Shown: piece after piece, positions 1-64,000 of the stretch
Numbering within the stretch: the stretch's first letter is position 1
Layout of the letters: each line of letters starts with the position of its first letter
Notes under the pieces: model-generated
Database searches by the model: none
The model's input: only the letters and a program-made list of their open reading frames with translations
Told to the model about the DNA's origin: nothing
Position numbers and translations under genes: made by a program
Assembly: GCF_006345805.1 (NCBI RefSeq)
Contig: NC_043021.1
Location: 25,854,001-25,918,000 of the forward strand
Direction of reading: 5' to 3'
Length of the DNA stretch: 64,000 nt
DNA from: Octopus sinensis
Taxonomy: Eukaryota

Positions 1-685
1 TAAGATGTAGATGGTGACAAGGTGTCTATGACTGTAACCTTCCTGTCTGTATTGGTTGTGGTCAGCAACATTTAGACTCATTAGATAAGTGCAACTATTG
101 TTCATAATGGTGATGATGATGATGTCATCAGTGATGGCAGCATCATTGGCAGCAGCAGCAGCAGTGTCATCTTTGTCGTCATTGTTGTCTATCAATTGAA
201 ATTCCTGAGGATGTTCACCTAATTTGCCCATATCATCAATATGTCACATTGAATGTGAGCCACTCTAAGGAAAATCCAAAGTATTGTTAGTTTCTACAGC
301 ATTTTTGAAATTGCTGCAACTTGGAAATTATGTCTGCATAAGATTTTATCTTCCCACATGAGCTTTTGTCATCAGCACTGCATGGTGTGTTAAAGGAATC
401 TTCAATTATGCAAAACTCTTGCCACCTACAGTAATAAACTGCACCTCCACCCGCTGAGTATGTATTCTAGTGGGAGCTAGTTATTATTTCAATCTTCATC
501 ATATTGCTTCTTAACTGTTTGTAGGGACACCATATTTTGTGCCCTGTGCTATTTACATCTCAATTTTAAAGTTATCTATACAGATTTTCTATAGAAATTA
601 GCACTGATTTTTTATATTTCATATCCAAATATGTCTATGTAAACAATGTGATAATAATAATAATAATTATGAAATTATTGTATAC

Positions 686-1392
686 AGTACCCAGGTGCAC
701 CGCAACTTGACAGAAAGTGCATATAAAGTGTATGCTGTAATGTAGAAATGTCTGGAAAGTGAACAGTGTATGAGTCAGATACATGCTTGCATGTGTATGG
801 AGGGGAGAAGATCAGGTGTAGTGTTGGCGAATCTCAGGAAGCATGGAAGTTTTGAAGGATGCAGTGCTCCAACAACTAACAACTGATGCCGGCAGTTTGT
901 TCCATGCTTCAGCAACTCTTAGCGTGAAAAAATGTTTCCGAAAGTCATGGGAGCTGTGCTGTTTTCTGACTTTGTAAATATGCCCACGGGTGTTAGACGG
1001 GTGGAGTTTGAAAAGGTGCTCAGAGTTATTGTTTGTAAGATGGCTAATAATTTTATGGGTGTCTGCCAAGTCAGCTGCCAGATGTCGGAGTTTCAATGCA
1101 TCCATGCCCAGAGAAGTAAGGCGTTCAGAATATGGCAAATGCCTGATGGAGTGTATTCACTTGGTTACACATCACTGAACGGTTTCCAGACGATTAATAT
1201 CCTGGGAAAGATAGGGGTTCCAGACCGGTGATGCAAATTCCAGGTGAGGCCGAACCATAGCTATATAAAGCCGCAGATAGATAGCTGGAGAGCGGCTCAC
1301 AAAGGACTTGGTGAGTGATGCCAAGACACCCTCAGCCTTCTTGGCAATTTTAGCGATGTGTTTTGTCCAACGCAAATCGCTGTTGACAATAT
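686..1392 (-). mobile_element. CR1/L2-clade LINE 3' fragment (ORF2 C-terminus + 3' UTR)
   Basis: VRPHLEFASPVWNPY...LETVQ and KHFFTLRVAEAWNKLP motifs, frameshifted; 3' end runs into an (ATT)n-like tail. Confidence 0.85.
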
Positions 1393-1956
1393 GAAGACAA
1401 AAAGTAGGTAATGGGTGTATATACATATTTCAGGAGTTTTTGTCCTTTCTTCAGCATCAACAGCCAAGCCATTAGCCATTCAAGACCATTTTACTTAAAA
1501 AGTGATTGAATAGCACTGCTAATACAATATTGATGTTTAAAACTTTCATATACTTTATGGTTGCATAACGAAATATCGTGTCCCTTCCATCAATTCATAC
1601 GTACGTAAACAATTACCAGTAATGTGTTTATTATGAAAAATCAGTATATTTGGTGGATATTTAAGCAATGTGTTTGTGAATGGTTAATGGGTTGGAATAT
1701 GGTACTGAAGAAAGATCAAGAACTCTTGAAATATGCCTATATACCCATTACTTATTTTGCTGTCTTTGATCAAATTGTTTACACAGACATATTTGTATAT
1801 GAAATGTCGTAACCAATCAGCACTGGCTCTAATTTCAATAGAAAATCCGTAGAGATAACTTTAAAAAGTCAAATTGTTTCTAGTAAAGCCCAACAACAGC
1901 ATGAGAAGAACTGGACCAAGAAGTGAGAGTATTGATGTGCCTAGTTTGTTTTGTAG

Positions 1957-2074
1957 ATTGTCAGAGATGAAGAAACAGCAAGCAGATTGGCAATGCATCA
2001 TAAAGATGAAACTAGAGAAAATCAAGAATCACTTGAAAATAAAGAACAACAACCAAACAGACCAGATTCCCCAG
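1957..2074 (+). CDS. Gene A internal exon (first in window): IVRDEETASRLAMHHKDETRENQESLENKEQQPNRPDSP
   Basis: Acceptor tttgttttgtag at 1955-56 and donor CAG|GTGAAA at 2075; open frame overlapping ORF 1987..2343; phase 0 to 1 matches the next exon. Confidence 0.75.
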
Positions 2075-5000
2075 GTGAAATTTTATTCTTCTCACACCTG
2101 ATGATTTCTGTTTTTGTCTTCTTTCCAGCTTCTCCCACCTGTTCTTATATAATGCAGCAGCAAGATACCTATGCCTGTGCCTCTCTCCTACTTCAGCCTC
2201 TTGACACTGGACATGAAGCCATCTCCCACTTTACTGTAATCCCCAATCGATCAAAGGAGTCTTTTCCTTTGACTTGTGAATTAATTGGCTTCCCCTTGAA
2301 ACTGGTATCATGGAAAGAGCAACCAGTACACTCTGTAAAGTGACTGGCATTAAGAAGGGTATCCAGCCATAGAAACCATACCAAAACAGATATTGGGGCT
2401 TATTGGATCCTAACACACAGTCCAACCCATGCCAGCATGGAATATGGACATCAAATGACGATGATGATTTAGTTATGTGATGCCCTAAACTCCACTTTTA
2501 CCCCTTTTAGGGATTCAACCAGGAGACACTATATTCATTTTGTGTTGTCTTCTTGGCTGTTAAGAAGCTTTCATTCCAGCCCTGCAATTTTACAAAAAGG
2601 TATTTAATCAAACGATATTCCTAATCCATAAACTGGTAAATCCTATTTTGCCTTGGAACCTAACTTTTGAGCATTGGGGGTTATTCAAACAATGGTGCAT
2701 TGATGACATTCAGATACTAATTATTAACCCTTTATTCTGCAGTTCAGCACCCACCCTGTTGACCCTAGTAATTTGTGGGTTTGGTTCTCACTGTTGTTGC
2801 CATTGTTATTGTTGTTGTTGTCGTGGTTGTAATATTTTGCTTTTGTTGTTCTCACTGTTGCTGTTGCTTAACTCCAAGTCAGTTGAGTAGGCCTATGATG
2901 AAAGACATTCCAGTTATGACCATTCCATCCTCTTCCTAGTCATTCTATACCTAGGACTATATTATTTGATGTGTCACTCTCTTTCCATGACAATGTGGTA
3001 TAATTTGAAAAAGGTTTGTTTACTATTTCTAGCATGTCAAACGACCAGTTTGTAGTGCCTGCTTTGTCTCATTGTCGTATGGCTGCATGTTTAAACAGTG
3101 GAATAAGCCATGGAAAGATGTCGTTATAGTGGTCTATAAACTAAGTTATACCACAGTTATATATAGGACCATAACAGCTAGTTGGTGAAGGTCATCCCTG
3201 TTCCTGAATAACATCTATCTATATAAACTGCAATGGGGTTGCCTATCAGAAAAGCTTCTAACCTAGATATTGTGGTAAAGAAAATCTCAGATATTCTCCT
3301 TTAATTAAATAAGACCTGTATGACCAGCTGCCACAGTTGATGTGGGGCCAGGAAAGGATCTAAGTAGAATGAATAGGAATTATATTTTACAAGGGGTTTA
3401 TTTCAACATTTGTTTCATCTTTAGTCTAAATGCTTGTCTGTTCTATCATGGGGGAGGGGGGGTTAATTATCATTGTAGATAAATATAATATCAAAAGAGC
3501 AGGTCAGGTGTCATAGAAAACAGTAGTTCAAAGTAAAATAGAAAGCAGTTTGTATGTTTTTATAAACCAATAGCTCATGCGTTAGAATAGAACAGCAAGT
3601 TGCATAAATATGTTTGTAGGTATTTGTTGTATATAAATATTCATGGATCAATGTTCAGTATGTGATTTTTGTGGAAAAAATGTGCTATATCAGATATATG
3701 TGAATTGCACTAGTTTCTCCTTTTAGAGTGGCACAAAAAAAAAAAGTAATAATAATAATAAATAAAAAGGAAATAAATAAACATAGTTATTACAAGAACT
3801 ATCAGAAATAATTTACTGCTTTGAGTATTTGTTCAGCTAAGCATGCATTTTGTATTGGGACAAATAGAAAAAATACTCTTTTTGAAATAGCGATTCTATT
3901 GTTACAACGGATAAAAAAGATTGTATTATCAAAAGCTGTAATGGTTTGTGGCTGTAAGCAGTAATGCCTTATAACAGTTATGTAAGCTACAATGGCTGGT
4001 AACAGTAGTATGCAAGCAGTGCAGTGAATTGGCCCAAACTGTTAGAGGAATTATGCATGATGCTTTGCAATATCTGTTTTGGTTCTTTGTGTTCTGACAG
4101 CAAAGCCTGCAATGACACAAGTGTCAAGCGGTGCCAGATTTAACCAGCTGCATATCTCTTGGATAAACATTGATTGATTGATTGTATGGAGATATGTTGA
4201 GATTTTCCTTGGACATGGCATGAAAACTCACCAATGTCTCAAAGGAGTGAGTGTCGTGGAGTTCAGTTACATCCAACAAACACTGAAGTTTTTCCCCAAA
4301 TCCAGGGTTTTTATAACTGCTCAACTTGACTTTAAAGAATCGAAATTACATAAAATATTCTTTAAATAACTCTTAGAATCCTTATATGAGCAGTTATATT
4401 AACCAATGGAAAAACGACAATAATATTTCTTCGGCAATACAACATTACGTCATATTGCCAGCTACCACAAATTGGCACCTTATTTAAAAATGGCTACTTG
4501 CTACAGACAGAACATATGCGTGGGCCAGATTTCATCAAAAGAATTTTGCGCCCCCACATTTTTGGGAAGATGTATGGTCAACTTTGACTGATGGAGCCTC
4601 CACCCACTTCCATCTAATAATACAATGTTCATCTTAACAACTAGAATCGAGTCAAAACAATACTTTGTATTGTATAAAACAACCTGCATCATACAAGAAG
4701 TCCTAAAGGCCTTCATCTGTGCTGCTGGTTGTCCGTCTCTGATGTAAAAAATGGTTTTCAGAAAGTATTTATTGATGTAGATCAGTTGAGGATATTGACA
4801 AGCATCTTCTGTAAACAACATTTATATAAATGTGGATATATCAACACTGCCATCATCATTTAACATCCACTTTTCCATGTTTGCTTGGGTCAGGCAGGTG
4901 TCACCAACCTTTACCTGTTTCCAAGCAAGGTAATAAATATTTCTGCATGGCCAGGCAGCGTTTCTCATGGAGGATTGGAAACAAACAACATTGCTTGCAT

Positions 5001-5879
5001 GATAATGATGTTTGTTTACAACCATCGTGTAATGTCAAGGGTACACACACATTCACAGATATCTGAAAAACAAATAGACACCGTCATTTGTTTTGATCTC
5101 TTTTGAGGGGGAGGGGTTATGAATGATTTATTCCTAGAATCAAAATAATGTCATTTGATGCATTTAAATACTTAATCTAGTATTTAAAAAACATAATGCC
5201 CTGTGTAGTTTTTAATGATTTAATTAATTTGGACATCATACTCATAAGTAGTGTCCACACAGATAATAAGGTATAATTAGGAGTGTCTATTTACTTTCGA
5301 GATGTCTGTACACATATTCACACACACACACACACATGCACACACACATGCAGATACCCCTACATGCATACACACACACACACACACACAAACATCTTTC
5401 AGTTTCTGTCTAAATCCACTCAAAAGGTTTTGGTCAATCTGAGACAAGAACAGAATACATTTGCCAGAGATGCCCCACTGTAGAACTGAACTCAAGACCA
5501 TATGGTTGAGAATCGAGCTTCTTAACTATACAGTCACACCTATGCCTATGTTTGTAATTAGAAATAAGAACTTAGTTTCGTTAGACTTTTGGCTTAATGA
5601 TTCCACACCCTAAGAACACATGTTAATTATTTATTGCAGAGGGTTTTTTTATTCCCCAGCTCCACTCTCAGACTAAACAAATTATTCACCCTTCTTCATT
5701 ACTCCTTTGTATCTGAGTACAACATGGTAAGAGAGAGAAAATTGCTAGCACTGGACTTTTTTGGTCCCTTAAAAGAAAGTCTACATAGCAAATCAGTTCC
5801 GTTGAAATGGGACAAAATCGAATGTATATAGATTGGTTGATCCATGGTTTTATCATACATCATATTTGTTATTATAGAC

Positions 5880-6312
5880 GCAAGCATGGCTTTCTGTTAA
5901 GGAATTCACTTTGCAACCACGTGTTTTCAGGTTCATTCCCACAACACAAAACCTTGGACAAGTGTCTTCTATTATGGCCAGAGCCTGGTGAGTGAATTTG
6001 GTAGATGGAAACTGTGTGGAAGCCTATTTTATATTTATCTTCACTTAATACTGTCTCTGCTGCTAATATATGCCTATTATGTGTGTGTGTGTATATTAAT
6101 GTATGTGCACGTGTGTGTTTGTCCCCTCATTCCCACTGCCTGGCAACTGGTGTTGGTTTGTATTCATTCCCAAAACTTAGTGGTTCAGCAAAAGATATTG
6201 ATAGACTTAGTACCAGACTTTAAAATATGAAGTACTGGCATCAATTTGATCAACTAAGCCCTTCAAAGCTCCAGTATGACCATAAGTTCTATGAAATAAG
6301 TAAAAAAAAAAA
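5880..6312 (+). mobile_element. SINE family A (tRNA-like head, core, TG microsatellite, CR1/L2-type tail)
   Basis: Colinear with copies at 7596, 13985, 23909 and 43618. Confidence 0.75.
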
Positions 6313-6879
6313 TGAAAGACAAACCAATACGTCTAAATTCAGTACATTTACTGTCACAAATAGATACATTTTCTCAGCTACAGTTTTTGTACTTTTACAA
6401 ATCTCATTTCAATAATTTTCATACTTATTAACCCATGTTGTATTCCTATTGATCATAATTAATGAATTAATGCTTTGCATATTTTTATTAAACATAAATG
6501 AGAAAAGACTTTGGCTCTTTTAATGACCCTTTTTCCTTTTTTCCGTTTCATTCTATGTTCTTTACATGTACGTCTAGCACTCATTGTTGTCTTTCTTTAC
6601 TCGACTTATGCGTCCACTTTCTGTGCCCTCTTTTAACTTTTTCCAATGAGTTGTAGTGCACCTTACCTGGCAGAATTGTTACCACATCAGACAAAATGCT
6701 TTGTGGCAATTCTTCCAGTTCTTTGTGTTCTGACTTCATCCTTTCAGAGACCAATAAAATAAATTACCAGTCAAATGCTAGGGTCAATGTAATCAAGTAA
6801 CCCACCTACCCTTATAATTCCTGCCCCTTGTGCTAAAATTAAAAAGAATTTATTATTATCATGAACCCTCACAACTTAT

Positions 6880-7400
6880 TTTGGTGGATATGATGGAAAG
6901 TGTCAGCTGTCCACAGCCGGCAGACTAAGGTGACACTTGTTTACTAGACATGCTTCAAGAAGCCTGCCAAGAATTCTTGCAGTTCCAAGCAATGCTTATC
7001 TTTGTAGGTGTTCTACCTTCAAACTTGTACCAATCTTTAGTTGAGTGCTGATACTTCCAACTGCACCAATTACTACTGGTATCATGTCTACTCTCCTTAT
7101 TGACCTCAGCCTTCCTATTTCCCACTTCAAATCATCATAGTTGTTCAATTTCTCTTCTTCTTTCACATTGTCATCGGGTCATGCTACGTCAACTATCATG
7201 CATGTTCTTTCTTTTTTTAATTCACCACAACAATGTCCAGTTTCCAACATCTGGTCAGGTGATTGCACTGAATCATTGCATCCCACAGGATTTTGCAACT
7301 CTCATTCTCAGTGATTCCTTCTGGGATTTGTTCATACCACGTCTTTGCTCTTTGTAGGCCGTAATTTCCACAGAGCTCCCAATGGAACATTCTTGCCATA
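6880..7400 (-). mobile_element. R4/Dong-like (restriction-like endonuclease) non-LTR retrotransposon 3' fragment
   Basis: HWELCGNYGL..AKTWYEQIPE..ENESCKILWD..IQ, DIVVV, IPVVIGAVG, ALLGTARIL motifs. Confidence 0.75.
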
Positions 7401-7595
7401 TTGTCATGTGGTCTTTATCATCATCATCATCATTATATTGTTTTAACTTTGTATGATATACCAGTTGTATTTGATATTTTAAATACGACATTGAAAGAAT
7501 GTGGAGGACAGGATATTTTATGGCAGAGTGGTTAGGGTAGGAAGAACACCTAACCCTATAGACTATGACACCAACTCATAAACTACTTTTAACAT

Positions 7596-7986
7596 AGGCA
7601 TGGCTGTGTGGCTAAGAAACTTGTTTTACAACCATGTGGTCGGGGGTGGGGGTGGGGGTGCAGTTCAGTCTCACTGTGCAGCACCTTGAGCAAGTGTCTT
7701 CTACTTTAGCCCCAGGCTGACCAATGCTTTGTTACACAGAAACTGTGTGGAAGCTCATTGTGTGTGTGTGTGCCTCTGTGTGTCCCTGTCATACACACAC
7801 ACACCTTACTAATTTTCAGCTGGTATTGGTTTGTTTACAGCCCTGTAGCTAAGAAATTCAGCAAAGGCACTGACAGAATAAGTACTAGACTTAGAAATAT
7901 ATCAGTGCTGGAGTTGACTTGTTCAATAAAAACCCTTCATGGTGGTAGCCCAGCATGGCCACAGTCTAATGATAAAGGATAAAGAC
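7596..7986 (+). mobile_element. SINE family A
   Basis: aggcatggctgtgtgg head, cagttcagtctcactg B-box-like, gcccagcatggccacagtc tail. Confidence 0.8.
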
Positions 7987-8015
7987 ATTGATCTTCTTCT
8001 TCTTCTTCTTCTTCT

Positions 8016-8056
<41 letters not shown>

Positions 8057-8570
8057 TGCTTTTCTTCTTCTTCCGCCTCCTCCTCCCCTTCCTCTGCATC
8101 ACATCACTCACGGACATCAGCTCCAATTCAAGAGCACAGACTGCTTTTCATTGGAGTTTTCATGGCTTCACTCTCAGACCAGCTGCATGGTTTGCCAGTC
8201 CACGTGCAGGATGTTATTATGAGACACCATTCGCACGGCTGGCTATTGGCTCAATGAGTTCCTCCATCTTTTGAAAGGTCTTATTTTCAGCTCTGCACAG
8301 TGTCCACAACATCCTCCACACCTGGCAAGCCAGATAGTGGGGGTGAGGTGGGGAGAGTGAAGGCCAGTTTAGTCACTGACCACCATCTGACCATGAAACA
8401 GGTAGTACTGGGATACATGGTACCAGAAGCAGGATTTTCCTCACTTGACCTGAATCAAAATAAATAGGTCATATGATGGCCAGATGGATTTTAATTGCAG
8501 TGACTCAGTCTCTTGTTGGGTCGCAACTAGTCCTCTTCCTAATTCTAATTTTCTTTTAATTTTATTGCAG

Positions 8571-8782
8571 TCTTGTCAAACACTAATGAAGAACAGGAAT
8601 CTGTAACGGAAGAATTAGATTTAGCCAGGAATGAAGATGTCAGCCCTGATTTGATGCCAACCCAGTGGGAATCGGAGAGCTTAAAGACATCCATGTCCCA
8701 GCCCTGCCCTCCTCCTGGCTCTCCTACAAAGCAGAGATACATATCAGCCTCACTGCATGGCCAAGCAAGGAATACACTGGGG
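8571..8782 (+). CDS. Gene A exon (LSNTNEEQ...ARNTLG)
   Basis: Acceptor ttttaattttattgcag, donor GG|GTAAGT; phase 1 to 0; lies in ORF 8573..8869. Confidence 0.85.
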
Positions 8783-8892
8783 GTAAGTAAAAGCAGTTGT
8801 ATTGAGGGGTGGGGAGTGATGGTGATAGTAGTGGTGGCGATGGTGGCAGTGGCAGCAGGCAGCTGGTAATGATGCTACTGCCATTGTGGCTG

Positions 8893-9011
8893 TTTGTTGT
8901 TGTTGTTGTTGTTGTTGTTCTTCTTCTTCTTCTTCTTCTTCTTCTTCTTCTTCTTCTCCTCCTTCTCCTCCTCCTCCTCCTCCTCCTCCTCCTCCTCCTC
9001 CTCCTCCTCCC
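8893..9011. repeat. Compound trinucleotide repeat (TTG)n(TTC)n(CTC)n
   Basis: Direct inspection; similar compounds at 7995-8091, 15447-15501 and 15712-15790. Confidence 0.95.
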
Positions 9012-11137
9012 CACCTCCTGCTGACCAGGGGTTATCTCTAATTTCTATATCAATAAGCAGATAAGGCATAAAACCCTTCCTGCTCTTCAGAGTATCACAG
9101 TCAGCTTTTCACCAAAGAGCAGGATTGAACTCACATCATTTCCATAGAGTTCCCATGGGCCACAACAGTGAATTGTGTCACCTACTGTAGCCTAGTTGTA
9201 CTCAGCCATTTCAAGGCTTTTTGTTCCAGTCACAGACACCGTTCTGTACAAAGGAACAGAATATGAACAGACAGAGCTCTTTATTAACAGGTCAAACATT
9301 CACAATTTTATCTTTGAATTTTAAAATAGTTTAATTATCTTGAATTTTTATTATTTCTATCAACCATTGGGTGGAGGGATGTCAAGGGGAAGCCAAACTG
9401 GGGCAACTACTGCAAGCAGAAACAGGGTCAAAACGAAATTACTTTGTAAACTTAAACATTATGCAGCCATGATTATTAAGTAAGAAGCTTGCTTCCCAGC
9501 CACATGGTTCTGGGTTCAGTCCCACTGTACAGCACCTTGGGTTCCTTCCAAGTGGATTGGGTGGGCAGAAACTGAAAGACGCCCATTATGCGTGTACGTA
9601 TGCACATGTGTATACACATGCATTGCATGCACGCATGTGTGTGTCTGTTTATATCTGTGTCTATCTCCCACAAAACCTGACAACCAGAGTTGGTTTGTTT
9701 ACATCCATGTAACTTAGTTGTTTAGCAAAAGGAACCAATAGAATAAGTACCCGACTTTAAAAATAAAACAAACACTGTGATCGATTTGTTTGGCAAAAAG
9801 CCCTTCAAGACGGTGCCCCAGCATGGCAGCAGTGCAATGACAGAAACAAGCAAAAGATAAAAGGTTGTTGTGCTACCAACTAAAGTCATAACAGACAGAG
9901 AATAGTCCACTCAGACCAACGAAAAGTACTTTTGGCCAAAAGGGAAGGGAATCCAGCCCTCCTCGAAACCATGCCAAAGCTGGCACAATGTAGCCTTGTG
10001 GCTCGTTGGATCCTATCAAACCATCTAACTCATACCAGCTTGGAAGACAGACGTTAAATAATGATGATGATGATGATGACGACGACAATGACGATGATGA
10101 TGTTATAAGTCTCTTTTTCTCCTTTTTTCATAGATGTCAACTCAAACTTCTTTGAGTCTGCAACTGACTCAAGCCTCTTTCAGTTTCCATGTTGACTTCC
10201 TGCAGATTGTCATTTGTCTCTGAGTTCATCTAGCTTTTATATTCTGAAACCACTAAATTACCAATCTCTGTTGAGTGGCATATTCTTCACCAAAGAAACA
10301 CTTGACATTTACAACCATTTACTTGATGCATTTCCTGATGAGAATAAAGTCTATCTGGCTGTGTGCTTGCTTGATTGGTAAATGATCACGTGACTGGACG
10401 GCTGGTGGTGGGGGGTCGTTTTCATCATAGAACTGCAGCTGTCTTCATCTATCATCATTCTACTTACCATACACACCCATAGCCTCCATGTACACCAAAC
10501 AAGTGATTAATGGTGTCAACCCAGATTAATTAAGCCAAACCTAAGCACAATGAAATAATATCAATTCAGAAATTACAAAGTTAATTTGATGCTCTCCACT
10601 TTCTCTTGCCATTTGCTAGTCAAATTTCTATCAAATATTAACTATGTTCTCCTTAAAAATAGTTGCTTGGCAACAGTGAGTGGAATGAGGGGGGGTGGCT
10701 GTAGGTTTGATATTAACCCGTTTATTGCAAGGGAGGTAACTAGTGCCTTCTCAAATTTCTTTTTGTCGAGCACCCCTCCCCCCACTCCCTCCGTCTCACT
10801 CTTAAACTTGCTACGCCACATAATTTAATTTTCATTTTAAATAAATTATTAGACTTCTCATTGTCCAGCCATTATTCAAGCTGGCTCTGAAAGCTTCTGC
10901 AATGTTATCTCACCATTTTGAGACCACTGACACCCTGATTGTTTTTGCATTTGGTATCTTTCAGTGAATTTATTTGTTTCAGTTGTTGGACTGCGACCAT
11001 GCTGGGGCACCACCTTGAAAGGTTTTAGCTTAATAAATCACCCCCCCCCCAGTAATTATGCTTGCGTCCTGTTAAGTTTGGCACTTATTCTATCGGCCCC
11101 CTTTTGCCAAATAATTTCTCTTTTTCTTAATTAATAG

Positions 11138-11774
11138 GCTAACAAAGAAAATATGGTGAAAAATTATAATTTGACTAATGAAGCCCTCAATTATCCAAGT
11201 ACAGTTCAACCTCCAATTTTAGATTCACAGAAATCTCCCCAGAATTCAGTTTTGCATTCAAGATCTTTGTTCCATAGAAATCAGCAACCACCATCAACAC
11301 CACCACCACCACCACCACCACAAATGACAATTCCATTTAACAGTGTTGCTGCTTCCTTTCCAGCACCTCTAAGAAATCTGAAAAAAGAATCTTCATTTAA
11401 CAATCATTCCAATAAAATTAGAAGTGATGAGTTAGCTGATGATAGCTCAGCAGAACAATTGGTTCCCAGGGCTAAAATGGCACCAGTTAATGTACTGCAC
11501 CAAAAACCACCATTGAGGTCTGCTCTTGTAGCCAGAAACAACATTCCTCAGCCTGGAATGAATTCAGAAAGTAATTCCAACAACAACAACAATATCAACA
11601 AACCTTGGTCACCTAAACATCCACCTCAAAGAAGTATAACTGCTTTAAACAACTCCAGGAAAATGATGGATCCCAAAGGATCACAGAATATTCATGGAGC
11701 TTCAATATCATCCCTTTCAAAAGACTTTCTACAGTTGAATAGGTCAAATTCTTCAAATCTCACACAGAATACAG
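11138..11774 (+). CDS. Gene A large exon (ANKENMVK...LTQNT), P/S/N-rich
   Basis: Acceptor tttctctttttcttaattaatag, donor CAG|GTTGGT; 637 nt open; phase 0 to 1. Confidence 0.9.
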
Positions 11775-12170
11775 GTTGGTATATACAACTATTTTGTTAA
11801 CATTTTCACATTCTTAACCCTTTCTCAATGAAATTAAATGTCATGGTTATTCCAGGAATGATATTAAATTTCTACCCAAAAATAGAATTGGCATTTTCTG
11901 CATGTCACGTTGCCTCAATAAACTTGACATATCTCAACAGAAAATGGTTTCAAACATGACATTCCTCAACAAAAGATAGATTAGTATATAAAACTGCTTT
12001 CTGCAGTTAAGGGAAATGTAATTTTGAGTGGATGTATGTGATCCCTGCAGTAAAAGAGTTAGTTCACCTTTAAATCTTTCTCTTACATCAATCCTCCCAG
12101 CAGAGAAACAAGGATTAATTAATTAATTTCAAAAGCAGTGAAATGTCTCATAGTTGTTGCAGTTGTTGTT

Positions 12171-12203
<33 letters not shown>

Positions 12204-12412
12204 TTGCAGCTGCTGTTGATTTTTCATTCTCACCCACTCACCCAAATTAACTTGCTCAGATAAAACTATGGTCAGAGGTGTTTCAACCAAGAACACCCTA
12301 ACTTTTAGAGATATCTAGAACTATATTATATTCGATGTGTCCCTTTTTCAAAACAATAACAAGTAATTTGGTGGAATTTTGCTGCTATTTCTGTTTGAAT
12401 AATCACATAGAG

Positions 12413-12613
12413 CAGTGCTTTTCAAACTTTTTGCTGGAGCAGAACCCCAAGGAAACATTCCACTGGCTCGAGGAACCCCTGTGCAATAATTTAATAGTCT
12501 TATGCACACATATCTGCACAGGAGAATTAAAAATTACTGCCGATTTTAGCAGTTTTGTAACTTCTTGCAGAACCCCTGGACTATACTGGCGGAACCCTGG
12601 TTGAAAACCACTG
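12413..12613. mobile_element. hAT (Charlie-like) MITE
   Basis: TIRs cagtgcttttcaaac / ggttgaaaaccactg; perfect 8-bp TSD ACATAGAG. Confidence 0.9.
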
Positions 12614-13984
12614 ACATAGAGGCTTACTCGTTGTTTTGTCAATTCACCAGATTGTTGTTAGTATTTAGCTTTAGCTCAGCTTTGATCAAGGATACTTTAT
12701 AATTAAAGGCAATCCAACTGTGACCATCCTGTCTGTTTGTATATCATGTACTATATCATTTAATCTGTCTCTATCCATTTTTCAAGATGATATGATGGTA
12801 GGATGTTTAAGGGAATTTGACACCTATTTCTAGCAGGTTGAACAACCATAGCAACTCCCCCATCAGATCACTATTGTAAGCAGGTTGTGTAGTATATGAT
12901 GGCGCCAGTGTTTCGTTTGTTTTGGGGCTGAACTCACCTTTTCATCTTGACTATGAGAGAGGGAAAGGGAGAGAGAGAGAGAGAGAGAGAGAGTAATGGT
13001 AGAGAACACTTCTCCAGTCTCCCTTGAATTCTACTTGGATACAGTCATCAATGGAACCCGAACAACCTGAAAATCATACAGTATCTTTTCCCTGTAAGTA
13101 AAGAGAAATGAGGTTGTGTGTATAATTAAGTATCTTTAAACAAAATAGACTAACCAAATTTTACTTGCTGCACTTTTGAACTCAAGCTCCACAAGGTGAC
13201 AGTCAAATATTTTCCTATCAAGTGTACTTCTTGGTCATCTCCCTTTGACAACATTATATGGAATTCATACATTATTTCCAATCAGATGATGTATATGCAG
13301 TATCACAAGGTCTTAGTACAATTGGTTTTAAATTCATACTATACCACTGTCATCTGCTACACTATGACACTATTATTTGCCATAAAATGACACTCTTTCC
13401 TACTACGCTATGATGCTATTATCTGCTACCCTGTGACCTTCTGCATTATGACTTCTTTCATTCATCAAAGGTGTTGTATAACTTCATTGAAGCCACATAT
13501 AATCATAGCAGTTAACCAGCAAGTTTTGAGAGCAGCATTTGACATGTTTTGACCTGCAGATCACAGTTGTAAATAGATAAAAACTCAGCTTGTTTTCAGT
13601 ACACCAAAAGCTAATGTTATCTTGTAAGAAGTGCTTTTCAGATATTAAAAGCTTGAGCATTTGATTGAAATGAGTTGAAAAAGTAAAAGAATGCAAGTTT
13701 ACCATAAGTAGAGAAAATGTCTTGACGCTTTAGTCAGAATTCTTCATTGGTAACTACAATCTAGTAAAAAGTCCTTTTCAAAATGTTAGATATTTCTTCC
13801 CCTCCTGGAAACTAAGACATCCCATATTTTCAAGTGAATAAACCTCCTGTAGTAATTATATTTGGCTTGAGTTGAAAAGACTGGAGATATGTGTACCTTT
13901 AGTTCAGCTGGGAGAGTGTTGGACTGGGGACCTAAAGCTCCCTTGTTCAATCCCAGGTTTCAGCATTTCACAACTTATACTTTT

Positions 13985-14440
13985 AGGAGAAGTCATGGCT
14001 GTGTGATTAAGCAGCCCACTTTGCAAGCATTTGGTTTTGAGTTCAGTCCTGCTGTGTAATGCCTGGGGCAAGTGACTTCTACTATAGCCTTGGGCTGACC
14101 AATGCCTTCTGAGTGGATTTAGAGGATTGACACTGAGTGAAAGACCATTGTGTGTGTGTGTGTTGTGTGTGTGTGTGTGTGCGTGTGTGTGTGTGTGGTG
14201 TGTGTGTGGTGTGTGCGCGCATGTGCGTGTGTGTGTGTGTGTTTCGTGTCATTGTCTTCCCTGACTAATGGTCAACAACTGCTGGTTAGTTTGTTTACAT
14301 CACATAACTTATCAGTTCAGCAAAAGAGACCAGACTTAAAAATAAGTACTGGAGGGGATTTGTTCAACTACAATTTTTCAAGGCAGTGCTCCAGTGTGGC
14401 CACAGTCCAACAATTGAAATGAGTAAGAGATAAAAGATAG
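13985..14440 (+). mobile_element. SINE family A
   Basis: Head, core, (TG)n, ccagtgtggccacagtc tail. Confidence 0.8.
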
Positions 14441-14624
14441 AGACACAAGAGTGGAAATTCAAGGGAAAGTGTTAGTCAATTACTTCAACCCCAGTATTTG
14501 GATGGTATTTTAACGACTCTGGGGAGACAAAGAGCAAAGTTAGCCTTGGCACGATTTGAACTCAGAACATCAAAAGCCAGAAGACATTTTGTTCACTACT
14601 CTATCAATTCTGCTAATCCACTGC

Positions 14625-14775
14625 CAGGGCTGGCCCTAGGGTTGCTGGTGCCCCAGCACCCTTACAAGTATAATTTTAAAAAACTTTCACAAGGAGAAAA
14701 CCTGAAAATGTAGACTAAAAAGTACATGGTGCCCCGGGCGACTGCTCGAGTTGCTGGTGCCTTGAGCCAGCCCTG
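14625..14775. mobile_element. hAT MITE nested in a SINE
   Basis: TIRs cagggctggc / gccagccctg; perfect 8-bp TSD TCCACTGC. Confidence 0.88.
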
Positions 14776-15544
14776 TCCACTGCCCTTCTACAAATAAATG
14801 ATTTTCAAGTGATATCACCTTTTATTCTCTCATCATTTACTTGGTTTCAAATGGAATGGTCAAACAGGTAGGATGCTATTTTGTGGGGGAATGAAATGAA
14901 ACCAGTTTGTCTTTGACCTACTGCTCTCTCACTATCCCCTAAATAAAAAGTACTTGACCAGAGAGAAGATAAGTGAGAGGGACCACTTCTGTAGTTGCCA
15001 TAGTAACAATAGGAAACCAGATTAACTGGGTGTTGTTTACATAATTTAAAGTTTGTTTAAACAATATCATACAATCAGTGGACAGATATTAGTTTTCACT
15101 GTGACCACAACCATAACTCCATCAGTCCACAATTTATACTTTAGCAGCATGGAAAATAGACTTTAAATGTTGATGAGGCTGCGAAAAAAGAGAAAAAATA
15201 AATAAAATGCCTGGAGAGATAGAGAGGATGAGAGAGGAAATATTTCATTGTGTTCAAAATAATTAGTGGTGGGGAGAGTTTAAAATATTAATGAGATGCT
15301 GTAGATGTCTGAAGTACCAAGGGAAAACGTTGGGCTGTCTCTTTACAGACAAGGAAACAGCAATCAAGCGTCTTCACTTCATTATATTTCATAGTTTTTC
15401 AGCAACATTCAAGCAATATTCTATTTATTATTATTGTGGTCGTGGTCGTCATCATCATCATCATCATCATCATCATTATCACCACCACCACCACCACCAC
15501 CACTTTACTTCTCAGAACGTTCGGTCTTGTTTGTTCTGGTAGAT

Positions 15545-15712
15545 TCTGTGAGAGTGGATAGCAGCCTGCTGTCAGAGGTCTCACAGGGTCTCTTTCCACA
15601 CATTATAAGCTTTCATACTTGGTTGTTAATTACCATGGGAGACATTCAATATCCAAGTACCACTCTCAAAATCCTAGCTGTCCCCAACAGAGCAGCTTTT
15701 ACTGCTACTGGT
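15545..15712 (-). mobile_element. Very short 3' fragment of an R4/Dong-like element
   Basis: KAALLGTARILRVVL motif, same as at ~6970. Confidence 0.55.
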
Positions 15713-15725
15713 GCTGCTGCTGCTG

Positions 15726-15782
<57 letters not shown>

Positions 15783-16358
15783 TCACTACTATTAGTATTA
15801 TTATTGAAGCAGTGAAATTATTGCCACATTGGACAAAATGTTTAATGGCGTTTCTCCTGACTTTACATTCCAAGTTCAAATTCCACCAAAGTTAATTTTG
15901 CCTTTTATCCTTTCAGGGCCAATGAATAAGGTACCAGCTGACCACTGGGGTCGATATAATGAGTAATCGCCCCCCACCAAAAAATTTCAGGTCTTGTACC
16001 TAGAGTAGAAAAGTGTTATTATTACTATTGAAACACATTTCTATTGTGTCTAACAAGGCTATAGTTTTATGCAGTAATTGGAATAATTCCAGTGCCATCC
16101 AAGATCTCCTACTTTACATTCCAGTTATATATTTTTGAACTTTAATCTTTGCACTTAGTTTTGCTAGTTCATTTTTTATTTTCATCTGCAAGAATCAATA
16201 CTTCCAAATACTTTTTTCATCTGAAAGTATCAATTTAATTGATAGCTGTATGGTTCAATGAGAAGCACCTTGGAGAAATGTCTTCAACTGTAGCTGTGAG
16301 TTGACTAATGTCTTGAAAGTGGAATTTGATAACTGGATACTTTGTGAAAGACTATATG

Positions 16359-16394
<36 letters not shown>

Positions 16395-16397
<3 letters not shown>

Positions 16398-16575
16398 AGA
16401 TCGTTAGCTACTACACACATTTTTTTTCTCTCCTTGTTTTTTCTGTGTATCTTTCTGTAGAAGAGCGTAGGCTCGAAACGTAAAAGACTTTTTCTATTCC
16501 TGAGCGCTATACTAATACATCTGTTTGTTTGTACACTACCTGCCTTCGTCTTTTGTTTATTTTCGTAAACTTTCC

Positions 16576-16579
<4 letters not shown>
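16395..16579 (+). mobile_element. Short PLE-pLTR-like repeat with a degenerate hammerhead-like motif
   Basis: agaagagcgtaggctcgaaacgtaaaag (gagc/gctc stem, GAAACGTA); (TA)n on both sides; core lacks CUGA. Confidence 0.5.
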
Positions 16580-16613
<34 letters not shown>

Positions 16614-16615
<2 letters not shown>

Positions 16616-17036
16616 ACAAATAAATGAAAGAATGGAGTTGAACGTCGATTTAACAAAATTCCTTTATTCTTGACATATGTTTCGAAGACTGCATATTCCT
16701 AATTTCGAAGGATTATGCCGCCTTCTCATCAGGAAAGACAAGGAACCTATAAGTTCCTTGTCTTTCCTGATGAGAAGGCGGCATAATGCGCCCCTTATTC
16801 CTTCGAAATTAGGAATATGCAGTCTTCGAAGCATGTCGAGAATAAAGGAATTTTGTTAAATCGACGTTCAACTCCATTCTTTCATTTATTTGTATTAAAA
16901 AAACACACAAATTTCCACACGAAAGCACGTGATCCCTGCCCTTGGCATGTAGCTTCAACCGTGTTTTTCTGACATGAATTTGCTACCCGGGTACCGGTTA
17001 ACCGAATTATCCATACTAGGATAATTCATTCAACTA

Positions 17037-17038
<2 letters not shown>
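16614..17038 (+). mobile_element. Non-autonomous mini-PLE: palindromic pLTR dimer (16614-16746 / 16753-16895) plus ~140-bp 3' tail
   Basis: 133/143-bp inverted arms with a 6-nt loop; CTGATGA...GAAACATATGTC hammerhead core; post-AATAAA segment and tail align with 52041-52107 and 49543-49694 (rc); flanked by (TA)n. Confidence 0.8.
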
Positions 17039-17088
<50 letters not shown>

Positions 17089-17124
17089 CATATTTCTGCC
17101 TTCATTTTTTTTCCTCTCTCCATC

Positions 17125-17295
17125 TGTTTTCTTTCTTCAGTTTCTTTTAGTTTCCATCTGCCAAATCCACTCACAAGGTTTTGGTCAAACCAAGGGTTTA
17201 GTAGAAGACACCTGCCCAAGGTTCCACACAGTGGGACTAAATCTGGAACCATGTAGTTGGGAAGTAAGATTCTTGCCACAAAGCCATGACTGTGC
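17125..17295 (-). mobile_element. SINE family A head+core, head-to-head with the next copy
   Basis: Reverse complement of 17305-17460. Confidence 0.75.
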
Positions 17296-17304
17296 ATATA
17301 GAGG

Positions 17305-17825
17305 TGCGGTTGTGTGGCAAGAAGCTTGCTCGCCAACCACATAGTTCCAGGTTCAGTCCCACTGTGTGGCACCTTGGGCAAGTGTCTTCTGCTATAGCCT
17401 CAGGCCAACCAAAGCCTTGTGAGTGGATTCGGTAGACAGAAACTAAAAGAAACCCAGTGTGTATATATATATATACACACACACATACATACACATATAA
17501 AACACGCTTGTGAAGTCTTATTGAGTCAAGTGAAGTCATTGTCACGGCTGATGACAGTACCACTTGATTGGCACCCATGCCGGTAGCACATAAAAAGCAC
17601 CATTTGAGCATGGTTGATGCCAGTGCTGCCTGACTGGCCCTCATGCTGGTGGTACATAAAAAGCATCCAATTCACTTTCAACGTGGTTGGCATTAGGAAG
17701 GGCATCCAGTTGTAGAAACTTTGCAGATCAGATTGGAGCCTGATGCAGCCTTCTGGCTTGCCAGCCCTCAGTCAAACCCTCCAACCCATACCAGCATGGG
17801 AAGCAGACGTTAAACGACAATGTAT
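17305..17825 (+). mobile_element. SINE with family A head/core but RTE-type 3' tail
   Basis: Tail 17515-17825 aligns with RTE 3' UTR 63040-63395. Confidence 0.8.
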
Positions 17826-17835
17826 GATGTTTATG

Positions 17836-17869
<34 letters not shown>

Positions 17870-17876
<7 letters not shown>

Positions 17877-18092
17877 TTATGTGTGTATATTTGTTCCCCC
17901 CCCCCACCATTGCTTGACAACCAAATGTTGGTGTATTGACATCTCTGTAACTTAGCGGTTCGGCAAGGAAACTGATAGAATAAGCACCAGGCTTACAAAG
18001 AATAAGTCCAGGGGTTGATTTCTTTGACTAAAAGCCAGTGCTCCAGCATAGCCACAGTCAAATGACTAAACAAATAAAAGAATAAAAGACTA
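17870..18092 (+). mobile_element. SINE family A 3' half
   Basis: taacttagcggttcggcaa...ccagcatagccacagtcaaatgact. Confidence 0.75.
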
Positions 18093-18112
18093 CATATATA
18101 GATATATACATC

Positions 18113-18866
18113 ATCATCATCATCGTCATCATCGTCATCATCATCATTTAATGTCCGTTGTCCATGCTGGCATGAGTTAGTTTGACCAGAGCTGGCAAGA
18201 TGGAGACCTGCACGAGTCTCCAGTCTGATTTGGTTTCGACAGCTGGATGTCCTTCGTTTACAGAGTGTGCTGGATGATTTTACATGGCACTGGCACAGGA
18301 CTCTTGCAGGCCAATCCTCCTCTTCACCGGGTGGGGGTGGGGGCTTAACACTTCTGCTGTGGTGGACAGGTCTTCTTTAGTACAGCAAGGTGCCAGACCT
18401 CTCGGGCCTTTGTCATCTGAAAGGTTCAGCATCCTGAGTGTGTGCTTCAGTACTTCATCCCATGTCTTTTGGGGTCTCCCTCTTCCACTTGCTCCATCGA
18501 CTATGAGAGAATGGTAATTTCTTTTGTCAGCACCCATCCACACCACATGACCAAATCACCACTCCCCTCTCTTGCACATCTGGCGTCTAATTCCTCTGAT
18601 ACACAAGCATTCTGTCGAACATATTACACTTACATTACACACCCAGCCCCATTTCTCTCTAACCTTCACACCTCCTCTGCATTCAGGGCCAACGACTCAC
18701 TACCATGTAGAACTGCTGTCCATACACATGCCTCGTACAATCTTCCTTTCACTTGCAGAGAGAAACCCTTTACAGCCAACTCTCTGAACTTCCTCCATCT
18801 TATTCTTATTCTAGCTATTACATTCTCTGTGCATCCTCCCCCACTACTAATTTGGTCTCGTAGGTA
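18113..18866 (-). mobile_element. 5'-truncated copy of the same RTE family
   Basis: KGRLYEACVWTAVLHGSE and GRGRPQKTWDEVLKH motifs; (CAT)n tail at 18113-18147. Confidence 0.88.
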
Positions 18867-19550
18867 GAAGAAACTATCTAAAGTATGTGTGTACATATAT
18901 ATTCTTTTACAGTTTTTTTGCCTGTTGACCGTGGCCATGCTGGAGTGCCCACCACCTTGAAAGGTTTCACTGGATCATGTTGATCCCTCTACATATTTTT
19001 AACTCCAGTAAAATATTTAGCTGTGTATATTTATCCCACTGCTAATGTCTAAAACATAAACTCACATTGCTTTTCTTCAAGTGACGCAAACATACACACA
19101 CACACACACACCTGTGCATTCATATCCATACGTGTGTGTGTGTGTGTGTGTGCGTGCGTGCGTGCGTGTAAGAAGTACCGAATTTTATGCTGTGCATCTT
19201 TTTGCTCGATTTAGCTGTCCATGACTGTTGTTCTGGATTACGTTGTAGAGTTGTCTCCCTTCAACTGTACCTTCGACTAAATATTTTGCTATTAATGGCA
19301 GACTAGAATCTTTCTTCACCCTTTATGTACTTGTGAAGGACAGAATGCCAGACGAAAGGCCTTTAGTATTTAGTTACATCTTTTTAGGTTCTGAATTCAA
19401 ATTCGTCTTGGATTTACATTGCTTTTCGCTCTTCTGCTGTCGGCAAAATAAAACAAATCAATTATACTTAATCAATTGTTCTTCACTTCTTGTACCAATC
19501 TTACAAATCATTAATATTCTTATCCTTCTTTCTTTCTTTTCCTTCCACAG

Positions 19551-19812
19551 GAAATACCGAAAGCTGCAGCCTCCCGAGTACTCTCCTCCCTTTGGCTAAT
19601 GCTCCACCCCTATCACAAAGTCAAACATTACCAAAAAAACATTTGAGGCGGAAACAAGAACTACAGAAAGATAGTCTCTCTGCAGACTCATTAATCGCCA
19701 GAGGCCAAGGGGTGATGGAGCCATTGTCACAGCCTAAATCCCCTGGGTCGGGTCCAGCTGCTGCTCCTGGCCAGCTTGCTCGTTCGCCATTATTAGTAAG
19801 CAATCAGTCACA
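19551..19812 (+). CDS. Gene A exon (GNTESCSLP...VSNQS)
   Basis: Acceptor ttcttttccttccacag, donor CA|GTAAGT; phase 1 to 2. Confidence 0.88.
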
Positions 19813-19829
19813 GTAAGTTGTTTCTTAGT

Positions 19830-20045
19830 TTTTTATCTTTAGTCTTTTACTTGTTTCAGTCATTGAACTGCGACCATACTGGAGCATCGCCTTGAAAGGT
19901 TGTAGTCAAACACATCTACCCCAGTATTTTTAAGTCTGGTACTTTCTTCCACTGACTGCAAAGTTATAGGGACGTAATCAAACCAACACCAGTTAACAAG
20001 CAGTGTGTGTGTGGTGGAGGAGAACAAACAAACACAAAGACACAC
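19830..20045 (-). mobile_element. SINE family A 3' half
   Basis: cttttacttgtttcagtcatt...ctggagcatcgccttg. Confidence 0.7.
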
Positions 20046-20164
20046 ACACATACATGCATATATACATACACATACATATGCATGCATGCATACATGCATA
20101 CATACATACATACAAACACAAAGAAACACACACACACACACATACATACATACATACATACATA

Positions 20165-20890
20165 TCGGATCATCCCATAAATAATGTGGTTTTTTATACT
20201 TCTCTTATTTTTCAAAATTAAGACAAACAAAGTTCTTTTTTTATCTAAAATATACTCTCCTTCATTTTTGACCTTGCTCTTCCATCTATCTCGTAGGCTT
20301 GCAAGGCTCCTCTTAACAAAATTCATTTGTCCGTAATGAAAAATACTCTTCCAGAACTGTTCTTACCTCATCTAAAGAATTCATATTTTTTCCGTCCAAA
20401 TAATTTTGAAGACTGGAATAAATGATAACCAGATGGGGCAATGTCTGGTGAATATGGAGGGTGGAGCATTGTTTCCCAATCAAACTGCTCCAGTGTTTGG
20501 AATGTCATCCTCACTGTATGTGGCCAAGCATTATCCTGATGGAAGAACACCTTTCGTCTTGAAACCAAAGATGGTCATTTTTCTTCCAGCGCTGACTTAA
20601 ACCACTCAAGCCACTCACAGTAGATCGCCTTTGTTATCATTTGGTTGGGGTTTTTAAAAGTTCAAATTGGACTAACTCTTTCATATCCCACCAAACAGAT
20701 AACAATACCTTACATTGTTCAAGTTCTTCTTTAGCCTGGGGTGCACTCTTCAAAACTTGCACTGAGAATAAGGACAAGATAAAATTACTACTTGCTTCTA
20801 TAGCAAGTTGATGCAGGTAGTTTACTCTGTCTCTCTCCAACTTTTAATTCATGCAATTGAAAAGACTGTATTATTTATGGGATGACCCAA
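20165..20890 (-). mobile_element. Internally deleted mariner transposon
   Basis: ~28-bp TIRs (tcggatcatcccataaataatg / ttgggtcatcccataaataata), TA on both flanks; HQDNAWPH and HPPYSPDIAPSGYHLF (third catalytic D mutated). Confidence 0.9.
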
Positions 20891-20899
20891 TATATATAT

Positions 20900-20984
<85 letters not shown>

Positions 20985-21029
20985 CACACACACACACACA
21001 TATATATATAACCCCATGTTCTCACTGTT

Positions 21030-21625
21030 GATTTCAATTGATGCTACCAAATCTACATGAATTTATTCTCAAATGGGGCCTCTAAATTCTCTACCTCCCT
21101 AGCTAGATATGCACACCACCTCAAGTCCCAAAATATTCACTATACCTTATCTTGGTCTGTACTTTGTGGGGCTTCCCCATACAGTACTAACCACCATGTT
21201 TGCAAGTTGTAGTGCAGGGAATTGTTTGCATTCCTTCACCATCAGAATACTTCATTACTCAATAATAATCTCATGTAAACATAAAGCTTATTCCTCTTTT
21301 ACCCATTACATAAAGTTCTTGTGATTTCTCCTAATTGTGGTTAAACCCTTACTTACTACTATGCTAGCTGCATCTTCTTTCTCTATTCTCTTGGTACCAT
21401 TCTCCCTATCTCAGCATATCTTCCCCCCTGTTACCCCCACCCCTATTCATTGCTCACCTCATCCTGTCTCTCTATATAGCCTGGTACCATCCTGAATTCA
21501 TTTAAAGTCTACTTAGTGAGATTCCCAACCACCAGAGGTGCTTCCTTCTTGATGAAGGGAACTGGACTTATGATAATAGCTCTGTGTGACTGTTTACTGG
21601 ATGCATACCCAAGGTTTTTTACTCA
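21030..21625 (+). mobile_element. Decayed PLE 3' fragment (GIY-YIG C-terminus + pLTR remnant)
   Basis: FSTSLARYAHHLKSQNIHYTLSWSVLCGASPY...VCKL*CREL..LLN parallels TTGLSKLIWRLKDTNLSYRLEWSIL..CNLC; ttgatgaaggg remnant at ~21549. Confidence 0.7.
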
Positions 21626-22031
21626 TTTCATCTACAAATTATAAACATTATGATTATTACGTAAATCCAAGCTTCCTGAAAAGCTATTGAATCAAGAAAT
21701 TATGTATTCTTTTAGTAGTCTATATTTTTTTATATGATATTCTTTATTAAATATAGTATTCTATATTTATCTCCATAAATATATTTTTGTGCGTGGGGTG
21801 GGGGTTATCCTTCAGAATATATGTAGATTGTGTGTGAGGGGGGGGTGATATGTTGGATATAAAGTGTGGTGAAGAGTGTAGTGAATATTTTAGTGTGGTT
21901 ATTGTGTAATGTTGATCATAAAGTATGATGGAAACTATAGAGAGAATGATCTTTCTTTCAGCATTTCAGAAATATTAACAGAGTCATCAGGGATGAAATA
22001 TTCTTGACATCAGTTTCTTTTCTATCTTTAG

Positions 22032-22452
22032 TACAAGACCTGACCATTCTGAGAACTACAATCCACAGCAGGCAGCTGTGAACAGTCATACATATTCACG
22101 CTTTGGTTCCACTTCTCAAAAAGGAAACAGAATTCTTCAATCAGCAGACAATAAATTTCAGGACAACAAGTTTGTCAGTGAGAAACATCTACAGAAACTT
22201 TCAGATTCTTCTGTCCCTACAACTGGGAAAAGAGTTGCTCCAGCTGACAGTAAACATGGGATAAATTTCTCAAACTCATTAGTGGCAACATCTGCACAAC
22301 CAGCAGAGAGTGATATGGATGAGGGGAGTACAGCCAAGCCATCATTAAACCAGCCCCAAGAAAAAAAGGTGAAATGGCTGTCTTCATATCCAAACAGTTG
22401 CGCTCCAGCTAAAAAACAACAAAAGCTTGCATCACCACTCGCTTTCAACCAT
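22032..22452 (+). CDS. Gene A exon (TRPDHSEN...PLAFNH)
   Basis: Acceptor gtttctttctatctttag, donor CAT|GTAAGT; phase 2 to 0. Confidence 0.88.
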
Positions 22453-23180
22453 GTAAGTATTTCATATATTCTTTACAATTAGCCAAGCACTGAAATGACC
22501 AGAATTACTGTGAGATGGACTAAATACCCTATGGTACTTAATTTTGTCCGTCAGGATTTTGAGTGGAATTCATGCCAGAATCAACTCTTCCAGAGTTAAT
22601 TATTAAATAATTAGACATGTGCCTTGATTATATAAATTTACTTGGGTACCGAGTATGAAAACTTCAGATTTATTTTGCATTTATGGGGTACATCATCCTG
22701 TTGCACATTATATATCTGTTTCTAAGCTATAATCATTGAAAGATGTGGAGGAAATTTGAAATAGGGTTTGTGATATTCATACACTTCATTATTAAGTTAA
22801 TTTTTAAACAAGAGAAAAAGACTAAAACACACTGTACAAATGCATCTATAGTCCCCGCCCCCTTTGAATCTCCTTTTGTTCTTATGCTTGTATAAAATTT
22901 TCCACTGAACTCCCACCAACCCAGGGGTAGTACCACCCAATATGAGAAATACTCATCTACATCAATATTATATTACTTGGAGTGGATGCATTCTTGTTAA
23001 ATCTATTACAAACCATTTTCTCCACAGATCAATAGAACCATTCATCCATTGATAAGTATATTAAACAAAAAAATCCCCATCAATGTAGCCTATTAATTAT
23101 GTTAATGACTAAACTATAAACATACATTTATGGTTCTCTTTAACATTCACTGTTTCTTTGTGGCTTTTTTTAATTCCTAG

Positions 23181-23246
23181 GGCGAGCCTGAAATCATAGA
23201 AAGCAAGCCTCCACTTTCACAACCTCGAAGAACATTTCGAAAATAG
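23181..23246 (+). CDS. Gene A probable last coding exon (GEPEIIESKPPLSQPRRTFRK*)
   Basis: Acceptor ttttttaattcctag, phase 0, TAG at 23244-46; joined exons total 1716 nt in one frame. Confidence 0.7.
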   Translation, partial: GEPEIIESKPPLSQPRRTFRK

Positions 23247-23449
23247 CCAGAGAAATTGTCCAGACCAAGGGAAATGCAGGCAGGAATGAAGTAAAAATTA
23301 TTGCATACATCTTTATAATATGTCTATAGTTCTGAGATGAATTGTTATGAATACAATTAAGATGGATTGACTCCTTTTCAGAGTGTATATTTAAAATATT
23401 TACATTTAATATATAATATTAATATTGATATTCTTTCATAAGCCATCAA

Positions 23450-23660
23450 GCAGCCAGAATCATTAATGTGCCGGGCGAAATGCTTCGTGGTGTTTCATCT
23501 GACTTCAAGTCCTGAGTTCAAATGCTGCCAGGGTCGACTTTGCCTTTCATCCTTTTGTGGTTGATAAAATAAGTAGCAGTTATGCACTGGTGTCAATGTA
23601 ATTGACTTACTCCTTTCCTGCAAAATTGCTGGCCTTGTGGCAAAATTTGAAATGAATATT
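23450..23660 (+). mobile_element. SINE family B (gcagaatc...gtcgactttgcctttcatcc...ggccttgtg), solitary copy
   Basis: Colinear with the array copies at 35.8-39.6 kb; partial copies at 6695-6860 (+), 14440-14624 (-), 15893-16030 (+), 33960-34065 (-). Confidence 0.8.
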
Positions 23661-23908
23661 TACATTTATTAAAATTTAATATAAAAATATTTGCTTTTAC
23701 TCTACACTTTTGATCACTTTCATCCCTAATTGTCATTAGATGTGTTATTCTGGGATGTCTACACCAAGTTCAGTTCTGGATATAAGTCATCCAGGAACAA
23801 GATGCCTATGGTTGACTGCAGTGTGATGTAAATATTGTAAGCATTCACTCAAACATTAAGCACAGTAATAATTCTATAAGTTAAAACATATATACACATA
23901 TACATACA

Positions 23909-24310
23909 CTCTTTTACTTGTTTCAGTCATTTGACTGTGGCCATACTGGAGCACTGCCTTTAGTCGAGAAATCGACCCCAGGACTTATTCTTTGTAAGCC
24001 TAGTACTTATTCTATCAGTGCCTTTTGCTGAACCACTAAGTTATGGGGACGTAAATACACCAACATCAGTTGTCAAGCGATGGAAGGGAAACAAACACAG
24101 ACACAAAGACACACACACATAAATATATGTATATATATATATATATATATATACACAACAGGTTTCTTTCAGTTTCCGTCTACCAAATCCACTTACAAGG
24201 CTTTGGTCAGCCCATGTCTATAGTAGAAGACACTTGCCTAAGGTACCACGCAGTGGGACTGAACCCAGAAACATTTGGTCGGGAAGCAAGCTTCTTACTA
24301 TACAGCCACT
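23909..24310 (-). mobile_element. SINE family A, full length
   Basis: Low divergence from 43618-43977. Confidence 0.85.
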
Positions 24311-24313
24311 TCG

Positions 24314-24354
<41 letters not shown>

Positions 24355-24357
<3 letters not shown>

Positions 24358-24683
24358 CAATAAGACAATGGAGGGGATCAAGAGGTGGTAGTCATCAACT
24401 TTTAGACATTATGTTATGTCTATTTATTTATTTTTTAAAAACCATTATAACAATATACATACATGTATAACATATTATGCTTTACATATATAATATATAA
24501 AAGTATAAAAATACCAGTAATTATTAAAATATATAACGTAAAGCATAGGAAGTAGAATACTACTTCCTATGTTTATACATATATGTATATTGTTATAATG
24601 GTTTTTAAAAATAAATAGACGTAACATAATGTCTAAAACCTGATGAATACCAGCTCTTGATCCCCTCCATTTTCTTATTGCTG
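24355..24683. mobile_element. Tc1/mariner-type MITE with ~120-bp TIRs
   Basis: TA|cagcaataag...cttattgctg|TA; internal 12-bp hairpin at 24544-24571. Confidence 0.8.
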
Positions 24684-25029
24684 TATATGAAATGACATGC
24701 ACAGAAATACAGATGCTGTACAACTAAACGAGCTGTCAACAGCTGTCCAACAAACTTATACATGTGTGTGTGTGTGTGTGTTGTGTGTGTGAGTGCGTGC
24801 GTGTGTGAATGTTGCTATTGGTGAAACCTTAGCAGAGTATGCATATTTTTTTAGACATTTGTCAATTAGGGGCCATGTACTTCTGTTAAACTGATTGCAT
24901 TGAGGTGAGGAATTACGTTAAAGAATTAACGAGTTTCTTTCTGTTAATCCTGGCTAATGAAGAAGTAAAATTATCCATGCAAATTTAACTTATTTGAAGA
25001 TTTCTAAAGAACTTTCAAAGTATTCATTA

Positions 25030-25330
25030 ACTGGCATTCCATTGGTTACAACAACGTGGGTTCCAGTTGATCCATTCAATGGAACAGCCAGCTCATGAAA
25101 TTAATCTGCAAGTGGCTGAGTACTCCACAGACACAAATACCTTTAATGTAGTTCTCAGGGAGATCCAGCATAACACTGAATGTGACAAGCCTGGCCCCTT
25201 TGAAATACAGGTACAACTCATTTTTTTTCCAGCAGACTGGATCAAAGAGAAATAAAGTATCTTACCCAAGGACACGATGCACCACTGGGAATTGAACCTA
25301 TGACTTTATGATCATGAATCAAATACCCGA
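25030..25330 (-). mobile_element. tRNA-derived SINE family C
   Basis: Head gtggcttggtggttcggg..ggttcaattccc (A/B boxes) then gtgtccttgggtaagatactt; related heads at 30300-30530 (-) and 48795-49010 (+). Confidence 0.65.
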
Positions 25331-25389
25331 ACCACCAAGCCACAAGCTTTTTGCAAAGTACTAATTAAATCCATCCTACTTCCATCTGA

Positions 25390-26085
25390 CTGGGTGACAA
25401 TCAGACCCTTGTCTCTGTATGAATCTAAATCTATAAAATCAAATTTTGAATTGTAGGTTGTCCAAAAGAATCAACCTTTTAGCAGTCGATGGGACATTGG
25501 AAGCCTCTCAGCCGTTACACTCTACTCAAAAAGAGTCAGTGTCAGATTGAATTATCCAGCATGCATAACAGCATCTGTGTCCAAAGTAGTGCAGACAGCT
25601 TATTTTCAGCTGAAGTGTAAGGCTTTCATTAAAAGGGTTTCAGTAATAGAAGGGTTGAATTTCAACAATGCCTAATTGTGTGAATTTAGAGTTGTGTTTG
25701 TTATGTAAATTGTGAAACCAGTCTCCAAGCGAAGAACTGATGTTCCAGAGAGGAAGGTCAGTTTCCTTGTACTTTGCTAACTCTCCACGTTCACTTTTAG
25801 AAAGAATTATGAACCAGACTTTAGGTTCAGCTAACGAGTTAGATTTATGATCTTTTAAAGTAATGTAGAAGGGTGTCCAGTAAATAAACAGTTATTTCTA
25901 TCATCTTTTCTTCCTTCTTTGCTTCCTTATTAATAAGACTGTAAGTGTTAGGATTAGCTCTCTAATAAGTCCTTTTTTAATATTACTTGACAGGAGTTGT
26001 TTACACAAGTCCTTCTTATCTTCATAAATGTCTTTCATGCGACTGACTAATTAGAATTACAGAAATGCTTCAAATAATTAATTAA
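25390..26085 (-). mobile_element. Decayed PLE reverse-transcriptase fragment (possibly continues to ~24850 beyond a SINE)
   Basis: INKEAK, YITLKDHKSN..PKV...KSERG, DWF..L.NK..KF.QL.IVE, (FY)PSITE.LL.KAL, YRDKGL (YRDDGL) motifs. Confidence 0.75.
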
Positions 26086-26589
26086 GATGTCTTGGAAGGC
26101 GTTAAAATATTTTCTAAATTTTACTTTCTTCATAATATTTAGGAAGGTGAATTCTTGTACTTTAATTTGCTACAAACATTTTCTTATTCTGAATCCAGCA
26201 AATTCTTCATATCATTGCTATTATGTTCAGCTCACGTATGTCCAAATTTGGTCAAATGTGTTTTTTTCAATATTTAATTTTGCTTGCAATAGCTGGTTCT
26301 TTTGGTCAAACTATCGTATCTCCAGATGAAAATTGTCAAAGTGTAGTACAACAGTTTAGCATTTTCCTAAAGTGAAGTAAGTCCCACAAATGATAGTTTT
26401 GCAAAAATATTTCTGACTGAAAATATCATACATTCATGGAGTTACAATTTTATGCACCCAACAAAATATTATTGTTAAGCTGAAACTGTTGCTAATGTAA
26501 AAAGAAATGCAATGGTGATACTATTTCCTGAAAAACCAACATTTTGGACTTACACTTTGGCGTAATAACAATGATATCACCTTTCTTAA

Positions 26590-29062
26590 AGAATATTTTC
26601 CAAGTTTGAAGATTGCCTCACAAAAATTAAAGAAATCCTCATAAAACTGGAACAGCATGAGAGCGTATTTCTTATGGGTAATTTCAACTTCCCCAATGTC
26701 AAATGGCCTGAAGGCCTCATGCTCTCAGGAATGACTCATTGCAAACAAGCACAGGTGGGTCCCTGCTCAACCTCACCAATGCCCTATTCATGGAGCAAGT
26801 TGTACTCAGACCAACTAGGGTGAATAACATTTTGGATCTCTGCTTCACAAACAATATGGACATCGTTCATGATGTGAAAGTGACGCCGACATTAGTCTCG
26901 GATCACAACATAATAGAGCTGTCTATGTTTGGGCCAAAAGTAACCAGAGACATACAGCCTAAAGGAAGCACCCAAAATCTCTCCAATCTGAACTTCCACA
27001 AAGCAGACTGGAAATCGATCCAAAAAGAGACTGGCTAAAATGTCTCTCCACACCAGACATTGGCATGAAACTAGAATATTTCATGTCTGTTATGCAAACC
27101 ATATGTCAGAAATATGTCCCAGAACACAAGGCCAACACGAAAAGGAACAAGATTCCAAGGGAGAGGAAGATCCTCATGAGATGACAAAGGTTGCAAATCG
27201 CCTCAACCAACATTCCAAAAGTAGCAAAAGGTCCCGCCTAAAAACAACACTGATGGAGATTGAAAAAAGGCTGCAACAATCCTATATGAGAGAGAGAGCA
27301 GACAAAGGAGCCTGGGTTATAAAAAACATTAAATCAAACCCAAAGGCCTTCTTTCATTATGCAAAAGAAACAGCCTCAGTACACTGCAAGATAGGACCCC
27401 TCTTCCAAAAGGATGGTTCCCTCACAGATAGTCCAACCAAGATCAGTGAGGTACTGAATGACCAGTTCAAAAGTGTCTTTACCACCGTGTTGGAACACAG
27501 ACAAGTAAACAAACCAGTGGATTCCGTTGCCGCCTCACCTATAACCAGTGAGGCAGTTTCAATGGAATACATTGACATTAGCGAAGAGGACATACTACTA
27601 GCCATAGACGCAAACTCAAATGCTGGTCTTGATAGTTTCCCAGCAGTCATCTTCAAATCGTGTAAGGCCTATCTCTCTGACTTCACACATCAGCAAAGTC
27701 ATGGAACAGATAGTCAGATGGAAACTAATTGTATTTCTTGAAGAAAATAACTTGCTGAGTGATACCCAGCATGGCTTTCGACCAAGTAGGAGCTGCCTGA
27801 CCCAGTTCTTACAACATTATGACTGGGTGTTGAGGCAGTTATTCAACAACTCAAATGTGGATGTAATATACCTTGATTTTGCAAAAGCTTTTGATAAAGT
27901 GGATCATGGTATGATATGCCACAAACTGCATCATCTCAGCATAGCTGGAAAACCTGGAGAGTGGTTACATGACTTACTGAAAAATAGTGGCCAATATAGA
28001 CACCTCAATGAAAACACAAATAGTGAGTGATGTTCCACAGGGCACAGTCTTGGGACCACTGCTTTTCATAGTGACCCTCTCAGATATGCCTTCAACTGCC
28101 TGGATAGCCACCTTTGCTAGCTACGCAGGTGATACAAAAGTCTCACAGAAAATACAGAACCCCAGCGATGTTGCACAATTTACAGAGGGGCTGAGCATAA
28201 TAATATGCAGTTTAATGCTGAAAAATTCCAATCCCTGCACTACCAGCATACAGAACTGAATATGAAACTTACAGGGTACACTGGTCCACAGGGGATTACA
28301 ATCCCAGAGCCAAAATCACTGAGGGACCTGGGTATCGACATGAGTGATAATACTTCTTTCCAAGTGCACGTTACCAGGATGTCGACAAAGTGCAGACAAC
28401 TGGCTGGATGGATCCTGAGAACATTCAGAACCAGAGAAAAGGAAACCATGATGGTCCTCTGGAGGATATTCGTCCTCAGCCACCTGGATTACTGCTCTCA
28501 GCTATGGTCACCCAACAGTGTAAAATTAACAGTGGACCTTGAAGCAATCCAGTGAAGCTTCACAAAGAAGATTGTCTCATTGTAACAGCTTAGCTACAGG
28601 GAAAGGTTGAAACAGCTAAGACTCTACTCCCTGGAGTGAAGGCAGGAGAGGTATGCAGTAATATATATCTGGAACGAATTGTGCCAAATTTTGGCATTGT
28701 AAGCTACACCAATGCTAGAACGGGACGACACTGCATAGTGCCAAAGATCCCAGCAATGCCATCACGCTTCAGGACCAGCTTCTGCAACAGCCTGGGTTTC
28801 AAGGGCCCACAGCTTTTTAATATTCTCCCAAAGAGCTTGAGGAACCTGTACAAAATGGATGTAGGCATTTTCAAATCAAAACTGGACCTCTTCCCGTCAA
28901 GAGTCCCAGATAAACCTATCTCACAGCAAGAGATGCAAATGAGGGTAGCGACATCAAACTCCAATCTTCACCAAGTGCCAGATATTAGAGGAGGTTCTCA
29001 GTAATAATAGTGTAGCAAAACAGCGGTGCCCCAGCATGACCACAGCTCTGAACTGAAACTAC
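26590..29062 (+). mobile_element. CR1/L2-clade LINE, 5'-truncated and pseudogenised (end of endonuclease + RT)
   Basis: MGNFNFP, NILDLCFTN..SDHN, RPISLTSH, QHGFRPSRSC, YLDFAKAFDKV, VPQGTVLGPLLF, YAGD (decayed YADD); frameshifts and internal deletions. Confidence 0.92.
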
Positions 29063-29144
29063 AAAATATATATATATAGATAGATTACATATCTCTCTCT
29101 CTCTCTTTCTATATATATATACATACATACATACATTGAAGTAA

Positions 29145-29593
29145 CAAGAGTGACAGAGGGTACTGACTAGAACCGCTTTTGCTAAAAATAATAGTTAAAA
29201 CAACTCAAAATCCTCAAAGCACTAACTTAATGACTGACAAAGGGAGGTAAATCCCCAGTCTACATGGATCGTGATTTTGGTTTTTGATGTGGACCATTTC
29301 AATTCTCATCAGTGACTCTTAGCACCTAGGGTTAAACTCAACAATCTCCATCAGTCTTATAAGAAACCGTTGAAAATGTGCTGATTTTCAAAATGGCAAA
29401 AGTGTAAAGAACAAATTAGAAGGGTGGCTTATTAGCAATTAGAACCTAATGGCAAAATTAATTGAGGTCACTTTTGAGTTGTTTTAACCCTTATTTTTAG
29501 CAAAAGCGATGCTGGTCAGTATCCTCTGTCACTTTTGTAACCTCTGTTAATTTTGCCTTTAGATTGTAATTGCTAATAAGCCACCCTTTTAAT
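29145..29593. mobile_element. MITE-like element with two interleaved inverted repeats
   Basis: IR A 29145-29210 / 29472-29537; IR B 29415-29470 / 29538-29593. Confidence 0.65.
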
Positions 29594-29936
29594 CTGTTAT
29601 ATATATATGTATGTATATATGTGGATATATGTCTTGATGTGTATGTGTGTTGTCAAATTTTTACCATGTCCTTTTGCAACATTCATAAAGCATAAATAAT
29701 TTGCGAGAGTTGTGCTGTTATATATAGGTCAGTGATATCTGACTCTGACAGTACCAGGCTACTTGGTATTAGTGTTGTACTGTAAGCACACAACAACTAC
29801 TTAAAGTAAAAGCTTTCTTCTCTTCCCTGTACTTAGTTACTTACAGTAGTTACAAGTCACTACAGGTTGTGAAGAGAAATCCTCCAGTGTAGAAGTAGCC
29901 AACATTCATTTACTGTTACACTGTTCTAGGTGATGG

Positions 29937-29988
<52 letters not shown>

Positions 29989-30555
29989 TATATGCTATCA
30001 TTATCATTTAATGTTCACTTTTTCGTGCTTGCCTGGGTTGGACAGAATTTATTGAGGCAGATTTTCAGTAGCTGAATGCCTTTCCTGTTGCCAACCCTCA
30101 CCTGTTGTTTCTAAGCAAGGTAAGATTTTTCCATGTTTTCACAGAACAGTGGAAATTAATGACTTCCATTTACATAAAACATTGCACAATATCAGGACAA
30201 AGGGACATAAACATATATAGACTCTCACATACACATCATCATCATCACACACACACATACATATATATATATGCCAAAAAGGATTGAAGACCCTTCCCAT
30301 GGCATAATCTCATAAAGCCAGTTTCCCGGACGCTGTGGTGTATCTATTTACCCACCCGGATGGCACACCAATCTCTCATAAGAATGGCCCGTTTTTGCCA
30401 GCTGAGTGGATTGAAGCAGCATAAAAGGAAGAGTTTTGTTCCAGAGCACAATGCATTACCAGGTTCCAAATCAAAATAACAACCTTGTAATCAGGAGTCC
30501 AACACCCTAAACCCTCTGCTACGTACCTCCAAATATATGTTATGTACATTATATA

Positions 30556-30747
30556 TGGCATGGTGCTGAAAAGTTCCTGGCTTTAAGGGTATCGCAAAAG
30601 GCCTGATTGGAGACCCAACCTTCCAAGTTCTTTTATAGGGCATAGAAAAACTGAAGGACCCCTGCAAAAAGCATGTGAATCTGAGAGGGCTAAAATTCTC
30701 TTGTATTTTCTTTTACCCACGGCCAGAAACTTTTCGGCACATGCTTG
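30556..30747. mobile_element. Mariner-type MITE
   Basis: TIRs gtgctgaaaagttcctggc / ggccagaaacttttcggcac; TA flanks; partial inverted second copy at 48386-48530. Confidence 0.7.
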
Positions 30748-31283
30748 TATATTCTATGGTCAGGTGTGAATCTAGCTCATTCACCTGTTACAGTCCTCTA
30801 CCTCAGTATGAGCCAACACTGACATTTCTATGTTGGTTTATTTCTCTGGTTTTATAGGTCAACGTTTGTTATGTGTCATGTTATTTTTTCCTTCTATTTC
30901 ACACAAAACTGATACAAAATTTCATAATTGCAAATGTAACTTGAAAACTTGCACAAACCCTCACCAAATACTCACAAGCACACACACACACATTTACAGT
31001 TAAGTTGCACTATATGTTTGTATATATGTGTGTGCACTCGTGTGTATGCACACTCAGGTTGCACAATATGTGTAAGTACATATGTATGTACTTACGTTGC
31101 ACTATACATTTCCTAAGTAATTAAATAAATTTTGTTAATTATGGAATATGATGTAAATTTTGAATAATATTGATTAATAAATATTTCACTACAATTAATG
31201 TTATAGTTTTTGCTTTGTTCAAGATTAACTCAAGCTGAGCAGACATATGATTGAGTATATTCCAGCCATGACCATCTCATCTG

Positions 31284-31598
31284 CTTTGGGCAGGGGGTGG
31301 GGTTGTTTTCAGAGGGGTTGGGGTGAGGAATTTCAGAAATTTCACTGGAGTCCACTTCAATTCGTCTTAACTTTCAAGAAAATGGATATTTTTTAATGAA
31401 ATTCTCTACAACTATATCTCGGACTATGTAGATTCCGAGGACGTAGGAATGTTGGGGCTATTTTTGAGAACTGTTCCCTTCGCAGGGGTTTCTGAACAAG
31501 TCCAAATTTGTTTCATTTTTTTTTTCTCCATTTTCTTCGTTTGTGCATCCATAGATTTCTACCACACACACACACACACAATTACCTACTTTAGAGAC
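31284..31598. repeat. Inverted partial copy of 34398-34717
   Basis: Direct reverse-complement alignment over ~315 bp. Confidence 0.85.
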
Positions 31599-32717
31599 TA
31601 TTGTATCTAGAACTAGATTATCCGCTGTGACTTCAGAAAGATTTCACTGCTATTTTTAACAGTGTGATTGTCCAGGTTCTTGAATGACACAGAAGGTAAC
31701 AGAACTCACCGACACACATGCATGTATGTATATCTAAATACACATCATCGTTGTCGTCATTTAAAGTCCTTTTTTTCCATGCAGGCATGGGTTAGATGGT
31801 TCAACAGGATCCAACAAGCCAGAGAACTGCATCGTGCTCCAAAGTCTGCTTTGACAGGATTGCCAAAGCTGGATGCCCTTCCTAACCCCAGCCACTTTAC
31901 AATGTGTACTGGGTGTTTTTCCTATGAAACCTGAAACTCAATAGATATTTCACATCTAACCAGGAAATATTCTTCCTCACACAGAGCCTGAGTAAATATT
32001 CTTCTTCTTCATACGAACAGTATCGGATCAATATATTTGTGGTTTGTTTTTTAAATATGGTTCACAAATGGTTATAATCTGAAATTTTGATTAGAATTCA
32101 GCTGAAGTTCAGTATTTTATGAATCTTAGTGCCACAAATTTGTCACCAAAATCTGATAAGAAAAACAGAAAGGTAATTCAGATTTTTTGCCAGGTGTTAT
32201 TTAATAAAATTGCACTCCACAACCATTTCTGTTTATTGAGAGTCATTTGGGTATATAGCTGGTTTGGTATCACCAATTTAACATTGTCACTGATTTGGTA
32301 CCAAACCCATTTGCTATTGGATGCTTTGGCTCCTTTAAAATTTACTTTTATTCAACATATTCTGTGTGTTTCTTTATCTGTGGGTGAATAGTTGAATTTA
32401 TTTTAATTCATTCATATCAATAGAAAATTTGTCTCAATGAATTCCATCTGACCCATGCTGGCATGGAAAAGTGGATGTTAAAACACTGATGACAATGATA
32501 ACAACTGCGTTAAAAAAATGTTGATGAGGATGATGATGATTAATGTTTCTCTCTCTCTCTTTATATGTTTTCATGTGTGTATGTTTGTGTCTTCCTTGGT
32601 TACCAATGTGTCTAACAGGAAAAAAAGTTCATCCCCAAAACAGGTTTGCCAAACAACCAGCACCTCAACAAACCCAAACAGTTGCACTGAACCATTCCAT
32701 TCTTGTTCCTCTCATGC

Positions 32718-33735
32718 ATCATCATCATCATCATCATCATCATCTCATTCTCTTCATTGCACGTGGTCGGCCTTCTCGGCTGCCCTCAGAGTCCTCACGC
32801 AGTTGCTCCATGTAAGGTTCAATGTAATCTGCCCAACATTTGCGTACTCATGCTTCGGTTTCCAGAGAAGAACATCACTGATGATCTCATCCTTTGCTCT
32901 CCACTAATGTTCTTCTTTCTCTAATTTGCATGTGATGTTGCAGGTAAATTACTATTGAAAAGTTCTTTCATAAGGTGTTGTCTCCAGGAACTGTCCAGAG
33001 CAGCTTCAAGCATTCTTGTGTAAGTCCTGTCAATTTTATTTCAAGACATTCACATTGCACACCCACAGAACAGAACTGACTGCACAACCACCTGAAAGAG
33101 ATTACATTTCAAATTTAATGAAAGCTTATCAATCCAGATCCATCGATGATTTTATTTAAAAGCTGCCCAGGCTTTGCTAATCCGTACATGGACATCACTT
33201 GCAGATGGATCTTCTTTTGTAAATTTACTTCCAAGCTATGGGAATTCATCAACACTTTACAAGGATTTTTCAAGTGTGGAGTTAATGTTGCCACTCTGGT
33301 TGTACATCATATATTCTGTCCGAGTTGACGTAGAGACCAACACCTTTAGCAGCAAGAGAGACCCTGCATCACAAACTGCATCTGCTAGTAGCACCGAGTC
33401 ATCAGCATAGTCAGCATCGGTGGTGGTCACTGTTGGAAAACGTCTGCTTTTGGCTGGTTGAAGAGTGAATCCTTTGTTCTTCATCTCATCTACAGGTAGG
33501 GTGCCAAGGTGTCAACCTGAAGAACAAACTAGAGAAAAGTCTTGAGGAAAACCAGAATGGCTATTGAAGAAATAGATCAACAATACAGTCCAAAGAGTTA
33601 TTGAAAGGAACCTGAAGGAAATGCTGCCATTCGTTGACTTTTCTAGGGCCTTTGACTCAATTCACAGAGGGTAATTGCAAGAAGTATTTCTTGCAAACAG
33701 TATCCCAAAGGAAACTGTCAACGCCATCTTCTTAT
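32718..33735. mobile_element. RTE-like LINE fragment with an inverted 5' piece
   Basis: Minus 32718-33490: GFTLQPAKSRR, TDADYADD, TYTRML, DVLLWKP, (TGA)n tail. Plus 33500-33735: EENQNG, FVDFSRAFDSIHR, IPKETVNAI. Confidence 0.75.
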
Positions 33736-34164
33736 GCAAGACATTAGAATTGAATATAATTACTAGAATTTGAGGTGAGAACTAGGCATAACCCCCACCA
33801 CTCCCAACTGATTTAGTCCTCACCCCATCACCACCAGGGACATGAATGCCTTTAGCTAAGCCTCATTCGTTCAGTAAACAAACATACAAAGCATATCTTG
33901 TAATGTCCCTTCTAGTTTTGCCACAAGACCAGCAGTTTGGAGGGGGCGTGGGGGGAATGCAAGCTGATTACATCCCCCCCACACACACACACACTGCTGC
34001 TTTATTTTATCAACTCCAGAAGGATGAAAGGCAAAGTCGGTCTTGGTTTGAACTTGATAACATTAAACATCTAGAGCTGTGATTCCCAACGTGACTTTTT
34101 GTACACAATAAGAGAAAGGGGACAATTCGAGAATGAGTTATTGAACAAAGAAATTCTTTACATC

Positions 34165-34799
34165 CCCCCCTGCTGTGGACAATTTTTATTAAAAATTTTT
34201 GACACTTTAGCGACAACATAAACAGGTCAGTCCCTCATAAGGCTAAGTAATTATGCGTGTAGCAGAGATCTATGGATGCACAAACTGGAAAAAAATGAAA
34301 CAAATATGGACGATTTGTTGGACAATTTTATCAAACTTTTGACACTTTAGAGACAACACAGGTCATTTTCACAGCTGTAGTCATCACAACATCCGATGTC
34401 TCTAAAGTAGGTAATCGTGTGTGTGTGTGTGTGTGTGTGTGGTAGAAATCTATGGATGCACAAACAAACAAAATGGAGAAAAAAAAATGAAACAAATATG
34501 GACTTGTTCAGAAACCCCTGCGAAGGGAACAGTTCTCAAAAATAGCCCCAACATTCCTACGTCCTCGGAATCTACATAGTCCGAGATATAGTTGTAGAGA
34601 ATTTCATTAAAAAATATCCATTTTCTTGAAAGTTAAGACGAATTGAAGTGGACTCCAGTGAAATTTCTGAAATTCCCCACCCCAACCCCTCCGAAAACAC
34701 CCCCCCCCCGCCCAAAGATTTTGTATATTCGGAATCTACATGATATAACACATATTCGTAGAAAATTTCATTAAAAAATATCCATTTTACTGAAAGTTA
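34165..34799. repeat. Interspersed repeat with internal duplications; 34398-34717 also present inverted at 31284-31598
   Basis: Direct repeats ggacaatttt...gacactttag and atctatggatgcacaaac...aaatatggac; near-identical inverted partial copy. Confidence 0.7.
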
Positions 34800-35208
34800 G
34801 GATCCTTTCGGTTTGAACGGCAGTTTTTTCTAGCGATGTCATATGAAATTGTCACCCATAATTATGACCCTAGTATCGATCTATTGCATTTCAATCTGTT
34901 TTAGGGTTAGGGTTAGGGGTGGGGGGAAGGGTATCTTTTTTTCTTCACAAATGTAAATAAACCCAATGTGTTTCTTAAACGAGGGACATTTTCATACGGC
35001 ACAGAATGTCTTCACCTCAATAGACGTTATTGATTGGTTGAAATTGAAGAAAAAAAAAACAACAAATATCTTACAAACTATAGAATTTTCTCAATAAAGC
35101 CAAGAGAAAAAGATGTTTTATAAACACATTCTACCAGTATACGAAGTTTAAAATTTTTTAGTTACCTAGAAATTATGTTAAAAACTGCTGTTCAAACCGA
35201 AAAGATCC
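34800..35208 (+). mobile_element. TIR element (MITE) with internal TTAGGG-like run, copy 1
   Basis: ~29-bp TIRs ggatcctttcggtttgaacggcagttttt / aaaaactgctgttcaaaccgaaaagatcc. Confidence 0.8.
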
Positions 35209-35271
35209 AAAATTGTAAACATTAACCAAGTTTTGAATAACAAAAATTAAATATCACAAGGGGACATCATG

Positions 35272-35666
35272 GGGATCTTTTCGGTTTGACCGACAGTTTT
35301 TTAAAATAATTTCCACGTAACTAAACACTTTTAAACTTTGTATACTGGTAGAATGTTGTTTATAAAACATCTCTTTCTCTTGGCTTTATTGAGAAAATTG
35401 TATAGTTTGTAAGATATTTGTTGTTTTTTTTTTCAATTTCTGCAATTTCAACCAATCAATGACGTCTATTGAGGTGAAAACATTCTGTGCCATATGAATA
35501 TGTCCCTCGTTTAAGATTCTGAAGAAGAAAAAAAGATACCCTTCCCCCCCACCCCTAACCCTAAAACAGATTGAAACGCAATAGATCGATTCTAGGGTCA
35601 TAATTATGGGTGACAATTTCATATAACACCGCTAGAAAAAACTGCTGGTCAAACCAAAAAGATCCC
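35272..35666 (-). mobile_element. Same MITE family, copy 2, inverted relative to copy 1
   Basis: Same TIRs and body in reverse complement; apparent 6-bp TSD ATCATG. Confidence 0.8.
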
Positions 35667-35789
35667 ATCATGGTTCCCAACCGATTTTTGGCCATCGGTT
35701 GGCAACCACTGATCTCGAAGAAATGCCGCTAAGCCTGTTGTCCAGCTGACACTGACCATTCTGCCTTTATGCTAGTCTGCCACACTGTC

Positions 35790-38700
35790 TCATAATATTG
35801 GTTTCAAATTTTGACACAAGGCCAGCAATTTCGGAGGAGGGCATAAGTTGATTACATTGACTCCCAAAAAATGAAAGGCAAAGTTGAACTCAGTGGAATT
35901 TGAACTCAGGACATAAGGATTGAGAGAAAATGCCAAACTAATCCTCGATGCATTAGTCTTCTTCATTAAAGCCCTTAAAAAAAAACGTAATTAGCAAATA
36001 TAAGAGAGAAACAATTGGTCAGAAACAAAAATAAAAGACAAAGGTTTATTTTTTTTATGTGTTGTTGATATTATCTTCAGTTTTAATGTCACAAATGTTT
36101 CCTTGAAGTCTTTTATTTCTTCTCAAAGTTCCGTTGCTGTTTTTGTTTATTTTGGTTTTCTTTTTAATGCTTTTTATTTGTTCAAGAATCACTGAAATTA
36201 TTTCGTTTTTTTTTTTCAAAAGAGATTATTAAAGTCAATTTCGGCTTGTTTCTCTGGAATACATTTACCATTCCTTTCTTGAAATAGAATTCAGCAGGCA
36301 CAACACTTTTTTTTTCTTTTTTGTTTTAATTAATAATAATAAATTCTTTTGATGATGATGACGGAAGTGGTAGTGATAACAATGATGGCAGTGATGACGA
36401 TGATGATGATCGTGATTTCTTGATAAGATATATGGCCTTAGGAAAGAGGTGATGAAAAGTTGTGGTCTTCAAGCCTTTTCCAATAGACATTACTAGATGA
36501 TGGAAGAAGTTAATCATTTCTTCTATAGGCACAAGGCCTGAAATTTGGTGGGTAAGGGGCAAGTCGATCAAATCAACCCCAGTGCTTGTTTTATTGACCC
36601 CAAAAGGATGAAAGGCAAAGTTGACCCCAGCAGAATTTGAACTCAAAACAAAGATGAATGAAATGCCACTAAGCATTTCACCCGGTGTGCTAACGATTCT
36701 GCCAGCTCACCACCTTTTCAATAATAATAATAATTATGTTTCTGGTTTAGGCATGTGACCACTAATTTCAATGGTAGTGGGATTGGTTGATACCAGTACT
36801 TGACTGGTACTTTATTTTATCAACCCTGAAAGGGTAAGAAGCAAAGTGGACCTTGGTGAGATTTGAACTCAGAATGTAAAGAGATGGAATACCACAAGGT
36901 ATTATTATTATTAAGTAGCAGCCTGAAGACTAATCATAATAATGATGGTGTCATACAACATGGCAAAAGGCCTCAGATTTGTAAGGGGGTGGAGTGGAGA
37001 GTACACAGGATATTGTGATCTTCATCTATTTCCCAAGAATATTTGATACATAAGTGAAATGGCTTCAGCTGGGAATTGAATCTGCTTCATGGATTCAGTT
37101 TGCCAATTGCGTATTTGTACTCTTCTGTACTTTACAACAGCTGTTATTATTATTATTATTATTATTATTAATAATAATAATAATAATAATAGGCCTTTCT
37201 GATATAAGCAGAAGGCCTGGAATTTTTTTTGGGGGGGTAGTCAATTACATCGACCCCAGTGTTCAACTGGTACTTATTTTATCAACCCCAAAAGAATGAA
37301 AGACAAAGTCGACCTCAGCAGAATTTGAACTTAGAATGTTAAGCTGGTGCTCCGACGCACCAACTGTTCTGCCAACTTGCAGCCACAATGGTAGCAATTG
37401 TTATTATTATTATTATTTCTGCAATTGGCAGCAAGCCAGCAATTTGCAAGGGAGGAAGTCTAGCTGACAGAATTGATTCCTGTATTTAACAGTTATTTAT
37501 TTTATTGATTGGGAAGGATGGAAGGCGAAAGCGAAAACAAGAAAAGTAAAGGAAACTATCAACAATGGCAGTATTTTGGACTCCGACTGAAGATGGAAGG
37601 TGGAAGTGGAGAGTGTGGAGAGGAGTCGGCTGCTCTGCTGTTGTTCCTGCCTCTCAATCACCACAATAATGATGATGATGATGATGATAATAATAATAAT
37701 AATTTCTAATATAGGCAGATTCCCACAAATATTTTGTATATATTTTGGAGGAAGGTGGGGGGGGGAGGAATAGTCAAGTGAACTGACATTACTATGTTAC
37801 TGGTACTTGTTTTTTGTATAACCGACTCCCACCACATGCCCCACCCGACCCCACAATGGACCAAAGCCAAATGTTGCTCTGAATGAGATTTCACCTCAGA
37901 ATGTCTCAGAAGGGAAGAGAGACAGTTGTTTGGACAGCACTGCGTGGGCCCTGTCACTACCTTCAATAAATATATCGCATATTTATACAAGGTCATGTAC
38001 ATTAGTACAAGGTCATACACATTGGCAGAGGGTCATAGATATTAGTATAAGGTCATCTACATTGGCACAAGGTCATACACCTTGGTGCAAGGTCATACAC
38101 ATTTGTATCGAGTTATATATTGGTACAAAATCACACATTGAAACCAGTTCAGACAAGTGTCCAAAATCATAGAATGTATGACCTCAGGTCATACATCCGT
38201 ACAAAGGTCATACGAGACCAAACATTTGTTCAAGGTTGCACATTGATAATGAACTGCATCATCTTCAGTAAGTCACCGATATTTATATTGCTGCCCCATG
38301 ATGGATGAAAGGAAAAAAAAAAAAGTCAGCAGCCCTAATGGGATCTAAACACAAAAGAGTTGAAAATGAAAAACTAGGACCCACAGCCCCACAGCCTACA
38401 CTTTTAGTCCCTCTCCCACCTTCTACCTGGAATATTGATAATAATAATAATAATAATGGTTTCAAATTTTGGCAAAAGGCCAGCAAGTTTGGAGGAGGGG
38501 TAAAGTCAATTAAATCGACTCCAGTGTTCAACTGGTACTTATTTTATTGACCCCTAAAGGATGAAAGGCAAAGATGACCTCAGCAGTATTTGAACTCAGA
38601 GCATAAAGACAGATAAGATTTCACCAAGCATTTTCCCAGCATGCCAAGGATTCTGCCAAACGAATGATTCTAACAGAAGCACAGGGCCAAAAGTTAGGAC

Positions 38701-39319
38701 AAGGAATAGTCATTTATATAGACCCTGGTCCTTGACTGCTACTTTATTTTATCAACCTCAGAAGGATGAAAAACAAAGTTGGCCGAGGCAGGATTTGAAC
38801 TCAAAATCTAAAGAGTTCTAACTTAAAAACCACAAAGAATTTTTAACCAAGGTTCTGATTCTTCCATTCCACAAATAATAATAATAATCCTTTCTACTGA
38901 AGGGACAAGGCCTGAAATTTTGTGGAGAGGGGACTAGTCGATTACATCAACCCCAGTGTTCCACCGGTACTTATTTTATTGACCCCGAAATGATGAAGGG
39001 CAAAGTCGACCTCGGTGGAATTTGAACTCAGAACATAGCAAGAGGTGAAATACCACTAAGCATTTCATCCAGCAAGCTAACAATTCTGCCAGCTCACCAC
39101 CTTAATAATGATGATGATGATGATGATTTCAAATTTTGGCACAAGGCCAGCAATTTCAGGGGAGGTGTATGTCAATTACATTGACCCCAGTACGCAACTG
39201 GTACTTATTGTATTGACCCCAAAAAATGAAAGGCAAAGTTAACACCAGAATGTGAGGATGGCTGAAATGCTGCTAAGCATTTTGCCCAGCATGTTAATGG
39301 CTCTGCCAGCTCACAACCT

Positions 39320-39361
<42 letters not shown>

Positions 39362-39577
39362 TGTTGTTTTAAATTTTTGACAGAGAGCCAGCAGTTTTGA
39401 GTGGGTGGAGCAAGTTGATTACATCAATGCCAGTAGCTGAGTAGTACCTTTTTTTATCGACCCCGAAAGGAGGAAAGGCAATGTGGACCTCAGTGTCATT
39501 TGAAGCCAGGACGTAATGAACCAGAAGAAATGCAGTAAGCACTTTGTCTGCTGTGCTAACGATTCTGCCAGTTTATT

Positions 39578-39600
<23 letters not shown>
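35790..39600 (-). mobile_element. Array of ~11 co-oriented family B SINE copies separated by (TAA)n/(TGA)n
   Basis: Repeated gatgaaaggcaaagt..gaatttgaactcag..gctaacgattctgccagctcacc blocks, all on the minus strand. Confidence 0.85.
37986..38141. repeat. 20-bp minisatellite (tacaaggtcatacacattgg), ~8 units
   Basis: Direct inspection; first units end alternately ttag/ttgg. Confidence 0.85.
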
Positions 39601-39608
<8 letters not shown>

Positions 39609-39720
39609 TGATGTGGATTATAGACACAGCCATATAGATGGGGGGAAGCAGAATATTTTCTGAATTAAAAAAAAAAAAAAAGGAATCAAAACAATATAAG
39701 TTTGTGTATGTGTGTGTTTG

Positions 39721-40079
39721 TTATACAGTTGTTTCCATGCCATTGTTAGGCGAAGGGACTGCTTCATTGTCTGTGGACAGGGATGCCATGGTGCAGTGAT
39801 AACGCATTTGGTGAATGGATGGTGCTGGTGCCGGTGGAGGTGGTGGTAACAGTGCAGGATCAAGTCCTTGATCATAGATTATACTTTCATACGGAGGAGG
39901 AGGATCGTAGCCCGGATATGGAGGCAGTTCAACTGGTTTGGGGAAGTCCATGCTAGAGAATATTCCAAAGAAGCCTTCCCAGGTGAGAATATCATAGGGG
40001 TCTGCATAAAGTTCCCCTATAGTTCCAATAGGACCTCGCTGATGGCCTGACTGTTGGCTTCGCCCAATATCCTGGTGTG
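39721..40079 (-). CDS. Gene B last coding exon: proline-rich tail with LPPY and PPPY motifs (HQDIGRSQ...NNGMETTV*)
   Basis: Acceptor tatctctttcctatag (alternative in-frame AG 21 nt upstream, exon start 40100); non-repetitive 3' part of ORF 39721..40503; TAA at 39721-23. Confidence 0.85.
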
Positions 40080-40117
40080 CTATAGGAAAGAGATAAACAC
40101 CTGCATATTCATATAAA

Positions 40118-40425
40118 ATATATATAAATAACATATATAGATACATACACAAAAGATACACACATATACATGTATATATGCATACATATATAAATACATA
40201 TATATACATACATATACATATATATACACATATATATATATATATATACATATACACATATATACATATACACATATATATATATATATATATACATATA
40301 CACATATATACATATACACATATATACACACACATATATATATATATATATACACACATATATACATACATACATATATATATACACACATATATACATA
40401 TACACATATATACATATACACATAT

Positions 40426-40456
<31 letters not shown>

Positions 40457-40519
40457 CACACATATATACATATACACATATATACATATACACATATATA
40501 CATACATACATATATACAT

Positions 40520-40543
<24 letters not shown>
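40118..40543. repeat. Compound TA/CA microsatellite
   Basis: Direct inspection. Confidence 0.95.
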
Positions 40544-40552
<9 letters not shown>

Positions 40553-43500
40553 AATAAAGTTACACTTGTAAGCTTCAGTTTAGAATTTGATTTGGTGAGT
40601 GAAACAAAGGAATTTGTTAGAAAATGAAATCACTAGAATGATCCCCAAAGAAGAAAACTAAAGGTGTTAACTTTAAATATTCTTTTCTACTCTAGGCCTT
40701 AAGGACCGAATTTTTGGAACTAATTTGTATTAGAAAAGAATAATATAAATTAGTTCCAAAATTTGGGGCCCTGTGCTCGGAGTAGAAAACTAACTTTAGA
40801 TATTAAAACATTTAATTAATTTTTATCCATTGATGAGTTCCAAATGACTTAATGTAATAATGAGTATCAGCTTTGTTGAAATACATCTTCTTCAATTGCA
40901 TAACCGAAATATGGTCTTTTGAAAAAGAAAAAGCTGTCTGGTTAAATTAAATAAATACACCATTTGACCATTTAAAACCTGTTCCATTTATTGGATTCTG
41001 TCTAACAAATTGATTCTGACAATGATTTTTTATACATACATACATATCTGTATACATATACACATATCTATATACATACATACATACATATCTGTATACA
41101 TATACACATATCTATATACATACATACATATACATTCATACATACATATATACATAATATCTATATACATGTACACACACACACACACACAGATGGGTAC
41201 ACAACCAACATTCCAGCAACTGATTGTCCAGTACCTCTTTGAATCCAGGTGAGCAGACTTGAATTTGCCATGACTATTGTTAACCTATTTTCACTACTAA
41301 GCCTTCATTTGTCTATTCACTAGTTACACACAATGAAGGTGGAAACTCTCCCCACACCTTCGATAATATCAGTGACAGGGAGGGGAGAGGTTGGTGTGCA
41401 CGGGCAACATCTGGTCTTCCATAAACAACTTTGCCCAGACTTGTGTGCCTCTGCGGGAGGTGGGGTAACTTCCTAGGTGCAATCCCATGGTCATTCATGA
41501 CTGAAGCGGGTCTTTACCCTTTACTTCAACACAAACATACAAACACTCTCCTTACACTGACCCATAATATTATAAAGATGAAAATGTTTAAATTTCAATC
41601 AAACACCATGTGAAAACCCCTTAAAGACTGTCTCCCTGTGAAGCACAGGCTAGTTGATCTCCCTTCACAGCAGAATATACACAATGTCCCCAGCATGAAA
41701 AGGGTCAAGATAAATATATGCCCTTCGTTGTTATGTCTAGAGTGGCAAGTAGTCAGGAGGTTGGGGCATGACATTAGATTTTGTTTTGAATATTTACACT
41801 TTCACTTCATATTGCTCGGGTGCTGTGTGGGGACCAGCAATGTGAAAAGGGACAGAGCCAATGTTTCCTGTGTGTGTCGTAAAAGGCAACTAAAAGAGGT
41901 TGGTGGAAGGATTTGTACTCCGGCCTCACAAAACCCTCACCAGCAACAGCTACCCAAAACAGACCCATGGGTTGGAAGGTTGTCAACTGAATGGTCAAAA
42001 GGTGCCATCTGCTAGGAACAGTAGGGAGTTACCAACAAATAATGGATGCAGTGACTCCATGTTTCAGAGCATTCCCCCACCCCTCCCCTGCCATATTACC
42101 TACTAGTGAATACCAAAAAATGGATCATGAAAGTTTTATAGTGACAAAAAATTATTAACAACATGGCAATACAATAATTATTATATAATCTTTTCTAATC
42201 CAGCAAAAATGGATAACCCAAGGCTGCCAGAAAATTGGTAATATACCTGTATTTTATGTCAATTTATGTGAGATAAATGTTAATTTATATGAGGTTATGT
42301 TAACATTTTAAAAGGTTCAGTTATTCATTGAATAATCGGGTTTGCTGTAATTTTTAGCTCTGATCAATAAAACCCGTGAATAAATGCATTCTAGCCATGA
42401 CCATCCTGTCTTTGTTTTCTCAGATACAAAATAAATAGAACTACTTCAACCAAAGTGTCCCTCCTTCTTTGAAAAAGTAATTTCAAGTATGGAATTTGTT
42501 TCTAGTAATAAGCAAAGGTATGCCAAGAAGGTTTAATACAAAGAAAAGTTAATAACTTGACAGCATTTTTGTAGAATGTAATTTGAAGAATATTTGGCTG
42601 CTGTTTCTAGCATATTAGACTACCACATAGAAGCCCCTCCATTGAAGTTTAAATGGAATAAGGAAGGGATTAGCATAACATTATTATCATTGCCAGAGCT
42701 GAGCAAGAACCAAAGTCTGTCGCTGATGAACGATAACATGAAATTGTTGAGAGAGCCAGAGCAAAGTTAGTAGAGAAATGGTCCCAGGATGGCATGGTTC
42801 TTATCGGACTGACAGAGAAAATCTTTGATGAGAACTAATTATATTTCATGGCATGGAAAAATTTCCATGGATTCCTTCTGCATGAAAAACACATAATTAA
42901 GTGTGTGTGTGGGGGGGGGGGGTTAATATGAAACAAAAAATAATTCATCAATTAAAAATTCCCAATAACTGGATGGAAAGGTGATTATCATGAAGGAATA
43001 CATGGATCGTTATCACTAACGAACATTCTTGTCAAGAAAGACATGGGCCACAACTCTGTATGTCCTTTTGGTTGAAAACTTTTGGTTCGCTTAGAACACA
43101 ATGTCTGTTCTCAGCTCCACTCAGTCGTGTGTCCACAGAAATAGAAATATGAAATAGGTTCCATTTCAGAAGCAGGGGAGTGGCTATCTTAAGATCAGTC
43201 CCGAGATAACCTTTGTATGTGGCACAGTGTCTCTCAGACAAGAGTTGCTAGGCAGCGAAAGCAATAACAGACAGATTAAGCAAGAGAGAAGAATGGCATT
43301 TTGTGAGTGAGGCAGAGTGAGCTGCTGATGTTCTGTGGAGGAGGAGGAGGAGAGGAGGAAACACTGTGCATACCATTAAAAGGTTACACATGGGTCTGTT
43401 CCCTAGAAACTTGAGAATGGTACCAACGCAGACAAGAGCATACCACCTCTCTTCAACATGCGATTATTATGATTGCATCGCATCTTGAAAGTTATGCTTT

Positions 43501-43617
43501 TTTTCAGCCCAAGAGAGGCAGTTAGGGTTAGTTTGTTCGCTTGGACTGCAGGTTCAAGTCATGCCATACGAATATTTCTCTGACATGAAAACAAGGATGG
43601 AATACAACATACAAAGA

Positions 43618-43977
43618 TTTACTCTTCTACTAGTTTCAGTCATTTGACTGTGGCCATGCTGGAGCACCGCCTTTAGTCGAGCAAATCAACCCCAGGACTT
43701 ATTTTATCGGTCTCTTTTGCCGAACTGCTAAGTTACGGGGACATAGACACACCAGCATTGGTTGTAAAGCGATGTTGGTGGGGGGGAGACAAACACAGAC
43801 ACACATACATATATATATATATACAACGAGCTTCTTTCAGTTTCCGTCTACCAAATCCACTCACAAGGCTTTGGTCAGCCCAAGGCTATAGTAGAAGACA
43901 CTTGCCCAAGATGCCACGCAGTGGGACTGAACCCGGAACCATGTGGTTGGTAAGCAAGCTACTTACCACAGAGCCAA
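43618..43977 (-). mobile_element. SINE family A, full length
   Basis: Head, core, microsatellite, CR1/L2-type tail. Confidence 0.85.
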
Positions 43978-44110
43978 AGATTTACCAACAAAGTCACACA
44001 GTAGCAGAATAATATGAATAGATTTCATTCCATATTTAAGACTGTTTACTTGTTGTAAAGTGAAAAATAATCGATAACAACTCTCCAACCAGAAGTAGTG
44101 ATAAACGTAC

Positions 44111-44185
44111 AAGAAGGGACCCGGCTTTTGGAGATGCCTCTTTGCACAGCACATTCAATAGGACCCAGGTGGACTTTTACACTGT
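44111..44185 (-). CDS. Gene B candidate 75-nt symmetric cytoplasmic exon (SVKVHLGPIECAVQRGISKSRVPS)
   Basis: Acceptor attttccttgaaacctttgattctgtag, donor CTT|GTACGT; open; phase 1 to 1. Confidence 0.5.
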
Positions 44186-44819
44186 CTACAGAATCAAAGG
44201 TTTCAAGGAAAATACAATTTCAAAAGAAATTATAGATCTCATGGTTCTCTAGAAAGTGCCAACCATTTTACAGTTTTCAAAATAACTGAAATTTATTTAC
44301 AGATGCAGTTAATTAAATGTGATTGCAAATGTCAACGATGTCGTTAATCAGCGGAAGCTGTGTGTAACATAATCTGTCTTCTTCTGAGATGAAAGGTTTA
44401 TTTTCCCTTCTTGGGAATGGCAGACACTCTAATGTGTTTCCAAAAACCAAGATAGATTCCTGTGTGGAAAGAGAGAGAGTTTGTTGAGGGTAGGAGTTAG
44501 CTCTCCAATGATGTTGTGCTTAAAGCTAATGAGATGCTGTCAGAATTGTTGGTTTGAAATGACTGGAGGCTGTTTTGTATTTGGTGTGTGTGTGTGTGTG
44601 TGTGTATGGAGTGAGCTTGGTAGAATGCAGGGAAATAGCTTCTGAGGAGATTTATATAATTGTGTGTGTGTGCAAAATGGGTAAAGAATGTGGAGACAAT
44701 TTGACAAGAGGCAGAAAAGGGATCAGCTGCAACTTGAGGAGTCACAAAGCTTACAGGTTATGTGATCCTTGGCCATATTCTTCACCTATATTTCTGTTAC
44801 ACCAACATTACAAGGCCCA

Positions 44820-44952
44820 TCTCTCCCTCACTCACTCACTCCTCTTTCTCTCTCATTCTCTTTCCCTCCCTCCCTCCCTCACTCCTCTTTCTCTCTCATT
44901 CTCTTTCCCTTCCCCTTTCCCTCCCTCATTCCTCTTTCTCTCTCATTCTCTA
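44820..44952. repeat. Polypyrimidine tract with three copies of cactcctctttctctctcattctct
   Basis: Direct inspection. Confidence 0.85.
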
Positions 44953-45025
44953 CCTACGGCCATGTGGCCATGTACGTTCCTCAAACAAACAATTAAAACA
45001 GGAGACAAGATAACAAAATACAAAC

Positions 45026-45217
45026 CAGTTCTTCTGTGCCGCAGAATTCTAGTCAGTGTGAAGCTTGTGTTGGGAGTTTCGTTGATCCGCAGCTGGCTCC
45101 GGCGCCATACATGATAGGTGAAAGCACTGGCAATTAACAGGATAAGTGGAATGACGATTCCGATGGCAAGCAGAAGGGTGTGACTTGATGTATTTGGGGC
45201 TGTAGTTTGATGGTAGC
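45026..45217 (-). CDS. Gene B TM exon (YHQTTAPNTSSHT LLLAIGIVIPLILLIASAFTYHV WRRSQLR...RHRRT)
   Basis: Acceptor tctttcgtttcattttcag, donor CTG|GTTTGT; 23-aa hydrophobic helix followed by basic residues; phase 1 to 1. Confidence 0.88.
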
Positions 45218-45374
45218 CTGAAAATGAAACGAAAGATTTAGGGAGTTGGGAATTAAATAGAGAATAGAAAGGGACAGGATTAAAGACTAAACCACAATGT
45301 TTAATGATTTATTAAGTCTACTATCAACAATACAATACAAAATGATACACACACACACACACACATATAATATT

Positions 45375-45735
45375 ATCATCATCACCATTTAACATCCACT
45401 TTCCATGTTTGCGTAGACCAGACAGAATTTGTTGAGGCAGATCTTCCTGTTGCCAACCCTCACCTGTTTTCAAGAAAGGTAATATTTCCCCATGACATTA
45501 CATGTTTTTCATGGAAGATTGGAAACAACTGACCACCCGTGTGCTGATGACACTCACAGTCATCACATGATGTCAAAACGAGGATATATTACACACGCAG
45601 AAGGACACGCATCCACTCACAGAACTTTGATAAGCCTAAGGTCAGACTAGAAGACACTTGCCAAAGATGCTACACAGTGGGATTGAACTCCAGACCAAAT
45701 TGTTGGGAAGCAAGCTTCTTAACCACACAGCCAGT
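45375..45735 (-). mobile_element. SINE, family A head with RTE-type tail
   Basis: catttaacatccactttccatg tail; agaagacacttgcc core. Confidence 0.7.
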
Positions 45736-46237
45736 TTGCCAATGGTGGTTGGCAGTCGAGGCTTGACGGGTTGGAAATCTAAAGTAAAACCTATGAAAGT
45801 CTGGGCATTTCCAAGAATGAGCAGAAGAAGAATTATGAAGAACAATGGAGAAGCTGCTGAGCAGGAAAGCATCTAGATGGTCCTGGCTGGAAAGGGGTGA
45901 TTGGGGGGGGGGCAGACTTAGGTATTTGATCAGCATAGGAGTGGAGTTGTTTGGATGAGGGTGTCATGTTGTAAGATCCAGGGAAACACCCAGCAACACT
46001 GATGACGTGTTCCAGCATTACTTTGGACTGCGGTAGGTTACCGTCTTGTTCAAGAACAAACTTATTTCTCACTGGTTGAAGGCTACAAACAACTTGAGAT
46101 GATCCTTACAAGATTATTGTGATTGGGAGAAGAAGATTAGCTGAATCATCTCACCAAGAGGAAGCGTTAATACATAGAATGGTCGATGTGTCTAAAAGGT
46201 AAACAGGCCTGAAATGATGAATAAAGGGACCTGGAGA

Positions 46238-46268
<31 letters not shown>

Positions 46269-46869
46269 GAAGTAATTTATTAGAAAGGGGAAAAAGTTAT
46301 TACTTACCATTATCTCCATTAAAGAGGGTGGTGGGCCAGGGTAGAGAAGTCGTAGGATCTATAATAACAATAATAATAATACTTTCTTACATTTTCCACA
46401 AAGGCAATAGATGAGAAGGGCAATTATAAAGACAAAGTGGTGGTGGTCGTGGTGGGCCTTGCACAGATAACTGAATGATTAAAAAATGTGTGAAGGCATG
46501 AAATATAAGCATCCATGGTGTCCAAATAATAAATAATGATAATATAATCTTCCTGATACAGAGAGCCTCCATAATGTGCCAATCAAGGGGTCCCACAGAT
46601 AACCCTAAACACCAAGGGTAAAATATCCCAAGTTATTCTCCAGCCTACTGAGAGCAGTATATTTAGGGTGGTTCTGTCCAGTCTTGCCATTTTCACCATT
46701 TCCACTCATCTTTAGAAGCAGTAAAACCAACCCTCCACAATAAGAATGGGTAAATACATATAAAATGGTAAAACAGATATTTCATTTGACTTTATTTTAG
46801 TACAAATAATTTAATTAACTCTTTCACTCATTACTCAGCATTCATGACCACAAGTGAGGCACAAAAACT

Positions 46870-47195
46870 GAAGGATTTCTGGAGTAACATGACTGGACAG
46901 AGTGCATAGCATGGAGATCAGGAATTTTCTCTGGGTTGGGATGGAATGTCTCTACATTGAAAGATCACAGCTCTGGTGCTATGAGCATGTGATTAGAATG
47001 TTACAGGTAAGAATTGGGAGATGGATTCTTTAAGCCAAACCAACTGGCAGGAGACTGAGGGATAGATGAAGAACAAGACAGTATGATCATGTCCATAGCT
47101 TCAGCTGGCCATGTTTGAAAATCCAGTTGGAAAGTCTAGTGACAGTTGCTTCTGACTGGATTCTATGGAGGAGGTGCTTTCCAGGAATAGTGGGC
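46870..47195 (+). mobile_element. Decayed RTE-type ORF2 C-terminal fragment
   Basis: ERSQL.WC.EHV.RM...WIL.AKPTGRR...RTR pattern with stops. Confidence 0.6.
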
Positions 47196-47862
47196 AGAAA
47201 AAAGATGAATATATGGATAATTACCAGAGAACTGTAATGAATTTATCCTGATAAAATGATTGTATTTGTGGCATACTAGCAGTGTGAACTCGCAACCACA
47301 GATTAAATTTATTGCGTAATTTGATTGAATTCTTTGCACCTAATCAATAAACATGTCTATTCGGTGAGAGTCATGGTTGCTATTGCCCACAGCAACAGGA
47401 GAAGCAGCATTGGTGCAGCGGTGCTATCAGCAACAGTGACATCAGAAGTATTGTGCAGTAACAACAGCCAACAGATCTCTTAACAGCAAACCCAATCAGT
47501 CAGGTCCCAATATCAACAACAGATATGAATTAGACAAAAATCAAAAGAGAACCAAAGTCCTTTTACTGACAACGGCCGATAAAAGTTACGACATTGAACT
47601 CTATTACAGGACTTCCCAGCTGAGCTTTCATTGAAAGTAGATGGTAGCAAAAATGAAAAATATCTATGTTCATTTATATGCATACATCACTACAGACTCA
47701 CTTGCATTTCTTCATATCTATTGCATATTCATACATATACGTTCTTTTATGTACATTTTCAGACTCATTTGCATGTATATGCACACACACACACACACAC
47801 ACACACAACTGGTTGAGCACCAAACCATCCAATTAAGACACGAGGACTATTTTGTCGAATAC

Positions 47863-47997
47863 CTGAAGGTGAGGTGCGGGGGGTTAACATAGAAAACATC
47901 ATAGATTCAACTATTTGTGTCCTAATATCTCTTCCACGAAAAGAAAAAAAAATGAACAAATATTCAAAACATTGGAATTTATTGTAATTGAAAGCTG
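47863..47997 (-). CDS. Gene B candidate symmetric exon (AFNYNKFQC...TPRTSPS), acceptor position uncertain
   Basis: Open frame within ORF 47765..48052, donor CAG|GTATTC; several possible acceptors; phase 1 to 1. Confidence 0.4.
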
Positions 47998-48028
47998 CTG
48001 TGGATGTGTGAGCACACACACACACACA

Positions 48029-48059
<31 letters not shown>

Positions 48060-48385
48060 CATAATCCCCACAACCACCATCATATTATTACTGATGTAAT
48101 ACAATGAAATATCACTTAATATGAAACCCAGTTTATGGTTGATGACAACTCCACCCATCCATAAACCATTTACACACAAACAATGTCAGCAGACAACATT
48201 TTTTGTCAAAATATTTGTAAAATAATGTATTTTCTCTCCTACTTGACACAGATAATCAACTAAACAAACACACTGGTATTTGTACTACAGACAGTTATAT
48301 AATGTAGTCAGTCTCTAGATACAAATACTGTACACATTTATATACTGTAGCCATAATATATACAATAATCAATGTAGCCATTCTA

Positions 48386-48530
48386 TGAGGGGGTGGGGCT
48401 GAAAAGTTCCAGGCTTTTGGGTAAAAGAAAATATAGGAATATGAGTTAATTGTGATTTTACCAAACATATTCCCCTCTCAGACTCAGGCACTTATTGCAA
48501 TGGTCGTTCAGTTTTCTAAGCCCTGTTAGA
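48386..48530. mobile_element. Partial copy of the 30556 mariner-type MITE
   Basis: Aligns with the reverse complement of ~30640-30747. Confidence 0.65.
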
Positions 48531-48612
48531 GACAGTCATCAGTGTTGATGGCTGAACGGACAAAGACGGTCATACAAATAGAGAGAACAAGAGACAAGAG
48601 TTCAAAACTCAC

Positions 48613-48757
48613 CAGGTATTATAGTAACTTTTGCCTTACAGTAAAAATTGGTTTGGTTTTGGAACTGTTTATTGATTTCAAGAATGCCATAGTAATGCTG
48701 ACCACCACGCAGATAAACAGGCTCACGATAGGAAGTTGTGTTACAGGTGAACTCCTT
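48613..48757 (-). CDS. Gene B exon 3 (KEFTCNTTSYREPVYLRGGQHYYGILEINKQFQNQTNFYCKAKVTIIP)
   Basis: Acceptor tgcttttctctctttttcag, donor CTG|GTGAGT; phase 0 to 1; not in the ORF track (too short). Confidence 0.85.
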
Positions 48758-49059
48758 CTGAAAAAGAGAGAAAAGCAAGAGGTGGATATTCTTAGAGTGT
48801 GGTTAATAAGTGTGGAGGCATAAGGTCACGGTTTCAATTGCTGGATCAGGTAGTGTACTGTGTTCTTGAGCAAAACATTTTCATTTGACATTGCACCGTC
48901 CACTCAGCTGTAACCGAGTCACCCGGCAATGGACTGGCATCCTATCCAGGGGGAATGTTGTATTCTCACTTTTATTTCATAGAAGCTGGATAACTGGACC
49001 TTCGAGTCCCAGGACTTGAGATACAAATGTCCAGCATTGGGAGGATGTGTAATAAGGTG

Positions 49060-49398
49060 GGGTTGGCAACTGGCTTGGTAGACACCCACAAAATTATCCA
49101 CCATCTTTCCAACAACGACTTTGGGCACCTTTTTGAGTTCCATATGTCAAACATTCATGGAAATGCAAACACAACACAGCAGCCATGACTTTTGGAAACT
49201 CTTTCCATGCTCAGAATTGCTGAAACAGGCTAAATTCCCCACACCAGTCATTAGCTGTCGGGACAGGACGTCCTTTAAAGCTCGGCCCATTCACAATTCA
49301 TTTCCCCTGCATTATTCTATTTATTGGTCATGCATTCTTGGTCACTTTTCCTGACGAGTTGTGGTGCACCTGAGCACTGAGCACTGTATACAATAAGG
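49060..49398 (+). mobile_element. Second, more decayed 3' fragment of the same CR1-type family
   Basis: LVDTHKIIHHLSNN...HSSHDF matches ORF 812..1138; shares 3' end gttg(t/c)ggtgcacctg...actgtatacaataa. Confidence 0.75.
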
Positions 49399-49510
49399 TC
49401 CCCTCTCTCTCTCTTTTGGAGAGGCACTGAGCAGCTATACGCACACATACACACACGGCAGTAACTTCCACCTACCAAATTCAATCACAAAGCTCCGGTC
49501 GGCTCGGGGC

Positions 49511-49543
<33 letters not shown>

Positions 49544-49752
49544 ATGTGAAATAGAAAGATGAATAATCTTGTAGTAGATTAATCAAAAGTTTAACCGATA
49601 CCTTAGTAGCAAAAATCACAGCAGTAAACAGCACGGTTGGAGGTACAACCATCTGGCGTTGCAACCGTGCGTTGGTGCGGATAATTGAAATTAAAACATT
49701 ATTGGTGAATTGAAGAAATGGAGCTGAACGCAGATTGAACAGAAATCGTTTT

Positions 49753-49842
49753 ATTTCATTCTACACGTGTTTCGAAAGGCACAAATTACCAAAATCCGAT
49801 TGAATAATGGGACCATATTGTGTCTTTCTCTTCAGGAAGAAA
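49753..49842 (-). ncRNA. Identical hammerhead ribozyme in the left arm (sense to gene B pre-mRNA)
   Basis: Reverse complement of 51960-52048. Confidence 0.8.
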
Positions 49843-51959
49843 AAAAGGAAATCCGTTGGAAAAACAAAAACAGAACAGAGGCGGAGCAAAAACAAATCGA
49901 ACTATGCTCCTAAGAGCCCATGGCGAAACTGTTTATCAGTGTATGTTGAGAACGGTGGCTGAAGAATTCAACGGGTCAGGCATCGGTCAATCATGTGGGT
50001 GAGGGTGTATAGATGTTCTTTGTGACCGAGAATAAAGTTCTGACTATTTAAGGAATATTGGATGTTTTATAAGGGGCGAGAAAAAATCTACTTAGAGACG
50101 TGTGTGTGTGTATACTGCTCTATATATGTGTGTGTTGGCGTAGGGGTAGAAAACATTTTTTGTGTACGTGTGTGCGTTTGATCGTTCGGCTGTCAGTGGC
50201 TACTGCCGTGATAACCGTTGGGTGGCAGAAAGAAAAAAATATATATATATATTATGTTTTATGTGTGTGTGTGTTCATCTAAGCCTGCCTTGTCAAGGAA
50301 ACCCCCCGCTGTGAAAAAACCAAGCCCCGTTTGTCTTACAGGAGTAATTCCCCTTGCAGTGGTTAATCGTAGATATCTTAAAGGCTATTTCAGAATTGTT
50401 ACCAAGGGCTATGGGTGCCGGTATTATTTATAAACGCTATTTAAAAGCCAGATAGCTTAAGTTCGTATCCTTCAGTCGCCATATTAGCTTACTGAGTCCC
50501 GTGGTCTGGCGCTTGTTCACGTCCCGAAAAGTTGCGTAATGATTGGAGACACGCAAAGACAATCTTGAGGATGATGCCCCTACATAAGTGAAGACATCTG
50601 AGTCCGTGTAAACCTTGCATTGGTAGACGGCGTTTTTGATCTTGGAGTTCGCCGACGTGAATCTTAATCTGCTAGGATTAGTTTCTGAAATTAGAACTGC
50701 GTTCCTGTCACTATATTCGTTCCGAGACCTGCAGCCGCTTACTACTCTATTTTCCACTACGTCACTATTAACTATAGGAATAACCCCTGATTCTCCACTA
50801 TCTATCAGAGTGCTGTCATTGCTACTGCCCGTGGTGCTGCTATTGCGGGAAATGATGCTGGGGATGCTATTGGGGCTCTCTACCCTACTCCCATTGTTAC
50901 CGTCAACCACAACACCCCTATTTATAACTATACCCCTAGTGGGTACTCCTGGCTGGAGCTGAGATTATGTGTCACTGTACTGGCTCTCATATCATTATTA
51001 CTACTATAATTATTCCTACTGAGCATTAAACTGGGAGCGGAAGAGGCTGTGCCTCCGGAAAAAGGTGATAGGGTCTTAGTAAGTAGCCTATTATTATGGG
51101 AGGCGATTATCTGGGCGAGGTTTTTAGTGTTGGAGAAAGCTATCCTAACTTTACGAACTTAAGGATACGAACTTAAGCTATAGGCTGGAATGGTCAATTT
51201 TGTCGGTGGCCCTCCCATTTGATAGGAGCAGAAGACAGTGCAACCTTTGTGTCTCCGAACTCTTCCATATTTTGTTTGCCAGAGGCCGGATGGTAAACGG
51301 GCTCCTACAGTCGGCTTTTCGATGCCCCCATTGGCGGCGTTACACTTATCTGGCTTTTAAATAGCGTTTATAAATAATACCGGCACCCATAGCCCTTGGT
51401 AACAAATTCTGAAATAGCCTTTAAGATATCTACGATTAACCACTGCAAGGGGAATTACTCCTGTAAGACAAACGGGGCTTGGTTTTTTCACAGCGGGGGG
51501 TTTCCTTGACAAGGCAGGCTTAGATGAACACACACACACATAAAACATAATATATATATATATTTTTTTCTTTCTGCCACCCAACGGTTATCACGGCAGT
51601 AGCCACTGACAGCCGAACGATCAAACGCACACACGTACACAAAAAATGTTTTCTACCCCTACGCCAACACACACATATATAGAGCAGTATACACACACAC
51701 ACGTCTCTAAGTAGATTTTTTCTCGCCCCTTATAAAACATCCAATATTCCTTAAATAGTCAGAACTTTATTCTCGGTCACAAAGAACATCTATACACCCT
51801 CACCCACATGATTGACCGATGCCTGACCCGTTGAATTCTTCAGCCACCGGTTCTCAACATACACTGATAAACAGTTTCGCCATGGGCTCTTAGGAGCATA
51901 GTTCGATTTGTTTTTGCTCCGCCTCTGTTCTGTTTTTGTTTCTCTAACGGATTTCCTTT

Positions 51960-52048
51960 TTTCTTCCTGAAGAGAAAGACACAATATGGTCCCATTATTC
52001 AATCGGATTTTGGTAATTTGTGCCTTTCGAAACACGTGTAGAATGAAA
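51960..52048 (+). ncRNA. Minimal type I hammerhead ribozyme in the PLE pLTR (right arm)
   Basis: ttc-CTGAAGA-gaaag...ctttc-GAAA-c-acgt-g-TA-gaa: complete core, 5-bp stem II plus extension, stem III with palindromic ACGT loop, GUA site, short stem I. Confidence 0.8.
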
Positions 52049-52309
52049 TAAAACGATTTCTGTTCAATCTGCGTTCAGCTCCATTTCTTCAATTCACCAA
52101 TAATGTTATATATATATATATATATATATTAAACAGTGGTGCATCAACATGGCTGCAGCTATGAGATGAAACTACACCAAAATAAATATATATATAATCA
52201 TTTAAGATAATATAACATGAAATGAGGTAATGTCAGCTGAAAACTATTCGATTTACAGCTGGATGCCCTCGTAGTGTTAACCCTTCAGTCAGGCAAACCA
52301 AAGTCGTCA

Positions 52310-52840
52310 TCATTGGCGTCATCATCCACTTTTCTATTTTCATATGGGTTGGACAGAATTTGTTGAGACAGATTTTTCTACAACTGGGTGCTCTTCTTGT
52401 TGCCAACCCTCACTTGTTTCCAAGTAAAGTAACATCTCATGAACAGACATGCTTTCATGGAAGATTGGAAATGAAGGCCACTGCTTGGTTGATGGAAACA
52501 TCTATTGACAGCTATTACATAATGTCAAGACAAGGAGAAAGTCACACACACACATATACATACATGCATATACATATGTATAAACACAGACACACACACA
52601 TATATTTGTCCACACACACATATATACTCAACTCTGTGTCTATCAAGCTGTTTCCTCTCCCCCACATCACACACACACACAATGGACTTCTATAAGTTCC
52701 TGTCAACCACGTCCATTCACAAGGCTTTGGTTGGCCTGGGGTTATAGTAAAAGACACTTGCCCAAGGTGCCATGCAGTGGGACTGAACCTAGAACTATGC
52801 AGTTGAGAAGGAAACCTTTTACCATGCAGCCACATCTGCA
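52310..52840 (-). mobile_element. SINE, family A head with RTE-type tail
   Basis: Same modules as 45375-45735. Confidence 0.75.
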
Positions 52841-52912
52841 CTTCATGTGCATCAGAAAATGAAAATCTTCAAACAGAATATTCTAAATCGAGAAAAGAGA
52901 CGTTGGACGTAC

Positions 52913-53166
52913 CCGTAAATCCAGTTGGTTCATCTCTTGCAGCAAGTAAAGACGAGCAGTCACTTTGCACGTTCGGATCCTCAAAAAGTCCACAGTCAAC
53001 CGCAGCCGCTCATTGTGCCGGATTGCAAACGTCATTGTGCATATGCGCGCACGTTTCGATTTGTTGCCATTGGCTACGATGTCCTGCACATTATAAGGGT
53101 AGAGGTGTATGACTTTGGTAGGATTGTATTCAAGAAATGTGCACCTGTCCTTCTTGTACATATACA
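52913..53166 (-). CDS. Gene B exon 2: N-terminal part of CUB-like ectodomain (YMYKKDRC...ICTMTFAIRHNERLRLTVDFLRIRTCKV...DLR)
   Basis: Strong acceptor tttttcttttctctcgttcgttccag, donor CGG|GTACGT; phase 1 to 0; beta-strand/Cys pattern resembles CUB-like domains. Confidence 0.85.
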
Positions 53167-53418
53167 CTGGAACGAACGAGAGAAAAGAAAAATGAAAATA
53201 ACATGTGTGTGGGTGTGGTGGATGTCAACACCCACTAACCTTTGTCAGATTGTCTGATGAAGGCTTGCAGGTGAAAACTTTAAAGTGACTGTCACACCTC
53301 TTCTTAAAGAAGGTTAATTAACATCCACTCTACACAAAACAAAAAGGTATTGAGTGATTCTTCAGTTTAGACATAAATTGGTTTTATATATAACTTGACA
53401 TAAAAACAAACATCAATA

Positions 53419-53454
<36 letters not shown>

Positions 53455-54982
53455 AATATACAAATAATGAGCAAATTTATAATGCACTACGCAGGGTTTT
53501 GAGGTAGTTTTAAAATTAAAGGTTGAAACTGCACTGTTTCAATAAACATAGAATTTAACCTTGCTGTGAAAAGTAAGATGTACCATTTTACCATTTTAAC
53601 ATTTTAGTAGCCATAAAATTTAGCTCTGCTCTGAAAAATGTTTTATCTCCTAATGGGCAAAAAGTAGAATCAGTGTGACTGGTTTCTAGTCTTGTTAGGT
53701 CTTCATCAGAGAAAGATTCCCCACCTTCTTGCCCAGTGCAAGATCATTAGAGTGTAGCTATTTATAGAACATAAAAACTTCAGCAGAGCCAACCTCGTCT
53801 GTCTGATTTGTACAACAGAGCAGACAGTGACAACATGGATTAAGTAATAGTGCCCCAGCATGGCCACAGCCTCATGGCTGAAACATATAAAAGAGTATAC
53901 AGTGTTTCTGAATGATTTGAAATGCCAGATTTGCCTTTTTTAATAAACATATACAGGTGCAGGGGTGGCCACGAAACCACTGGTTTCAGGGTCAGTCTCA
54001 CTGCATTCCACCTTGGGCAAGTGCTTTCTACTATAACCCTAGGCCGACCAAGCACTCAAGACAAAAAAACACATGCAGAAATATTCATACACACACACAC
54101 ACTCACACACACACACATGGATATACACACATATATATAAATATTTATGTGTGCCTTTGTCTTGAGTGTCATTGTCACACAAGCAGTGTGATTTATTTTT
54201 AAAATTCTGTGAAAATTTGTCTGGCCATAGGGAATAATCACCTTGTTTGGAAACAGGTGAGGATTGGTGACTGGAAGGGGCTCTGGCCATAGAATATCTG
54301 CTTCAATAAACTCTGCCTGACCGATGGGAGCATGGAAAAATGGATGTTAAAGTGGTGGTGGTGGTGGTAGAGCCTCACTGTGATAAGTAAATAAAATGGA
54401 AGTGTCAGGAAATTCTTGTTCAGACATTCCACTACATGACCATTTGGTGCATGAATGACACTTGGCCTGCAAATCTCAACTGCTTTACCTTCAAACCCAA
54501 ATAAACACAAACCTCTCATCAGCTGTCAACCAAAAATCATCACAATTTCATATACACAAACCTATCTATAATAATATGAATAGACTGTAGTTTTTGTTCA
54601 AATTATGCTACATATGTTTCAACAGCATGGCTGTTTATTTGTTTACCATGTATTACTTAGTATGAGATTACCTTAGATGAATTATATAACCAAACCATCT
54701 CTTCAGGCATTTTGAACATTTAACAGTTTATGCCAGAGTGCTACTGAATTAATCACAATGATTATTGAGGTCCCCATTGATACATGAATATATTTATCTA
54801 TCATATCTTTGTGTGTGTGTGTGTGTGTGCACATGCACACAAGTTTACTTTATTTGTTATATGTTCTGTTGGAAAGTTTATTGAATTGAAAGCTGATCAA
54901 GTGGACAAAACAACAACAACAACAATATGAAGAACCGACTGATCAACAACAACAATATAACAATGAATTATGAAGAACTTAC

Positions 54983-55085
54983 TTGTGTTATTTGACATCG
55001 TCATTGCATGTAGACTGCACACTGTTATGAAGAAGAAGAAGAAGTAAGGAAACCACCAGGCACCTTGAACTGAGTTAGTTAACAT
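54983..55085 (-). CDS. Gene B exon 1: signal peptide MLTNSVQGAWWFPYFFFFFITVCSLHAMTMSNNT
   Basis: ATG at 55085, hydrophobic core, donor A|GTAAGT; phase 1 matches exon 2. Confidence 0.75.
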
Positions 55086-56479
55086 CAGGCAAGTAAGACA
55101 GTTGGTCACTTCTCAATGGCAATTGACTGGCTGTGGTGTTGACGCTGCAATTAACAAATGATGTCAGTGTTTTTATGGAATAAGAGACAGACACGCATGT
55201 CAGACACATTCCAGTTTTAGCAGCACATATTCAGGGTGGAAAGAAGCTTCTAGTGCATTGAAGCTTGTAATGTAGCCCCAACTTAGCAAAAAGGGTCCAG
55301 GGTGATTTTTTGGAGATATTTTGGAGGGAAAAAAATGTGTCTTAGATGCAATGAAATATGCTAATTATATAACAAAGTCCTCTTCTTCATCACCATCATT
55401 TTTTCATGCCTACTTTTCATCCTTACTTTTCACACCCACTATTCATGGTATGGGGGGGGGATCATCTTAGTCCAAGACATTTCTTGTTGGAATCCCCTAC
55501 TTCCATAAACTAGTGTTTTTTTATATGGTTTCTAGGGTTGGATGCCCTTCCTAACACTTTACACAGAGTTCTGCATTTATTTATGTCACTAAGACTTGAG
55601 TACACAGTGACATAAGGCTTGCAGACAATTCAAGATGCTCAACCGGTGCTTCACCATTATTTAACTAGATTGACTGAATTCAAAAGCTTAATTTTTTTCA
55701 ACATATTGTTAAACTCTAATGTTATTATTCCTTCAATGTAATATTAGGAAACAGTGGAAAAAATAACATGAGATAAACTGGACAACAGGCAATAACGGAA
55801 CATAAGTGGCTAAAATAAATGGACAAAAGTCAAAGAGCTCACTGATTACTGAGAATTCAAAATATCATTTTCAACCCCTTTTACTGTGGAAATCAAATAT
55901 ATTCACGCAAAATTCCATTACTCTTAACAGCAGAAAGTTTTATACAACAATCTAACTTTTGTCGAGGAATATCATAATTCAAACTATTTTTCATAAAGTT
56001 ATGTCAAGTTTATAAAGGTAACATGACTTACATAAAATACAAATTCTATTTTTGGAAAGATATTTAACATTGTTACTGGAATCACCACAACATATAATTT
56101 CACAGTCTGTTACAAAGAACAAATTGTTCACCATGTAATTCTTCAATGTCTAATATATCCCTGATGATATTTTTCTCACAACTTATAAATGCAAATTTAT
56201 TACATAAATTTATAATTTTTTCAGTATAAATTGAAACAATTGTAGGAATGATTATCAATATGTTAATAAATTAATTATCAACCATTAATGCTCCATTTTC
56301 TTCTCTTAATTGAATATAGATTATATGCATAATATATACCTATTCATTTTAGGGAAATTTTTTCCCAATAATATAAGGTATAAAACCAGTGTAATCTTGG
56401 ATGTAATTACATCTTTGAGAGATTAATATATCCACACATTAACTTCAATGATTAGCATTTATATATTGCTTCATTTATA

Positions 56480-56529
<50 letters not shown>

Positions 56530-56611
56530 TATATATATATATATGATTATATACATATATATATATAATAGAATTACTGTGAAGCATTGTGTAGAATATA
56601 TTGTATAAAGG

Positions 56612-56880
56612 ATCGTGGGTAAGGCCAAAACAATGCCAAGTAAATGCAAGGTAAATCACAAGAAAACAAATATGTGAATTGATGTAGACTTATCTTGTAT
56701 TCAATATTTCGGGGTTATGACTCTATTTTCAAGAAATTTATGATTGTTGATAATCGTCAATTTCTTGAAAATGGTGTTTTAACCCTGGAATATTGAATAC
56801 AAGTCTACATTAATTCACATATTTGTTTTCTTGTGATTTACCTTGCATTTATTTCGCATTGTTTTGGCCTTATCCACAAT
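56612..56880. repeat. ~270-bp imperfect palindrome (foldback element)
   Basis: taaggccaaaacaatg..taaatgcaaggtaaatcacaagaaaacaaatatgtgaatt pairs with 56808-56872; stem continues to a ~5-nt loop near 56749. Confidence 0.85.
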
Positions 56881-56971
56881 TCGCGAGAATGGAGAGAAGC
56901 ACAGATGTCGACTTGGGATTTGCGGTTGCTTTAGGACAATTCATGAGGCATCCATTTTCCAAGTTTAGGAA

Positions 56972-56998
56972 AATATATATACATATATATATACACAC

Positions 56999-57031
<33 letters not shown>

Positions 57032-57299
57032 CACATATATATATACACATACATATATACACATATATATATATACAACACATACATATATATACACATA
57101 TATATATACACATATATATATATATATACACATACATATATACATATATATACACATATATATATACACATACATATATATACACATATATATATACACA
57201 TACATATATACATATATATACACATATATATATATACATACATATATATATACATACATATATATATACATATATATATACATACATATATATATATAC

Positions 57300-57330
<31 letters not shown>

Positions 57331-57499
57331 CATATATATATACACATATATATACACATACATATATACACATATATATACACATACATATATATACACA
57401 TATATATACACATACATATATATACACATATATATACACATACATATATATACACATATATATATACACATATACATATATATATACACATATATATAT

Positions 57500-57538
<39 letters not shown>

Positions 57539-59825
57539 TATACATATATATATATATACACATACATATATACATATACACATATATACACATACATATA
57601 TACATATACACATATATACACATACATATATACATATACACATATATATATATATATACACATATATAAATATATATACACATACATATATATATACACA
57701 TACATATATATATATATACACATACATATATATATACACATACATATATATATACACACATATATATACACATACGTATATACATATATATATATATACA
57801 CATACATATATATATATACACACACATATATATACACATACATATATATATATACACACATATATATATACACACATATATATACACATACGTATATACA
57901 TATATATATATACACATACGTATATACATATATATATATACACATACATATATATACATATATATACACATACATATATACACATATATATACACATACA
58001 TATATACACATACATATATACACATACATATATATATATACATATATATATACATATATATATACATACACATATATATATATACATACACATATATACA
58101 CATACATATATACATATACACATATATATACACACATATATATACACATATATATACACACATACATATATATATACATATATACACATACATATATATA
58201 TACATATATACATATATATATATACATATACATATATATATACACATATATACACATATACACATATATACACATATATATATACATATACATATATATA
58301 TATATACACATACATATATATATATACACATACATATATATATATACATATATATATATACACATACATATATATACATATATACACATATATATATACA
58401 CATATATACACATACATATATATACATATATACACATACATATATATACATATATACACATACATACATATATACACATACATACATATATATATACACA
58501 CATACATACATATATATATACACACACATACATACATATATATATACACACATACATACATACATATATATATACACACATACATACATACATATATATA
58601 TACACACATACATACATACATATATATATACACACATACATACATACATATATATATACACACATACATACATACATATATATATACACACACATACATA
58701 CACACATATATATATACACACACATACATACATACATATATATATACACACACATACATACATACATATATATATACACACACATACATACATACATATA
58801 TATATACACACACATACATACATATATATATACACACACATACATACATACATATATATATACACACAATACATACATACATATATATATATACACACAC
58901 ATACATACATACATAATATATACACACACACATATATATAATATCACACCACAATATATATATATACACACACACACATATATATATTACACACACACAT
59001 ATATATATATATACACACCACACATATATAATATAACACACACAACATATATATATATTACACACACACATATATATATATATACACACACACAATATAT
59101 ATATTATACACACCACACACATATATATATATACACACACACACATATATATATATACACACCACACATAATATATATACACACACACACACATATATAT
59201 ATATACACACACACATATATATATATACACACACACACATATATATATATACACACACACACACATATATATACACACACCAACATATATATATATAATA
59301 TATACACATACATACTATATATTACACATACATATATATATATACATATATATATACACATACATATATATACATTATATACACCTATATATATACACAT
59401 ATATACACATATATATAAACATATACACATACATATATACATATATACACATACATATATATACATATAACACATAATATATCTACCATATATACACATA
59501 CATAATATATTACACATACCATACATATATATATATACACACAACATACATATATATACACACACATACATACATATATATATACACACATACATACATA
59601 CATATATAATACAACATACATACATACATATATATTACCACACATACATACATACATATATATATACACACTACATACATACATATATATATACACAACA
59701 ACATACACAACATATATATATACACACACATACATACATACATATATATATACAACACATAATACTACATATATATATACACACACATACATACATACAT
59801 ATATATACACACCCACATACATACA

Positions 59826-59861
<36 letters not shown>

Positions 59862-60265
59862 CACACACATACATACATACATATATATATACACACACAT
59901 ACATACATACATATATATAATACCACACACATATATATATATATACACACACACACATATATATATACACACACACATATATATATATATACACACACAC
60001 ATATATATATTATACACACCACAATATATATATATACCACAACACAATATATATATACACACACACACACAATATATATATACACACACACACTATATAT
60101 ATATACACACACACCACATATATATATATACACACCACACATATATATATACACACCACAACCTATATATATATACACACACACACATATATATATATAC
60201 ACACACACACATATTATATATACAACACACAATAATAATATATATATATTATATTATATATATTA
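56972..60265. repeat. ~3.3-kb compound TA/CA/TACA microsatellite
   Basis: Source of the long Y/I/H/T and C/V/Y/M pseudo-ORFs. Confidence 0.97.
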
Positions 60266-63200
60266 TCCCTCCTCCCCAAACCACACCCCATATTACCTTC
60301 CCAGTTTTCAGAGTTGGCACTGTCAATGTTGGCATACTGAAAGGTAGGTCTAGTGAGATTGTAGAGATGCTTGAAAGGAGATGGTTTAATGTATGCGGCA
60401 TACAAGAGGTAAGATGGAGAGGAGCTTCAGCTAGGGTCCTCACAGGCAAGGCACATAGGTATAAAGTCTTCTGACAAGGTAACATGGATGGTGTAGGGGG
60501 TGTTGGCATACTTCTTGCAGAGAAATGGGTGGATAAGCTCATAGAGGTTGTCAGGGTATGTGATAGGGTGCTTAAGCCCAGGCTAGTCCTACAGAACAGC
60601 ACAGCTATAATTATCTCCGCCTACACTCCACATGCGGGGCTACCAAATGATCAGAAGGACCACTTTTATGATACCCTTCTGCAGGCTACCTCAAAGACGA
60701 GTTGAAATGACCTCGTCTTTGTGGTTGGAGACTTTAATGGGCATGTTGGGCAGGAATCTGGTATCTTCACTAGGGTACACGGTGGCCATGGTATTGGCAC
60801 CCGAAACAATGAGGGGACTAGGCTACTGGAATTCTGTGATGCATGTAACCTTTTAATCTGCAACACTAACTTCAGGAAGCCAGACAACCACCATATAACC
60901 TATCAATCAGGGGACTCTGCTAGCCAGATTGATTTCATCCTCACCAGAAGCGGGACGGAGGGTTGCTCTTAAATACAAAGACCCTCCCAGATGAAAAATG
61001 TACCCCCCAGCATAGGTGAGTCATTAGTGACTTTAGGCTCGAGGCCAGAAGGATAGCTAGAAGCAGACCAATCGAGAAATGAAGGATTTGGACGCTAAAG
61101 AACCCTTCACACGGTCAGAGATTTAGGGACATCCTCATCAAGAAATTTGATGAGAGGGAGGAGGAGTTACAGACATCAGACATAGAAGGTAGCTGGAAAT
61201 TCCTATGGGACAGCTTGCTGAGTGCCACAGACCAAGTCTGCGGATGGTGCAAAGTCCCTTCCAGACCTAGAGTTACATGGTGGTGGAATAGAACGGTAGA
61301 CAAAGCCGTTAGGGCAAAGGAACAGGCCTGGAAAGCCTGGAGGGATGGGGGTAGCAGGGAACGGTACCAGGTAGCCAGAAGGGAGGCTGGGCAGCAGGTA
61401 TACATAGCCAAGAGTGAAGCAGAAAAGAAGAAGTTTGCCAATGTCCAGAGACGTGAAGACCAAAGAACTGAGGTATTTCGGATTGCAAGACAGTTTGTGA
61501 GAGAAAATTGTGATGTCACAAGAGAGAAATGTGTTCGAATGGATGATGGTGCACTTGCTTTAAATGATTCTGAAAAGAAAGAGGCTTGGAGAAGCCATTA
61601 TGAAAGACTGCTGAATGTGGAGAATGAATGGGAGGAGGAGAGCCTGCCAAATGTTGACCCAGTAGAGGGACCAGCTATCCCAATAGACAGCTCCCTAGTA
61701 GTTAAGGCAATTAAGGGTATGAAGCCAGGAAAAGCCCCTGTCCCTTTGACAGGGACCCCGATCCCTTATCTGGTGGGCAATGCGGAAACTGGAGATTGAC
61801 GAATGGTTGATAAGGGCTGTACAGGCCCTATACAGAGAGGCCGTTAGTAAGTTTAGGATTGGCAACGAGTATAGTGTAGAATTCCGGGTAGAAGTAGGGG
61901 TCCACCGAGGTTCAGCCCTTAGTCCCCTTCTATTCATCATAGTCCTCCAGGCAATAACAGAAGAATTCAAGACGGGTTGCCCCTCTATACTGATGACCTG
62001 GCCCTCATAGCAGAATCATTACCGGAACTAGAAAAGAAATTTTGGGTGTGGAAGCTAGGTTTAGAATCAAAGGGCCTTAGAGTAAATGTAGCAAAGACCA
62101 AAGTTATAGTAAGCAGAAAGGCGAACTCATCATACACCCTCAGGTAGGTGGCCCTGCTCGATCTATAGAAAAGGTGTAGGTAGAAACTCCATAAGATGTA
62201 CCCAGTGTAAGCTATGGACGCATAAGAGGTGCAGCAACATCAAAGGAAAATTAACTGAGAAAATAGCTTTCATGTGCGGCAGATGCACAGGAAGCAATAG
62301 ACACCACAGATACACAGAAAACAGATTCCATCCCACTCCAGGGGAAGAAACTAGAAGTAGTTGATAGTTTCCGCTACCTGGGTGACCAAGTTAGTAGTGG
62401 AGGTGGATGCTCAGAGAGTGTCACCACTAGAATATGAATAGCCTGGGCAAAGTTTAGAAAGCTCCTACCCCTACTGGCGACAAAGGGTCTCTCACTCAGA
62501 GTGAAAGGTAGATTGTATGATGCATGTGTGCGAACTGCCATGCTTCACAGTAGTGAAACATGGGCTGTGACTGCAGAGGACATGCGCAAACTTGAAAGAA
62601 ATGAAGCTAACATGATCCGCTGGATGTGTAATATCAGTCTGCACACATGACAGAGTGTAAGCGCCCCAAGAGAAATGCTGGACATAAGAAGCATCAGATG
62701 TGGTGTGCAAGATAGACGTTTGCGGTGGTAGGGTTATATACTGCAGATGGATGAGGAGAGATGTGTGAAGAAGTGCCACTCCCAAACAGCTGAAGGTATC
62801 AGGGGGAGAGGTAGACCCAGGAAGACATGGGATGAGGTAGTCAGGCATGACCTTTGAATGTTGGGCCTCACAGAGGCAATGATGAAAGACAGAGATCTCT
62901 GGAGATATGCTGTGACTGCAAAGACCCGGGCTGCTTCCTGCACCAGTTTCGCATAGCCCCAGCCCATTCAAAGTACCTTGGATTGCAGAACGACCTGCTG
63001 TGCTTATCTTGGATCATAGGGTGACCTGCTGTGCTTGAGGAGACCTATTGAGTCAAGTACATCAATATCAAATGGAAATAGTAGTTGTGATACATGTGCC
63101 GGTGTCACGTAAAAAGCACCATCCAAACATGGCTGATGCCAGCGCTGCCTTGACTGGCTTCTGTGCCGGTGGAACGTAAAAAGCACCAACTGATCGTGGC

Positions 63201-63395
63201 CGCTGCCAGCCTCCCCTGGCACATAAAGAGCACCCACTACACTCATGGAGTGGTTGGCGTTAGGAAGGGCATCCAGCTGTAGAAACACTGCCAGATCAGA
63301 CTGGAGCCTGGTGCAGCCATCTGGTTCACCAGCCCTCAGTTCAAGTTGTCCAACCCATGCTAGCATGGAAAGCGGACATTAAATGATGATGATGA
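60266..63395 (+). mobile_element. RTE-clade LINE, near full length but inactivated and internally deleted; 3' UTR with repeated gccggtggcacgtaaaaagcacc units and (TGA)n tail
   Basis: GTVNVG, GIQEVRW, VGDFNGHVG, SQIDFIL, GVHRGSALSPLLF, YLGD, KGRLYDACVR, RGRPRKTWDEV motifs over several frames. Confidence 0.93.
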
Positions 63396-63584
63396 TATAC
63401 ATATATATACACACATACATATATACATATATATATATATACACACATATATATATACATATACATATATACACATATATATATAATATATATATACACA
63501 TATATATATAATATATATATACACATATATATATAATATATATATACACATATATATATAATATATATATACACATATATATAT

Positions 63585-63618
<34 letters not shown>

Positions 63619-64000
63619 CATACATATATATACACACACATATATATATATATACATATATATACATATACACACATATATATACACATATATATATACA
63701 CATATATATACACATCAACATACACACATATATATACACACACATACACACATATATATATACACACATATATATACACACATACATATATATATACACA
63801 CATATATATATATACACACATATATATATACACACATATATATATACACACATACATATATATATATATATATACACACACATACATATATATATGTATA
63901 TATATATGTATATATATATATGTGTATATATATGTGTATATATATATGTATGTATATATATGCATGTATATATATGTGTATATATATATGTATGTATATA
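63396..64000. repeat. Compound TA/CA/TG microsatellite
   Basis: Direct inspection. Confidence 0.95.

What the first reader, a model, noticed from the sequence alone, without database searches (positions are those of the whole stretch)
49753..52048. Intact hammerhead in gene B pre-mRNA, preceded by its own antisense copy
Seen: the left-arm hammerhead is sense to gene B and has a complete core, a GUA site and a palindromic ACGT loop III. The perfectly complementary right arm is transcribed ~2.2 kb earlier in the same intron. Known: PLE minimal hammerheads cleave mainly as dimers through palindromic loop III, and coleoid ADARs edit long duplexes heavily. Inference: the inverted arm may silence the ribozyme in cis by duplex formation, with editing or unwinding able to modulate it, giving a TE-derived switch on pre-mRNA integrity.
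Basis: partly seen in the sequence, partly recalled or inferred. Interest (0 to 1): 0.75.

Follow-up and report, generated by a model that had tools for sequence, protein, structure and literature searches.

The report
Penelope retrotransposon pair in octopus intron
The hammerhead ribozyme motif and its upstream antisense copy are real. They are the two outer ends of an ordinary, recent head-to-head insertion of two truncated copies of a Penelope-like retrotransposon in an octopus gene intron, and nothing suggests the host uses them as a switch.

Summary
A type-I hammerhead motif lies at 49754-49842 (- strand) and again at 51960-52048 (+ strand). It has a complete core, a GUA site and a short helix III with an ACGU loop. 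The two motifs sit at the outer ends of ~760-nt inverted arms that are 99.3% alike.

Gene B runs on the - strand. It is an uncharacterised Octopus membrane protein (LOC115224201 in O. sinensis). The feature lies in its intron 2 (52912-48758), so the antisense copy is transcribed about 2.2 kb before the sense motif.

The structure is not special to this gene. It is a 2,564-bp insertion of two 5'-truncated, head-to-head copies of a Penelope-like element (PLE) into a (TA)n microsatellite.
- The element has an RT plus a GIY-YIG-like ORF and resembles the Hydra clade.
- The site is empty in O. vulgaris, and the element is absent from the same intron in O. bimaculoides.
- The genome holds ~2,540 near-identical copies of the motif. 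About half of the sampled loci show the same (-,+) pairing.

Predicted folding pairs all 88 hammerhead nucleotides with the antisense arm. Published PLE hammerheads of this kind are essentially inactive as monomers.

Verdict: this is a known kind of element with a known insertion signature. The "switch on pre-mRNA integrity" is unsupported. Interest is low.

The parts
49516..49543 (.). Left (TA)n flank of the target microsatellite
   Evidence: The O. vulgaris alignment resumes at 49542.
49544..51153 (-). Left PLE copy. It is 5'-truncated, sense to gene B, and has the long 3' end ('tail' form ending ...TTTCACAT). It corresponds to positions 6032-7652 of the reference copy L052 (reverse complement) plus the tail.
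   Evidence: blastn against L052rc. Comparison of 3' ends.
49754..49842 (-). Hammerhead motif, sense to gene B. Core CUGAAGA is at 49835-49829, GAAA at 49773-49770, GUA at 49764-49762, and the predicted scissile bond is 49762|49761.
50454..50455 (-). Junction of a 166-nt internal deletion in the left copy. It removes reference positions 6734-6899, the end of the GIY-YIG-like region.
   Evidence: ORF comparison.
51154..51156 (.). Head-to-head junction between the two 5'-truncated copies. The boundary is uncertain by a few bases.
51157..52110 (+). Right PLE copy. It is 5'-truncated, antisense to gene B, and has the short 3' end (...AATAATGTT). It corresponds to reference positions 6710-7681.
51960..52048 (+). 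Hammerhead motif of the right copy. Its complement is the 'antisense copy' in gene B pre-mRNA.
49697..50454 (.). Left arm of the inverted repeat
   Evidence: 755 matches, 2 mismatches and 3 gap columns against the right arm.
51347..52110 (.). Right arm of the inverted repeat
52111..52130 (.). Right (TA)n flank of the target microsatellite
48758..52912 (-). Intron 2 of gene B (GT...AG, 4,155 nt). The insertion fills 2,564 nt of it.
52913..53167 (-). Gene B coding exon 2 (about aa 35-119)
   Evidence: tblastn of P0001/P0004.
48614..48757 (-). Gene B coding exon 3 (aa 120-167)
39724..55085 (-). Gene B coding span. Coding exons 1 and 4-6 lie at 55085-54984, 46359-46306, ~45215-45027 and 40083-39724; exons 2 and 3 are listed separately. 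The product is an uncharacterised single-pass membrane protein with PPxY motifs and a C-terminal ETTV.

Best explanation
The feature is one retrotransposition product. It consists of two 5'-truncated copies of a recently active Penelope-like element, joined head to head with their 3' ends pointing outward, and inserted into a (TA)n microsatellite in intron 2 of an Octopus gene.

Each copy ends with the element's 3'/pseudo-LTR region. That region carries the element's own type-I hammerhead, which has a two-base-pair helix III and a self-complementary ACACGUGU stretch. In the element's life cycle this motif is thought to act, as a dimer, on transcripts that carry two same-sense copies (tandem or pLTR-ORF-pLTR units).

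The inverted arrangement most likely arises because the PLE protein cuts and extends both target strands. Each DNA end then primes reverse transcription from the 3' part of the RNA. This step is my inference from published in-vitro work.

In gene B pre-mRNA the two arms are predicted to form a ~757-bp hairpin that buries the single sense hammerhead. That hammerhead is expected to be near-inactive as a monomer anyway. The expected consequences for the host are the generic ones of a long intronic dsRNA: a substrate for ADAR hyper-editing and possibly for small-RNA pathways. A ribozyme switch is not among them.

Shown here: the identity, anatomy, copy number, empty sites and predicted folding. 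Inferred: the both-strand priming origin and the lack of cleavage in vivo.
For: PLE identity:
- A near-full copy (L052) has a 923-codon open frame. It carries RT motifs (FDIASFYPSI, YRDDCLF) and a DKT motif. Its C-terminus is GIY-YIG-like, with CxxC and CxH around the conserved E and N.
- There are 322 homologues of ~700 aa. The best is from the cephalopod Argonauta hians. Precomputed annotations on homologous loci include HTH_animal and one neighbouring GIY-YIG hit.
- L065 shows the pLTR-ORF-pLTR unit: direct repeats of at least 812 nt and two same-sense hammerheads 3,649 nt apart.
- All copies examined abut (TA)n.

Head-to-head pairing is generic:
- Searches show pairs with arm-to-arm spacing from 0.2 to 4.3 kb.
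- Of the first 100 genomic places, there are 33 (-,+) pairs, 1 (+,+) pair, 32 singles and no (+,-) pair.
- The total is 1,276 + 1,265 copies, with a control count of 0.

One event: the two arms are closer to each other (2 mismatches) than to any of 10 other copies (8-16 mismatches).

Young insertion: O. vulgaris has the intact (TA)13 site with exactly the 2,564 bp missing. O. bimaculoides has no PLE in the intron.

The hammerhead is genuine:
- The core and all three helices are present.
- Four related PLE families (L059, L060, L061, L064) carry hammerheads 108-226 nt downstream of the ORF, or upstream of it in L061. Helices I and II show compensatory changes, and helix III is self-complementary in all five.

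Sequestration: the MFE of the 2,661-nt gene-B-sense RNA is -1730 kcal/mol, with 757 arm-arm pairs and 88/88 hammerhead nucleotides paired to the antisense copy. The dimer is favoured over two monomers, -45.3 against -35.2 kcal/mol.

Literature:
- Inverted 5'-truncated copies, tails and (TA)n bias: PMC8557442.
- HHRs in pLTRs, monomers uncleaved, opposite-strand pairs seen: PMC4209133, PMC6765202.
- Cleavage and extension of both strands, and two internal RT start sites: PMC11167929.
Against: - Local Pfam scans give no RT or GIY-YIG hit for the octopus ORF, and PDB sequence search gives none. The protein assignment rests on motifs, homologues and architecture.
- Rfam reports no hammerhead.
- The MFE of the isolated motif is no better than shuffles (z = -0.16).
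- No RNA data: transcription through the intron, hairpin formation, editing and absence of cleavage are all untested.
- A preprint reports that vertebrate HHR-bearing retrozymes are depleted from introns (10.64898/2026.07.22.740005). This hints that such elements can be harmful inside genes.
Confidence: 0.85

Rival explanations
1. The sense hammerhead can cut gene B pre-mRNA. The upstream antisense arm masks it. ADAR editing or helicases tune the masking, giving a TE-derived switch on transcript integrity.
For: - The geometry is as described.
- Predicted masking is complete.
- Octopus shows very strong hyper-editing of long dsRNA (PMC5625713).
- HHR-bearing retrozymes are reported to be depleted from vertebrate introns (10.64898/2026.07.22.740005).
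Against: - The arrangement is a by-product of insertion and is shared by about half of the sampled loci.
- The insertion is absent from O. vulgaris and O. bimaculoides, so there is no conservation.
- There is no second sense copy in the transcript for dimerisation.
- Monomeric PLE min-HHRs are uncleaved in vitro, and dimers are slow (PMC4209133, PMC6765202).
- No HHR-site RNA ends were found for an active PLE (PMC11167929).
- Editing would also destroy essential core adenosines (inference).
Confidence: 0.04
2. It is a DNA transposon or foldback element with long terminal inverted repeats, and the hammerhead-like words occur by chance.
For: Long near-perfect inverted arms with a unique centre.
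Against: - Arm length varies from locus to locus, from about 0.1 to 2.25 kb, while the outer ends stay constant. That is the pattern of 5' truncation.
- The arms are the 3' part of an RT-encoding unit.
- The centre consists of coding remnants of the same unit in opposite orientations.
- The motif occurs 0.025 times per shuffled window and covaries across related families.
Confidence: 0.02
3. The palindrome is an assembly artefact, such as a chimeric long read.
For: Near-identity of the arms. PLE tandem/inverted structures are known to trouble assemblies (PMC8557442).
Against: - The structure is asymmetric. The two 3' ends differ, a 166-nt deletion is present in one copy only, and the centre is unique.
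- Hundreds of independent loci have the same orientation rule.
- The same architecture is seen in an unrelated assembly (L060).
Confidence: 0.03
4. The hairpin matters to the host through dsRNA rather than the ribozyme. It would act as an ADAR sponge or hyper-editing site, an endo-siRNA/piRNA source, or a modifier of intron 2 splicing.
For: 757 predicted arm-arm base pairs within one intron. Hyper-editing in octopus concentrates on long near-perfect dsRNA formed by inverted repeats (PMC5625713).
Against: These are generic consequences. No expression, editing or small-RNA data were available. The young age argues against an adapted role.
Confidence: 0.3

Closest known systems
Penelope-like elements, Hydra clade (Craig, Yushenova, Rodriguez, Arkhipova 2021, PMC8557442)
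   Same: [quoted passage not shown]
- DKT in place of DKG
- CxxC and CxH around the conserved E and N, and no CCHH
- Insertion into (TA)n
- A hammerhead present
- pLTRs, inverted 5'-truncated partner copies and a 3' tail
- Reported from molluscs
   Different: - The unit is 3.65 kb rather than under 3 kb.
- I did not find the CxCX5C linker motif.
- The optional tail is ~150 nt rather than 30-40 bp.
- Clade placement was not tested by phylogeny.
Minimal/dimeric hammerheads of PLE pLTRs (Cervera & de la Pena 2014, PMC4209133; Lunse, Weinberg & Breaker 2017, cited in PMC6765202)
   Same: - Type I topology
- Full catalytic core and a G10.1-C11.1 pair
- A long helix II
- Helix III reduced to a short palindromic stretch, which implies action as a dimer
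- Location in the terminal repeat
- Pairs on opposite strands a few hundred bp apart have been seen before
   Different: - Helix II is unusually long: 10 bp closing a 35-nt insert.
- There is no unpaired nucleotide between A9 and G10.1.
- Copies are nearly invariant, as in D. virilis, which fits very recent amplification.
Conserved intronic self-cleaving ribozymes (amniote HH9/HH10 hammerheads; CPEB3 HDV-like ribozyme, PMC10274809)
   Same: A self-cleaving motif that is sense to a host pre-mRNA and sits inside an intron.
   Different: Those ribozymes are conserved at orthologous positions and fold as active monomers. This one is lineage-specific, is a dimer-type minimal motif, and is masked by its own inverted copy.
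Inverted-repeat dsRNA substrates of ADAR (inverted Alu pairs; palindromic Harbinger of Xenopus; PMC5625713)
   Same: Two inverted copies of a repeat in one pre-mRNA are predicted to form a long, near-perfect duplex.
   Different: Here a single insertion event creates both arms at once. No second, independent insertion is needed.
Animal non-LTR retrozymes (PMC7229834; 10.64898/2026.07.22.740005)
   Same: Hammerhead-bearing, PLE-related repeats.
   Different: Retrozymes are short, non-coding, head-to-tail tandems that give circular RNAs. This feature is an inverted pair with coding remnants.

Membership tests
Hammerhead ribozyme (type I) | Conserved core: C3 U4 G5 A6 N7 G8 A9 and G12 A13 A14 | tested here: met
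   CUGAAGA at 51967-51973 and GAA at 52029-52031, mirrored in the left arm.
Hammerhead ribozyme (type I) | A15.1-U16.1 pair and a cleavable NUH site (H17 not G) | tested here: met
   A 52032, U 52039 and A17 52040, giving the site GUA.
Hammerhead ribozyme (type I) | Three helices around the core, with helix I open | tested here: met
   Helix I has 7 pairs with one defect. Helix II has 10 bp plus an A.C mismatch. Helix III has 2 bp plus an ACGU loop, or 8 bp in a dimer.
Hammerhead ribozyme (type I) | Helices supported by covariation in relatives | tested here: met
   Across five PLE families, helix I positions 1, 2, 3 and 5 and helix II positions 1-5 show 2-4 standard pair types each. Helix III is self-complementary in all five. 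The sample is small and was aligned by hand.
Hammerhead ribozyme (type I) | Match to curated covariance models (Rfam RF00163, RF00008, RF02275-7) | tested here: inconclusive
   No hit at the gathering threshold or at E<=10. The same models miss the clear hammerheads in L059-L064.
Hammerhead ribozyme (type I) | Self-cleavage | not testable with these tools
   Needs in-vitro transcription or RNA end mapping.
Penelope-like element | A single ORF with an RT followed by a GIY-YIG endonuclease | tested here: inconclusive
   RT and GIY-YIG-like motifs were read by eye in P0005. There are 322 homologues, and GIY-YIG PF01541 is recorded on a neighbouring fragment in L061. Local Pfam and PDB searches are negative.
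Penelope-like element | Pseudo-LTRs from partial tandem copies | tested here: met
   L065 has direct repeats of at least 812 nt at 98.3% identity, with a unit length of 3,649 nt. In L048 and L054 the tail continues into the 5' UTR and the ATG.
Penelope-like element | Adjacent inverted 5'-truncated copy | tested here: met
   Seen in the window, in L031, and in 33 of 66 sampled loci.
Penelope-like element | Optional 3' tail (two alternative ends) | tested here: met
   Two discrete ends about 150 nt apart across copies. The window has one of each.
Penelope-like element | Hammerhead in the terminal repeat, sense to the ORF | tested here: met
   The hammerhead lies ~600 nt downstream of the ORF stop on the same strand.
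PLE, Hydra clade | (TA)n target; DKT motif; endonuclease without CCHH but with CxxC/CxH | tested here: met
   compared with the description in PMC8557442, section 11.
PLE, Hydra clade | CxCX5C linker motif and phylogenetic placement of the RT | tested here: not met
   No CxCX5C motif in P0005. No phylogeny was run, because reference sequences were not at hand. I therefore say 'Hydra-like', not 'member'.
Conserved intronic regulatory ribozyme | Presence at the orthologous position in related species | tested here: not met
   The site is empty in O. vulgaris, and the element is absent in O. bimaculoides.
Terminal-inverted-repeat DNA transposon | Fixed TIRs and a transposase; constant element length | tested here: not met
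   Arm length is variable and the content is RT-derived.
Animal retrozyme | Short non-coding head-to-tail tandem repeats, each with a hammerhead | tested here: not met
   The pair is inverted and carries ORF remnants. Direct short tandems of this family do exist elsewhere (L036).

The most novel reading that the evidence does not exclude
In O. sinensis, the sense hammerhead may occasionally escape the hairpin. This could happen co-transcriptionally, after ADAR hyper-editing of the antisense arm, or by pairing in trans with abundant PLE transcripts through the ACACGUGU stretch. It would then cut gene B pre-mRNA. The insertion would be a lineage-specific, editing-sensitive reducer of gene B output relative to O. 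vulgaris.

A milder version is more likely (about 0.3). In that version, self-made head-to-head PLE pairs, perhaps about 800 loci for this family alone, are a notable source of the unusually abundant long dsRNA and hyper-editing reported for octopus.
Probability: 0.04. Interest if true: 0.7.

Novelty: new member of a known kind. Interest (0 to 1): 0.2.

Why it matters
For annotation, this record stops a tempting over-reading. A hammerhead preceded by its own antisense copy inside an intron is what a Penelope-like element leaves behind when it inserts. It should be masked as a repeat rather than annotated as a regulatory ribozyme.

The modest positives are these:
- A very recently active, (TA)n-targeting, Hydra-like PLE family in O. 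sinensis, with ~2,540 near-identical hammerhead copies.
- A dated presence/absence difference from O. vulgaris inside a gene.
- A hammerhead with an unusually long helix II.
- A much longer "tail" than described for other PLEs.
- A ready natural set of long, perfect intronic hairpins in an animal known for heavy ADAR activity.

Tried and rejected
- Rfam found no hammerhead at the gathering threshold over the whole window or at E<=10 over the region. I do not take this as evidence against the motif, because the same search misses clear PLE hammerheads in L059-L064.
- The weak Rfam matches are chance: U6atac at E=0.77 inside both arms, plus nos_TCE, sR5 and RAGATH-22.
- The MFE z-score of the isolated motif is uninformative.
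- Pfam on the PLE ORFs and on the gene B exons gave nothing useful. PDB sequence search gave only a chance hit.
- My first strict descriptor, which allowed no defect in helix I, missed the motif. I relaxed it to allow one defect.
- The MAFFT alignment of the five hammerheads (A1) misplaces helix III by two columns for the octopus sequence. I therefore did not use the count of structure pairs and tabulated the pairs by script instead.
- The Argonauta locus L058 and loci L062 and L063 gave no convincing hammerhead with my descriptors.
- I rejected the TIR-transposon, chance-motif and assembly-artefact readings, for the reasons given under rival explanations.
Full report
**What is in the sequence.**
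Window 49.5-52.1 kb holds a long inverted repeat. The arms run 49697-50454 and 51347-52110 and flank ~890 nt of unique sequence. A gapped comparison of the arms gives 755 matches, 2 mismatches and 3 one-base indels. The 93% figure for the outer 178 nt comes from gapless extension across an indel.

A type-I hammerhead motif lies near each outer end. On the + strand of the right arm it reads as follows:
- helix I: 51960-51966
- CUGAAGA: 51967-51973
- helix II: 51974-52028
- GAAA: 52029-52032
- C, the ACGU loop and G: 52033-52038
- U and A17: 52039-52040
- helix I return strand: 52041-52048

The left arm carries the mirror image on the - strand, with A17 at 49762. A descriptor search found exactly these two sites in 64 kb. 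It required the core, a helix II of at least 5 bp, a palindromic helix III and a helix I of at least 5 bp with one defect allowed. It found 0.025 sites per shuffled window.

Rfam reports nothing. It also reports nothing for obvious hammerheads in related elements, so this negative carries no weight.

**Gene B.**
An open frame at 39724-40122 (- strand) matched one protein at 99% identity. That protein is a 367-aa hypothetical protein of Octopus vulgaris. Its cluster mates are LOC115224201 of O. sinensis and a fragment from O. bimaculoides.

tblastn maps six coding exons on the - strand between 55085 and 39724. Exon 1 is identical to the O. sinensis protein. The genome size of 2.72 Gb fits an octopus.

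Intron 2 runs from 52912 (GT) to 48758 (AG) and contains the whole feature. The left hammerhead is sense to gene B, and its complement is transcribed about 2.2 kb earlier. Transcription itself is inferred from gene models and from exon conservation in three species. I had no RNA data.

**What the repeat is.**
The 146 nt around the motif occur at 99-100% identity in at least 43 places in the genome. A 47-nt word from the motif occurs 1,276 + 1,265 times with up to 2 mismatches, against 0 for the reversed control.

A near-full copy (L052) has a 923-codon open frame. [quoted passage not shown]

It has 322 homologues of ~700 aa at 30-43% identity. The best is from the cephalopod Argonauta hians. 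Precomputed annotations on homologous loci include HTH_animal and, on a neighbouring fragment, GIY-YIG.

L065 shows the complete unit: direct repeats of at least 812 nt flanking the ORF, with two same-sense hammerheads 3,649 nt apart.

Every copy examined abuts (TA)n. The family has two discrete 3' ends about 150 nt apart. The extra 150 nt are the start of the unit's 5' UTR.

These are the published hallmarks of Penelope-like elements: pseudo-LTRs, adjacent inverted 5'-truncated copies, an optional tail, and hammerheads in the repeats. The DKT motif, the CxxC/CxH motifs and the (TA)n target are the traits listed for the Hydra clade (PMC8557442).

I call the family Hydra-like rather than a member of the clade. 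I did not find the CxCX5C linker motif and ran no phylogeny. Local Pfam scans were negative.

**Anatomy of this insertion.**
The comparison is with L052.
- The left copy (- strand, 49544-51153) covers reference positions 6032-7652 plus the long tail. It has a 166-nt internal deletion at 50454/50455.
- The right copy (+ strand, 51157-52110) covers reference positions 6710-7681 and has the short end.

The "spacer" is therefore the extra upstream part of the longer copy, plus the stretch that the other copy has lost by deletion.

The two arms are closer to each other (2 mismatches) than to any of ten other copies (8-16 mismatches). That fits one event from one template.

**The arrangement is generic.**
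Pairs are always (-,+), so the 3' ends point outward. Arm-to-arm spacings run from 0.2 to 6.6 kb. I counted the first 100 places listed by hand: 33 such pairs, one direct pair, 32 singles and no (+,-) pair. About half of the loci therefore look like the one in the finding.

An unrelated assembly shows the same thing (L060). Opposite-strand hammerhead pairs 100-700 bp apart were already noted in Schistosoma (PMC4209133). A purified PLE protein cleaves and extends both target strands and starts reverse transcription at two internal sites (PMC11167929). This offers a mechanism for both the inverted pair and the two kinds of end. Applying that mechanism to this locus is my inference.

**Age.**
The O. 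vulgaris orthologue (L037) aligns at 96-97% on both sides. It lacks exactly window 49543-52106 (2,564 bp). In its place it has an intact (TA)13 microsatellite. O. bimaculoides (L066) has 685 nt between the nearest alignable blocks, against 3.5 kb in the window, and has no PLE there. The insertion is specific to the lineage of the window's genome.

**Is the hammerhead real?**
The core, the G10.1-C11.1 pair, the A15.1-U16.1 pair and the GUA site are all present.

Four related PLE families carry hammerheads in their inter-ORF repeats. In L059, L060 and L064 they lie 108-226 nt downstream of the ORF; in L061 the motif lies upstream of it. Their helix I and II sequences are entirely different but still complementary. 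Helix I position 2 is U-A, G-C, C-G or A-U. Helix II position 4 is A-U, U-A, G-C or C-G. Helix III is self-complementary in all five. I take the octopus motif to be a genuine PLE hammerhead.

It stands out for its helix II, which has 10 bp closing a 35-nt insert. Its helix III has only two base pairs. A dimer through ACACGUGU is predicted to be about 10 kcal/mol more stable than two monomers.

**What it does in gene B pre-mRNA.**
The 2,661-nt gene-B-sense RNA folds into a hairpin with 757 arm-arm pairs at -1730 kcal/mol. All 88 hammerhead nucleotides pair with the antisense copy. The competing energies are -182 kcal/mol for the HHR:antisense duplex and -17.6 kcal/mol for the hammerhead fold.

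The sense motif is the last part of the hairpin to be transcribed, so its partner is already waiting. No second sense copy exists in the window for dimerisation.

Monomeric PLE minimal hammerheads showed no detectable cleavage in vitro, and dimers were slow (PMC4209133, PMC6765202). For an active PLE, no RNA-seq ends were found at the hammerhead site, and the ribozyme was dispensable for insertion in vitro (PMC11167929).

The editing idea cuts the wrong way, because ADAR would also deaminate the essential core adenosines (inference).

The realistic host-level consequence is a long intronic dsRNA. That is the preferred substrate for hyper-editing, which is exceptionally strong in octopus (PMC5625713).

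**Verdict.**
The "switch" interpretation is not supported. The feature is a young, ordinary head-to-head PLE insertion, a new member of a known kind. Interest is low. Side observations on the family and a possible link to octopus dsRNA load are listed separately.

Noticed in passing
G000 genome-wide; first 100 places on contig C1: The PLE family is very young and abundant. A 47-nt hammerhead word occurs 2,541 times with up to 2 mismatches. About half of the sampled loci are head-to-head pairs. By extrapolation that gives roughly 800 self-made long inverted repeats from this one family.
   Followed up: partly
window 49544-49696; L005, L010, L011, L013, L016, L048, L054, L065: The family has two discrete 3' ends about 150 nt apart, both followed by (TA)n. 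The extra 150 nt is the start of the unit's 5' UTR. This is far longer than the 30-40 bp tail described for other PLEs. It contains an 8-bp inverted repeat (CACGGTTG...CAACCGTG).
   Followed up: partly
window 51974-52028 and 49774-49828: Helix II of the octopus hammerhead has 10 bp (with one A.C) closing a 35-nt insert that has its own small hairpin. Related PLE hammerheads have 4-9 bp and loops of 3-7 nt.
   Followed up: partly
L059-L064 and the window: The Rfam 15 hammerhead models detect none of these PLE hammerheads, even at permissive E-values. Routine Rfam annotation will miss this class.
   Followed up: yes
window 52043-52048 (+) and 49754-49759 (-): An AAUAAA word sits within the first eight bases after the predicted cleavage site. 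It could be the element's polyadenylation signal, and in the left copy it is sense to gene B.
   Followed up: no
window 56973-60134 and 63395-64000: A 3.2-kb compound TA/CA microsatellite (GC about 0.2) lies about 1.9 kb upstream of gene B exon 1. Another (AT)n run reaches the window end. Such (TA)n tracts are the PLE family's targets.
   Followed up: partly
window 39724-40083 (-): The last exon of gene B encodes PPxY-type motifs (PPYPGY, PPPPY) and ends in ETTV, which looks like a PDZ-binding C-terminus. Exon 5 encodes a transmembrane segment. Pfam finds no family for the protein.
   Followed up: partly
window 26992-29004 (+); 60300-61800 (+); 812-1156 (-): Degenerate non-LTR retrotransposon remnants. 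There is an RVT_1 hit at 27608-28030 (E 3.7e-13). The others were recognised only by eye from their translations.
   Followed up: partly
window 13904-14248 (-), 16973-17399, 24123-24470 (+), 43677-44012 (+): A short repeat recurs whose translation contains LPNPLTRLWSAQGYSRRHLPK. It is probably a SINE-like element. Each copy lies next to a microsatellite.
   Followed up: no
Pfam gives no match.
   Followed up: no
L036 (G000:C2:185647500-185650500): Two direct, ~460-nt 5'-truncated copies of the same PLE lie 559 nt apart, start to start. A transcript through them would carry two same-sense hammerheads.
   Followed up: partly
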